Origin: Balanoglossus misakiensis
Lineage: Eukaryota > Animalia > Hemichordata
Length of the DNA stretch: 64,000 nucleotides
Direction: 5' to 3'
NCBI GenBank assembly: GCA_040954595.2
Contig: CM082577.2
Location: 13,151,903 to 13,215,902 of the forward strand
Part shown: piece after piece, positions 1 to 64,000 of the stretch
Numbering within the stretch: position 1 is the stretch's first letter
How the letters are laid out: the number at the start of each line of letters is the position of its first letter
Made by a program: the position numbers and the translations under genes
The notes under the pieces: model-generated
Databases searched by the model: none
What the model was told of the DNA's origin: nothing
What the model saw: only the letters and a program-made list of their open reading frames with translations

Positions 1-3000
1 ATGTTTTGGCTGTATTTGCGTGTCAGCTGACAGGTCTTCGCATTCATCAGAAGCTATCGTGCGTCGCTGAGATTTGATTCTTCATAGACGAAAATTATTT
101 CATAACCATACCAAATAAAACATTTCCAGAAATTTAGAAGTTTGCAGACTTTTCTGCTAGTAGTCTATTTAGTGTTGAAGTCACGCTGAACTGCCAAATT
201 TAACACAGACTCGCTGTCAATACTCAAACAGTGTACTTCTACGAGTGTGTCCTGTAACTGCCTTCCTTCAATTACCCATGTCATACAACAACAAATAGAC
301 GGTAAACGTTTATGCAATACCAATGAATTTATGTTTTAAAACTGGTCGACAGTCTGGAAATGCATGAACAATCGATTGATTGGATTCCTTAACTTTACTA
401 TTGTATCTTGTATTTTTTTGTAGTTACACTGTGGAAATCGGCAGGCTGCATTGTCAGTTTTTCTGCACATGCGCAGTTCCTCTGTCTTGAAAGAAAAGTC
501 AAATTTCACCAACTTATTATTGTGCATTCGGAAAATAAACCCCAAATGTTTTCTTTGTGAACAAAAATACTGCCAGTGTGATCTTGTGTTCAAATCCAAC
601 CCATTATTTATGTAAATTGACTTGTGATACCCTCTCTTAGCACAAAAAGCATAATTTCAGCCCCAAAATGGTTGCCATAGAAACATGTGATCACTAAACG
701 GATATCATTTTTGTTCTTATTGAGCCAAGATACCCCTATGGTGAAATTTTTGTGGAAATCGGACCTATTATTATTAAAATTATTATTTTTATATAATTTT
801 TTATTATTTAATTATTATTATTATTACCAGTTAAGGGGTTTAAAGAATTATATAAACAATCTATCAATTTAATAAGCACGGGTGGATTTCCTGTACAATC
901 ATTCGTGATACTTCAGATTCATAAAGACAACATTTTTCAAAGTGGCCTATGTATCTAAAATTGCAGACGACGTTTCAACGCTTACGGTTGGAGATTTTCT
1001 ACCTAATATTCACAAAAAGACCTCGGGTATTGTTAAACACTATTTAAAACCTTGTTACCCGGTGAGTCTGGTGGCGTGTGTACGACAGATCTGAGGTACA
1101 AAACTTCGCTCGAAACCCAACACGAGTTGGAGACCGAGTTTATTTACGTACAACATTGTAGCAATTTTTCGTATGTTTGCGCGCGCTCTGGAATCACGCG
1201 ATGTCAACTAAGTGTGAACGAGCTGTTTCGCGTCGTGTCGTCTGCCCAGTTTTCGTGGCTAAAACGACAGGAATAATACCCCAGTTGGCTTTAGAATTGC
1301 ACATATCATGAGATTTGAGCGCCATAGAGACCGCAGATATCGTGGAACAGGAAGGTTAGTGTTAAAATTATTGTTTTTAATCAAAGTATTGACCTCTGAG
1401 TTATGCTACGTTTGTGTCGGTGTCAAACGGACGCAATGTTTACAATACAAGGCAGCCAAATAGAATCAGAGAAATGAAGAAATATTATCACGATATTTTG
1501 GATTTCGTGTTATTATTTCTCGGGAATTTTATTGTTTTCTCAGACAAGGTGACAGGACAGACACACGAGGCATCTCGCGGTTCCGTTTTGAATGTTGAAT
1601 TTTATGTTTTGGCTGTATTTGCGTGTCAGCTGACAGGTCTTCGCATTCATCAGAAGCTATCGTGCGTCGCTGAGATTTGATTCTTCATAGACGAAAATTA
1701 TTTCATAACCATACCAAATAAAACATTTCCAGAAATTTAGAAGTTTGCAGACTTTTCTGCTAGTAGTCTATTTAGTGTTGAAGTCACGCTGAACTGCCAA
1801 ATTTAACACAGACTCGCTGTCAATACTCAAACAGTGTACTTCTACGAGTGTGTCCTGTAACTGCCTTCCTTCAATTACCCATGTCATACAACAACAAATA
1901 GACGGTAAACGTTTATGCAATACCAATGAATTTATGTTTTAAAACTGGTCGACAGTCTGGAAATGCATGAACAATCGATTGATTGGATTCCTTAACTTTA
2001 CTATTGTATCTTGTATTTTTTTGTAGTTACACTGTGGAAATCGGCAGGCTGCATTGCCAGTTTTTCTGCACATGCGCAGTTCCTCTGTCTTGAAAGAAAA
2101 GTCAAATTTCACCAACTTATTATTGTGCATTCGGAAAATAAACCCCAAATGTTTTCTTTGTGAACAAAAATACTGCCAGTGTGATCTTGTGTTCAAATCC
2201 AACCCATTATTTATGTAAATTGACTTGTGATACCCTCTCTTAGCACAAAAAGCATAATTTCAGCCCCAAAATGGTTGCCATAGAAACATGTGATCACTAA
2301 ACGGATATCATTTTTGTTCTTATTGAGCCAAGATACCCCTATGGTGAAATTTTTGTGGAAATCGGACCTATTATTATTAAAATTATTATTTTTATATAAT
2401 TTTTTATTATTTAATTATTATTATTATTACCAGTTAAGGGGTTTAAAGAATTATATAAACAATCTATCAATTTAATAAGCACGGGTGGATTTCCTGTACA
2501 ATCATTCGTGATACTTCAGATTCATAAAGACAACATTTTTCAAAGTGGCCTATGTATCTAAAATTGCAGACGACGTTTCAACGCTTACGGTTGGAGATTT
2601 TCTACCTAATATTCACAAAAAGACCTCGGGTATTGTTAAACACTATTTAAAACCTTGTTACCCGGTGAGTCTGGTGGCGTGTGTACGACAGATCTGAGGT
2701 ACAAAACTTCGCTCGAAACCCAACACGAGTTGGAGACCGAGTTTATTTACGTACAACATTGTAGCAATTTTTCGTATGTTTGCGCGCGCTCTGGAATCAC
2801 GCGATGTCAACTAAGTGTGAACGAGCTGTTTCGCGTCGTGTCGTCTGCCCAGTTTTCGTGGCTAAAACGACAGGAATAATACCCCAGTTGGCTTTAGAAT
2901 TGCACATATCATGAGATTTGAGCGCCATAGAGACCGCAGATATCGTGGAACAGGAAGGTTAGTGTTAAAATTATTGTTTTTAATCAAAGTATTGACCTCT

Positions 3001-4056
3001 GAGTTATGCTACGTTTGTGTCGGTGTCAAACGGACGCAATGTTTACAATACAAGGCAGCCAAATAGAATCAGAGAAATGAAGAAATATTATCACGATATT
3101 TTGGATTTCGTGTTATTATTTCTCGGGAATTTTATTGTTTTCTCAGACAAGGTGACAGGACAGACACACGAGGCATCTCGCGGTTCCGTTTTGAATGTTG
3201 AATTTTATGTTTTGGCTGTATTTGCGTGTCAGCTGACAGGTCTTCGCATTCATCAGAAGCTATCGTGCGTCGCTGAGATTTGATTCTTCATAGACGAAAA
3301 TTATTTCATAACCATACCAAATAAAACATTTCCAGAAATTTAGAAGTTTGCAGACTTTTCTGCTAGTAGTCTATTTAGTGTTGAAGTCACGCTGAACTGC
3401 CAAATTTAACACAGACTCGCTGTCAATACTCAAACAGTGTACTTCTACGAGTGTGTCCTGTAACTGCCTTCCTTCAATTACCCATGTCATACAACAACAA
3501 ATAGACGGTAAACGTTTATGCAATACCAATGAATTTATGTTTTAAAACTGGTCGACAGTCTGGAAATGCATGAACAATCGATTGATTGGATTCCTTAACT
3601 TTACTATTGTATCTTGTATTTTTTTGTAGTTACACTGTGGAAATCGGCAGGCTGCATTGCCAGTTTTTCTGCACATGCGCAGTTCCTCTGTCTTGAAAGA
3701 AAAGTCAAATTTCACCAACTTATTATTGTGCATTCGGAAAATAAACCCCAAATGTTTTCTTTGTGAACAAAAATACTGCCAGTGTGATCTTGTGTTCAAA
3801 TCCAACCCATTATTATGTAAATTGACTTGTGATACCCTCTCTTAGCACAAAAAGCATAATTTCAGCCCCAAAATGGTTGCCATAGAAACATGTGATCACT
3901 AAACGGATATCATTTTTGTTCTTATTGAGCCAAGATACCCCTATGGTGAAATTTTTGTGGAAATCGGACCTATTATTATTAAAATTATTATTTTTATATA
4001 ATTCTTTATTTAATTATTTAATTATTTAATTATTATTATTACCAGTTAAGGGGTTT

Positions 4057-4378
4057 GTAAATGTACTACGCCAGACAAAGGAAGTAGGAAGAAGGAAGAT
4101 TTAATGCAAATAAAACAAGGCGAAAAGCCCCAACAAAAAGAGACAAATGTCTACCAAAGCAAGCGCAAGAACAAAAGGCAATAAATAAAAAACAAACCTA
4201 TCTATCTAATACAGTAAGTTGCAAACTAACTACCTAAAAACTGGTTGGGCAGGGGCCCCTTCGGTTCCGCTCCCGTGGCATGGGCGAACGAGAAAACCAT
4301 GCTGCAGAAACCGTGGTAGGCCAGGCACTAGGTGGTGACCTATGGCACGAAATGGGGGGCAGGATGTAATCCATAGCC
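4057..4378 (-). repeat. Ngaro split direct repeat B2 (322 bp)
   Basis: No differences from 4681-5002 noticed by eye (offset 624). Confidence 0.95.
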
Positions 4379-4432
4379 ACACCAGAGAGCCGGACCAAAG
4401 GGACAAAGGTGGTGAAAGGGGATGGTGGCGGG

Positions 4433-4680
4433 ATGCAGAGAGAGAATAGCTGGGTTGTCGCACTGACGCGGACAAAGACGCTAACTGAGGAGATTGAGAG
4501 AGCAATTAGAGGATAAGACAAAGGAAATGCAAATGAGTAGAGGGGGGACGCCAGGTGACGCGTGCAAAAGAAGGGGGAAGGAAAGACAAAGGAAGAAGAG
4601 ATAGGGAAGGCAGGGTAGCCAAAAGGGGAAGGCTTCATACATTTACAAACCCAATCTGTGATATCACAGATTGTTATTTT
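4433..4680 (-). repeat. Ngaro split direct repeat A2 (248 bp)
   Basis: Matches 9439-9686 (offset 5006); one mismatch seen (G4577/T9583). Confidence 0.95.
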
Positions 4681-5002
4681 GTAAATGTACTACGCCAGAC
4701 AAAGGAAGTAGGAAGAAGGAAGATTTAATGCAAATAAAACAAGGCGAAAAGCCCCAACAAAAAGAGACAAATGTCTACCAAAGCAAGCGCAAGAACAAAA
4801 GGCAATAAATAAAAAACAAACCTATCTATCTAATACAGTAAGTTGCAAACTAACTACCTAAAAACTGGTTGGGCAGGGGCCCCTTCGGTTCCGCTCCCGT
4901 GGCATGGGCGAACGAGAAAACCATGCTGCAGAAACCGTGGTAGGCCAGGCACTAGGTGGTGACCTATGGCACGAAATGGGGGGCAGGATGTAATCCATAG
5001 CC
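4681..5002 (-). repeat. Ngaro split direct repeat B1 (322 bp)
   Basis: Matches 4057-4378 and abuts A2, recreating the circle junction. Confidence 0.95.
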
Positions 5003-5370
5003 CAAACTGAGGTTGTGGGAAGCATGACCGAAGTGACCCCCATGAGATGTTAGTAGGTTGGTAGGGAACCATTGGAGGCGTAGTGCGGCCAAATGGGTTG
5101 GGTCCTGGGGGACAGACGTGGTCTGGTCGGCCCAGGTGGATGCAGGTATGGGGGAATCCATTGGAGGCACCGGAAGTAGTGCGGTCCAATGGTGGGGGTC
5201 CTGGGGGACGGACGGTGTCGAGTCGGCCCAGGTGGAAGGCAAAATGAGCTGTGAGTTGTGGCTCACAGTTGGAACTCCAATGGAAGCCAGGGATTGGTGC
5301 AGAGGGTACCCGAGGGAGTACCGGCCTGCGTGGCTCACACTGGGGTTAGTAAGGGGGAGACGGAAGTAGA

Positions 5371-6357
5371 CTACTGAAAGGCCAAAGCTCTAAAGGCAGA
5401 ACGCAAGAGTCCTTCGGGCGTTCTAATATATCTACGGTAACAGTCACTAGACCACCTGCCGAGAGTCTGAATAAGGTGGTCTGGGAGATGGGCACTGGCT
5501 GCTGAAGTGGCTGCACCGATGCGGAAAGAGTGGCCAGCGAAGTGTTGAGGATGCAGGCCCAAGCGCGACAACAGCAAGCGGAGACTAGATGTGAAGGTTG
5601 AACGGTCGAGTGCCACTCTTTCAGGTAACAGGAAAAACGGCTCCGTTGGGGTTGTAAGCATCTGTTGGCGAACTTCATAAAATCCTGCGAGCGTCGCCAC
5701 TGGGTACACAGATGTATATGTTGGAAATAACCGAAGGTGGAATCCTTTCCGGTACTGATCGGTTTTCGATGACTTAATGTGAATGACCACGCATTCTGGA
5801 GAGCCTTGTCCTTGGGTGATCTTGATGTCGTTAACGGTCAGGTGGAGTTTTGGATTGAAAACCCGAGTGCTGCATGTAAATTCACTGCAACGGAGGAAAC
5901 CATAGAAGGCAAGCAGGAAGGCAGATTCCAGCAGTAAATCGACGTATGGACCAAAGATCCCCTGACGTAGTAGCACACATAAGCGTTGTAGAATGTCTAG
6001 CGTGATCGGGAGTCGCGGACGTGATGCTTGACCTTGGAGTCGCAGTATTCCCCTGAGGACCAGATGAAGGCGAGGGTGAAATTGTCCTTGCTGTGACACC
6101 AAAGGGTTGTTGAGACCGGCACGCACGTAATGATTCCGGATTGCAGCCAAGTAGGTGCGAAGAGTGGTGTATTTAAGGTGACAGTTCGTAGCACAGTGAA
6201 CCACAAAGTAGATGAGAAAGTCCTCTGACGCTGGTGGGTATTTTGGTGACTGACCTCTGATGTTGAACAAAGCCGTGAAACGAAGCCACGCACGAACCCC
6301 TGTGCTGTAAGTCGAAACTGTTCTTGGGCTGAGTGATGCCGACTGGAAGGTTGCCAA
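5371..6357 (-). CDS. Tyrosine recombinase of the Ngaro retrotransposon (no AUG; frame open upstream to 6462)
   Basis: Catalytic motifs FLRCSEF (R), SKTDQ (K), HSFRIGAAT (HxxR), LGRWSSDCYRRY (W/Y); N-terminal SAM-like region STYSTG...TLRTYLAAIR. Confidence 0.95.
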   Translation of the reverse strand: MATFQSASLSPRTVSTYSTGVRAWLRFTALFNIRGQSPKYPPASEDFLIYFVVHCATNCHLKYTTLRTYLAAIRNHYVRAGLNNPLVSQQGQFHPRLHLVLRGILRLQGQASRPRLPITLDILQRLCVLLRQGIFGPYVDLLLESAFLLAFYGFLRCSEFTCSTRVFNPKLHLTVNDIKITQGQGSPECVVIHIKSSKTDQYRKGFHLRLFPTYTSVYPVATLAGFYEVRQQMLTTPTEPFFLLPERVALDRSTFTSSLRLLLSRLGLHPQHFAGHSFRIGAATSAASAHLPDHLIQTLGRWSSDCYRRYIRTPEGLLRSAFRALAFQ

Positions 6358-6365
6358 AGCTTCGT

Positions 6366-7973
6366 TCAGTCGAACATTATGTTGGAGGGTATTTGGCAGG
6401 GTGTGGCAGACGCGTGTGGGGCTTCCTGACGAAACCGTTGGTTCTGAAAGCGAGATAAAGAGTCAGCAATTACATTCAGCTTACCAGGGATATGCTCTGC
6501 CTGGAACATGAAGTTATTGGTTGCTGCTGTGATAACGAGTCTCCGCATGAGTTTCATTATGGCGACCGACTTTGAACGGCCTTTGTTGATAATGTGGACC
6601 GTGGCCATGTTGTCGCAATGGAACACGATGCGCTTACGGCGCCAGTTATAACCCCACAATAGACAGGCCACGACTATGGGATATAGTTCGCAAAAGGCAA
6701 TTGACAACGTTGGGTCGTCATGGGGGTCCAAGCCGTGTTGCCAACGTTCCTGAAACCATTGCCCGTGGAAGTAACCGCCGTGGCCAATACCGCTCGCGTC
6801 GGTGAAGAGCTGCATGCTGTCTGCTGGGGTGATAGTCGTTTCCAGGAATAAGGAAATCCCGTTCCACTCAGAGAGGAGGTAGTGCCACATTCGTAAATCG
6901 CGTTTGCTTTCTGCCGAAATGGTGATGAAGTGGTTCAGATGTTTAGCGGACTTAGACAGTTCTATTAGCCGTGAAATGAAGGTACGACCGGGAGTGACAA
7001 CTCTGCATGCAAAGTTCAGGTGACCTAATAGACTTAGTAGCTGTCGTTTCGTGCACGATTTCCGCTTGAGGAAAGAGTCTAGTAAGTTGCGCATGCGGTT
7101 GAGTTTGTCAAGAGGCAATCTTGCTTGCATCTTGATGGTGTCTAACACTATTCCCAGGTATTCGAGCGAGGTGGCTGGGCCGACGGTTTTGTGCGGAGCA
7201 ATAGGGATTCTTAAGCGCTGAAAGATCAGGGTGAGGATGGCCATCGTGCGGTCCGCGTCGAAAGATGGAGCATCGACTGTCAGGAAATCATCCAGCAAAT
7301 GGAAAATTGTGTCGATGCCATAATTGTGGTGCGCGATCCAGCAGACGGCAGACGACAGACAATCGAAGATCTTTGGGCTCGAGCGTGACCCAAAGGGCAG
7401 GCGGACGAAGAAATAGCAACTGCCATCCCATTTAATCCCGTAGAGGTGCCAAAGAGACTCGTGAATAGGTATGAGCTTGAAGGCATCGACAATATCTGTT
7501 TTACACAGCCAGGCTCCAGCCCCAACCCTTTGAATTGCGGCTATGGCATCGTCAACTTTCACGTAGGTTAACGAGAACTCGTCTTTATCAATGAGGTCGT
7601 TAATGCTGGGGGTATCAGCTAAGTCACGAGGCGAAGACAAGTCCACGATTAAGCGTTTTTTCGAAGAGTATTTCTTTTCGACAATGCCGATAGGGCTGCA
7701 GCGATACGATAGGAACGGTGGTTCGTCGAAGGGGCCGATCAAAAACCCCTTCTTCACCTCAGTGTTGATCAAGTCCGTAACTGCATCGGGTTCGTTGCGG
7801 GCTGATAGTAGATTCGGGCAAACAAACGTAGAGGACGGAGGATCCCTCACCCCGGTGTCGAAGCCGTGGCGTAGGCCGCTAAGCAGATATTCAACAAATG
7901 CACGTTCAGGATGGTTTCTAAGTTCGAACTCCAAATTATCGATGTGAACCGGTGTGGAAACAGCAGAGTGTAG
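6366..7973 (-). CDS. Reverse transcriptase / RNase H (DIRS/Ngaro type)
   Basis: RLIVDLS, KTDIVDAF, LPFGSRSSP, HLLDDFL, YLGI; RNase H motifs FTDASG, CELYPI, HCDNMA, IADSLSR. Frame is open from 7973, directly after the gag TGA. Confidence 0.96.
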   Translation of the reverse strand, partial: LHSAVSTPVHIDNLEFELRNHPERAFVEYLLSGLRHGFDTGVRDPPSSTFVCPNLLSARNEPDAVTDLINTEVKKGFLIGPFDEPPFLSYRCSPIGIVEKKYSSKKRLIVDLSSPRDLADTPSINDLIDKDEFSLTYVKVDDAIAAIQRVGAGAWLCKTDIVDAFKLIPIHESLWHLYGIKWDGSCYFFVRLPFGSRSSPKIFDCLSSAVCWIAHHNYGIDTIFHLLDDFLTVDAPSFDADRTMAILTLIFQRLRIPIAPHKTVGPATSLEYLGIVLDTIKMQARLPLDKLNRMRNLLDSFLKRKSCTKRQLLSLLGHLNFACRVVTPGRTFISRLIELSKSAKHLNHFITISAESKRDLRMWHYLLSEWNGISLFLETTITPADSMQLFTDASGIGHGGYFHGQWFQERWQHGLDPHDDPTLSIAFCELYPIVVACLLWGYNWRRKRIVFHCDNMATVHIINKGRSKSVAIMKLMRRLVITAATNNFMFQAEHIPGKLNVIADSLSRFQNQRFRQEAPHASATPCQIPSNIMFD

Positions 7974-9384
7974 TCAGTTCCTTGACGGGCGTTGGGAGGT
8001 AACCATGGTCGCGATACACTTTCCCGTTACTGAATTGTGGTCGCTGGAGAAGCAAGCTGTACAAACGTGCGCGTAGGGACAATTGATCCTCTTGCAGTTA
8101 TTAGCTGAATTGAAATTATTGCAAATTTCTTTGCCTTGGAAAAACAGCCGTTTGCGGCCATTTCTGTCAATCGTGGACGTAGACTGCGAAGTTATACCGG
8201 AACCGGCTGCGATGCCTGGATGGGCTTTCTTGGCTGGAAAGGCTAACTGTGGGCATACCTCCGTTGTGTGGGCCACCGATTGACACACATTACACGTGTT
8301 GGCACGCATCCCGGCGAAGATTGAACAATACAACGTTGTATCGCGACGGGACCAGTCCACTTTGATGTTGTGGTTCAGAAGGAGAGCTGCGGCCCTAGCC
8401 GAAAATGCCCGATGGTACTCATAGTATACTAGGCCGCTGAAACGCGTGGACATATCCACGATGTCCCTTTCGTAGGCATCGAGTTCTACACGCCGATTAT
8501 TGTAGACGGAGCACATGACATTTTTGTAAACAGCGAATAAATTCCTGGATGGACAGGGCTCGGGACAACCTGGAATCTTGGGGAGTTTTCAACGTGAACG
8601 CTTCGTCGCCCAAGATTACGTGGCGCTGCCCTTCCGATTTTTTATAACCGGGTATCAATAGGCATGCAAGGTTGACATCCTTACCTGCCAAGATGTCCCG
8701 CCGGATTGAAGGAGAGACCAGTTCAATCTGTGGCAGTTGCTCGGACGATGTACCGCGCGTTGAAAGAAGCTGGTTGAACCCCCCGTCCATAATGGAATCG
8801 CCCGTATCCGGCGTGGGTTGGTCGTGACCCTGAACTTCTGCGTTCGCTGCTCGGGCCCCGACGGCGTGGGTAGCGACGTGTTGATTTTGAGCGACCGTCT
8901 GATTCTGTTGGTTTGGTCCTGGTAGCAGGAGGTGCTGCTGAACGATTCTTGTGAGGTTTACAACTGCTGTTTGAAGTTCGGCAAACGACTCCGCCGACAC
9001 TGACCCCGGCCCCGTGTTTGAGGTTGGTGCGGCAACAAAAGGTTGGTCGGGTAGGGTCACTGCAGCTGTGCGTCCTCGGCTGGCGCTCCTCTGCTGGACC
9101 GCCAGAACGTCCGGATCCGTTACCAATCTTGACGACCCCGCTTGACCCATTTCGTCAGGGACCTCATAAGGCTGACGCACCAGCTGGTCCCCACCGGTCG
9201 CTAAAATTGGGCTGGTGTGATGGCCGGGACTCACCGCGTCCTGCGTCGCAAAACTTCCTGGATCAGTGCGGGAACGGGTCACCGGCCGCTCGTAAGGGGC
9301 CACTCTGGTTCCTCGACCTCGACCCCTGGGGGCCTGGACGGTAGCTCGGCCTCCAATCGATGGTCTTTTACGGCGGGCTGGCAT
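7974..9384 (-). CDS. Gag-like protein of the Ngaro element, split by a frameshift near 8535-8540 (ORFs 8497-9384 and 7974-8516)
   Basis: ATG at 9384; IRRDILAGKDVNLACLL; LSIQEFI continues in another frame as FAVYKNVMCSVY; YYEYHRAFS...VDWS; C-terminal CxxCxxxxHxxxxC and CCCH-like fingers. Confidence 0.85.
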
Positions 9385-9438
9385 AATGCGTTGCGTTGAA
9401 GGGTTGAATAAAGTTGAGGTGAACGAGAAAAAGAAAAA

Positions 9439-9686
9439 ATGCAGAGAGAGAATAGCTGGGTTGTCGCACTGACGCGGACAAAGACGCTAACTGAGGAGAT
9501 TGAGAGAGCAATTAGAGGATAAGACAAAGGAAATGCAAATGAGTAGAGGGGGGACGCCAGGTGACGCGTGCAAAAGAAGGGGTAAGGAAAGACAAAGGAA
9601 GAAGAGATAGGGAAGGCAGGGTAGCCAAAAGGGGAAGGCTTCATACATTTACAAACCCAATCTGTGATATCACAGATTGTTATTTT
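9439..9686 (-). repeat. Ngaro split direct repeat A1 (5' terminal, 248 bp)
   Basis: Matches 4433-4680; contains the perfect 22-bp palindrome CAATCTGTGATATCACAGATTG. Confidence 0.95.
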
Positions 9687-11351
9687 AAAGAATTATATAA
9701 ACAATCTATCAATTTAATAAGCACGGGTGGATTTCCTGTACAATCATTCGTGATACTTCAGATTCATAAAGACAACATTTTTCAAAGTGGCCTATGTATC
9801 TAAAATTGCAGACGACGTTTCAACGCTTACGGTTGGAGATTTTCTACCTAATATTCACAAAAAGACCTCGGGTATTGTTAAACACTATTTAAAACCTTGT
9901 TACCCGGTGAGTCTGGTGGCGTGTGTACGACAGATCTGAGGTACAAAACTTCGCTCGAAACCCAACACGAGTTGGAGACCGAGTTTATTTACGTACAACA
10001 TTGTAGCAATTTTTCGTATGTTTGCGCGCGCTCTGGAATCACGCGATGTCAACTGAGTGTGAACGAGCTGTTTCGCATTGTGTCGTCTGCCCAGTTTTCG
10101 TGGCTAAAACGACAGGAATAATACCCCAGTTGGCTTTAGAATTGCACATATCATGAGATTTGAGCGCCATAGAGACCGCAGATATCGTGGAACAGGAAGG
10201 TTAGTGTTAAAATTATTGTTTTTAATCAAAGTATTGACCTCTGAGTTATGCTACGTTTGTGTCTGTGTCAAACGGACGCAATGTTTACAATACAAGGCAG
10301 CCAAATAGAATCAGAGAAATGAAGAAATATTATCACGATATTTTGGATTTCGTGTTATTATTTCTCGGGAATTTTATTGTTTTCTCAGACAAGGTGACAG
10401 GACAGACACACGAGGCATCTCGCGGTTCCGTTTTGAATGTTGAATTTTATGTTTTGGCTGTATTTGCGTGTCAGCTGACAGGTCTTCGCATTCATCAGAA
10501 GCTATCGTGCGTCGCTGAGATTTGATTCTTCATAGACGAAAATTATTTCATAACCATACCAAATAAAACATTTCCAGAAATTTAGAAGTTTGCAGACTTT
10601 TCTGCTAGTAGTCTATTTAGTGTTGAAGTCACGCTGAACTGCCAAATTTAACACAGACTCGCTGTCAATACTCAAACAGTGTACTTCTACGAGTGTGTCC
10701 TGTAACTGCCTTCCTTCAATTACCCATGTCATACAACAACAAATAGACGGTAAACGTTTATGCAATACCAATGAATTTATGTTTTAAAACTGGTCGACAG
10801 TCTGGAAATGCATGAACAATCGATTGATTGGATTCCTTAACTTTACTATTGTATCTTGTATTTTTTTGTAGTTACACTGTGGAAATCGGCAGGCTGCATT
10901 GCCAGTTTTTCTGCACATGCGCAGTTCCTCTGTCTTGAAAGAAAAGTCAAATTTCACCAACTTATTATTGTGCATTCGGAAAATAAACCCCAAATGTTTT
11001 CTTTGTGAACAAAAATACTGCCAGTGTGATCTTGTGTTCAAATCCAACCCATTATTATGTAAATTGACTTGTGATACCCTCTCTTAGCACAAAAAGCATA
11101 ATTTCAGCCCCAAAATGGTTGCCATAGAAACATGTGATCACTAAACGGATATCATTTTTGTTCTTATTGAGCCAAGATACCCCTATGGTGAAATTTTTGT
11201 GGAAATCGGACCTATTATTATTAAAATTATTATTTTTATATAATTTTTTATTTAATTATTATTATTATTACCATTTGACATATTGTTTTTGCAGTGAATG
11301 TTCTAGATTGACAGCAACTTACATTGTATAAGAGGCACTATGACTAGTTAC

Positions 11352-11450
11352 CTTTGAATCTTTTGTGACATTGGCACGTTTCTTCAGAAGTATGGTAACA
11401 GCCTCTGCATCACCATTTCGTGCACAAGCATGAAGTGCTGAAAGGCCATC
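11352..11450 (-). CDS. ankyrin gene exon E47
   Basis: 99 nt AG/GT; DGLSALHACARNGDAEAVTILLKKRANVTKDSK. Confidence 0.9.
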
Positions 11451-14400
11451 CTGAAAACAAGGAAGAAAATAATTTGTTTTACAGTAATTAATAAGGTTGA
11501 GTACATGTTAGAGTTCAAATAAATATTCATTTGTGGCACTGGAATGCATCAAAATATCCAAAGATCACATGTAAAATCATTCTGTCAGTCAATGAAGTCA
11601 ACACCATTGCAAATTTGTTTTTCTTCATAGTGTGGTTGAAGGATAATATAACATATTACCGGTATATCGAAAAGTTTATCCACTCAAAAACTATTGACAC
11701 TCAAAACGTTTTGATATTTAAAAATATCTCTTAATTTACCTCCAAATGGTCATCTATTTTAACCCCAGCTTTCACAAGGCCATCTACCATTACTTCATCA
11801 TGTTCTTTCACAGCCCAAAATAGTTGCTCAATGTTCGAGGAACTAGGCTACAATGGTAAATTTGATATAAAATGATTATTTTTCTAAATTTAAAATCTTT
11901 AGCGAAATATGAAAGTGTAATCAACTTAACACTCAGTAGTTGTCTGGTGCTGTTTGCATTATTTAGTAAATGGCACTGTCCTGTTGAATAAACGATATGT
12001 GCATACTATCATACATAAAAAAAATATTTCATACTATCATAAATAAAAAAAATATTTATGTGGACTGTCTTCTAAATACAACAAACTATTTCATCGGAAT
12101 GGTTGTAATACACTGCTATCACTGTTAGCAGAGGTTTTGTCTGTTTAATCTTCTAAAAGTGAACCTTCCGTGGGCCATCTGTTTTTAAATTATCACAAGG
12201 GATTTCTGCCGGTCGAACTTGTGCACCTCAAACATATTTCTATACTGCCTGCAGTTAAACATTATTAATGTTTTCTATAAACAAGAGCTGGATGCAAGTT
12301 TATAGGTGTTCTTTGAAGGTGGTCAAAATGTTAACTGACCCACCCCCTGAGAACACTAACAAAGCAATATAAATACACCTAAATCGTGAATTATAATATC
12401 CATATTGAACAACTGTCATTGCTAAATTTTCATTCCTGTGAATAACCAAATGTGTTTGCTCAAAAATATCAAAATGTTAACGGATTCTTATGGTATCCCC
12501 AAAAGCTCAATAGCACTCAGACTGCTGTTTCAGATATTTGCTACATATATGCATTATTTGATCAAATCTAATGTGAGTGACACCTAGAACATCAAATTCA
12601 AAGCAATTGATCCAGCAGTTTCTAAGAGATTTTTTCCATCAAAAAGAACAATCACTTTGGCCTTTGGCTCAGAAGCATTAGACTACTTTTTCAGATTTTT
12701 GCTTTATATGTAATATTTACCATAGTTTAATGGGAGCGACACCTAGAAACTTCATACCAAATTCATAGCAATCAGACCAGCAGTTTCTGAGAGCTTTTTC
12801 CTTTGAAAAGTGCAATGCTTTTGCCTAAATATTACAATCAAAATGTAATGAGAATAAACAAATCCAAGGAAAGTAACCCTTGGGAAATCTAAGACCAAAG
12901 CCATACAATTAGAAATGAGGAGGAGAAATTGATTGTTGATGGACAAGGAATGCAGGATAAGTGAGAAACACTCACTGACAATCGCCATTTCTTATAATCT
13001 CTGCTTCGGTCACAACAGAGCAAAAATATCTTACCACATTTTTATGTAGACAAGCATTTGCATTGAGCAGTTGTCGAGTAGACTTGATGTCCCGAAATTT
13101 GAGAGCACAATAGAGTGGTGTATGGCCATCCTTTAAAAAGTACAAAGAAATGTTCATTTATACTTTATTTGAACTTTATAAAATATATCTGAGAATAACC
13201 CAGATTTTATGGTGTCATTGTCATCACGAAATCTTTAATTCTCAAAATTTTCACTGAAGCAAGTATTAACGGAGTCTTTAGAAAAGAAAACCAGGTCAAA
13301 ATGTTGTACCACCCACCTTATTGTCTATATTGAGGTCAACTTTGTTGGCTATTAATGCCTTTACAACAAGACTGTGTTTTTTCTTTACGGCATGATGCAG
13401 AGCTGTATTACAAGCCTAGGAAAATTGAATATATACAATAAATAAACATTCATTCATAGCTACAGTGTAGACAATTTATTTATAATCTAAACACACAGTC
13501 AATGCCGAGGTCAGAGAATAACCAATGACCACAAACTATTGTTATTAAAAGATTTAGTTGAATATATAACTGTCCACTTCGCAAGAATATCAAAATATGG
13601 TGAGACTTAATTCAAATTATAAATTAAATTTAAAAAACATGAAAATGAAATAAATATTCCCAATTCTGAAAAATTGAAATGGAACATTATGGTAACTAAT
13701 GGAACATTATGGTAACTATCTGTAATTGTAGGTTTTGGCTTTACATTGATGAAACATACCATGTCTGTTTGGTTTTTATTTGACCCAGCTTGTAACAGAA
13801 CATCCACTGCCTTGGGAAAATTGTTGGCTGCAACTTCGTGAAGTACACTCATACCAGCCTGTCAACATGAATGGAAGTTGTGATCTGTGACATAACACTT
13901 GTTAACAATGAGTATTTTTGCTTGTTGGCAAAGCTCGGGTTTATAATCAAATTAAACAAAATATTTAGCTGTTTTAACATTATGCAATATGAACAAACTG
14001 AATGCAATATTCTGGCAGATAATATTTAAGCAGTATATAAAATCCAAGGTAATTTACAGAGAACAACAGATTGCTGTTGGTGGCACTGTTGTTATTAATG
14101 TGCAAAAATATCATTCAACATAGCTAATATTTTTTGTTATGATATACCTCATGCTAATACTGTGCCGTGATTCGCCAGAATCCGTCACGTGATAGGAAAA
14201 TAGAATCGACTATGAACCGCTAGGGAAATAGCAGAAAAAATATAAACCGGTCACGTGACCAACGTAGTCACATCAATCAGCGTCGTGTCGTCTGACACAT
14301 GGCCACCGCTGAAGATGTCATCTGCCAGCCTCAAGAGAAAATTGCAAGATTTTCCCAGCTGTTAGCATGAGGTTTATTATAAAACACCTATAGCCTGGCC

Positions 14401-17400
14401 TATATTCGGGCCATAGCAGCCATTTTACCCCCTCATGACTGTGCGGCCTCGGGAAATACAGTGAAACCTGGCAAAACCGACCTCACCTCGGACCACACAT
14501 TCTGGTCGGTTTTCACAGTGGGTCGGTTTACTCAGAGTGGGCGTGGCTTCCCCCAAACCCATGACCCCTTTGACCCCGATCTCATACACACAGTGCACAG
14601 CAGACACACGCACGATATACACGTTTGTACACTCGTATTTCATGTTTTTTTTTTCAAATAAAAGGTAATTAAACAACTTCTGTACAGTGTAATTTCTGAA
14701 AATTGTTGAAAATAAAAAAAAAGTAAATTCAAGTTCGTTCGCGGGCTGAGTGGGTAAACAGGAAGACGTACACGGTATTGTTACGATCGCATCGGCAGAA
14801 TGTTGGGCAATTGATTTCCTGGAAACTACTGATAAGTTGTCGTAAACAACATCCAGTCTATTTTTTCTTCATAAAACTTTCTGAGAGATGATTGTTTTAG
14901 GGAACATGGCTTCTGCAGTACTGTTTGATAAATCGCCGCCCTTGTCAACACTGCGTGGCCGCACTGTTGGTTGTACACTGTATTGTTTACAAAGAGATTC
15001 ACACCTCGCCACGGGAAGGTTTATCAGTAAATTGCTAACGAAGTGTTGACAAACCGTCCTTTGACTATTGTTCGGAAGACAGGAAAACCAAAATTAGCAC
15101 ATCGTTGCAGTAATTTTTGATCAAAGACATGATTTCAACCTTTACAATAAAGTGATCGGTCGGTCTATTCAGGTTGAATTTGAGGGGTGGGACCGACCAA
15201 CGCGGTCGGTGTTCGAAGTAGACAGTGGTCGGTATTCAGAGTGACTTTTACCATTGGCGTCAATGGGAAATTTTCGGGACTAAACGGATCGGTCGATTTT
15301 CACAGGAAGTCGGTTTACCCAGGGGTCGGTTTTGCCAGGTTTTACTGTAGCATATGATTCTGGTAACTAACAGCCCCTCGGGTGTAATAAACGGCCGCTA
15401 TGGCCCTCATGGCCAGGCAATAGGTGTTCATTATTAATCACTTACCATAAAACTATGCAGAAGTTTCTTAAGTTAAAAGACTTCAAAATTTTATGAGTCA
15501 CTTCCAGTGTGAATTCATATGCTACTTAAATGATAAATGAAACACTATGTGTATGAATGACTTACCTGATTTGTATCATTTACATCAACACCCATATCTG
15601 TTAATGCTTTAACAAAATCTAAGTGCGGATACTTTGCAGCTGCAACACACATAGGTCTACATTCCACAGGAAACTGTATATCCTATGATAAGTAAAAACA
15701 GAAGATGGACATTTTAAAGACATGTAACAATGTCTCATTCTTCAATTATTATTTCTTTTTTTCAAATCTTATCGCTGTATTAATTGTGATTTGAAATGTA
15801 TCTCCACCACCAATACTTACCCCTTCCTTGATAAAGTTTGCTTTTGCATTGAGAAGAACTTCCACTATCCTCGCATTCTTTTTTTGAACAGCATAGTACA
15901 AAGGAGTACACTGGTTCTGTAGACAAAGCAGCATTGTTGTAAACATACTTGTATTATTTAACACAATGACATAGAAATCCCAATTTCCGAAAAACAAGGT
16001 TTTTTGAGATTTTTTTGACAAAATATCTAAAAATCCTTAATAAATTACATTGATTCTTGTATATTATCAACCAAAAATTAAAAAGCTAAAAAAAATAACT
16101 TTAAACTGACTATTTTCTTAATTTTATTCTAGAATCAGGAAAACACTGGAATTTGTGTCTTTGGTTAATACTTATGCACTTTTCCATTGAAAAATCAATT
16201 TCAAAATTTCCCTTTGACTACCATGGATTTTTTTCAAAGGAATTTCGTAATTTATGTTTGGGCTGACATTGATAATGAGTATTTCCGTGCAAACATCCGA
16301 TTTTATCTTCGTTTTCGGAAATTGGGATTTCTATGTCGTTGTGTTTATTTATGAAAATAAAGGGTTTAGTATGTTATAACCTGAAAGTACTTTTTGAAAA
16401 TTGGAAAGGTTGCTATGTACTTGTGTACCGGTACCATGTGGGACAAACTCTAACTCATCAATTGCGACCAATATCTATAGTGAGATCAAAATACGAAAAT
16501 ACATACTTTCGCACATTTATTCAAGTGGGTGGATAGAAAGGTACAGTTACCTTGTCTAAGGCGTTGATGTTTGCCTGAAGTGATAGGCATAGTTCCACAT
16601 ATTTAGAATCCTCCTTTTGGACCATGAGATGGAGAACTGTTAAATCACTAGGTACGTCCTAATGAAATAAAGCAAAACATGTATGCAGGGTTATGACAGA
16701 TTTTGATATTTTGTAAGTTACCCCATCACGATTCTTGGAATATTTTGTAGGCAAAATAATTTGCGCCAATGATTTATGTCAACTTGAGCTGTGTAAAATT
16801 CTACTAGCCGCATGTCTAACACGGTGTCTATGGGAGTCACAAAGATACAACACAGTTCGGGTGTGGAAGCCCATGGAGTTGTATGGGCCCGGTTATAGAA
16901 AGAGGCGCTTAGAGGCACATTTACATTAAACTGTTATGATGAAGACAAACTGTTATTAAAATGGATATTGTGCCCAACGTTTTCGTACAAGAATGTCCAA
17001 AACACAGTGATCATGTTTTGTATCTATGATCAAATTCTTTTACAGCTGAACAAATGGCATAGCAGCTGATACAGCCCTGCTGTGATACATAAAATTATAA
17101 ATACAGATAACTGTTTGAGAATGAAAAGATGCACACATCTCTAGACTTAGACAAGCTTGTCAGCAAATCTGCAATGCCGTAAACACACAGTGCAAATTTG
17201 TCACAATTTTAACAGGTAACTTCAGACAAAACTACTGGACACATGCACAAACACATAGAGCAAATTAGTCACAATTTTAACTGGTAACTTCAGACCAAAC
17301 TACTGGACACATGCACTTTTGAAGATGGTTTTGAAGACTATTTTACTAAAAAATATCCCCCCAAAATCTATTATTCAAATTTCACCAAATTATGCACAAA

Positions 17401-20400
17401 CTTTACTAAGGTCATACACACTGAGGGACCTACATCCTAAATTTTAATCTGACATGCTATTTTAGAGAAGATTGTTCAACCAAAAAGGAAAGTCATGGGT
17501 GACATGAGCAAAAAGAGAGCTAATTTGGCATGCGAGAGAGCTACAAAAAATAGACAGTGCAAGAAAGACTGATCCAGCTTCCTACATTCAAATGCAAACA
17601 TTTGAAAATAATTCGACACATTCCACTATATATAAATACATAACATGAGTAAAACTATCTACAAGCAACCATAATAACACAATAATATTAATCACATCCG
17701 TTTGCATAATTATTATCCCCACAATTACACATACCTTATCCAAATGCAGAACAATTCCATTTATATCCTGTCCAGCCTTGACGAGAGTTTCTGCCACAGT
17801 ACATTCATAGTTTTCGATAGCCCAGTGTAACATTGTTGTCTGTTGGTTGAAAATATGTTTCAATGTTAATTTATATCACATATTTAAACCATACCATGAC
17901 CATGGATAACTATTGATAATAAATAATAAATGGGAATGGAAAGATCAAAACAAATATTACCTTGTTTTCACGATGTAGATATGTTGTTTTATTGTCAAGT
18001 AACATCTTGGCTACGTCAACATGGCTCCTTGCTGCTGCATAATATAAAGCAGTATATCCATCCTGAAAGTAAAAGTTTTGATATTAATAAAGTCTATTTA
18101 CAAACTGAATATCACAACAGCTTCTGCTTAAGGGGTGTGATGTGTGTTTGGAGTGCGGTCATATATGGTAAATAATCTACAAAGCGATGATCAACCAACG
18201 AGTAGCTGCTGTACTAGTCAAGTCGGGTTGTATGGTATGGTGGTTTGTATTTTGGCTTTCTGTGTACATTGGTTCCTTAGTCTGCATCCAAATATCAATG
18301 ATGTGAAACTGGACATAATATGTCGCAACCACTTTCACAAATGATCAAAAGACATTACCAAAGCAAACATCTTTGAAGAAAATTTAAATACAACAACATA
18401 TGAGCAACTAACACATCATGCATCTCCACTGCAACAGTGTCAAGAAGAAAATGTTTAGTATAGACTTTTTTCTGTGTTCATCATATATATCGTATGCATG
18501 CAAAACATGACTTTTTAGATGAGCTCCCTAATATGCAAATGTAAACTACTTTTAGACAAAATTGTTGGTAAAGTGACCTCAAAAAGACGAAATCATGTCT
18601 ATTAACAAAAATAATTAGGTAAACAAGGCCTTACACAAACATCTTGAGCTTTTCATCTTTATTAAGCTTTTGCAGATATACAGAAGGTCTACTGTAGACT
18701 AGTCTAATATAACCTACTGCAACCATTCAGTTTCCATAAGGGACTGTCTGTGTATGGAATCCTATATTGTTCTCACAGCAAGTGAAACACTAATGAGGTT
18801 GCTGTGGATAGCCCTAACATTTGATGAAGGATTTTTTAGACATATACACCAAATTACTGATCATACAAGAGTTTAAATGTATATCTTACAGAAATTTACT
18901 TGCTTGTTTTAAATATGATTTGTACCAAGACCTAGACTGCATCAAAACATGAAGCAAGCAAATCCGCGCACAAAAACATTACGCAAAATACAAATTACCA
19001 AAAAAGGGTAGCAAAGACAAGCATGAGTGCATTCCTTATAATTCATACAATCTGAGTACATTCAATCAACAAACAAACACACATGTAAATACATTAAGAA
19101 CAATGTTTCTATAGCTCAATCGATCGATAGATATAAGCTTTTATCGGGAACAGAGCTGTCCAACAGCATATTGCTACCAACTGAGGGCAGAAAATCATTA
19201 TAAATGCAAGTTAAATTTAAATGGTATAATTATTGTCCACTGAATTATACTTTTAGTTTTTATGTTTGCATGAGTTCTTTAATTAATTACACAAACTTGC
19301 TTGCTGCATGAACTTGTTTGATGGGTGAGAATTTTAATTTAAATAAATACTAGTCAATTTGACTCATCAGACGATTGATCGTAACCGCGAAGCTAAAACA
19401 CAGTTAGCAGCCATCTTTCTTTTTTATTTAATGTTTGAGTGGGGGTGTCTTGAAACCGTCCTCATAACAGTGCACCTTGAAACTTAATGCGTATTTAACG
19501 CGCGTTCCATACGTAACGTTCCATACGCCTTTTTAGTGCACGCCAAATTCTAGTGTTCTCAGTGCCAGATGTATAATAATAGAGAGTATGTCTGTAATAC
19601 AAATGTTACCTGTGAATATGTATTGATCTTTGCATTTTGCCTCAATAGTAACCCGACAGCCTTCACGTCACCTTCCCTTGCATAATGATGAAGTGCTGTA
19701 CGACCGTCCTGAATACAATAACATGATATGTTTTTATTTACTTAACATCAACAATGGGAAAGTACATTATACATTGACTGAAGTAGTTTTGAAACTGACA
19801 TTACTTTGTTGTCATGTATGACAACTGATCAATATATAGTAAATCACACTTTCAAAAAATTAAAAGCCATTTGTTACACTTATGTTTGAAATAGTCTGAT
19901 TGTTGGCACTATATGGTTCAGCAACATAGCACTTAAGTTAGACGATTATGCCTTTACCTGCAAACAATCATCTATTTTCACTCCAGCTCTCACAAGGTCC
20001 TCTACCATTTCCTCCTCATGTAGTTTGGTAGCCCAGAACAATTGTCCAATATTACATGACCAGGGCTACAACATAATTGGTTGAATCTTAAATTATTCAT
20101 GCAACAAAATTTATTTAAAATTCCATTGCATATAAGTTACATCCGTATTCACCAAATGTGTGGTGGTTAACCAACAACTGCAGTTTGTCCTTTATGCATT
20201 TTTTTCTTGTCTGAAACAATTAGTATAATTTAAATTCATCTTACCACATCTTTGTGCAGACGGGCGCTTGCACTGAGCAGTTGCTTGACAGACTTAATGT
20301 CCCGCATTTTGAGTGCACACCATAGTGGTGTCTGATCATCCTTGATAGGTAAAATCATATGCTTTGTTGACGTTATGATTGAAAGTGACTTTATGTACTA

Positions 20401-23400
20401 GCAACTATATTTATACACTTAGCGTCTTTGAAAACTTTTACAAAAATACTCATCTGATTATTTTCAATTATCGCTGATATCAGTACACATTAACCCTTTC
20501 ACCACCATGGTTCCGTCCAAACCCATTGTTTTCTGTGGTGAGGTTGGACCTCTAAACAGGGAACTGGGGTGAAAGGGTTAAGAGAATCTGCTTGAAAAGT
20601 AAATTAATGTAGAACAGATAAAGGTTTGAAATGATTGAGATGTTTTCCATGAAAACATGGTTCAGTACACATTGGAGGGGATAATTAAAAGCAGTGAAGC
20701 TTATGCTTACCTTATCAGTTATGTCCACATTTGCCTTGGATTCACACAGAAGTTTTATTATATCCTTATTGTTTTTCTGCACTGATACATGCAACGGGGT
20801 GAGCCCATACTGTTGAGAGAAATGATTACTAGTAAATATTACTGACTGTCATTATAAACGTGACGTACCAGTTCAATGCTAAATATGTTTTTCCCAGCTA
20901 TTATTCTGATTGCATGAGTTAATCTATTTTCTGTTTTGGATATTCTTACACTAAAATTCAGCATGGAAAACCTGATTTATAAAATGGTAAATACATGTAC
21001 ATTGTGTTCATAATGCGAACAAATGCCCCGAAACCTTAAAATAAAAGAAAAAGATATGGTTATGTAACGCAAAAAACGTGGCATAGGAAATGGTCAACAA
21101 AAGCAATGTAATTTTCCAATCATACTTACCTTATCAAGTTTGTCCACATTGGCTCCATACTGCAGAAGAATTTTTGCTGCTTCGATATCGGACTTCTCTA
21201 TTGCTGTGTGAAGAGGTGACTGTCCTTCCTATACACGCAATTGGCCAAGGAAAAGCACATATACGTTACCATTGTATAAATCTCGTGGAACACTCCTACA
21301 CTGAAAATTTCATCATAACACTGGAGAATTGCCGATACATGCAAACGACACTTCATGAATACATTTATAATTTTAAAAAACCATCAAGGTCAGTTAAGAT
21401 GCAGCCTCTATGTTTTTATCCCAAATTTCGGAATTTTAAAGCACAAGAATGTTAAACTTTATATTTTTCCATTCCTGTTCTGTGCTTACTACCACAGGTG
21501 TACAGGGTACATTATTTTCAGACGTACATGCTTCATATTTTTCAGATAAACAAACACTGTATGTTACAGATTTCATCATAATTATAGTAAAGTGTCTTTT
21601 TAAACTTTGCTCCCAACAAAACTTTGTTCAGTATGCAAATTAGCAATTAATGATGTTGGTTAATGTGTGTGGTATTTTGGAAACACAGTCATTGTCAATA
21701 ACATAAACGTTGTATAAATTGTTAAATTGGGAAATTATGCATGACTTGATTGTCACTCTATCAAGCAGAGTCTATACACTTGGGCTAGATACAAAAATTG
21801 GAATAATGAATATAGCCATATGATGCCTGGGAGTTATACATCATTTACATCACCTCTTCCATCATGGATAAAATGCTATTTGACAATTACCTCTCCAAGC
21901 TTGTTGATTTCTGTGTCAATGCCACGCTCAATAAGACATCTAACTGCTTCTTTGCTTTGCATAGGAGGGGATAATTAAAAGCAGTGAAGCTTATGCTTAC
22001 CTTATCAGTTATGTCCACATTTGCCTTGGATTCACACAGAAGTTTTATTATATCCTTATTGTTTTTCTGCACTGATACATGCAACGGGGTGAGCCCATAC
22101 TGTTGAGAGAAATGATTACTAGTAAATATTACTGACTGTCATTATAAACGTGACGTACCAGTTCAATGCTAAATATGTTTTTCCCAGCTATTATTCTGAT
22201 TGCGCGAGTTAATCTATTTTCTGTTTTGGATATTCTTACACTAAAATTCAGCATGGAAAACCTGATTTATAAAATGGTAAATACATGTACATTGTGTTCA
22301 TAATGCGAACAAATGCCCCGAAACCTTAAAATAAAAGAAAAAGATATGGTTATGTAACGCAAAAAACATGGCATAGGAATTGGTCAACAAAAGCAATGTA
22401 ATTTTCCAATCATACTTACCTTATCAAGTTTGTCCACATTGGCGCCATACTGCAGAAGAATTTTTGCTGCTTCGATATCGGACTTCTCTATTGCTGTGTG
22501 AAGAGGTGACTGTCCTTCCTATACACGCAATTGGCCAAGGAAAAGCACATATACGTTACCATTGTATAAATCTCGTGGAACACTCCTACACTGAAAATTT
22601 CATCATAACACTGGAGAATTGCCGATACATGCAAACGACACTTCATGAATACATTTATAATTTTAAAAAACAACATCAAGGTCAGTTAAGATGCAGCCTC
22701 TATGTTTTTATCCCAAATTTCGGAATTTTTAAAGCACAAGAATGTTAAACTTTATATTTTTTCATTCCTGTTCTGTGCTCACTACCACAGGTGTACAGGG
22801 AACATTATTTTCAGACGAACATGCTTCATATTTTTCAGATAAACAAACACTGTATGTTACAGATTTCATCATAATTATAGTAAAGTGTCTTTTTAAACTT
22901 TGCTCCCAACAAAACTTTGTTCAGTATGCAAATTAGCAATTAATGATGTTGGTTAATGTGTGTGGTATTTTGGAAACACAGTCATTGTCAATAACATAAA
23001 CGTTGTATAAATTGTTAAATTGGGAAATTATGCATGACTTGATTGTCACTCTATCAAGCAGAGTCTATACACTTGGGCTAGATACAAAAATTGGAACAAT
23101 GAATATAGCCATATGATGCCTGGGAGTTATACATCATTTACATCACCTCTTCCATCATGGATAAAATGCTATTTGACAATTACCTCTCCAAGCTTGTTGA
23201 TTTCTGTGTCAATGCCATGCTCAATAAGACATCTAACTGCTTCTTTGCTTTGCATTGGAGGGGATAATTAAAAGCAGTGAAGCTTATGCTTACCTTATCA
23301 GTTATGTCCACATTTGCCTTGGATTCACACAGAAGTTTTATTATATCCTTATTGTTTTTCTGCACTGATACATGCAACGGGGTGAGCCCATACTGTTGAG

Positions 23401-26400
23401 AGAAATGATTACTAGTAAATATTACTGACTGTCATTATAAACGTGACCAGTTCAAAGCTAAATATGTTTTTTTCCAGCTATTATTTTGATTGCGCGAGTT
23501 AATCTATTTTCTGTTTTGGATATTCTTACACTAAAATTCAGCATGGAAAACCTGATTTATAAAATGGTAAATACATGGACATTGTGTTCATAATGCGAAC
23601 AAATGCCCCGAAACCTTAAAATAAAAGAAAAAGATATGGTTATGTAACGCAAAAAACGTGGCATAGGAAATGGTCAACAAAAGCAATGTAATTTTCCAAT
23701 CATACTTACCTTATCAAGTTTGTCCACATTGGCTCCATACTGCAGAAGAATTTTTGCTGCTTCGATATCGGACTTCTCTATTGCTGTGTGGAGAGGTGAC
23801 TGTCCTTCCTATACACACAATTGGTCAAGGAAAAGCACATATACGTTACCATTGTATAAATCTCGTGGAACACTCCTACACTGAAAATTTCATCATAACA
23901 CTGGAGAATTGCTGATACATGCAAATGACACTTCATGAATACATTTATAATTAAAAAACCATCAAGGTCAGTTAAGATGCAGCCTCTATGTTTTTATCCC
24001 AAATTTCAGATTTTTAAAGCACAAGAATGTTAATCTTTATATTTTTTCATTCCTGTTCTGTGCTCACTACCACAGGTGTACATGTTACATTATTTTCAGA
24101 CGTACATGCTTCATATTTTTCTGATAAACAAACACTGTATGTTTTAGGTTTCATCATAATTATAGTAAAGTGTCTTTTTAAACTTTGCTCCCAACAAAAC
24201 TTTGTTCAGTATGCAAATTAGCAATTAATGATGTTGGTTAATATGTGTGGTATTTTGGAAACAAATACAGTCAATGTCAATAACATCAACACTGTATAAA
24301 TTGTTAAATTGGGAAAATATGTATGACTTGATTGTCACTCTATCAAGCAGAGTCTATACACTTGGGCTAGATACAAAAATCGGAATAATGAATATAGCCA
24401 TATGATGCCTGGGAGTTATACATCATTTACATCACCTCTTCCATCATGGATAAAATGCCATTTGACAATTACCTCCCCAAGCTTGTTGATTTCTGTGTCA
24501 ATGCCATGCTCAATAAGACATCTAACTGCTTCTTTGCTTCTAAGGTGCAATGCAGCTTCACAAAATAGAATGTGTGAAGTTGCAGGTTGGATTGCTCCAT
24601 TTGATTCAATGGAGGGTGTCTGTTGAAGGAACAATAAAACTGAAATGTTTTACAAGTGCCAATTCAATTTGCTTCAAAGATATTTGGCTGTGAAAAACAG
24701 CTGAAAGACTTTAAGGTTGTTTCATGTTAATCTCTTCAATCTACATTACTTACTCTATGATGAACTTAGTTAACAGCTCTTACATCCATTTTAAATACTA
24801 TGAAATCAAGTTGTATCCATTTTTTAATGTTTACAATGTTATTTAATATACAAACGATTTAACATGATTTAATGGTGTAGCTGATTTTTAGAAAAGCAAA
24901 ATAGATTATGAATATGAAAGTATGTCCCGATGTGCTTCAAAAAAGGGCAAAATATTGCACAGTTTCAAAAACAGGCACCTACAAGATGTATTTTCAGAAA
25001 TTGGACAAGTATTACACTTTGGTTTGACTCAATTTGACTAAATTGCCCACTCCCAATAGGCTATTTCAGATTTCATTTCAATTTTAATTTCTTTTTTCAT
25101 GTCATGAAATCAGGGATTTGAATATGCAATCTTGCATGATAAGCTCTGCGTTTTTAACAGTGGATACAAAAAAGATATGTTGTATACACTGTAAATGAGA
25201 GTAGTATGTAGGTATCAACACAAATATAGGGATACGGCACCAAATCACCTACTAGCACAGGGAATCAGTTTTAGGAATGATGTACATCACATCAAAACAT
25301 GATCTGCAAAATGACCATGATAAACATGATGCTATGTGAAATATATTATTCCAATAATAAATATGGTATATATCATTTACTGAAACAAGCACTGTCATTT
25401 CACAAACACAATGCAAACCTATACATTTAGCTTGAGCCATTGACATCAAGAAACATGTATGGTTAGATAGAAATATTTACTATTTAGTATGTATTGAAAA
25501 TGAATGTTATAAGTACCCTTCTTGGAACAAAACTGCCTCCAGCATCACGAAGAAGTTGTGCATTTCCTTTGCATCCGTTTAGAACTGCGTAATAAAATGC
25601 TGTGTGGCACTCCTGGGAATAACAAAAAATCAATTAGTATTAAACAAATTGCTGTGGTTTATTGTATTAAACACTTAAAGGGCAAACATTTTTTTAACCG
25701 GTCCTAAGTTCAAACTCCATAATTAAACATTCACAATTAAAAAAAATGCCACTATTTGAAAAAACAACAACATGATGGTCACACAAACGATGCAGCTTGC
25801 CCAATCCCCAACAAAATAACAAGCAATTCCAGGGAAGATTTTGGCATTAACAAGTAAGCTTTTAAGCTCATTTCCATACTGTATATATCCATGATGTATC
25901 TACGCACGAATTTTCGGACAAAAGAGTTTACATTGCCATTATTACTGGTACATTTGTGAAAACGAGTAATGGTTACATCAACTGTGGTCTTGCACAATTC
26001 AGTCAAACTTTTGAGAACACATCCTTCTCAATTAATATTAAAACACTGTTAAATCTGTTAGACTCCAATTGAAATCACTTTCTACATACGTGTCAGTAAC
26101 AGTCATATCATGTATGTCATGTGGCATTATTTAAACTCATGACACTGACAAAAAATAACCACTATAATCTTATTTACACAAAATGGTAAACATATTCTGA
26201 ACTTATGCAGATTAATAAATGAATGGATATCAATAGCCTAACAAAGAAACCCAAACAACATCAATGCAAAATGTAACAACATATACCACAGCCTAATTCT
26301 AAATTCACATGTTAGTATTGTCTGCCTGGTAAAACTAATTTTTCTCATCAAATAACAGTAAAACTTGCCTCCTTTTGTACGTATGTTATAAAACAATCAA

Positions 26401-29400
26401 ACATAATTTTAGCTATATGTTAATAAACAATATTCCCTTGTACAAAATTATGTATAATACACATTTAAATAGGAAAAATTACTCTTAGAATCATTTACTC
26501 ACTCCATCTTCTTGGTGAACATCAGCGTTTAGTTTCAAACATAGGCGCACCGCATCTGGGTTTTCCTTCTTTGAAAACACATGCAAAACTGTTGAGTCCT
26601 TGGGGTATTCCTGGAACAAACCCAGAAAATTACTAACTGTAATATTCACTGGATTTCTAAGGCAGACGACAGATTGAGGGAAAGAAAAATATAAAAAGAA
26701 GGCATGATCCCACGGCCGGCTGGTAAGATTCCAAAAGGCAACTTGGTGGCTGATACGGCTTCACTGTGGATACGGCTTCACTGTGATAGTTGACAGTATA
26801 CATGAGAGCCTATCTGCCCAATTCAAAACATTCGAACATGAAATGAACAATTGTAAAAAAAAAATATTGTAATTACGATTTTTTATTCTTGTAATTACGA
26901 GATTAAAAAGTCGTAATTACGAGATTTTTATTTTTATTTTTATATTTTAAACTTGTAATTACGTGTTTTTAATCTCGTAATTACGAGTTTGAAATCTGTC
27001 CTATCACAATTGAAAATCTCTGAAATGATTTGTTGCAACTAAAGAAAAATAATGAATATGAATGTAACAGTAATAGTAATTATTTCGAGTGAACCATCCT
27101 GGCATTTGTACCACAAAAACTCCTGGAAAATTGCTGGAAATCTCCTGGAATTTGGAACTGCTCTAGGTGTATGAACCCTGTAACTAGGCATATGCAGCGT
27201 ACAGTTCTGAAAGACAGGGTGAGACACACCGCGTATTGTGATCTATCATGTTTATTTCCATACAAGTGACGACTGGGGCGAAAATACTAGTGGATGTAAA
27301 CGCCCAGTGTTTTTTGACAGAAGTGTATCAAGAGAAGTGTTGCCCACTGGTGATTGATTTATCCTACCAAATGATTATGAACAGTGCTGTGCATTTGTCC
27401 ATGCATGCATTCCTATATTATCATGTTGTTTGCGCATTGATGGTTGAATAAAAAAAAGCAAATAAAAAAGGAAAACAAAAACAAATAACGCGCGACCGCT
27501 ACATTTTTGCAAGATGCCTTTAAAAAATAAAAATCTCATAATTACAAGTTTTTAATCTTGTGAGTACGAGATTTTTTTTTTTTTTTTTTACAAATTGGCC
27601 TCAATAAGCTTCCATATATACCATACACCTGTCTCATGGGTCTCTTGCCCGTTATGAGAGGGTATTGCCCTCGTCGTTCACTGGCTATTGCATTCACCAT
27701 GGCATCAGTCAGCACTCGCATCTATGGCTTAAAAGCGACACACTGACTGATATTAGGGACTGGTCAGTTTCTTCAGCAGCAGTAGATTCTATTTTGTGGG
27801 TATCAAAAAGTGGATGACCCCCTCATTGAACATTGAAAAGTGGGTGAACCAGCATGCCAACTTTCAAAACTTTACTGAATGAATAACAGTGACAATTTGC
27901 ATATATGCATAAATTTAAATAACTAAAATAATACATAAATAAACTAAAAATACAAGTCATCATGATAGTTGGCAGACATTTAGTAAATTAAGAGAAGTGA
28001 AGCGGGTGGGTGTGGAAATTAGACAATTTTGTAATATAGAGAGCTCGAAACTGCATTTTTATGGACTCAAATGCAAATTTAGTCCCTCATTCAGCATTTC
28101 CAAAACAAGGTGACCACCATCAACTAATTCCATAACAGATTGACCACCCCCCCCCCCTCCCCATATAATCCATCCCCCATCCCCCGGCTGATGAAACTGA
28201 CCAGTCCCTTAACACCTATTCAGTTGCACGAAATTGTTCTGCAAATGGACAGTATATAGTAAGCACCATCCATTGTACATCTTTTCAGTCAGACAATATT
28301 TTACTACAAAAGGACAGTACAGTTGCAACAAGCGCAGTATAAATTCTCCACAATTTTATCTGAGTTCGAAGTAGGCCTATAGCTAAAATTATTGTAAGGT
28401 CATCTTCACAATAGATACGTTCTATGCTGAGTGCATATTCATTGTTCGGTGTTATAAAAATTGATAACACACAGTGCTCTGGCAACAAAGTTTACTTTAA
28501 AAAGGTATAACTGTCATGCTAAATAAATAATGGGGTTTTAATTTCAATGTCTGAACTGTATAATTTTCGCAGAGGAGAATCTAAGTTTTTTTAAGTTAAT
28601 TTATGCCCAAACACCAATTAGCATAAATTTGAGATTGAATGCTCAGAATAACTAACCGAAAAAAATCGGCAGATGCACACTCCGTCTAAAATACAGAGAA
28701 ACATGACATTGCTGACATTTGCACCTAGAGGAGGATATTTTAAAGAAAATTTGGCATTTTAAATGAATACCATCCAACCTCATACTACCTTAAATAAAAC
28801 ATGTGCACCGCGTTAACCCTATCAGTGGAGTTGAAAAAATAACAACGATATCCAAGTTTGTGCTATACATTTTTTTTACAAGAGAGGATGTTGACATGAC
28901 GGGAAAGCTCCATTAAAACTTAAGACCTCACTTCCTCACTAAGTTATCAAGGGATTAATCATATTCCAACATTTGAAGGGATTAAAAAGAAAATGGAAAG
29001 TAAGCCTCGCACATGCACCAAACACCAAGCACAAGGAAGTGAGAAATAACAAAATAATAACAAAACTAAACATACCACAGGTAATCTTGCATATTAAGTG
29101 ACCAAAATTGACAATAGCCAACTCAGGTACCAAGTGAAGTAGTTTTAATGGAGGCTTCCCGTAATGTATAAAATATTTAAGCAATAAAACACCCCCAGCC
29201 ATGGTATATCACGAGATTTTGACCAGTTCACGACATATACGCACGAGCGATAGCGAGTGCGTATATGGAGTTGAACCGGTCAAAATCGAGTGGTATACCA
29301 TGGCTGGGGGTGTTTTATTGCTATTATATTATGCCAGTATATTGAAACTTTGCATAAAACATTTTAAAAAGGCATTTTCTTTAACTATGATATATGACTG

Positions 29401-32400
29401 TGGTATATGGCTAATATATCACGGTCACGTGTCGTGTCTCGACCAATCAAATAGCGTGATTTACACCATCAATATACTGGTATAATATAATATAACTTAC
29501 ATCTTTGTGGATTTTGGCATTTATTAGGTTGTCATCTGCTGCAGCCAGAGTCTCGGCAACATTGCTTTGTTCATTTGAAATAGCCCAGTGCATTGACGTT
29601 TCCTGTGAAATCATATATAAAACATAGCATCAAGGACACTGCGGTCCCATTTGGTGATTACATAGAAAAAGTCATACACATGAATAAAATTAACAGGTGA
29701 CATTGACAAGCAGATATGACTTTGCCATATATAAATATGGAAATGTGGAAAGAAATTAAGAAGGAACATATCCAATCAAGTGTCATGTGTCATCTTAGAA
29801 GCAGTGCTAGAGAAATTGATTTTTGACCAAAAATTGCCTGTACAAACACATATGACAACTTCTTTTAGTCAGCCCCTGGGACAGACGGGGACACTCGCTG
29901 ACCTGGCACCGGCACTTAATAATAGAATAGCTGGTGTCTCTGTAACAATTGGCCTATTAAACCTATGTAAACATGAAGTGTACAGTTACAGTAGGGGGGG
30001 GGGGGTGTTAAACTCATTGTAAAGAATAACGTTCAAACCAACTGGCAATTGGCTTAGGAGATTTGTTGACAGAACTGATTTATTAAATTGCAAAAAACAA
30101 CAACCCAAAACACTGTATCATGAATTTCAAAGCAATCAGAGAAAAATGGTTTAATATCAAAACAGGAAAGATTGCTTCAAGAACACAAATTTCACCAGTT
30201 TATATTACCTTAATTAAGTTACCCGTAGGAATATTCCTACCAAATTCCTACACAATCAGACAAGCAGTTCCAGAGTGGCCAAAACAAAAATATGCAAATG
30301 TGTACAATAACTTACAATCACCACCAGGAACATGCCTACCAAAGTTCAAAGCAATCTGACAAATGGTTTCAAAGGAAATAATTTTTGATGTAAATTTCAC
30401 CAATTTTTTTACAACATTTTGCTTGGGTCACATCAGGGAACACTCCTATTACATTTCGAAGCAATCTGACAAGCACTTTTAGAGAAAACAATTTTTCAAC
30501 AAAAATGGCAAAAACTGCTCCAAAATTATAATTATGCAAATTTTGCATCACTTTGAACAGAATTACAGTAACTTAGATTACCTATTAGAAGCTTTATACT
30601 AAATTTCAAAGAAATAGGCCGATCACTTTTAGAGAAGAAGATTTTATACGATAATGTAGAAAATGACAAAAACATTTAACAAAATATAAAATTCGTGATA
30701 TTAGCTTAAACATACAAGGTTGACAAACGGTACACACTTACCAATTATCAAAGCAATTTGTCTAGTAGTTGTTGAGTTTCTGAGTTTTGACTAAATTTCC
30801 ATTGTTCCAGCTAATTTGCATATTTTTGGCAATGACAACTTTATTTGAACACAATAATATCTACAAACCGGCATGCATGTGCACACTAAATATCAAGCTG
30901 ATACGTCCACTGGTTTCCAAGTTTATGATCATCCCATCCATCCATCCATCAAATCCCATCCCATCCAATCCATTCATTCATCCATACAGTGTTCTCTATC
31001 TGTATTACTCATTTTTAAATTTTTTAATGATGGTAAGAGTAGAGTAATAGTCATTTAACACAGAATTTTAACGATCTTTACCTTCTGGTCTTTCATAAGG
31101 ACTGAGGCTCTACTCCTCAGAAGACACTTAGCAACGTCTTCATTGCTTTTCTCGGCTGCATAATACAGGGCGGTGTATCCATCCTGAATTGAAACGGATG
31201 TTTTGCGGCACATTTATTCCACTCTATGAAATGGACTGTTATTGTAGCCAAATCTCCTTTCTCAACTACCTATTAATTTACTATATCACTTAAAACAGTT
31301 AAACTTAAATAGTTGATGCACCATTCCGAAAGAGAATTATCGCAGACAACAGGTAGAATGAGTTACAAATGACCTATAAGTGCATTACAGAGTCAGTATG
31401 TCCATTATCGTTAAGATGGGGTTTGAATGATGCATTGCCTTTTTACAATTCGACCAGTTCATGTTACAATTTGCAAATAGTAACTCCGAAGGACGTTAAA
31501 TACAATCTTATTGGAGTCCTATACTGGAAAAAGCATTAGTTAATGCAGCTTCCGTAACAGTATGAAAAACGAAGCCTTTTACCTTTGAATATTCTGAAAC
31601 ATCTGCTCCATTTGTCAACAGAAACTCCACGGCCTGTAAATTCCCAGACTCTGAGAACGTGTGTAATAATGTCCGACCATCCTTTTAAGGGTAAATAAAT
31701 TATGTAGTTTACATAACTCAAATTTAAAAGCATAATATCTTGTTCATCGTGTACAAGTTGTGTCAAATGTCATTATGTTTTATTTTATTTAAGGTAGGAA
31801 AAGTGTAAATGTATCTGAATGCAGATTAATTGTCAAAATGAATGAGGAAAAGCATACGCGCTTACCACCATAACTGCATTTACATCAACTGCTTTTGCCA
31901 AGGAAGTAGCTGCCTTGTTGTACTTCTGCCATCCTTGATCAAGTATCCAAGATAACTGGGATGTTGGCATTCCATCTCCCTTCAATATCAATCGACAATA
32001 TTAAGTTTTGTATAAAACAGTGGTTACTTTAGGAAGAATGCCATCCATGCACAAGTGACTGATAAGCAGCTGTCTTTTATACTTGTACGCTTGTCTTAAT
32101 TCAAGAGTAGTGGTAAAAATGAATTCCAAAATACTATGGTCTTGATTGCGAAGTGCCATATTTTCCGTCTTGATACAAAACAGCCCACATTTCTAAATTT
32201 TAATAGCTTGCTAAAATTGTATACCACACAAAGCACCTCGTTTGGCTTGGAAGTTGTGTTCTAACTACATTGAATACAACACTCTAGAGGAGGAGAATAA
32301 GATGAAGAACATAGAACAGACATTGAACAAGAATTAATTTACATGCAAATGGTTGATGTTGTCCAATGCGGTCTTATAATAATGACTACAGTGCAGCTTA

Positions 32401-35400
32401 TGTATGAAGGAATAGTATAATCAATAAATATTTACCACAGAAGGGTTTATTTTGCACTTCTTTCCCAACAGTACTTCTATGATTTGGTCATTTTTATTCC
32501 AGAGTGCCACATGCAGAGGAGTTTTCTTGTCCTGCAAAGCAAACCAAAATAATTGCATTAAAACAGTCATGTTCAACATGCACCTGCACACTATGTAGTT
32601 CATGGTTACTAGTGCATGTAGATAGATATACTGCTGTGAATCGCCGTATGCTGGTTGTACATTGCTAGATAACTGAGGACAGCTTTTCGGACATGAGTGC
32701 TATTTAGAGTCCATGTAAAGGTTGATATTTTATCCAAAAACGTTTGGGCCAATAATGTTGGTCAGATTTTCTGCTTCTCGGCTAAAAATAGAAATTGCAG
32801 TGTGCACAACATTAGTGTGGATAGCATGTACGGTCATGAAGATATTGTCACTGTCAAGCTGATCGATACATTAATTTCCGCAAACTTGAAATAGCAGGTG
32901 TGATTGGTCAATTATGCTCTGCATTCTTGGACCGGGTATCCAAATAATTTACGTGTGCCTGCATCTCTGAAGTAAGCTTTTTAACAATGTCATTCGGATG
33001 CCACCTATATAAATGGGAGGGTCTTCAAAATTATTATGAGTAGGAAGAGGTTTATTTTATTTGTGTACGATGCCTGGAGGATATAAAAATGAATTACCAT
33101 TACTCATTCAAACGTGTATGAAGATGCCGCCTCATTTGGACTTAATTATGTAAATGACTTACCTTATTCATAGTATCTGTGTTAATCCTTTTTTGCAGCA
33201 ACCACTTAATGACTTCCAGTTTCTCATATTGGACTGCGACGTGCAAGAAAGTATTCGCCTTCTACCGGAAAGACAATGTGTAAAGAACTTCATAAACCAT
33301 GATCACCACCTGTCATATGTACATCTTGTCAAGTGCATCTTGGGTGTACTATATGTTTTCTTTCATTGGACTAACATATCTACTTAATGATATAAACAAT
33401 TTTTCAGGAAAAAATTTTGCTGGACAAATTACCAACCACACCAGTTACTGCTTTTTCAAAATGTGTACCATAAAGGCAAAATCACTTATATGCATACAGT
33501 TTATCACCAGTAAAAGTAAAATAAGTTGTCGCTTTTCAAAAAAATATCACAGATAACTTTTTCTTCATCTCTAGTCACTTCCAAAGTGACTTGTTGTACA
33601 AAAGTCTATCGATTTTCTTGGACTTGCTGGAAATATATTGATCTATCCTTTGTCCTTATACCTGGCACATTTCTTATTGGTCAAATTTGTTGATCTCGGT
33701 TAATAATATTATTTCATTCACAAGACCATTTCTCCCTTAAAAATGCCAGGCATGGGATCCCAACAAATATGATGACAGAGCCTCAAGGTGTAATCTGCGG
33801 TCAGGACGGTCTCTTAACGGGAATTCTGAAAAACCTGCCATAATTATCAACATGACCACGTCCTTCACGTGAACAAACCAACAGCAACGACTTAGATTTT
33901 GACTAAATCGGGACACATAAAAACATGTCAAAATTCACAGGCAAGCTCGACAAAATGTCGCGAGCTTTCATCGTCCAAATTACATGGACAGAGACATATT
34001 TTGTGTACAAGCCCTCGATCTCGACCCCTTTCTGTAGGTACCACTGCGCTCTAAAAAATTAAAGCCCCTATAGCTACCAAATTTCACATATATTTTCCAC
34101 AATAAAATATTCCCTATCCTCTAAAATCCTCACCTTTAAGCCATATTACTTGCATTAACATCAGTTTGCCATCGCTTGATGATGCATACCACGATAGCTG
34201 CTACTGTTTGTATGAAGGCTGATTAAATCGGTGTGGCACCGTTTTAATACATAGCGTGTTCAAATTGCAACATACAGTTACCATCGGGCATCGATAAGAT
34301 ATTCATATATACCTATCACTAAGGTTATTTAGATGGACCATTTAGTATGGAAAAATAAAATCATGAAAATAAAGCAAAACAGGGACAGCTCTAGAGGCTT
34401 TAAACAGGTCAACGTTTAGGTGTTTTTTTAAAGTTACAGAAAAAAATTCTGTTCATTTCCTGCACACTATTTTTTCTCTGAAAAATAATTTAGTTTTCTC
34501 TAAGCTATTTAGTATCTCGAGATGTATCATTTCACTTAATGTAATCTTTTTTTTCTCAAGAACTCCAGATAATTCACTTACTGTCATCCATACTGTTTAA
34601 ATTACACCAAGAAGAAAACAAAAACATACCTTGAGTTTTTAGAGTTTTGTTGACTTTTTGAACAGTTTAGACTGATACTTGATACGAGAAAACTTTATTC
34701 AAACTATTTAAAGTAACATTACCTCATCACTCATATTAATGTCTGCTCCGCCATCTAATAACATTTGTATCACATTGGTACCGGTGTCATTCTGAATGGC
34801 ATCTTTGAAGCAGCGGAAAATATCCTGCAAAATACACAATTACATGTAAGAATGTGTTGGTCTGCACAAATGCTTTTTTATCATTAAGAATATACTTGAA
34901 GAATTCAAAATGTACCTAAAATTGATAGTTGAATACATACCCTGTAGACATTTTTTTTCTAAGATGAACAGTTTTTGAGATTTATATAAATGGTAAACAT
35001 TTTGAATATTTGCATAATGAAGGCGATTGATGAAATAATCAACCATTATGGGCAATGGCATAATTTAAAATTGTTGGTGTGAATGATATACACAAAGTGT
35101 TCAAAGATACTTCAGGGCGAGAGGCGGATCTGGATACAGTGTAAGCTTATAACCTGGTAGCACAATAGTTTTGCACACCATCATTGTGACAATAGCTAAT
35201 TGTAAACTCATCATTAAGAGTATAATTTTATACACTCACAGTAGTTGCCTTAAGATGGAAAAACATGCATATGTGAACCCGATTACTATTGCATAACTAC
35301 TTAAATTTGAAACTAATAAATTGTTTATAACATACTACCAGTACTTAAATTAATATTAAATACTTCAGTATATTACATACTACAATACCTGATCAAGACA

Positions 35401-38400
35401 TTTCATTTCTTTACTAGCTTGAATGAGGATTGATACAAAAGCTTGGTCTTTATATTCTGATGCCGCAATATACAATGCTCCATGCCCATCTTTTATTTGG
35501 CCTTTCTGAAAATCAAAAGACATTATAATGATACTTAGTTGTACCTTGTTAATAGTAAATAAGAATGAAAGAAATCCAGGACTACTTTGTTACACAAAAC
35601 ATCTATTATTATCATTTGCGGTGACCCATGGTCACTACTGCACTATCACCATGTACCCGCTTTCCTTTTCACTTTAAATAAAGCTTAATGTTAACACAGG
35701 TGTATTCTCTTTGAGAACAACAATCTTTTTATATAGTCTTTTGAACAGAATATCCAATGGATTTGTGATAGGATAACTCGGCATGTGCGGTACATCACAA
35801 ATATCTGGCTGTAGGATTGATGTATGCCATGTGATGTAGAAATAAATTAGTATAGACAATTCCTTACTAATGTTAATTGCTATATTTTCGCAGGAATATA
35901 CTCTCTTTCATGTTAATGGACATTTTTGAAGAATCGTAGTGTCATTTTGGGGTCGCCATGTACAATATTTTCCATATTTTAGAATATTGCATGTCATTTT
36001 TATGTTTTAATATATGTCGTATATCAGTGACTTTTAAATAAAAAATAATAAGAAACTGGGTGTTCCAATCCCAGATTATTTGCTCTTAACGAGATTGTCT
36101 AAAACCTTCTGGACAATGCTGAGTCGGTAATTTTCATTCATTCCTGATACTATATTTTCGTATGGTTAATACCTGGACAGCTATCACAAAATGAAGCATG
36201 ATGACGTACTGAACGATTGCACGACACGAGTACATTGTCCGGCTAACAACAAGTCGCAACGTCTGTGATCTTGGTATGCCAAACAACCAATCACAAGCGT
36301 CACAAAATAACGTGGCGACAAATATTTTTCCATTGGATAGTTGCAAGCCAGCGCATTTGTCACATGCATGGTCAGTAAGGTGCCACGTTTCCATCATTCT
36401 GAGCTCAATCTTTGACGGGCAAACACCATTGCCATAGTAGTGAAACGATAGCTATTCATTACCCAAATCAATGTCCGACAACCAAGGGAAATTGAAGGCG
36501 ATGACAGTGGCGATATTAAGTTGATTTTCCGATATTTTAATAGCTCAATGAAGACAATGTACATATGACACATATCATCTTCTGTAAGTAGCAGCTTTCT
36601 GCCACCAACCAACATGGCTTTTGACATCACTTCTGATGTCCATTTTTGCGTTGAAAGTACTGGTAGGTATGATCGACCAATCCGTTCAAATATTCATTCT
36701 GACAGTGTGAGAGTGTCAAAAACTACTTTGCATGGAAAAACACATAGGCATGAGAAGACATTTCTGTCCTCACAAAATATAAAAGGAACTAGCTTGCCCT
36801 GGATCAATCTTTGACATATCAGTATTCAACCTTAATTAAATGGCATGACCAAAAACGAATTGAATTATTGAAGAAATGAAGAACCAAGACGGAAGTGATT
36901 ATCCAGGCCACATTATGTACGAATGAGTCATGAGCATATCAAATAACCTGTCCGTCATTGGCAAAACCAAATCCTTTTTGATCGACTCACCCATCATTCA
37001 ACCAGTTGCAAACCAATTTAGATGGCATTATGAAAGTCAGAAGTGCAAATGGTAATTGGTAATGTAAAGAGACGGGCGCAAGTTTTATATTAAAATGAAG
37101 ATGAATAATGATATATCACACTAAATACATGTATTGTGAAAACTTTGGTAAATACTATCTTGAATACAGAGAGGGCGTGTCGAAACAAACAGTGTGGGCT
37201 TGTATTCCAGGAATGTACAACAGAAACTAACAACATCATGCGATAATAAAGATGACAAAAACGGATGTATTTTATGTTTGATCTATACAACAAACTCTGG
37301 TGAGTATTAATTTAGTTTAATTTAATTTAATTATTAAGAACTCAAACATTTTGCTTTTCCTCGACAATGCCTTCTGACTGAAAACTAAATACCTGAAAAC
37401 GCGTTTAAAGTGTAATACATAGACAGTCTATTTCGATTACATTCCCCCAGGTCGTCAATTACACGGTCGTAAACTATCTCCAAGTTGCGTGAAAAGTGAC
37501 ACCTAGCTGTTGGTATTCATAGATTTCAGTTACCGTAGAAGCAATAATCTACTTAAGAGGGTTCTAGACTATATGAAAAAGTGGGTAGGGAAGGTCACTT
37601 CTCCACTCACAGCGTGCTGCTGCTGCTCCCATTCATCAATTGTGGCCTAATCAAAGTTTGGGTCGTGTTATTGTTTTACTGCCTTCACATTTACATTTTT
37701 CCATCTCACCGTAGACAATTCAGCATAGCAGGTGATATTTTTTTTCGGACAACAGCGGAAGCTATGAAAAAAGTTGCCTCGAAGTAAAAAAGTGTTGCAT
37801 CTGAACCACATGTGTCGCAGGAGAAAATAAAGTGACATATCATGACACTTAATGAGGATCCATGTTTTTCAAATTCAATATTCACGCCACCATGACGTTG
37901 TGTCAATATAAAGCAACATAGCTATCAAATAATTTTGAATGATGCTGCCCTATCTCTTGGACGTTATTTGAGACTGGTTTACTGATGGATGCACAAATAA
38001 GAATAGCTGGGCTGACTTAATGAGAAACATACTTACCACGCCAGGCATTTGTAAAGTGCCATTCTTCTGTAGAATTGCCTTAACGCAGTCCACATTCTTC
38101 GATTTCATTGCATAGTATAGCGGTGTGTTGGTGGCCTACATAATACATAACATGATAAATACTTCAACGTAATATATATTACGGTATCTACCATTATAGT
38201 GTGAGTATTTGGATAGAAAACTGAAGCATGTCATTATCTTCAATTCCATGGCACTACTATAGCAAGCTAGTACTTTAAACAGGATTTTTTTGCATAGCAA
38301 TCAAAATATATTATATTACATTGTGTTTCATAATGCAAATTGAACATACCATTTCTAACGGACACATATTTCCATTGAGCATAGTAGAAGGTAAATCCAA

Positions 38401-41400
38401 TAGACATAGAGGGAAAGTTACAAATCTCACCTCATCAACTGAGTTCACATAAGCATTATATTTTAAGCACAACTCCACCCCAAGGACATCTCCATCACGG
38501 GAAACCAAATGCAACACAGTCATATTTTTCGGTCCCTGTTCAAATTGCGGTAGATGTCACAAGAATAAAGCATTATTGTTAGTAAGTTGTGTTGGTATGA
38601 AACATCCCATTATCATAATGATGCAAAATAACATTCAAAGTGGGTTCCAAAACCCAACTTTGTCAAATTACTGAACTGGACAATGAGGAATATGTTTCCA
38701 AAATGCTTATGCACATTTGTTATGTTAAAAGGTAACTGTACATCACAAATGTCGTCAAGTTCACTTTCCTGTTAAATAATGAAAATAGGTACTTCCCATG
38801 TCATAACGGTGTGTTAAGTAATATACCAACAGTTTGAGTACGTTTATTTGATCTTTTAAAATCGAAACTGAGATGAAATGAGATGATGTCATGATTTTAA
38901 AGACAATTGCAATTTTTATCTCGGGTAAGTTTTTGTTTTAATTTTATAATCCGGAGATAACAGTTTCTGAAAAGGAGGATAAAGGTATGTATCACGTAGC
39001 ACCTTCACAACCCTGGCAACTGTATTTAACATGCATATAGAACAGAAGGGTAAATACGAATAAAGTCTAATAAGAACGATATGATTGAATAAGAATGTTT
39101 TTGACTAACGGAACTATAATCGGAAACTTGCCTGCGCAGGTTTTATATGTTCATCTATCTTTTTCTGTGATTGTAGCATTTTCACGATGTTTTCACTGTG
39201 TTCGTATGCAATGGCCCAGTGAAGCAATGTCGTCTGATCAATAAAAAAGGAAGACAAATATGAGATTTCACCATCGACCGCAATCATACATATTTCCTCT
39301 ATTAGTTAACTATCACTCAAGTGCGTTCAATTAAAGTATTTCCGTAAAGCTACATCATGTGCATCAAGTCAAAATGTTTTCTCTCGATAATCAGTGCACC
39401 GGTAATATGACATCAACGCATGTACAACTTTTATTATCATTGAAATAAAAAAAAAACATAACCAAAATACAGCTAGGTCCGGGAAATAGGTGGAAATGAC
39501 TATAGCAACAGAGCGTTTAGACCACTGGTGAGTACCTGTCCATGATTGGTAAGCATACCCATTTTGTATGCTACACCAGTTTAAAGTGACCAGAAGTTTT
39601 AATTCTAGTGAATTTGACTAATATTCGTAATGTAGTTTTCCTCGTATCACTTTATTTGTTTACAAATGGCGATGAACATCACTGATTTAAAGACGTCCAG
39701 GTATATCATTCACTTAATTGCACTTAAATAAGTTTTACTAGAACCCAAATCTCATACAGCACACTTGCACTAAAACACACTAAAATAACTGTCAGTATTA
39801 ATGTAAGCTTAGGTAATTAAACGTTTATAGTGTGTCAAAACTACAAATACTAGTCACATGTAGTCCATTCAATTTGCAGACATGTGGGAAATGAGAACTC
39901 AAGTAATTCAAGACCAAATTATACATTATTATAATATTTTGCATTAAAGTCAAAATTAAAAATAAGCTTTGAGTCTAATCTTATACCAACATTGAAATAA
40001 ACTCTGTTTTAAGCAATTTTTCACTGAAACACGCTTATCAATATAAGTGAATGGGACATTCTCATCGCTTTGGTTTACCTTGTTTTCTTCGTGAAGCGTG
40101 TTTGCTTTTTTGTTTAAAAGGTAGTTAACAACTTGTCCATGTTGAGACTCTGCTGCATGAAACAGGGCGGTCTTCTTATCCTTAATTGAGGCAAACAGAG
40201 AAGAAAACATTCGTCAGACATACATTACCATATGTCTCTTCACTAACGCCAGCAGAGGACAGAAATTCAACGCATTTAACAATAAATTCCAGATTCATGT
40301 GTTATATGCTGGAGATTTACCATTTCCTAGTGAATAAATAGCCTAAGTTGAAAAAAGTTCACATCTTCACTAAAAAGACAGCTGTCTACAGGCCTCCCTC
40401 AGCCGCAAATTAACCAGCAGCTCATGTTTGCAACAGACACTTGACAGCGATCGAATCGCGAACATTGTCCGATGCACACGGCTTCACTAAGTTGGTGAAT
40501 GTATTTAGCTTATTTTACATTCCATTTATGAGCATTGTCTTACTCTATGGGCTAATATTTTTAAAGCCATGTACACACTGCTGCTGGTGCAACCACTGTG
40601 TTGTTGGTGATATGTATCAGGCAAGCACAGAATAATCCACCAACGCAACACATAAAAAATAGGTGTGTGAGTTAATCGCTTTTTCCCATTATCATAGATG
40701 TGTGGGTTCAGCAGCCAGAGATCATGAACAATGTCAAGTCGAATTCAGTGGACGCTATATCTGTTCTGGCATACCAATTCATCAATTCGGTAACACACAG
40801 GTTTGAGAGGAAATGAACATGGATACAAGTGCAAACTTTTATAAACCTTGTTTGTTTGTATTGAACTTGATAACTGGCTGACTCAAGTCCAGCTACCACT
40901 TGAAGCCGGCCATTTTATACTGGTATCTCCTAAAGTCGTCTCCGTATGTATTAAACATGATACTCTATAACATGTTTAGCAGTTTTTCCGCTTCAACGAT
41001 AAACACTCCCACTTTCTATTTAACTCAAGATTTTGTTTTTGTTTGTTTTGTTTTAGCGGGGGGGGGGCGTGTACAGTTAGCTCATTTGTGTTGCTGCAAC
41101 CACCAACACATCTCTTCACTATTATGGTAGGCCCATAAAACAAAATTACGAAAATACTGTGTCACACTTGAGAATCATCAGTGTGAGCATCGTTCGTGTG
41201 TTTTTACCATAAACACCTTGCGACGCATGATCAAACCGTAACCAGTTTGAATTCAGATTTGTCTTGGTGGTGGATTTTGAAACGACCCTACGCCTTTATG
41301 AAATAAATACAGTATTTTGTGTCATGGAAATAATTCTAATTGTTAGCACAATTCCGATATGCAAACGAATGCAGGCGAGATGTGATCTTACGCTTCTAAT

Positions 41401-44400
41401 TTGCATATATAAAAATGGTTGCATTTCGTACCATTAAATATGCAACCTGTAAAGGGTAATGAATTGTTTGATGTCATAAAGAAACGCAAGGTTAGTAGCA
41501 GGCATACCTCTATAGTAAAAAATACCCACTTTGCATATTTTTGTTGTGCTCAGACAATGCGATACAAAATACCAATGGCAAGTGAAACTCTTTATTACCA
41601 GATTTGAAGAGTAAGTTCTTTCAGGCAATTATTGAGAATGTAAAGTTCATATTGATCGGATGTGCTCTGTCGACTAACATACATGTATATATAGGCTGCA
41701 TTCACAAACACCTCTGAAGGGGGGGGCAGGAGAATTGAGGGGGGGGATTTGAAAAAATTGAGGGTATGTGAGGGGGGGGATTTGAAATAATTTAGGGACT
41801 GAAAGGGGGGGACTTGAAAACTTTAACGACTAAATATTTATTTTGAGTCCACAAAAATGCAGTTTCGCGCCCTTTATTTTACAAAATTTTCTAATGTGGG
41901 AGGGGGACACCCCCTCCCACACCCACCCCCTCCATTCATCAACACCTTTCAATCATTGAATGGTTTATCTAGTGTCCCAGGTCAGGGGACTTGCCCCACC
42001 CCATGATAACTTTGAGCGCCGACGGTTAAATTTGTCCTCCCCAACATACCTGTAGTTGAGTTAATTTGCTTTTGCCGGGTTCATTAAAATGCAGCTTTGA
42101 GCTCTGTATTTTAGAAAATTTTCTTACGTGGGAGGGGGACACCCCCTTCAATTCTTGGTTTACAAAGTCTCCAAACACAGAATACAAATATATGTACTTA
42201 AAAAATAAAAACAATGTTCAGTTTTAATACCCACTGATGAGGGGAAACATCAGTTTCAAATTCTTTTCATGGGAGCGCTGTTTTTCTTTTTACAAGATAG
42301 ATAGGTGATGTGTTTTGCTCTGTGAAAGACAATGGGGGGGGGATTTCAAAATTTTGGCAGTTCGGAAGGGGGGGATTTGAAAATATTGGCAGTTCGGAAG
42401 GGGGGCATGTGAAAATTAGCGGTAAAAAAAATTGAATTCTCCCGCCCCCCCCCCCCCCCCCCCCTCCAGAGGTGTTTGTGAATGCAGCCATAATTATATA
42501 TAATCTCCCAGTATTTCGAACGAGTATTACGTCAGCAAGAGAAGAGTGATTCCCCCATAACGGCTGTATCCCTCCGAGAGGCGAAGAGGGGATACAGCTT
42601 TGGGGGAATCACGAGTCCCTCGCTGACATAATACGAGTGAGAAATACTGGGAGATTATGTATTTATTATATTCATAGACCCGGGGCAGTCTTAATATTTT
42701 GCAATAAAATTGATTTAAATGGTTTCGGAAGGGTTTGAATTATTTCAAGCTGCGCATGGATATAGTGAAAATGGTGAAGAGGCTCAGCTCAGCTGATTCA
42801 GCTCATTCATAAATTTTGTGTGAGACGGGACATACGTGCAAGTCGAATTAATATTTGTCAACTAGTTTTAAAATGCCTTGTTTCACAACAAATTCAACAG
42901 TCACGAAATCAAACAGTCAACATCTCAATCCTGTGAACTATCGCTAGTATCGTCGATTACGGCTCGACGTTTACACGGTCGCGATCGCGGCGCTGGCTGA
43001 CTCGCGGTCCAAGCAACATTGGTGGCTGCCCGTTGATCGTACACTCGGTCATGGTGGCCCCAGAAAACATTCCCGCAGCTGCAGCCTCTACGATACCTCC
43101 GTCCGATGATGTAGGCTGGAAGGGAGAAGCTGCGACAGACGTGAGTTGGTGTGGATGACTGAGCTCGGTAAGGCAAAAGAGCGTGCTGTTGATCCCACGC
43201 TGGTATGTGAGCGTGTCCGGCTCGTAGCCAGACCCGTCGCGCGCTCTGCCTCGAGACGCGATGAAGAATTTCGACAGGTAGACGTCCAGAATTTCAGGCG
43301 GAATTTCATGTAGACCTGTCACTGAACCATCTTCTGTCAACTCTAGAAATTCCCTAAGTTGTTTCACCGCGTTTGTGGTCGACTTTTACAATGTTCTGCT
43401 TTCTTTGGCTCTTTAGAAAATCATCAATGTCGTTCGACGACATAGCTATCATATGTGCCGCTCTGTCGCTGACATATTTGATCGAGCAAAAATTTTGAAG
43501 CGCAGACGACAGTCGTCAAACTTTCCCCGCCACAGTTTTAATACATCGAGCAAACTAATAAAACATCATTAAACGATACTTCACATGTGCTTTATTATTT
43601 GTAACCCCATTTTTCCCAAACTTCAAAATAACATCGTAGGATAGTATTTTTATTTGTTTACAAACTGAATAGGTTCCGGCAGAATTATTGGCAGTGACGT
43701 CGTACTACAGTAATATGCAATCTGTCGATTTCTTATTACTATAGTGTGACGTCACACTCTGGTAATAACCGGGTCTATGAATATAATAATGCATAAAATA
43801 TTTTTTTCCTGAAACACGTTTACAATTTTGTAATTAGACGTCGCATGCAAGTTATGCTATGCCCGCGTATTTACCTTTAACTAAAATTGTACAATTGTGC
43901 GTGTATGCATAAACGTACACATTTTTATATTCCTATAGCCTAACATGAACAAAAATGTAGTGTACACTATATATGGTACTTAACATGTAAGATTAACTTC
44001 ATCTTACCTTGTCAAATAAGTTCACATCGAAGTAATACTTTTCTAGAAGGAGTTTTACACACTCACTGTTGCCATCTTTTGCAAATTGGTGCAGTACAGT
44101 CAATCCATTCTGCTCGGAAAATAAACACCAGAGAAAAGAATCAGAATTTGTTCACAGCTAATCATGCAAATACAAATAAATAGTATCCTTGAATTTTTAT
44201 GATTTCATTGAATGGGTTGGAGTTGAAATGGGGTTATACGATGTTGTATAGGGGTTCACAGTTTACAAGACAGGTCAAGGAAGGGGGGGGGGGTTAAGTA
44301 ACTAGTTTTCATTTCAAACCCGTCATAAAGTGCGTCATCTTACCACAAACAAGTACATCTGTAAAGACAACACTACTGTATATATATGACGGCTAATGGA

Positions 44401-47400
44401 ATCCTCGACTGTTCATAACATTTCTCCCAAAAGTAACAGCTTCTGTACAAATAGAAACTCAGTTGTGTATCTCCTCTCACATCCGGTAAACTACTATCCT
44501 ATCACAGACAGAATTCCCCCTGTGTAATAATGACAGTTCGAACACTCCAACATAATGCTCTTCAAATACCACCAGTCAGTGATAATGACATTCCTTCGCG
44601 CAGATATCCGTTGCCTGTGAGCCAGAATTTGTGAATATGTAAGTCTTTAAGACACGAACCTCCATTGTGTCTTTGACGTTTTTCTTGGAGCCTCGAGCTG
44701 CGGTTGCCTTAAGGTTGTCTGCAATGATGGTCTTCTTTTTCGACAAAGCCCAGTGAAACTGTGCTGGAAATGATGTATCTTGCTAGAAAAAAGTTTGTTG
44801 TCAAAGAAATGTCAGTGAATGCGGGAGTAAATGAAGCAACGCACTGTTTTATACATTTTACGCGCTCATCACGTTATCAACATTTTGGGAAATTTCATGA
44901 TATTTTTCAGAATGTACTAATTTTAGGCCACATAGATGTATGCTTTGATGTACATAAAAAATGTTATAACATTTAAGTATAGTGCAGGAGCTAAACCCCA
45001 AATTTTGGCATAATTGTGCACTTTGGGTTAAAAGCATGAAACTTGGTACAGTTATGCATTGACCCATGGCGGACATTTTCTGGTATGGATCCCAAAATAC
45101 AGCGGCCTCTAGTGGCCAGAAACTGACATTCATACATCAAAATTGTGCACTTCCGGTTAAAAGCATGAAATTTGGTACAATTATTCATTGACCCATGGCG
45201 GACATTTTCCAATATGGATCCCAAAATACAGCGGCCTCTAGTGGCCAGAAACTGACATTTACACTTTTCCCCCATTAATGGCACTTTTTGGTCAATTGTA
45301 ACACTCAGAAACAGGAATATGGGTTGTAAAACATGCTAGCTGCCATATATTCTTTTGAATATTATCCTAATCCTGATGTACATGTACCAGATCAATCTAG
45401 TATTTTACTAATTGAACAATTTGTTCTTCTGTATAACAGAACCAGTTGAATACACAAAGTCATGCAAAGGGGTAAGACAACACATCTTCTCCAGAAAGTC
45501 AAGGGTTCTCGAGAATATTCCTTCTTCACATGTAGCTCTTAAAGAACATGTGCTATGAGAAACCTAGCAAAGCTATATCAAACCAACAGAATCCCAGTGG
45601 AAATCAAAGTGGACAACTCTTAGTCAAGCCCAAGAAAAGAGTCAACCTCAAGAAATAAGTTGCAAAAAGTCATGCACATGTTTCTGTAGGTGCTTTAGGT
45701 CTAGTCTGACAGCAGTGCTCTTTGTTACTGTGAAGAAAGATGTCATCAAGATTGATCTGATACATGTACATCAGAATTAGGATAATATACAGAGGAATGT
45801 ATGGTAGCAAGCATGTTTTACAACCCACATTCCTGTGTTTGAGTGTTAAACTTGATCAAAAAGTTCCATCAATGGGGGAAAAGTGTAAATGTCAGTTTCT
45901 GACCACTAGAGGGCGCTGTATTTTGGGATCCATATTGGAAAATGTCCGCCATGGGTCAATGAATAATTGTACCAAATTTCATGCTTTTAACCCGAAGTGC
46001 ACGATTTTAAAGTATGAATGTCTGTTTCTGGCCAATAGAGGGCGCTGTAATTTTGGATCCATATCAGAAAATGGCCGCCATCGGTCAATGCATAAGTGTA
46101 CCAAGTTTCATGCTTTTAACACAAAGTGCACGATTTTTTGGTTAACTGCCCCACTATTAGGCCATTTTGTCATAAATAAGTGTTTACTTCTCAGGCAATA
46201 TAATTTAATAGACAGAATTGAAAGCTTATCCGAGATTTTTCATCGAGTTGCAGCTCACGTAGCTTTAATAATCACAGTGACATGATGTCAAGTGAAGATC
46301 CACATGCGCGTGCCTATAATATTGATTCCTGAGATTAAACGACTACCTGATGGGCAGAAATGCATACGTTTGTTAAAAAAGTTTTATACACTATGAAATC
46401 ATTTTAAAAGTAAGTATTGTAACAAACTAAACATTCGTAGCTTACCACATTTTGGGCAATCTTTGCCTTTTTCTCAAGAAGAAATAAGGCAGCCGCACTT
46501 TTGTTCTTCTCAACTGCCAAATAAAGGGGCGTTCTATCACCCTGGTGAATAAATAGATATATCGGTCCTAAAACGGCCCAATACACTTAATTTCGCATTG
46601 CTTCTGCCTACCCTATTAGACATCTGGATAGAGATTTCAATGCGTGTGTTTAGCGATACTGCGCTGATAAAATGACAGCGCATTTGAGCTGTTGTTTGCT
46701 GCCAAAGGTGGAAGTGAGAAGTCCATAATATACGTATTATTTATTTCATAAAATATAAAATAATCTCTGCATGTATATGGACGTTCCCTTGTACGCTGAA
46801 TAGCAAAATTCTATCCATGCAGGCCACACATTAAAGCAATAACAATTAAAAGTCAATAAAATACCTTATCAACAGGGTTTATATCCGCTTTGTTGTCGAC
46901 CAATAGCTTTATCATTTCGGTTGTTCCGAATTGGCTTGCAAGGTGCAGTGGGGTTTTATCATCCTTCACAACATGAAATTTAGACATAAAATTAAAACTA
47001 ATAAAATTTACCCTCAGTAAACAATGCACTCTCATTGACGTAGAAAAGTGTCAGTAACTGCTGGGTTGAAAAAGGAGTATAATCAAGTCTGTCATTCGTG
47101 TTCAACAAACAGCACTGCTGTATTTTGACATATTATTCCATTATTCCAACCGAAACGCATCATTGGTCCTAAAATATCACAAACACATGCACTTAGAACA
47201 ATACATAACCGAATGCATGATGTTACAAACATCTTCCACAAAGATTACTGCAGGAGCTAGGTGCCGTTAATCAGAATTTTTGGTAAGGAAGGTTTGAGAA
47301 GTCCATTCTATGTAAAACATGGTGCTGATTCCAAAAATGTCAGTCTTATTGACCCCACTCAAGACAAAATTGCCATTTTGGCCAATTTTAACCCAAAAAT

Positions 47401-49562
47401 GGTCTTTTTTAGAAAACACTAAAAACACAATGTTTTCGTCACATTCTGAGATCTGATGACATATGATATGCTTATTCTATGTAAAATTTTGTGAATATTA
47501 CGAGAAAAGTAGTTCGATTGACCCAAAACAACAGAAAATTGCCTTTTTGACCATGTTTTGCCCAAAAAACGTCATTTTTAGAAAAAAATTTAAAACACAC
47601 GGTTTTCTTCATAATGATTGATCTGGTGATATATGGAAAGTCAATTCTATGTTAAAAGTGGTGACTTTAAAAAATAAAGCAGTCTTTTTGACCTAAATCA
47701 ATACAAAAATGCCATTTTTGGCCACTTTTTGAGGTCAAAAAAGGTCATTTTTACAAAAAAAAACTAAAAATAAATTGTGTTTTTCATATTCAGAGATCAT
47801 TGGATATATGAAATGTCCATTCTATGTAAAAAAAAAAACGGTTCTGATTCCAGAAATAGCAGTCTTATTGACCCTACTCAAGAAAAATTGCCAATTTTGC
47901 AACTTTTTGCCCAAAAACGTCATTTTTAGAAAACACTCAAAATTTATATATTTTCTTCACTTTCGGAGATCTGATAATGTATTATATGCCCACTATATGT
48001 GAAAAATTTCCAAAAAAGCAGTTTTATTGATGCCACTCAAGATAAAAGTGCCTTTTGGCAAGTTTTTGCCCAAAAAGTGTCATTTCTAGAAAACACCCAA
48101 AACGTTTATATTTTCTTCACTTTCGGAGATGATGATGTATTATATACCCACTCTATGTGAAAAAATTCAAAAAAAAAAATTTACTGGCGCCACTCAAGAA
48201 AACAGTGCTTTCTTGACAAGTTTTTGCCCAAAAAGCCACTTTTCGAAAATCATTTTAAACAAACTGTTTGATTCTTATTTGGAGATTCTATGATGTGTGA
48301 AAAGTACATTTATTGTAAAATAGGTGTTGTTTCCAGAAATGCAGTCTTAATGGCCTCAACCATGATGAAATCACCTTTTTGGCTAAGTTTTGCACAAAAT
48401 TGTTATTTTTAAGAATATATTAATAGCATTCTCTTTTCTTCACTTTCGGTGATCTTATTATAAATAAAAGCCCATTCTATATTGAAACGTGGTTACTGTT
48501 CCAAACACGGAAGTCTTACTTACCCTATTAAATTGAGATTTGTAATTTCGGCCACTTTTTTGGTCAAAAATGTTCATTAAAAACAAACAAACTAAAGACA
48601 AATTGTTTTCTTCATATTCAGAGATCAGATCATGTATGAAAAGTCCATTCTGTGTAAAATTTGGTGACTATTCCAAAAACGGCAGTCTGGTTGGCCCCAC
48701 TCTAGTCAAAATTGCCTTTTTGGCTATTTGTAGCCAAAAATAGATCTACTCAAGAAAAATTTATCCTTTTAGCCATTTTGTACCGAAAAAATGTTTGTAT
48801 TTGGAGTTTTTGCAAAATTAGCCCAAGTTGAACTCATGATGATGATGAAACAGCATCGAGAGGAAAAGAAGTTACGAATTGAACAAAACTCGCGTCGATG
48901 AATGTAAACACGCCGCCCGGGACCAAGCTCTAATATAATACAGATGACAAAAGAAAGGCATTGCACATTGCCCAAATATTCCCATACAGCAGTTCCAAAT
49001 TAAAACGTCAAGGATTTTATGTTTATTTGGTTTAAGCCCACATTTTCCCTGCTGCGTGCTAGTTCAGGGGCCAGTTTTAGCAGTGCTCTATTGAGTATTC
49101 TGGCATCGTTCAATTGGGTTGCACTCCTGTCCAATCAGTATGACGGAGGTATCATGATATAAATTATAATATAATTTCTGATTTTGTATTCAGATTGAAG
49201 AGAATAAATTTCAACAATCTCTCCCGAGCTGGCATATCTGAACCTAAATATTTCACACCACGCATAATCGACTTATAGTAGACAGTGCGTATACATGGAT
49301 CATCTTATTGTTGAGTTCAGTTTTGGGCTAAATGTGCCAAATTGTGGCAACCCTGTCTTTCAATACCATCAATTTAATTGATATTTTATGCTTATGGCGT
49401 TTTAAATATGCATATACAACATCAGAACACAAAAGGCAAAAACATCAATTATATTTGTTTTCTGAAAATGCCTATTGTTGACCAAAAGATGGCTAAATGG
49501 CAATTTTGTACTGAGCGGGGTGTCTCAATAAGACCGTTGTGCTGGTATCAGCATATTTTTTG

Positions 49563-49593
<31 letters not shown>

Positions 49594-52500
49594 CGAATTT
49601 ACATACATCACAAGGGCTCTGAATACGAAGGAATAAGTTTGTATTTATTTTTTCTAACAGTTACCTTTTTGAGCAAAGAGGCCAAAATGATATTTTTTCC
49701 CTCAGTGGGGTCAGTAAGAGTTTTTTAGTACTTTTATTTATCATTCGATCACCAATGGGAAGAAAATGGCATATTTTTCGTATTTTCTAGAAATGACACT
49801 TTTTGGGCAAAAACTTGCCAAAAAGGCACTTTTATCTTGAGTGGCATCAATAAAACTGCTTTTTTGGAAATTTTTCCCATAAAATGGGCATATAATACAT
49901 TATCAGATCTCCGAAAGTGAAGAAAATATATAAATTTTGAGTGTTTTCTGAAAATGACGTTTTTGGGGCAAAAAGTGGCAAAAATGGTATTTATTCTTGA
50001 GTAGGGTCAATAAGACTTCTATTTCTGGAATCAGCACCATTTTTACATTGAATGGACATTTCATATATCCAATGATCTCTGAATATGAAAAACACAATTT
50101 ATTTTTAGTTTTTTTTGTAAAAATGACCTTTTTTTGACCTCAAAAAGTGGCCAAAAATGGCATTTTTGTATTGATTGAGGTCAAAAAGACTGCTTTATTT
50201 TTTAAAGTCACCACTTTTAACATAGAATTGACTTTCCATATATCACCAGATCAATCATTATGAAGAAAACCGTGTGTTTTAAATTTTTTCTAAAAATGAC
50301 GTTTTTGGGGCAAAAAATTGTCAAAAAGGCAATTTTCTGTTGTTTTGGGTCAATCGAACTACTTTTTTCGTAATATTAACCAAATTTTACATAGAATAAG
50401 CATATCATATGTCATCAGATCTCAGAATGTGACGAAAACAGTGTGTTTTTAGGGTTTTCTAAAAAAGACCATTTTTGGGTTAAAAATGGCCAAAATGGTA
50501 ATTTTGTCTTGAGTTGGGTCAATAAGACTGACTTTTTGGAATCAGCACCATTTTTTACATAGAATGAATTTCTCAAACCTTCCTTACCAAAAATTCTGAT
50601 TAACGGCACATATCTCTTAGGGTAGATGTGATATACCGACGACATTTACATATGAATTTCTATAAGATTTTCAAAGCGACTATAATTATCAAACATACAA
50701 AACAAATAGAAAACATGATTGTGGAACGGTGTTCAGGGGTACTTCTGGGGGCACTGAGGGAGATAATTTTTTTAGTTTACCAGGCTACCTTAATTAAATA
50801 TGGTCACACGAAATATGAAAAACTAAATCCGAGTTGATACCAATAAGTGTTATTTATAACTTAGTGTATGACTCTAAGTACCTCCACGATATTCATGGGA
50901 ATGATTTGGAATACCTTGCAAACTATCTCACTTGTATTTCCCAGTTAAATTGTTCCTACACAACAAGTGATGTAAACCCTTGTAATTTGACAGAAAACAG
51001 TGAACACACCATGCGTACACAACATTCTTGAACGGAATAATCTCTCTTATGTAGTCAATCTCGCGTATTTATGTGATTTCAAACATAGCTTGAAAGTGAT
51101 CATATTGCAGTACTTAAAAGTGTTACGTTACTAAACGGCCAGATCATTTGGATTTGAATTTGGACAGAAGGTACATGAAAGTGACTCTTTATAAGATTCG
51201 TTTATACATTCAAGTACAGTGCAGCTTAGGAATAGCTTTCCAATTTGCTAACAACTTGCTGACACGGTGTTTATAATGAGCCAACACAGTGTTAGCCTGT
51301 GTGTTCCAAGTGTTACAAAGGTGTGAATCTGTTGGCCCTGGCACTTGGCATTGTTCAGTGTTAAACCTTGGCGCACCCTATTGTTTTGGCACACAGTGTT
51401 AGCCTGTGTGTTCCAAGTGTTACAAAGGTGTGAATCTGTTGGCCCTGGCACTTGGCATTGTTCAGTGTTAGCACCTTGGCGCACCCTATTGTTTTGGAAC
51501 ACCCCAGTTAAACACAAGCCCAATAGGTGCTAATTAGAGCGCCAATGGGGTGCCAACCCAGAGTTGACCCAGTGTTTAAACAGAGCTGACCCAGTGTTGG
51601 TGCAGTTGGAAAGCTATTCCTAAGCTGCACTGTATATATATAGCCTATCAATATTGAAAAGGAATATACATGAAAATACCATCGAAAAATTCAAAAATAC
51701 ATGTCATGAAAATTCTTTATAAACATTCTTTCATGCTTAAAAGTCTGAAAGATGTTAACTCTGTGTAAGCAACACGAGATGAAACCCAACAGGTACATGT
51801 AGATTACCTTAAAAGAAAGTGTGATTTTATAATATCAGCAACTCGAACGGCCTTTGCTTTAAATTGAATGATATTTACAACAACTTACATGTCCTTTGAT
51901 GTTAACATTTGCTTTTCCATTTTCAATCAATAATTTTGCCACATGTACTTGGTCTGATGCACTACAAACATGTAACCAACTCCAATTGTTGGTTTGTCCG
52001 ATGTTCGCAATGTTGACCTATAGAGACGTAAAGAAGATTTTAATTACTATATACACAATATTCTATGTAATGACAATTTGAGATACTCTGGAAGAATACA
52101 CATTATGAAGTTTTACAGCATAGTCCCATGGTTGTGAACATTCACTGAGCACATTGTATCACAATCATCATCAAAAAATCACTTCATGTACATATTAGTA
52201 AAACACAGATAGGAATGAACCTTTTGGACAATCATTTCGACTGATATCCATATACCGCGGTCGCCGGTAATGACATACCAGGCAATAGGCGGCACTCGCC
52301 GGTGCACTTCTACATAACCACATTACCCACCAAGGCAACGTAGGTACATTTCAATGGTGATTTTGTAGAAAAGCAACGTCACCTCTCTTGCAAACTAATC
52401 AACGAAGGTAACAGTAAACAATGCATATTTCGACACTTGGCATTTGTCTAAGGCAGGAGAAGAATGTAACTCTCAAAAAAATGCCAGAAGGTACATGAGT

Positions 52501-55500
52501 GACAAAAGCTTACTATTTTCTCAACACCTCACTTATTGGTAGTTTTCATTTCATCTTTATTTTTCTCTGTGGCTTTTCTGTGAGTATAGTTGTGAATACT
52601 CATTCAACTTCTATATTGAAACACAAAAACGTATTTTTATGGGCATTTTTCGATAGATATGTGTTTTTCTTAATTTTCTCACCTTTTGCAATGTGTTAAT
52701 GCCTTTGAAACCTGCTTTTGTGAGTTCGTCAACCATGTTCGCATCCCCTTCGACAGCTGCCCAAAATACTGGACCAGCACCCTGCTTACACAAAATAAGC
52801 AATCAACTTAATCATGACCAAGTATCCACTGGATATACTCCCGTGACAATATTCAAATTAGCAATACATTCAATAAAACTGTACGTCATTTCACGGCAGT
52901 GTTTTTGATATGTGCGTCTGTGAGCTTGATATTTATGATAGGTTTTATTAATTTGGTGACGAATATTCTGTATATACCGATAGTTTCATTTTTCCTTTCA
53001 CAAACAATCATTACTAGATAGATCAGATGATCTTTGATGATTCATTAATAGGCAATTCAAGGTCGATGGCAGAGAAAGATCCAGACAGGCAGACAGACAG
53101 ACAGTCAGAAATGTGAGAAAATATTAGCAGTCATTTTGAACACTCGCGGGAGTTAAATTTGGACAAAAAGAACTAAATTACAGAAATAAAAGTGTTTGAT
53201 TAAGGTATAGATGCACGTTCGTTAGCTCTGGGAGTATTTTTTTTTATCTTTTCATACAAACACAGTCCTGGCTGGCTGTGGTACGCAGCTGTACCGTTGG
53301 GGCGGGGCTGATTACTTTCACGGACAGCTGCGGGCCGACCCTCATACTAATCGTGCAGTTGCAATGACACGACTGGTCCCAAAACTCCTTTCGTGAAAAA
53401 AATCACTGGTCTGTTTACGTATATAAGCCGACTACAACCCGAGATTAGCATGACTAACGGGACCTTGGGCAACAGTAGTGAGTAAGGGTCAAAGTCCGTT
53501 GCCGGCGTTTCAACCCGTGTACTCGGGCAGTACCCTTTGGAAAGTTGGCTGAAATACGTAAACAGACCAGTGATTTTTTCACGAAAGAAGTTTTGGGACC
53601 AGAAATAATCAGAGTTCAGGCTTGTATAGGGCGTTTTATTGAACTACGCTCACTTTGTTTTCTGTTGCGCGCCGTTCAAATGGTCCTACACCAGTCGTGT
53701 GGTTGCAACTGCACGATTAGAATGCGGGTTGGCCCGCAGCTGTCTGTGGGGGGGGGGGGGGGGGTAATCAGCCCCCCCCCCAACGGTACTGCTGCGTAAC
53801 ACAGCTAATTTATATGATGACCTAACTTCTAGACCTAACTTCTGGAGAGCTTAAACTTGGCAGTTTTTACTAACACTCCGTTGCAAAGACAAATTTCGAG
53901 CCGATCAAGCCAAGAATCGTACATATGGTATATGCTATATTTTCAGAAACCTCTTATGTTGAATTGTAAGATGTACAAAACATTTCATGAGCATTATGTT
54001 ACCTCCATAAAACAGAATAGCAGAAGTTATTGACACATCTGGGACTTAATTGTAGGCTAGCATATCGACAGGATAGTAACAGACACATCTCGAACCTATA
54101 TTTCGGTACAGGATTGAACACAATTATTTTACAGCCACGAGAAAAGTTCAGTTGTTTAATGTTTATTCATGTGGTTTGTGTATTCCATACACGGTGATGT
54201 CTTTCAGTTGTTAACATTGATTGCTACAGATTGATATGAACTTTTATAGAATACCTTTATTTACCTTAAAGATGTTTGTCATTTTCTTTTTTTTTTTTTT
54301 TTTCATTTGATAATATGCAACCGTCAGTGTTTTCCGTAAACAGCAATTTGAGCACCTCTGCATCGTGACGTTCTGCGGCATAGTACAGTGCGGTGAAGCC
54401 ATTCTGAAGGTGAAATAGATATAATGTTCCATTGGCCTTAGCTTAACATTATAAGGTTATGCATGGAGGTCGGGAAATTACCTGGTCCCATGGGGTTTGT
54501 AACTAGTGCGATCTTTATAAAAACGACTGTACCAAATCTGGTCAAACATGCTACACGTTTTGTTCATTGCTATAAACTACTGCGAAATGTACCATGGGCT
54601 TAGGCCCCTGTTGATATTGTCCGCTGTTTCCTTCTGCTTCTTCTTCTATATTTTTTATAAACCTAGAGCTTCAAAACGGCTAAATCTGAAACTTGCTAAA
54701 GTGCTCGAGTCCAATCAGTAGTCGTGCACTCGGCCCTTGAATTTCAATTAGTCGCGTGTAGGCTAATGAATTGAGCTGTAAGTTTAGTGCTTGATGCATG
54801 TGGACCAGTATTGGACTAAAATTGATGGCAAATTTCATGACCCCGATTGAACTCTGCTGACTTCATAAAATGTGGGGCAGTATTCAAAGGACATCCCAAG
54901 CTAATCCAAAATGTTGCCAAAATATGTTGATCCCCAAAACATACTTATAACCCTATTGGTTAGCCTAGATTTAGGTATGAACATAATGAATGAGGTCAAC
55001 ATAGGTCAAGCGGGTAAGTTTATATCTAATTCTAGACTTACCAGGTGAGGTTAAGGTCTGCTAGGCTAAAAGTCTAGTTTTGTTGGACATGGACCAGTAT
55101 GGGATCTATAATTTGGGCATAATTTTGGGGTGACCTTGGGATGAAATTTGACCTAACTTCCCATGTCTCACCATTCAGAGCAGATGTAGCCTGGTCTTTG
55201 GAGGGATGACACACATAATGGAGTCTTTCACCTGACCTCAATATGTGCATACAAATGTACCTAATTACGGACTAACAAATAGGGCTAACAGTCAGTTTTT
55301 GTTGGACATGGATCAGCTTCGGAACAGAATGCTTTTGAAAAATAAACAAGTTGACATGGGCATGACCCTTGACTTTATCTTATTTGGTTCATCTGCTTGG
55401 ACTCTGTCGATGGTATTTGCAGCCTTTATGGTATTTACCACTTGTATGAAAATTTGCAGAGTAAATTCATGAACATTAATGGACTTGGTCCAAACAGACG

Positions 55501-58500
55501 TCGTCTGACATGTCCATGCCAGGTGTGTTTACACCTGTGTGGGGTAAAGCTGTGATGTGTTCCGGCATGGACAGCAGCATTCCAAAGTAACATGCCAACA
55601 TGTTTATTAGTATATATAACGAAGTTTTGTCAAAGACTTTCAAGCATGTCAAACATCTATTCAATGTCTTCAACTGAAAATGTAGTCCTCAGAAAGGTTT
55701 CTTTTCAAATTTGCATCAAAACTTGCTCGAGTTTTGTAAGTCTTCTGTGATTATACGGCTTTGTTTCTCGTTGTCCAAAATGGCCCAGGTGAGCTAGCAA
55801 AAATGCACTATAGAACATGAACAATTTATCCAATATGCATATACATGTAATCATGTATACACATTTGGAGGACAAATAAGTTTTCCTAAGCGATTGTATA
55901 ACACATTGATCTTTATGTAGTATTAATGTATAAATAACTATAATGTCAAGGATGGCTCAAAGGAAGGTTATGATTACTTTTTGGTAATGTACTTGTTGTA
56001 TAACGGATTTACCTTATCCGGAATGTTACAGTCAGCTTTGCGATCTAATAAATATTTCACTGTTTCTGTCTGGTTTTCGCAATGACATGCTGTTAGCAAC
56101 GGGGTACTACCATCCTGCAATTTAAATGAGAAGAAATAAGTTCATGTATCACATCTCATTCTAAAAAAACTAGGGTCAAAAGTATACATTACTGTATAGT
56201 ATTATTACTGTCGCGTGCGCTGATATTGCCCGCTTGGTTGTTTTGGTTTTCTGCGCACGACCTCTGCGCGTTCCAAACTGTCGTTCAATGGCTTCCTCCA
56301 CGATCAGTCAACTCCCGCATCTATGGCTTCAAAGCGACACATAGGATTAACACCTGTTCAACTGGACGATATTTTACCGCAAACGGACAGTAAATACAAC
56401 AAAATCGCAACCAACAGTGCAGTATTTTCAAAATAATCTAAGTTCGAAGTAGGTATCGTATAATTCTTGTGAGATCGAGACATTTTACATTCTCAGCAAC
56501 ATACGACATATGGACGCGCGTCTACGTTCTTCTATGCCTGCCTTGTATGTACGTTCAAATGTTCGGCGTAATAAAATTAATAACACATGATGCTCGGGCA
56601 ACATCACGATTTGAAGCCTGCCCTCGGGCTGGTGATCTCTGACCACAATATTGATGATACCCTCGCCTGCGGCTCGGGCATCATCAATATTATAGTCAGA
56701 GATCACCATCCCTCGTGCAGGCTTCAAATCGTGATATTGCCCTCGCTATCATGTGTTATTATTTAATGGAAGTTCGCTGCAAGAACTGCTGGCAGAGAGC
56801 TCGATGGTGTAAATCAGAGCCTAATGGTAGATGTAGAAGGGAACTAGGGCTGTTTGACATACAGTAGGCGGTGTATGACTGGTCATTTTCGTGTAAGCAA
56901 GACCTACATGTGTCAGATAATGATGCCTATAGTGGGTACAAGTGTCGCTTTTGTTTCTATGTACAATGTAAGCAATGTAAAATAACACATTTCAAGTGTA
57001 AAAATATCGACAATCGACGATATGTTTTACCTGTGTACATCTTTTTCGAACCACCACTGCATCAAAACTGTCACGTTATCATTAGTGCTGAGCCAATGTT
57101 GTCACGTATGTAAATCTCACAGCGCTATTTTTTTTATCAAACTGAAGCGGCGAGCTTTTTATAATATGCGACAAAGGTAGAACCACAACCGTGAGCTCTA
57201 CCCTACAATTTCACACAAAATTTCTTATTTATGATCATAAGATACATTATAATTCATGTAGTCAAAACAGCCATAAACAGAAATCTCAATGTACTAAACG
57301 AAAGTAAACGAACTTTTGGGTTATCGCAAATCCATTTTTTTTTCTAAATTGCGTCCTTGTCATGTATCTTTTCACATCAGTTTTTAGTTTTTAGTTTTGC
57401 ATTTTTAAGGGATGTGTAAATGCTGAAATAGCGATGATAACACTAGCTTCCCCTTTCAATAACGCCATCACAGCACTGATTCATCAGAAAAAATCGGAGA
57501 TAATTATACCAAACTAACAATTGCGACTGTCAAATTATAAGTTATTATGAGTATATGTACCTCATCTTGAACATTCGGATTTGCACCATTATCCAGTAAG
57601 AGTTTAACCGTTTCTGGTCCTCTAGCAGTAATGGCAAGATGCACTGGAGTTCTCTTATCCTAAAAATGATTAGATATGAGTATAAAACATTGAAATGCAT
57701 AAAATATAAAGACAGTTACCACTGTTATAAAACATATTTTAATTCCTGCGTACTCTAAACGGACGGATACTTTCTCAAAGACCGAATCAACTCCATGGTT
57801 CCATATATTCTTGTGTATGGGAGTCCATATGATGACTATCATTTTTTGCAATATAAAGAGATGTGTAAATGCTGAAATAGCGATGATAACACTAGCTTCC
57901 CCTTTCAATAACGCCATCACAGCACTGATTCAGAAAAAATCGGAGATAATTATACCAAACTAGCAATTGCGACTGTCAAATTATAAGTTATTATGAGTAT
58001 ATATACCTCATCCTGAACATTCGGATCTGCAGCACTATCCGGTAAGAGATTAACCGTTTCTGGTCCTCTAGCGGTAATGGCAAGATGCGCTGGAGTTCTC
58101 TCATCCTGAAAAATGAGTGTATTATTACATATATTGTATTGAATTTATTGAATGTGAGCAACAATAAAATATAGCATGATAACACTAGCCTCTCCTTTCA
58201 ACAAACATTGCAGCACTTTTAAAGATACATTCCGTGTATACTTTTGCTCAGATGTTTACATAGGCGATAGTAAATTATGTTATTCTATGAGTATATCTAC
58301 CTTATCCTGAACATTCGGATCTGCACCTTTATTCAATAAGAGTTTATCTGTTTCTGTTCCTCCGGCAGTTATGGCAAGATGCAGAGGAGTTTTTTTATCC
58401 TAAAAATGATTACATATGAGTATTGAATGGGAGCAACAATAAAACATTGCAATGCATAAAATAAAGGAAATTACCGTTGCTATACAAACATATTTTAAAC

Positions 58501-60201
58501 CCCGTGTATACTCTGAACGGGCTGTTACTTTCGCAAAGGCGAAATCAAATCCGTGCTTCCATAAAGTCTTGTGTATGGGAGTGCCGATGATTATCATTTT
58601 TTGGCAAGAGATGTGTAAATGTTGAGATAGCGGTGATAGTTTTAGTCTCTCCCTAAAACAACGACATCGCAGCACGGATGCAGAAAACAGACATTGATAG
58701 ATCATTTTACGTATCTGGCAATTTCATGATTCTTCATGTCTCACGAGTTTACATATGCGATTGTAACATTATTATGAGTACGTGTAGACTAAGAAAATGG
58801 ATAGAATGGTTTATATACAATTCATGTGCCAACCTTTCTTGCCTTGTTTATCTCAGCCCCGTTATGCAGAAGAATCCTGACAATTTCACTGTGATTTCCT
58901 TGGGCCGCCTCGTGCAAGGCATTGCTTTCCTGTTCCTGCAAAATATTGTGTTATAGTTATGCCATTGGCAAATGGAAAGACTTGTGGCTATTGTTCCAGG
59001 GCATCGGCTGTCATCCCAATTGTTCCTCCTTAAGCCCCGACCAGCCATGAATGTATTCATGTATTCTCCTGTAAACATCTGCACATAATTATCTGTCATG
59101 TCATGAAATTCCCCCAGTTGCAACTGATGCTGCCTATTCATTTTATCTCGGCCCGCATCCGATAAATGTATTTAAACTCTACAGAGACCAAATTTCTCAT
59201 CCATGCAACTTATGATATTATTACTTTGTATGACTTCACTGTACCAGGTACATATGTCCACAGAATTGGAGTCAGATTGTGACGGGGCATTGTGGCAACC
59301 CATGACATTGAATGTACCTTCACTCAAATGGATATGAGAGCAGCATTCCTCTTATGTCAACTTCCATACATCATATGTTAATATTAAAAGTAACAAGGCT
59401 GTTGACGATGTGCCTTATATTAATACAAGAGCACATTCGATCTCTTCCTATGCAACGCCTGATTATTCTTTGAGAGATTTAAGGCCCCATGTGATCCACC
59501 CCTAAATGTTTTATGGCCGCATCAGATGCATGAGCGCATTTCTTTGACTCTGACAGGTTGGAAAACTTATTTTGAGCAACCCAACAGTGAAGTATCATTA
59601 AATGTCAAGATGATATTGCCTATATATATATGACTTATCAAGAACCCTGCATATTAAATTCTTAGGTCATAGAAGCAGAAATACGCCAGATTTGTCAAAA
59701 GTTTAGGTCTCACTATTTAATAAGAATTCTTTTTTTAAATCAATCATATTTGAAACATTTCAGATGCATGTGGTCAAAACAGTATGTCCAATGTATTGAT
59801 TAGCCATCGATATTCTTCACTCAATATTTCATTTGCAACATCGTCGTGATATTTCGATGTGTTCATCCTACTGGCGAGTCTTTTCATCCTCCATATCCGT
59901 GTCAGTCAGGTACAAGGATCGAACGATGGATCAACATCTTCGAAAATAAAACGTGGTCAAATTTCGGGAAAAAATCTATAAATACCTTCCAGAATGTATC
60001 TGATGACAAATATGGCTTAGGTTTGCAATACACTACAAGAAACATGTAGTGAACGCCTCAAATCCAAACTTACAAACTTACCCCGACACCCTCGTTTATG
60101 TCTATGTTCTTGTTTTCTTTATTCTCATCCAGGATCCTCTTAACATCGTCAACATTTCCACCTGATACTGCACGGATCAGACTCTTTAACGCAGTTGGAT
60201 C
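11352..60201 (-). CDS. Large multi-exon ankyrin-repeat protein gene (47 phase-0 exons seen; start and stop not located)
   Basis: Exons of 96-147 nt bounded by AG/GT (one GC donor), each translating to one ankyrin-like repeat (TPLH-like...LL...GA.VN). All lengths are multiples of 3 except E7. Confidence 0.92.
11740..11847 (-). CDS. ankyrin gene exon E46
   Basis: 108 nt; PSSSNIEQLFWAVKEHDEVMVDGLVKAGVKIDDHLE. Confidence 0.87.
13035..13130 (-). CDS. ankyrin gene exon E45
   Basis: 96 nt; DGHTPLYCALKFRDIKSTRQLLNANACLHKNV. Confidence 0.9.
13317..13415 (-). CDS. ankyrin gene exon E44
   Basis: 99 nt; ACNTALHHAVKKKHSLVVKALIANKVDLNIDNK. Confidence 0.9.
13760..13858 (-). CDS. ankyrin gene exon E43
   Basis: 99 nt; AGMSVLHEVAANNFPKAVDVLLQAGSNKNQTDM. 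Confidence 0.9.
14137..15428. mobile_element. Crypton-like non-autonomous element (inverted-repeat body plus terminal hairpin), with a MITE nested in the hairpin
   Basis: IR ~14137-14158/14362-14382; hairpin arms 14383-14453 and 15369-15428; same architecture as 42498-43789. Confidence 0.6.
14459..15347. mobile_element. Tc1/mariner (pogo/Tigger-like) MITE, 889 bp
   Basis: TIR CAGTGAAACCTGGCAAAACCGACC / GGTCGGTTTTGCCAGGTTTTACTG; TA target duplication. Confidence 0.88.
15566..15682 (-). CDS. ankyrin gene exon E42
   Basis: 117 nt; DIQFPVECRPMCVAAAKYPHLDFVKALTDMGVDVNDTNQ; alternative acceptor would start the exon at 15673. Confidence 0.8.
15821..15916 (-). CDS. ankyrin gene exon E41
   Basis: 96 nt; NQCTPLYYAVQKKNARIVEVLLNAKANFIKEG. 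Confidence 0.9.
15960..16345. mobile_element. MITE-like element, ~386 bp
   Basis: ~33-bp TIR AACACAATGACATAGAAATCCCAATTTCCGAAAA / TTTTCGGAAATTGGGATTTCTATGTCGTTGTGTT; superfamily unclear. Confidence 0.75.
16551..16658 (-). CDS. ankyrin gene exon E40
   Basis: 108 nt; DVPSDLTVLHLMVQKEDSKYVELCLSLQANINALDK. Confidence 0.88.
17735..17839 (-). CDS. ankyrin gene exon E39
   Basis: 105 nt; TTMLHWAIENYECTVAETLVKAGQDINGIVLHLDK. Confidence 0.88.
17961..18062 (-). CDS. ankyrin gene exon E38
   Basis: 102 nt; DGYTALYYAAARSHVDVAKMLLDNKTTYLHRENK. Confidence 0.9.
19610..19708 (-). CDS. ankyrin gene exon E37
   Basis: 99 nt; DGRTALHHYAREGDVKAVGLLLRQNAKINTYSQ. Confidence 0.9.
19958..20065 (-). CDS. ankyrin gene exon E36
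   Basis: 108 nt; PWSCNIGQLFWATKLHEEEMVEDLVRAGVKIDDCLQ. Confidence 0.88.
20245..20340 (-). CDS. ankyrin gene exon E35
   Basis: 96 nt; DDQTPLWCALKMRDIKSVKQLLSASARLHKDV. Confidence 0.9.
20494..20577. mobile_element. piggyBac-like mini-MITE, 84 bp
   Basis: TTAA|CCCTTTCACC...GGTGAAAGGG|TTAA. Confidence 0.8.
20711..20809 (-). CDS. ankyrin gene exon E34
   Basis: 99 nt; YGLTPLHVSVQKNNKDIIKLLCESKANVDITDK. Confidence 0.9.
21130..21228 (-). CDS. ankyrin gene exon E33
   Basis: 99 nt; EGQSPLHTAIEKSDIEAAKILLQYGANVDKLDK. Confidence 0.88.
22001..22099 (-). CDS. ankyrin gene exon E32 (copy of E34)
   Basis: 99 nt, intact AG/GT. Confidence 0.82.
22420..22518 (-). CDS. ankyrin gene exon E31 (copy of E33)
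   Basis: 99 nt, intact AG/GT, one synonymous change. Confidence 0.82.
23294..23392 (-). CDS. ankyrin gene exon E30 (copy of E34)
   Basis: 99 nt, intact AG/GT. Confidence 0.82.
23710..23808 (-). CDS. ankyrin gene exon E29 (copy of E33)
   Basis: 99 nt, intact AG/GT, one synonymous change. Confidence 0.88.
24473..24619 (-). CDS. ankyrin gene exon E28
   Basis: 147 nt; TPSIESNGAIQPATSHILFCEAALHLRSKEAVRCLIEHGIDTEINKLGE. Confidence 0.82.
25517..25612 (-). CDS. ankyrin gene exon E27
   Basis: 96 nt; ECHTAFYYAVLNGCKGNAQLLRDAGGSFVPRR. Confidence 0.87.
26503..26610 (-). CDS. ankyrin gene exon E26
   Basis: 108 nt; EYPKDSTVLHVFSKKENPDAVRLCLKLNADVHQEDG. Confidence 0.88.
26797..27620. mobile_element. 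Degenerate MITE-like element with subterminal arrays of palindromic CTCGTAATTACGAG motifs
   Basis: Motif clusters at 26868-26990 and 27534-27572; degenerate terminal inverted similarity; boundaries approximate. Confidence 0.5.
27756..28208. mobile_element. PIF/Harbinger-like MITE, 453 bp, nested in a relative of the 56202-56760 element
   Basis: TIR GGGACTGGTCAGTTTC(T/A)TCAGC; TTA target duplication; flanks rejoin to match ~56317-56400. Confidence 0.85.
29180..29487. mobile_element. Crypton-like mini-element: ~143-bp terminal hairpin plus inverted-repeat-bounded body
   Basis: Near-perfect palindrome 29180-29322; IR 29327-29345/29469-29487; body contains GTCACGTG and CCAATCA. Confidence 0.7.
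29501..29602 (-). CDS. ankyrin gene exon E25
   Basis: 102 nt; ETSMHWAISNEQSNVAETLAAADDNLINAKIHKD. Confidence 0.87.
29770..30986 (+). mobile_element. Probable Helentron-associated non-autonomous repeat (degenerate core repeats plus CCAT microsatellite)
   Basis: Recurring AAATT(T)CAAAGCAATC...AGAGA cores, also at ~12590-12810 and ~17390-17480; (CCAT)n-like tract at 30933-30985; boundaries approximate. Confidence 0.45.
31082..31183 (-). CDS. ankyrin gene exon E24
   Basis: 102 nt; DGYTALYYAAEKSNEDVAKCLLRSRASVLMKDQK. Confidence 0.9.
31583..31681 (-). CDS. ankyrin gene exon E23
   Basis: 99 nt; DGRTLLHTFSESGNLQAVEFLLTNGADVSEYSK. Confidence 0.9.
31866..31979 (-). CDS. ankyrin gene exon E22
   Basis: 114 nt; GDGMPTSQLSWILDQGWQKYNKAATSLAKAVDVNAVMV; acceptor is weak. 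Confidence 0.75.
32436..32531 (-). CDS. ankyrin gene exon E21
   Basis: 96 nt; DKKTPLHVALWNKNDQIIEVLLGKKCKINPSV. Confidence 0.9.
33163..33261 (-). CDS. ankyrin gene exon E20
   Basis: 99 nt; KANTFLHVAVQYEKLEVIKWLLQKRINTDTMNK. Confidence 0.88.
34723..34824 (-). CDS. ankyrin gene exon E19
   Basis: 102 nt; DIFRCFKDAIQNDTGTNVIQMLLDGGADINMSDE. Confidence 0.87.
35389..35505 (-). CDS. ankyrin gene exon E18
   Basis: 117 nt; KGQIKDGHGALYIAASEYKDQAFVSILIQASKEMKCLDQ. Confidence 0.85.
38037..38135 (-). CDS. ankyrin gene exon E17
   Basis: 99 nt; ATNTPLYYAMKSKNVDCVKAILQKNGTLQMPGV. Confidence 0.89.
38431..38535 (-). CDS. ankyrin gene exon E16
   Basis: 105 nt; GPKNMTVLHLVSRDGDVLGVELCLKYNAYVNSVDE. Confidence 0.89.
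39132..39233 (-). CDS. ankyrin gene exon E15 (GC donor)
   Basis: 102 nt; TTLLHWAIAYEHSENIVKMLQSQKKIDEHIKPAQ; donor CAG|GCAAGT. Confidence 0.83.
40079..40180 (-). CDS. ankyrin gene exon E14
   Basis: 102 nt; DKKTALFHAAESQHGQVVNYLLNKKANTLHEENK. Confidence 0.9.
41694..42489. mobile_element. PIF/Harbinger-like MITE, 796 bp
   Basis: TIR GGCTGCATTCACAAACACCTCTG; 3-bp target duplication ATA; subterminal GGGGGGATTTGAAA repeats. Confidence 0.85.
42498..43789 (-). mobile_element. Internally deleted Crypton (DUF3504/KCTD1/ZMYM-like tyrosine recombinase) element with terminal hairpin
   Basis: Hairpin 42498-42660; perfect 21-bp IR 42663-42683/43769-43789; coding remnant inside. Confidence 0.8.
42925..43450 (-). 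pseudogene. Crypton recombinase remnant (N- and C-terminal parts only, frameshifted)
   Basis: DIDDFLKSQRK..., AVKQLREFL...ILDVYLSKFFIASR...DGSGYEPDTL.YQRGI, then GMFSGATMTECTIN and KRRAVIDDTSDSSQD; catalytic core missing. Family assignment is from motif recognition, not a search. Confidence 0.75.
44008..44109 (-). CDS. ankyrin gene exon E13
   Basis: 102 nt; NGLTVLHQFAKDGNSECVKLLLEKYYFDVNLFDK. Confidence 0.9.
44660..44782 (-). CDS. ankyrin gene exon E12
   Basis: 123 nt; QDTSFPAQFHWALSKKKTIIADNLKATAARGSKKNVKDTME. Confidence 0.78.
44980..46156. repeat. Inverted pair of ~400-bp repeat arms (each with two ~123-bp cores) around a ~360-bp spacer
   Basis: 44980-~45395 is the reverse complement of ~45755-46156; termini TAGTG...CACTA. 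Confidence 0.85.
46446..46541 (-). CDS. ankyrin gene exon E11
   Basis: 96 nt; GDRTPLYLAVEKNKSAAALFLLEKKAKIAQNV. Confidence 0.9.
46865..46963 (-). CDS. ankyrin gene exon E10
   Basis: 99 nt; DDKTPLHLASQFGTTEMIKLLVDNKADINPVDK. Confidence 0.92.
47254..50616. mobile_element. Foldback-type non-autonomous DNA transposon with ~830-bp TIRs built from ~120-bp subrepeats (possibly Sola3-like)
   Basis: 47261-~48093 is the reverse complement of ~49783-50609; termini GAG...CTC; no clear target duplication. Confidence 0.85.
51217..51632. mobile_element. TA-flanked MITE, 416 bp, with internal 107-bp tandem duplication
   Basis: 27-bp TIR CAGTGCAGCTTAGGAATAGCTTTCCAA; TA target duplication; direct repeat starting at 51284 and 51391. 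Confidence 0.88.
51889..52017 (-). CDS. ankyrin gene exon E9
   Basis: 129 nt; VNIANIGQTNNWSWLHVCSASDQVHVAKLLIENGKANVNIKGH. Confidence 0.85.
52683..52781 (-). CDS. ankyrin gene exon E8
   Basis: 99 nt (102 with the alternative NAGNAG acceptor); GAGPVFWAAVEGDANMVDELTKAGFKGINTLQK. Confidence 0.87.
53273..53807. mobile_element. Foldback MITE-like element with ~160-bp arms; right arm carries an ~88-bp insertion
   Basis: 53273-53435 is the reverse complement of 53543-53602 plus 53691-53807. Confidence 0.8.
54265..54403 (-). CDS. ankyrin gene exon E7 (frameshifted at an A17 run; donor uncertain)
   Basis: NGFTALYYAAERHDAEVLKLLFTENTDGCILSNE then poly-K; 139 nt to AAG|GTAAAT; one A fewer gives an open 138-nt exon. 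Confidence 0.7.
54588..55800. mobile_element. Probable Helentron-associated non-autonomous repeat(s)
   Basis: TAGCTCACCTG-type end on the minus strand at ~55788-55798; repeated TTGTTGGACATGGA(C/T)CAG and TGACC cores; boundaries approximate. Confidence 0.4.
56013..56114 (-). CDS. ankyrin gene exon E6
   Basis: 102 nt; DGSTPLLTACHCENQTETVKYLLDRKADCNIPDK. Confidence 0.9.
56202..56760. mobile_element. Crypton-like mini-element: body plus ~182-bp terminal hairpin
   Basis: Palindrome 56579-56760; short IR TTATTAC/GTAATAA at 56202 and 56568; diverged relative at ~27660-28490. Confidence 0.7.
57561..57659 (-). CDS. ankyrin gene exon E5
   Basis: 99 nt; DKRTPVHLAITARGPETVKLLLDNGANPNVQDE. Confidence 0.9.
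58007..58105 (-). CDS. ankyrin gene exon E4
   Basis: 99 nt; DERTPAHLAITARGPETVNLLPDSAADPNVQDE. Confidence 0.8.
58301..58399 (-). CDS. ankyrin gene exon E3
   Basis: 99 nt; DKKTPLHLAITAGGTETDKLLLNKGADPNVQDK. Confidence 0.88.
58834..58935 (-). CDS. ankyrin gene exon E2
   Basis: 102 nt; EQESNALHEAAQGNHSEIVRILLHNGAEINKARK. Confidence 0.9.
60082..60201 (-). CDS. ankyrin gene exon E1 as seen (N-cap-like repeat)
   Basis: 120 nt; DPTALKSLIRAVSGGNVDDVKRILDENKENKNIDINEGVG; donor GTAAGT. Confidence 0.85.
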
Positions 60202-60609
60202 CTTATAAAGATCATATAGTTATTATTTGAAAAGTCATGGAACTGCAAAACACAGACGCTTTTCATTAAAGGGGTCGCGAGAAATGTCGAATGGACAAAG
60301 AGATGCGTTGACGTATGCACGTATGAACACGCAGAGCCATACCTACAACCCCCTCCCCGCCCCTCTGACATTTATGTTATACAAGAATATATGGAAAAGA
60401 TATTTCTTTTGTTATGCAAACAAGCCTATGTACGAAAAGAATCCCTTTGTTTTATTCTCGATTATTTCACGCAATGTAATAATCATGGTTAATGTCACAG
60501 GATGACCTCATGCACCACACCACTTCTAATCATCCAAGTTTGCCTTATCCACCAAATGCAATCCGCATCACACCGTCCTTTCCACCAGCCGAATTCCAGC
60601 GTCCCTACG

Positions 60610-62822
60610 TAGACCCACAGATGTTCTGAAACCAAGCCAATCGGGGTAAATACGTCGAGATTTCTGAGTTTCTACCAGACAACCTCCTACCAAACTCAAT
60701 CAAATCCGTCAGTACTCGCATTGCTCTGGACCCGGACAACCCCTTCGTTGCAACAGTCGAGTCACAACCGAACCGCAAGTCCATCCACACACTGGGTATC
60801 TGGCTTGCTACCTTTGGAACATTCGCCGCCTCCGGGCTTACTACTTCCCCCACGAAGCCGTCCACCTGATTAACTACATGCGTCTTATAGGTAAGCGTTG
60901 CTGTTTCACGACAAAGCATTCAGGCAAAACATGGCCAGATACCCGGATCTACAAAGTTGGAGCAACCCCAGCCCTTCACTTGATTACACATTCTTCCAGC
61001 AAAACCCGTATCTACTCCTACAATTATGGTACGGATGTAATAAAAGAGGCCACACCAAACCTGACTGCCCATCATTGCCAGCACGGTCCAATACAAGCAT
61101 AGCAAGTCAAGATTCTTACCAAGGCGCTCCCCAGAACCACCTCCGAATATGCAAAGACTAAAAACGTGGCTTCTGTAAATCACCATGTCCCGGACGCCGC
61201 ATCCACATCTGCAGCACATGCTATGCCAACGACCACATCCCCACCTTCCGTAATTCTCAACAGCGGCAGCCCCGTCAGCCCTTTCGTCCAAGCGGACCCA
61301 AGCAATCCACACCACAGCCCTTGCGACCACCAAGTCAAGACCCCGGACATAATCAAAACAACATTCCCAGCAACACCCCTCAAATCTGAATGGCCCGAGC
61401 AGCACAGCCAGAGGAAAGAACCATCCATCGCATGGAAACTACTCTTCCCCATCTACCTGGCATGCATAATTTGGGGCCATCGTTGGCAAGGCAGACGCAT
61501 CATGTTTCATGTTGACAATCAAACCGTCGTTGATATCTGGAAGGAAGGGTCATCACGCTGCCCCCTCATCATGGAAATCGTCCGCGGGATGTTTTTCACC
61601 TTGGCCAGGGGCAATTTCCACATTATGGTCACCGACATTGCAGGCACTAAGGGACCGTTCAGTTTTTACGGCCGGGGGCGGCAAGTTTGTGTCATCGGTC
61701 TTCAAAATCAGGCCGACCCCCTCCACCCAGGACCAAAAAATGATGACCCCCCCCCCCTTTGACAGACCCAAAAATATGATGAACCCCCCACGCCGAAAAC
61801 ATCCGCCGTCCTGATCCTATGTACACTGTATGCAATAAAGGCAATGAGGCTCCTCACACCTCAATTAAAATTTCTTAAAGTATTATTGAAGTATATAATA
61901 GTATATCGTTGCATTAAAGAAATCTATGAACAAATTAAAATGACAAGTCAATACAATAGTTGCTAAAACTGGTATTTCACAAGAAAAGTGGCGGGGGTGG
62001 GCGTGATATCCCCCTCCCACATAAGAAAATTTTGTAAAATACGGCGCTCAAAGTTGCATTTTAATGAACTCCAAAGCAAATAAACTCAATGTTAGGGAGG
62101 ACAAATTTTAATTTTGCCACTCCACTCTAAGTAAGCATCTGCCCTGGTACACTAGACTAACCAGCGAATAAATGCAATGTGGCGAATAATGAAGGGGGTG
62201 GGTGTGGGAGGGGGTGTCCCCTTCCCACATAAGAAAATTGTGTAAAATATGTAGCGCAAAGTTTCATTTTAATGAACTCCAAAGCAAATTATCTCAATGT
62301 TTTGGAGGACCAATTTTATTTTTTGCCACTCCACTAAAAGTTAGAAGATTTGGCGTCATCTTCGTCACGACATCATTTATAAAACTTCTAGTATATAGAA
62401 GATGCAGCGCGAACCTATCAGTTATGCGAAATGCTTTAAACGATTATTCTCTTTTATGTATTTAGTTTGTTAAATGTTATCATCGGTGGGGTTGGGGTGG
62501 CAAGCACTCTGCCGTGGTACACTAGACAAACAGCAAATTATGAATGAAGGGGGTGGGTGTGGGAGGGGGTGTCCCCCTCTCACATTAGAAAATTTTGCAA
62601 AATAAAGGGCGCGAAACTGCTATTTTGTGGACTAAAAAGCAAAAGTTCGGTGGAAAAAGTATGTGACACCCCCCTAAACGTTTAAAAAAACAGATGACCC
62701 CCCCCCCCTTTTGGACTTCAAAATTTAAGTGACCCCCCCCCCCCTGGATTCCCCCCCCCCCTGGCCGTAAAAACTGAACGGTCCCTAAGTACACCATTGC
62801 TGATTCTTTGTCCCGTTTGCAG
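60610..62822 (+). pseudogene. Decayed second-family Ngaro/DIRS retrotransposon (gag plus RNase H, RT deleted), interrupted by a MITE
   Basis: gag-like GKYVEISEFLPDNL, DKAFRQ, CNKRGHTKPDC; RNase H SIAWKLLFPIYLACIIWG...FHVDNQTVV; resumes after the MITE as YTIADSLSRLQ (62790-62822). Confidence 0.85.
61651..62785. mobile_element. PIF/Harbinger-like MITE, 1135 bp
   Basis: TIR GGGACCGTTCAGTTTTTACGGCC; TAA target duplication; removing it restores the RNase H frame (AGTK|YTIADSLSR). Confidence 0.92.
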
Positions 62823-64000
62823 CAAACATACAAACGCGACATAGGAGATGCATCATGCAAGATACTTCCTATCACTATAGAACTCATGTGTTTCGGCCAA
62901 AAATTTTGAGCTAGTAATAGTTTTATTTCTATGATTTCTGTTTGATTTCAGTTGCTTAGTTACCGACACTAGGTCAAGGCACTTGTATAACTATGACTCA
63001 ATACTTCCTGTCAAGGGCATTACCCCCATTACATATTACAGTATCAAAGTTCAACTTCAGTCAAGTGTAAGTGTTAGGTTTCAAATCGCAAATCATGGGT
63101 TTTCAGAGAATAAGCATTGTGCTGAAGAGAGAGTGTCAGTTTTAGCTCTAAACACACTTTGAAAAGACGGACCAATCCATGAGTTATTGATTTTGATGGG
63201 CTAGCAGCCAGGAGGTCATATACATGTAATTCCCGTAAGCCTATTTTCCAAGCTTAAATATTCCATAAAAATGAGTTTTATTCGTGAACTGTGAATACCA
63301 CACTAGTTGGCCATTCTCTCCTAATAGAGATGTACGGAGATGGCATGTGACAATGTTCACCATCATTTAGGCCGATTTTCGTCCTTGGTAGTAATTTATA
63401 TTAAATTTCTGTAACCATAACGACGGATAGAAGATTTTGCGAAATTCCTCAAATTAAGAAACTTGCTATATCTTTGCTACCAATTAAGCTTTAGATGAAA
63501 TTTAAACACTCGAACTTATAATGTCGGGTGCGAGCTTTTGATTGCTAACTTGAACTTTTGGGTTCAAGGTCAAGGTTTTCAGGTCAAAGTGACAAAATGG
63601 GCATTATGGACTTTTGTTCAACATGACACTTTACGGCGAGCGTTTACTAAACACTGTTTGGGTCTTAGAATGCTATAATTTGATCTCCAGATAGAGATGT
63701 GTATTGTTCTCAACCGGTACGTTCGCCACGCCGCTTTCTTAGGTACCCCTGAACATCAAACTCGGAAAAGGTAAATCCATAGCAATAAAAACCCCTGTAA
63801 GAAGGCAGAAAAGCAAATGCTACTTATCTACTTCCCAACTAATCATATAAATAATCTTTTAAACATTTTAATATAAAAATAACAGCTTGTTGTATGTCTG
63901 TTTATTTTTGAATGTTTACAGCTCTGCCTTCTACATCTTTGTGATTAGAATGGAATAATTGTTTTTTTTTTAGTTGTAAATAATTGCATTTCAATACTAT

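Follow-up and report, generated by a model that had tools for sequence, protein, structure and literature searches.

A candidate folded attachment site, split between the element ends, at the repeat junction of a hemichordate Ngaro retrotransposon

The internal repeat junction of a Ngaro retrotransposon from Balanoglossus misakiensis carries a nested hairpin, raising the question of whether the tyrosine recombinase of such elements acts on a folded single strand or on a duplex. The element was analyzed within a 64,000-nt stretch of contig CM082577.2 (the window), where it spans 4054-9686 on the minus strand (5.6 kb) and is an ordinary family member, its parts following in the order A1, gag-like frames, RT/RNase H, tyrosine recombinase, B1, A2, a 54-nt unique piece and B2 (Table 1). 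The A1-ORFs-B1-A2-B2 split direct repeats, the RT/RNase H and recombinase ORFs in one orientation and the lack of a target duplication are all shared with Ngaro as described in the available portions of PMC8547959, PMC9210276 and PMC3783388. A search of the element for a Dam methyltransferase domain gave no match at E<=1, the RT frame stopping after RNase H; this absence is a Ngaro trait, whereas DIRS1-like and PAT-like elements carry the domain. No Pfam match was obtained for the frames at 7974-9486, and the division of this gag-like region between two frames may mean that a frameshift is programmed or that this copy is broken there. The element itself is of a known kind; the same portions of the Ngaro literature assume a double-stranded circle and a trinucleotide crossover and contain no description of a junction hairpin. 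A literature search returned no proposal of a folded site for Ngaro or DIRS, its reach ending short of the founding Goodwin/Poulter papers, which may mention inverted repeats at the junction.

The insertion sits within one copy of a 1603-bp tandem unit whose neighboring copies show the empty site. Comparison of empty and filled units revealed no target-site duplication, one TTT belonging to the host and the other to the end of the element, and the match between A2 and A1 runs on to 4680 because this host TTT is shared. With 1/248 differences between the A copies and 0/325 between the B copies, the insertion is young. The tandem unit occupies 1-4053 and 9684-11276 with copies 99-100% identical, and contigs matching 9729-9900 of the unit were found at a depth far above that of the element. 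No Rfam match was found in window positions 1-12000 at E<=0.1.

Table 1. Coordinates of the Ngaro element, its junction hairpin and its target site in the window.
Feature	Position	Strand	Remarks
Empty target site in neighboring 1603-bp tandem unit	2442-2444 (also 839-841)	plus	
Repeat B2, element 3' end	4054-4378	minus	Bears the 5' basal arm only
Unique segment separating A2 and B2	4379-4432	minus	
Repeat A2	4433-4677	minus	247/248 identical to A1; match to A1 reaches 4680
Basal stem, 3' arm	4638-4649	minus	Within repeat A2
Bubble, short side	4650-4651	minus	2 nt here, 3 nt in most families
Apical stem	4652-4673	minus	9 bp + 4-nt loop; 22-nt palindrome
Bubble, 4-nt side	4674-4677	minus	First 4 nt of the 7-nt spacer 4671-4677
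Crossover step, B end/A start	4677-4678	minus	From other copies in the sample; same step in 22/23 elements
Basal stem, 5' arm	4678-4689	minus	Last 12 nt of B1; predicted binding arm of the cleaving monomer (putative attC R box analogue)
Repeat B1	4678-5002	minus	325/325 identical to B2
Tyrosine recombinase ORF	5371-6462	minus	363 codons, open; catalytic residues kept; R191, K233, H311, R314, W337 and Y345 conserved
Reverse transcriptase/RNase H ORF	6366-7973	minus	Open
Two overlapping frames (8497-9486 and 7974-8588)	7974-9486	minus	Gag-like by position only
Repeat A1, element 5' end	9439-9683	minus	Includes bubble and apical stem plus the 3' arm of the basal stem; no 5' basal arm
Host TTT of the filled site	9684-9686		

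The hairpin had been noticed in a first-pass annotation made from the letters of the window, and its coordinates, arms and palindrome proved exact: the two 12-nt arms are perfect reverse complements of each other and the 22-nt sequence between them is a perfect palindrome. On either strand, DNA folding gave a 9-bp apical stem separated from a basal stem by an internal bubble, with -15.1 kcal/mol (z -7.23) for the plus strand and -16.0 kcal/mol (z -7.87) for the minus strand. For either strand, 0/200 shuffles were as stable, and a chance palindrome was rejected. The annotation had drawn one arm across the A/B junction; this arm is in fact wholly the terminal 12 nt of B1. The basal stem is missing at the A1 end (z -2.2/-2.5), at the B2 end (0.3/0.7) and at the empty host site (-0.4/0.0). 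What the window contains is the internal B1/A2 junction, which is the genomic template of the circle junction.

The analysis was extended to relatives of the element using an alignment of 77 recombinases, which led to 112 loci, with 16 more from host contigs inside five binned genomes; the recombinase search found no relatives in viral contigs. The nearest named relatives of the window recombinase are hemichordate proteins (64-65% identity), and the closest relative of the element is L003 (61% recombinase identity). The binned prokaryote genomes G001-G005, G008, G009, G011 and G012 hold contigs with many animal-type retroelements, likely as host contamination, with dozens of DIRS-order element contigs in G012. 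A total of 23 complete A1..B1A2..B2 elements, the window element included, were delimited by self-comparison with no use of structure, to which were added seven elements with one repeat pair and seven junction-like hairpins found by scan alone, giving 37 junctions. Removed before counting were L081 (a false pair in a short tandem repeat), L063 (repeat off the junction, no B2) and L005, L007 and L020 (contig-end repeats). The same fold across the junction was present in 23/23 complete elements and in all 30 repeat-defined junctions, with a sense-strand layout of basal arm, cut, 7 nt, apical arm, a 3-24-nt loop, apical arm, usually 6 nt, and basal arm. This second side of the bubble has 5 nt in the window and 7 in one element, so counted, and the bubble is asymmetric and partly paired. 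Most families have TTAA boxes; in the window element and L003 the basal boxes read CAAA/TTTG, and in L127 the boxes are quite different while the geometry is unchanged and the A repeat starts at the same step. A weak Dam match (E 0.14) in L127 suggests that it may be PAT-like. In L127/L150, B2 is truncated, and copies of a ~2.4-kb repeat stand on either side of the element.

A geometry scan, designed once the first junctions were known, matched 37 of the 104 loci with at least 500 nt downstream, compared with 13/520 shuffles. The matches comprised 27 junction-type hairpins and 10 other or low-complexity sequences and included 20 of the 23 complete elements. Looser criteria produced many chance matches. 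Most of the 67 scan-negative loci have no detectable split repeats, being truncated, old or collapsed, and are therefore uninformative. Extra four-box, junction-like sites were seen by pattern in the animal-type contigs of the binned genomes (L129, L130, L135, L138 and L140), away from the fetched recombinase loci, some pairing well and others degenerate.

In the window itself, the TTT shared by the element end and the host leaves the crossover step ambiguous over three bases. Other copies of the element, seen as assembled contigs of one sample, have A repeats reaching 4677, 4679 or 4680 and B repeats starting at 4677 or 4678, with unrelated flank beyond. The only step fitting all copies is 4677/4678, so the TTT common to the host here is incidental. 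This step is the edge between the basal stem and the bubble, and the A1 start and B2 end fall at the same edge in 22/23 complete elements, the exception being L117, an old copy with no spacer at its 5' end. B2 was never found extended across the 7-nt spacer in the 23 complete elements, its longest extension being 3 nt. The first-pass annotation had named a crossover TTT bordering the bubble, but a 3-nt TTT homology is not needed: 8/22 elements have no base in common with their target. The TTT was rejected both as a target duplication and as a required homology.

Targets were compared over 21 elements, the table being drawn up without L117 (5' end off the cut) and L067 (left flank shared with L066); the two flanks of each target were taken as one event, an assumption that L066/L067 show can fail. 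Target positions +1 to +7 matched the element spacer at 43/147 positions, which is chance, with a match at +1 in 4/21. The four nucleotides before the cut resembled the basal box (43/84 compared with ~26 expected). Several elements sit in tandem repeats (L095, L150 and the window flanks), and targets may be repeat-biased or structured. L071 lies at the center of a long inverted repeat, the left arm of which also flanks L049.

The first-pass annotation had also expected cross-junction complementarity to be kept in related families, and this was borne out by compensatory changes. Grouping reduced the 37 junctions to 24 families, of which 19 are repeat-defined. With the register set by the TTAA boxes alone in 16 families, the eight variable positions scored were Watson-Crick paired in 101/128 cases, the permutation mean being 43.8, the maxima in 20,000 permutations 64 (column shuffle) and 73 (family swap), and slid controls giving 22-36. 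RNAalifold, applied to a plain MAFFT alignment of 23 families (L127 being left out for its long loop), recovered the structure unprompted, with double changes in 12/15 pairs and a covariation score of 0.561 compared with 0.187; 0/500 shuffles reached the observed pairing. Among 14 disjoint element pairs, of which about half are true sisters in a quick tree, 37/46 double changes keep the pair, six single changes are retained as G-T and 23 changes break a pair, mostly at stem edges. This recombinase tree is a quick tree only, covering the fetched loci and not L003 or L127. Between the window element and L003 there are eight compensated double changes and one break. The families are related, so that the permutation and shuffle tests overstate independence; relatedness does not explain the number of double changes seen. 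The apical stem is contiguous in the listed families, with no extrahelical bases. As anchored here, all 24 families have a G facing +1. This G is absent in L198 and L209, and its invariance is partly built in, the register having been anchored on it where the automatic fit slid by one base in several loci.

Conserved pairing of this kind could in principle be a by-product, the palindrome representing four copies of a self-complementary protein-binding box in duplex DNA with no folded function, and in most families the four TTAA-like boxes would indeed pair in any combination. However, positions outside the boxes are also paired, including spacer positions +6 (19/19 repeat-defined families) and +7 (17/19), with four Watson-Crick pair types, and the geometry is kept in families with other boxes (the window element, L003, L127 and L094). 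The pairing data already largely refute this explanation, which we consider very improbable. The symmetry could also be of the duplex type. At positions -5 to -8 the hairpin partner was paired in 16, 13, 13 and 8 of 16 families (50/64) and the duplex-dyad partner in 4, 3, 4 and 6 (17/64), so that the symmetry is nested, as in a hairpin, rather than adjacent, as in a duplex dyad.

This comparison bears directly on the strongest competing explanation, in which the recombinase uses a double-stranded circle and acts on its junction as a duplex (an arm, a 7-bp spacer and an arm in inverted orientation), independently of homology as in Tn916/Tn1549, while the hairpin serves transcript or cDNA maturation through template switching, end joining or packaging. 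The box-N7-box arrangement is the canonical duplex layout, and the targets contain a weaker second box 7 nt downstream (37/84, 25.6 expected; 21 targets), amounting to a weak second half-site at that spacer length. The published model, in the accessible parts of PMC7192593 and PMC3266345, is a double-stranded circle, and the Tn1549 Int, according to the part of PMC5871717 at hand, melts duplex crossovers itself. The predicted structure of the window recombinase is a Cre-like fold (pLDDT 92), and among its ranked matches Cre chains came first (E 5e-11), with IntI 2A3V far lower (2e-5). Furthermore, in Ngaro and DIRS1-like elements alike, the internal junction copy folds more stably on its transcript strand. 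On the other side, a loxP- or dif-type site with inverted arms and a homologous 6-8 bp spacer is not what the junctions present (dyad pairing 17/64, spacer identity 43/147): the arms are symmetric by hairpin and not by dyad, and the two spacer-flanking arms of the window are not inverted copies of each other. Two exchanges without homology should also leave 7-nt shifted ends in some copies, yet such ends were found in 0/23 complete elements, the pattern being a single fixed crossover at the arm/spacer edge in 22/23 with no second-exchange products, and its coincidence with the edge of stem and bubble would have to be fortuitous. Taken with the compensatory changes, the position of the ends at this edge makes a folded-DNA recombinase site the best explanation, and we regard action on the duplex junction as unlikely.

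As a conserved structure the folded, split site is real, and it is probably functional as folded DNA. In the reading that we favor with reasonable, though not strong, confidence, the hairpin would be an attC-like attachment site of the Ngaro recombinase, used as a folded single strand in one exchange that is resolved by replication. According to the part of PMC5871717 available, cleavage by tyrosine recombinases puts the 3'-phosphotyrosine on the side of the arm, while the spacer receives a free 5'-OH; given this polarity and a spacer on the bubble side, the 4678/4677 cut must be on the element sense strand, the minus strand of the window. The first-pass annotation had folded the plus strand, as the sense of the first-strand cDNA, and this is probably not the strand that is cut. 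The sense strand gave the more stable fold in 23/24 families, and G-T pairs outnumber A-C pairs (8 compared with 2), but a G-rich strand is favored anyway. The preferred strand is also that of the transcript, so that the covariation and the tolerance of G-T would suit an RNA hairpin equally well.

The mechanism envisaged for the folded site is as follows. Two recombinase monomers would bind the two stems, like the R and L boxes of attC, the apical stem and its loop being by analogy the predicted arm of the non-cleaving monomer and the counterpart of the attC L box plus variable terminal structure. The monomer on the basal stem would cut the element sense strand after the basal arm, and this single strand would be exchanged with a duplex host target loosely resembling the site, the pre-melted bubble removing the requirement for homology. 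Host replication would then resolve the branch, giving an insertion without duplication, and the duplex genomic copy would be largely inert. As for the origin of the folded sense strand, it may speculatively arise during second-strand synthesis, where the minus strand, with its sole B1/A2 copy, would splint a plus-strand circle and one plus junction would stay unpaired, or else by cruciform extrusion from a double-stranded circle. Precedents in excerpts of the cited papers are that single-stranded cDNA of DIRS-1 can be integrated (PMC7192593) and that attC and CTX attP are sites of a folded kind for which replication provides the resolution (PMC2727003, PMC4792948, PMC3089051). Several points count against it: the ssDNA of DIRS-1 is antisense, in the available text of PMC7192593, and the Ngaro reading needs the sense strand; the circle has two identical junction copies, one of which must be chosen; the enzyme is close to Cre, a duplex enzyme, and not to IntI; L117 has lost the spacer from its 5' end; and some loci described below (L084, L203, L212, L215, L186 and L193) depart from this geometry.

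In the version given by the first-pass annotation, a first-strand, antisense single-stranded cDNA circle would fold and be integrated directly. DIRS-1 accumulates antisense single-stranded cDNA (same portion of PMC7192593), the antisense fold in the window is nearly as stable as the sense fold (-15.1 vs -16.0), and the antisense strand of the DIRS1-like terminal junction has a matching layout. Applied to the antisense fold, however, the polarity rule puts the cuts either ahead of the far basal arm or between +7 and +8, and no mapped end matches these positions; the antisense fold is the weaker in 23/24 families. We consider this route highly unlikely for Ngaro.

Comparison of the proposed sense-strand site with known systems brings out both likenesses and differences. 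As far as the consulted portions of PMC2727003 and PMC4792948 describe it, attC likewise has four boxes nested as a basal and an apical stem, a central spacer left unpaired, a terminal loop that varies (3-24 nt in Ngaro), structure conserved above sequence, a crossover at the basal box and strand asymmetry. In contrast, attC has AAC/GTT triplet microhomology with its target, whereas the Ngaro site needs none (8/22 sharing zero bases, +1 matching in 4/21); attC has extrahelical bases in its apical (L) stem, whereas the Ngaro site lacks a conserved one and carries its asymmetry in the bubble; and the enzymes are IntI and a Cre-like protein, respectively. Unlike attC, the Ngaro site is split at the element ends and rebuilt from the internal copy by reverse transcription. 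In CTXphi attP(+), according to the accessible text of PMC3089051, two inverted sites anneal within one strand and unmask the attachment site, a single strand is exchanged and the integrated ends cannot re-form the site, as in the reading proposed for Ngaro. CTXphi borrows the host XerCD, targets dif only and forms a ~150-nt forked hairpin, whereas Ngaro encodes its own enzyme and has a hairpin of ~45-70 nt and loose targets. Tn916/Tn1549 Int (available part of PMC5871717) resembles Ngaro in homology-independent insertion, a 5-7 nt melted or mismatched crossover and AT-rich loose targets; Tn1549 works on a duplex with two exchanges and one required base pair, whereas in Ngaro folding itself would supply the mismatch, and the ends are of one type only.

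Folding was also applied, beyond the Ngaro junctions, to 13 DIRS1-like ICRs taken from the same binned genomes. Like the Ngaro junction, the ICR is an internal copy of the end junction, as described in the available text of PMC3266345 and PMC7192593. The ICR strand, which is antisense at the termini, was the more stable in 10/13 elements, and the six elements in which both ends were mapped all have them joined at AA(N), close to the top of a basal stem in the folded ICR strand. Folds with a basal stem near AA(N) were seen in L146:8362-8482, L160, L161, L163, L165, L170, L173, L179, L181, L183 and L184, and the apical arm of several DIRS1-like ICRs begins with TTAA. Such a fold fits the antisense cDNA of DIRS-1 (excerpts of PMC7192593) as well as the NTT termini and the partly complementary "divergent ITR" (excerpts of PMC3266345). 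DIRS1-like elements differ from Ngaro in that the fold comes partly from inverted terminal repeats and lies on the antisense strand at the termini, the spacer is variable and a trinucleotide is common to the target in 5/6; as a fold is imposed by inverted terminal repeats, this evidence is the weaker. In L186:9717 and L193:7005 (RT-oriented), which have a DIRS/PAT-type RT and split repeats, the junction lies near the loop of a simple inverted repeat, a loxP-like or apical-cut geometry unlike that of Ngaro. No clear hairpin of Ngaro geometry was found in L084, L203, L212 and L215, where the repeats are collapsed.

It is tempting to extend the proposal to the whole order of tyrosine-recombinase retrotransposons, which would then integrate from a folded ssDNA site as the first eukaryotic attC-like system: Ngaro without homology and from the plus strand, DIRS1-like elements from first-strand cDNA with the NTT "circular junction" as counterpart of the integron GTT core, the split repeats and the ICR rebuilding the site only in the mobile intermediate. 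This wider rule is one that we would sooner hold in doubt than assert, although the balance is close, and L186, L193, L084, L203, L212 and L215 count against it.

A 2016 account confined folded single-strand recombination to integrons and CTXphi (PMC4792948), and the specificity of DIRS-order recombinases had not been studied experimentally as of 2020 (PMC7192593), both according to the portions available. The hairpin supplies a defined substrate of ~50 nt, predicts where and on which strand the cut falls, and offers compensatory mutants ready for use, making the question of DIRS-order integration directly testable. If the folded-site proposal is true, animals too would have folded single-strand recombination, with a self-encoded Cre-like enzyme inserting single-stranded DNA without homology or target duplication, and the odd repeats of these elements and the lack of promiscuous recombination among their genomic copies would be accounted for.

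Elsewhere in the window, a second Ngaro-type RNase H fragment occurs at 61424-61645 on the plus strand (41% identity, E 8e-14), with no recombinase match nearby. A set of regions at 20670-24539, 45012-46135 and 47254-50616, possibly non-autonomous DNA transposons, contains a 1290-bp tandem repeat, a 174-codon frame enclosed by a pair of 387-nt inverted repeats, and ~170-bp units in long inverted arrays.

Follow-up and report, generated by a model that had tools for sequence, protein, structure and literature searches.

The window, by which we mean the whole 64-kb stretch of DNA that was analyzed, is AT-rich and packed with repeats. It holds an element with the remnant of a tyrosine-recombinase gene lying between the two copies of a 21-bp inverted repeat (IR), as well as three elements without a gene (Table 1). 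The two IR copies of the focal element, 42663-42683 and 43769-43789, are identical at 21/21 positions, and a long hairpin directly adjoins the inner one, as a sequence-only reading of the window had described. That reading had placed the end of the hairpin at 42498; the hairpin-side end of the element lies instead at 42494-42496. In the contigs of one sequencing sample, other copies had loose ends at 42490/42494 and 43786/43789, and contig depth was several hundred or more inside the element compared to approximately 50 to 90 in the right flank. The loose ends at the boundaries and the raised depth together indicate that the focal element is real, interspersed, multicopy, and internally deleted. 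Further loose ends at 43185/43186 in runs X1 and X2 mark where longer copies continue. One contig of run X2 connects 41690 to 43786 (the intervening letters are not known), which fits an allele without the focal element and a neighboring MITE. The element lacks a target duplication, an apparent AT-rich repeat of 4 bp being the nearest to one, and its IR is asymmetric, leaving no true terminal inverted repeats (TIRs). The joint of the element's end to its own start was absent among the four joints listed from one sample's contigs, a set that cannot show absence. The small palindrome upstream of the gene is possibly a promoter element.

Table 1. Features of the focal element and of the gene-less elements in the window (positions are those of the whole window)
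Feature	Position	Strand	Basis or remark
CryptonA-type element, internally deleted	42494-43789	Minus (gene strand)	Loose ends, contig depth
Terminal long hairpin, ~165 nt	42494-42662	GA/GA on +	The + strand has the hairpin at its 5' end
Two tandem GA steps, clean GA/GA	42518-42523	+	Partner 42635-42640
Third GA/GA site	42544-42545	+	Partner 42613-42614; outer neighbor pair mismatched/decayed in this copy
Apical GA...GA relic	42576-42584	+	42576-77 x 42583-84
Inner 21-bp inverted repeat	42663-42683		Abuts hairpin; mirrors the joined ends together with the inner arm
Tyrosine-recombinase remnant	42925-43449	Minus	Frameshifted N-terminal part, 43449-43179; C-terminal tail, 43085-42925
Small, imperfect palindrome containing two TGACGTC motifs	43694-43755		Upstream of gene
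Outer copy of the 21-bp inverted repeat, at the element start (TTAT on gene strand)	43769-43789		IR comparison, loose ends
Gene-less element	14137-15428	GA on minus	IR body 14137-14382; hairpin 14383-15428
Gene-less element	29172-29492	GA on +	Hairpin 29172-29330, apex GCGATAGC; IR body to 29492
Gene-less element	56202-56764	GA on minus	Hairpin 56575-56764, GCA apex

The minus-strand frame at 42957-43385 matched one longer protein, P0001 (423 aa; E 8.8e-13), at 59% over 59 aa, plus the C-terminal tail. The remnant keeps residues 2-58 and 374-391 of P0001 and, in another frame, its final RRAVI..DTSDSSQD. Everything between the two kept ends is gone, catalytic residues included, the core having been deleted near 43185. 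In Pfam, P0001 has DUF3504, phage-integrase, and QRICH1 domains, with 68.6 bits against PF12012 (cut-off, 29.7), and the scan found neither a reverse transcriptase nor a C-terminal GCR1_C domain. The profile check for DUF3504 proposed along with the sequence-only reading thus succeeds on P0001 and fails on the remnant alone, which has no Pfam match because its DUF3504 part is deleted. P0001 has 202 relatives, and in an alignment of 61 proteins (out of 120 listed), R139, K172, H264, R267, H290, and Y299 are conserved in 58 to 61 of the 61; the R-H-R-Y residues deleted in the focal copy are therefore intact in nearly all of these relatives. The best named matches are "KIAA1958-like" proteins of two acorn worms, Ptychodera flava and Glandiceps talaboti, so that the host is probably a hemichordate. 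The predicted fold of P0001 (mean pLDDT, 79.8; the C-terminal tail is a low-confidence coil) is closest to QRICH1 and Cre. An integron integrase ranks only 32 among the fold matches (TMq 0.31); on these predicted structures, the relation between integron integrase and Crypton recombinase is one of analogy rather than kinship. We found no related loci in viral contigs or prokaryote genomes. A six-frame reading of the focal element, in which the deleted part is not visible, contained no reverse transcriptase; a separate DIRS/Ngaro-type element lies elsewhere in the window, at approximately 4200-9700. By its domains, residues, and ends, the focal element is a dead, shortened CryptonA-type transposon, which confirms the Crypton relationship first suspected from the remnant.

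The arms of the terminal hairpin (42496-42557 and 42601-42662) are 82% complementary. Within them, GA at 42518-19 faces GA at 42639-40, and GA at 42522-23 faces GA at 42635-36, in both cases cleanly paired on either side; the strand with these GA steps is antisense to the remnant. The contigs of other copies have 42585 A>G plus five extra letters at the apex, and the apical loop of the focal copy appears to have been shortened. Other variants in those copies, e.g., 42628 A>G, re-form stem pairs. A tandem-repeat origin of the hairpin was discarded, as no tandem repeat was found there. With DNA parameters in ViennaRNA, the GA strand of the focal hairpin is not favored (-52.1 kcal/mol versus -54.5 kcal/mol for the TC strand).

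The three gene-less elements had been described as sharing the layout of an IR body with an adjoining hairpin and two or three GA/GA sites each. The layout holds overall, with the hairpin of element 14137-15428 interrupted by an 889-bp insertion (14459-15347) and the element at 56202 having a weak body IR (approximately 7 bp) that blastn missed. The site numbers are somewhat lower when only clean sites are counted: two (29172-29330), two (56579-56760), and one (14383-15428), plus looser ones. As claimed, the arms of the window's elements had no similarity to each other by blastn. A tblastn search with 120 proteins gave no matches to a coding remnant in the three gene-less elements, and it is through layout alone that they would be tied to Crypton. 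We counted a 2x2 mismatch as a clean loop when at least two matched pairs bordered it on either side, with the hairpin oriented 5' of the body. All seven clean 2x2 mismatches in the four window hairpins are GA/GA, and all 14 half-sites read Y-GA-R (pyrimidine-GA-purine), a context that favors sheared pairs. In 4/4 elements, the hairpin is 5' on the GA strand, in agreement with the sequence-only reading. A window-wide scan returned eight hairpins: three at 29168, 42490, and 56575, which belong to these elements, plus five stems that are low-complexity or tandem. None of these five contains GA/GA or TC/TC, so no counterexamples in the window had been skipped.

We then counted the same loops outside the window, at the best 80 of 311 loci that encode relatives of the recombinase in other animals. 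Stems (37 in all) were taken from the 1 kb that follows the gene match and the 600 bp that precede it, and they were oriented hairpin-first relative to the gene body before counting. They contained 76 clean 2x2 loops, of which 40 were GA/GA, 10 were TC/TC, and 26 were others; counted per stem, 18 had GA only, 3 had TC only, 1 had both, and 15 had none. Y-GA-R accounted for 74/80 GA half-sites at these loci. A simulation of the decay of perfect stems gave an expected GA/GA share of 0.35%, and in ordinary long-spacer IRs, GA/GA and TC/TC together made up 4/111 loops in the window and 5/47 at the loci (9/158 in total). Fisher P values (6e-9 and 8e-10) overstate the case, since neither the copies nor the overlapping alignments are independent of one another. 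Seven of the 37 stems had been flagged by eye beforehand as not being element-end hairpins; they held no 2x2 loops, and their inclusion leaves the totals unchanged.

The GA-bearing stems sort into five families (17, 6, 4, 1, and 1 stems) whose hairpin sequences are unrelated. The majority polarity is GA in 5/5 of these recombinase-linked families, too few for a sign test on their own, and in 9/9 when the four window elements are added (P = 0.004 by a sign test, the four being picks of the sequence-only reading). Copies within a family are not independent. TC/TC occurred in 4/37 stems. Three of these (L007, L013, and L018) have inverted interiors, and the fourth (L054:4458) is the end of a neighboring element that lies head-to-tail before the gene element. 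Among the 37 loci with at least 800 bp downstream, 15 have retained a clean site. The other 22 comprise five with the family hairpin and decayed sites, six in which the hairpin is broken, displaced, or deleted, seven with no clear hairpin, and four of a single family whose contigs stop either less than 50 bases after the inner IR or before it. Two weaker measures of strand preference gave little: predicted DNA energies (ViennaRNA) favored the GA strand in 21/30 stems, mostly by small differences, and the skew of G.T over A.C on the GA strand was weak (24 versus 15 at the loci and 6 versus 4 in the window). The hairpins thus adjoin IR bodies and, in five other families, lie next to recombinase genes that are intact, and GA/GA is strongly enriched and polar in both the window and the recombinase loci. 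Within this scope, and with the remnant being Crypton-related, none of the three outcomes named as refuting the sequence-only reading was seen.

In four families and in the focal element, the gene has the hairpin on its 3' side and GA on its antisense strand. Family E has its gene reversed between the IRs; the hairpin lies upstream, the sense strand carries GA, and the mirror IR is at the far end. Since the gene of family E is reversed and the hairpin is nevertheless 5' on the GA strand, the polarity follows the anatomy of the ends, and a polarity linked to transcription is ruled out. The spacing of the GA sites differs between families, which indicates that there is no fixed protein geometry along the stem and rules out GA spacing as a protein ruler. 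Where an apex is intact, the GA strand has a GCA or GTA triloop or reads GATA. Several of these apices match GCGNAGC/GCGNNAGC, which are DNA mini-hairpins closed by sheared G.A pairs; the RNA r(GCGAAAGC) melts at 39°C versus 76.5°C for the DNA form (PMC13037366). Tandem GA steps have strong sheared stacking (PMC8163305). In family A, of which 11 of the 17 stems were aligned, the stem between GA sites has been replaced without loss of pairing: 18/43 stem pairs have been altered on both sides, and the GA site is still unpaired. Covariation of the arms is not proof by itself, because template switching homogenizes arms without selection. Template switching would also be expected to erase mismatches, yet the families retain them; in L026 and L063 they have been erased.

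Since the stem extends from the IR right up to the end of the element, the inner junction mirrors the joined ends. In the focal element, its reverse complement matches the joined ends at 44/47 columns when the end is set at 42496 and at 42/45 columns when it is set at 42494. Families A and E and the other window elements show the same mirror. The stem spans 105 to 190 nt, and the inner IR of the focal element lies approximately 170 bp from its end. The order of IR, 5-nt spacer, and paired box was found in 24/27 elements examined; with box anchors set by hand in these 24, the spacer or center has at least one mismatch in 22, and "AT" then follows on the outer side in 18. The central bubble is reduced to one mismatch in the focal copy and to none in the element at 14137. 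The inner IR ends in ATAA in 20/24, which is partly by construction and is not evidence. Seven family A elements start with TTATT, and their flanks are unrelated save for a final T in six. On the boundaries seen in the contigs of the sequenced sample, we tentatively assign the two outer bases to the element, which would give an asymmetric center.

From this anatomy, and by analogy with integrons, we think it probable that the end layout makes one folded DNA strand an attC-like site that is cut by the recombinase. The strand with the 5' hairpin would fold once exposed, probably at a replication fork. It is the GA strand that would fold, because sheared G.A pairs and the GNA apex stabilize it while the opposite strand gets TC/TC. 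The inner junction would then splint both element ends into a two-box recombinase site with a mismatched center of 5 to 7 nt, and recombinase from a full-length copy would exchange that single strand to yield a folded single-stranded DNA (ssDNA) circle. Such a circle would enter an AT-rich target via one strand exchange that replication resolves, without target duplication. The element itself encodes no helper that exposes ssDNA. The sequence-only reading, whose interpretation is partly supported, had left the use of the folded strand among an origin, a primer, and a recombination site; the anatomy favors the last, because the junction of IR, spacer, and stem mirrors the joined ends.

The plan is that of attC, in which an R box, an unpaired 5- to 6-nt spacer, and an L box are formed by a bottom-strand fold and the product is resolved by replication (PMC5027507). 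Like attC, the elements described here have a hairpin at one end that is completed by joining the ends, two boxes with a mismatched center, a tyrosine recombinase, and one strand marked by unpaired features. They are not attC sites: attC has extrahelical G/T and a conserved AAC crossover, whereas these have tandem GA/GA and a TTAT start. Unlike an integron cassette, the focal type of element carries the gene for its recombinase, an enzyme that is Cre-like rather than IntI-like. The mechanism of attC is proven, whereas the one proposed here is read from sequence. The attP site of CTXphi, used by XerCD, is also similar in its fold of approximately 150 nt, two inverted sites, one strand exchange, and replicative resolution. 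However, CTXphi is an ssDNA phage that uses host recombinases and cannot excise, whereas here the fold would have to arise from chromosomal DNA (PMC5357621). DIRS elements are likewise tyrosine-recombinase elements with an internal stretch complementary to both ends (PMC6681497, PMC13465315), but DIRS/Ngaro elements are retrotransposons with a reverse transcriptase; the focal element is without one, and its splint is fused to the terminal hairpin. IS200/IS605 and Helitron2 have strand-specific terminal hairpins and no target duplication (PMC13565253, PMC3627910), and Helitron2 shares the combination of asymmetric IR and hairpin (PMC3627910). Both use HUH enzymes and short hairpins, in contrast to the tyrosine recombinase and long stem found here.

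The strand might also fold for another purpose, with the GA stem serving replication or protection (priming, exclusion of single-stranded-DNA-binding protein [SSB], or nuclease resistance) while the recombinase uses the duplex ends. The GA sites are variably spaced and lie 20 to 50 bp from the junction. Priming sites on phage ssDNA contain GNA mini-hairpins, to which SSB binds poorly (PMC13037366), and GCA loops at Streptomyces telomeres resist nuclease (PMC7205883). We consider this account unlikely; it leaves unexplained why the IR abuts the stem and why the mirrored center is mismatched, although such a role could coexist with a folded recombination site as a second one. Far less probable is a function of the hairpin as RNA, be it an antisense or self-silencing precursor or an mRNA 3' structure. 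Tandem G.A pairs form in RNA too, and the stem seems long enough for Dicer-type processing. However, the GA strand is antisense in four families and the focal element and sense in family E, the apices are DNA-type triloops and not GNRA, and the only Rfam matches of the focal hairpin were six sub-threshold miRNA matches, which is chance level for a hairpin. The mirror of the joined ends would also have no explanation in RNA.

Recombination might instead proceed on duplex DNA through a double-stranded DNA (dsDNA) circle, the inner mirror being a second inverted site for resolution or amplification and the mismatches making the palindrome tolerable; Flp amplifies the 2-micron plasmid via inverted recombinase sites. 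A dsDNA circle is the standing model for Cryptons (PMC13565253, PMC3212892), the predicted fold is Cre-like, and the gene of family E is inverted between the IRs as a two-site inversion would give. In addition, bacterial strand-biased tyrosine-recombinase elements for which ssDNA circles had been proposed gave nicked dsDNA circles (PMC10214605). Any mismatch would break a palindrome, however, and the choice of GA/GA in Y-GA-R context, the GNA apices, and the fixed strand are left unexplained, so that we hold the duplex account to be slightly less probable again than a replicative or protective stem. The gene-less elements could also be of the Helitron2/Helentron type, with a HUH transposase rather than a Crypton recombinase serving the folded ends. 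Helitron2 has asymmetric TIRs (ATIRs) beside its terminal hairpin (PMC3627910), and the three other window elements are without a coding remnant. Its ATIRs are only 8 to 15 bp, however, the inner one lying 20 to 30 bp inside the end, and it has an additional 5' hairpin (PMC3627910), compared to the stem of 105 to 190 nt here. In five families, moreover, tyrosine-recombinase genes are flanked by the layout described here; we find a Helitron2/Helentron origin highly improbable. Membership of the focal element itself in Helitron2/Helentron was rejected on its recombinase remnant and on the distance of approximately 170 bp between its inner IR and its end.

The folded recombination site remains the reading that we prefer, and it concerns a known group of elements. 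The focal element resembles published CryptonA in its DUF3504-type recombinase with R-H-R-Y, animal host, size (approximately 1.3 to 2.3 kb), nonautonomous derivatives, and lack of target duplication (PMC3212892). Kojima and Jurka (2011) described CryptonA-1 to -3_SK from an acorn worm and animal Cryptons without terminal repeats, with "n.d." in all CryptonA rows, and "hairpin" occurs 0 times in the available text of their paper (PMC3212892). The elements described here differ from published CryptonA in that their IR is asymmetric and that they end in a hairpin in which GA/GA is strand-polar. We found no literature description of this design of Crypton ends, although Repbase Reports or Dfam notes may mention hairpins. 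Dfam is said to describe Eulor repeats as hairpin-shaped. The human repeats Eulor5 and Eulor6 are considered nonautonomous Cryptons by terminal similarity (PMC5753468), and the available text of that human-repeat review has 0 occurrences of "hairpin" and no GA/GA pattern or mechanism. The accessible parts of the 2026 Glomhopper paper, a curation guide, and the Repbase paper likewise mention no hairpin for Cryptons. According to a 2026 review, the mechanism of Crypton transposition is undemonstrated and a dsDNA circle is assumed (PMC13565253). The anatomy of the ends now names a strand, a substrate, a likely cut position, and mutations, which opens the question to oligonucleotides and one enzyme.

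By extension of the integron analogy, we would give an even chance to the broader view that animal CryptonA is a eukaryotic counterpart of the integron cassette, in which a Cre-like recombinase reads the structure of a folded strand, chosen through its sheared G.A pairs and GNA apex, rather than its sequence, excises a self-splinted ssDNA circle, and inserts it by one strand exchange. If the proposed mechanism is true, the folded-ssDNA recombination of integrons and CTXphi would operate in animal genomes too, the layout would be of use in annotating gene-less repeats, and eukaryotes would have a route of transposition by a tyrosine recombinase acting on ssDNA. One enzyme could then move many unrelated gene-less families, and their ends would provide a sequence-independent signature by which abundant unclassified hairpin repeats could be classified. 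It would also have a bearing on how the domesticated DUF3504 genes (ZMYM, QRICH1, and KCTD1) arose.

Contigs assembled from three sequencing runs of one sample (X1 to X3) included one of 1,278 nt that represents a short relative of the internally deleted CryptonA-type copy (the Crypton element; compared over window 42516-43580). Both ends are common to the two, and most of the hairpin and the gene is replaced in the contig by 80 other letters. A decayed relative of the gene-less 56202 element lies at 27660-28490; its body and the beginning of its inner arm survive, but the hairpin is gone, and it contains a further insertion.

Hairpin ends of two window elements are associated with other insertions (see the table). 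The MITE beside the Crypton element, which we take to be PIF/Harbinger-like, is present in very high copy number, with depths of up to 1e5 or more in contigs from the sequencing runs. The 889-bp element in the gene-less 14137 element is presumably Tc1/mariner-pogo-like.

Features located in the window
Feature	Window coordinates	Ends and duplication	Setting
Duplicated ORF pair	336-656 and 1939-2259		1,603-bp-period duplication
Duplicated stem pair	745-903 and 2348-2506		1,603-bp-period duplication
Recombinase ORF	5371-6462		Retrotransposon at about 4200-9700
Reverse transcriptase ORF	6366-7973		Retrotransposon at about 4200-9700
889-bp element	14459-15347	CAGT...ACTG; TA duplication	Within hairpin of 14137 element
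MITE	41694-42489	23-bp TIRs; ATA duplication	Adjoins hairpin end of Crypton element (42494-43789)

The duplication, at about 300-2500, is near exact. The retrotransposon is an apparently intact tyrosine-recombinase element of the Ngaro/DIRS type, with repeated sequence at each end and gag-like ORFs upstream of the two tabulated ones; an RNase-H-like fragment from a relative of it lies at 61103-61762. Large foldback-like elements occupy 45012-46135 and 47305-50537, and their long, internally repeated inverted arms are built of 129-bp and about 160-bp units.

Among the fetched loci that encode relatives of the Crypton recombinase, three hairpins (L007:4496-4639, L013:1089-1224, and L018:2093-2262) have an interior that is inverted relative to their relatives. 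Since the perfect stem next to the inverted part is only 7 to 12 bp in the L007 and L013 hairpins, template switching, either in vivo or during library preparation, seems a more probable source than plain assembly ambiguity. In family A, the largest hairpin family in these loci, the apices (L016, L023, L062, and others) carry a GNA triloop above three GA/GA steps with two base pairs between successive steps, a ladder that doubles as a 10-bp direct repeat.

Locus L054 holds an additional gene-less element (3693-4050) with a GCA apex, a downstream inverted repeat spotted by eye, and two GA/GA sites, whose polarity agrees with the rule that GA/GA lies on the strand with the hairpin at its 5' end. 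At L054:4458-4582, one element finishes with its hairpin and the recombinase-bearing element starts immediately after it, head to tail, an arrangement that resembles adjacent cassettes of an array.
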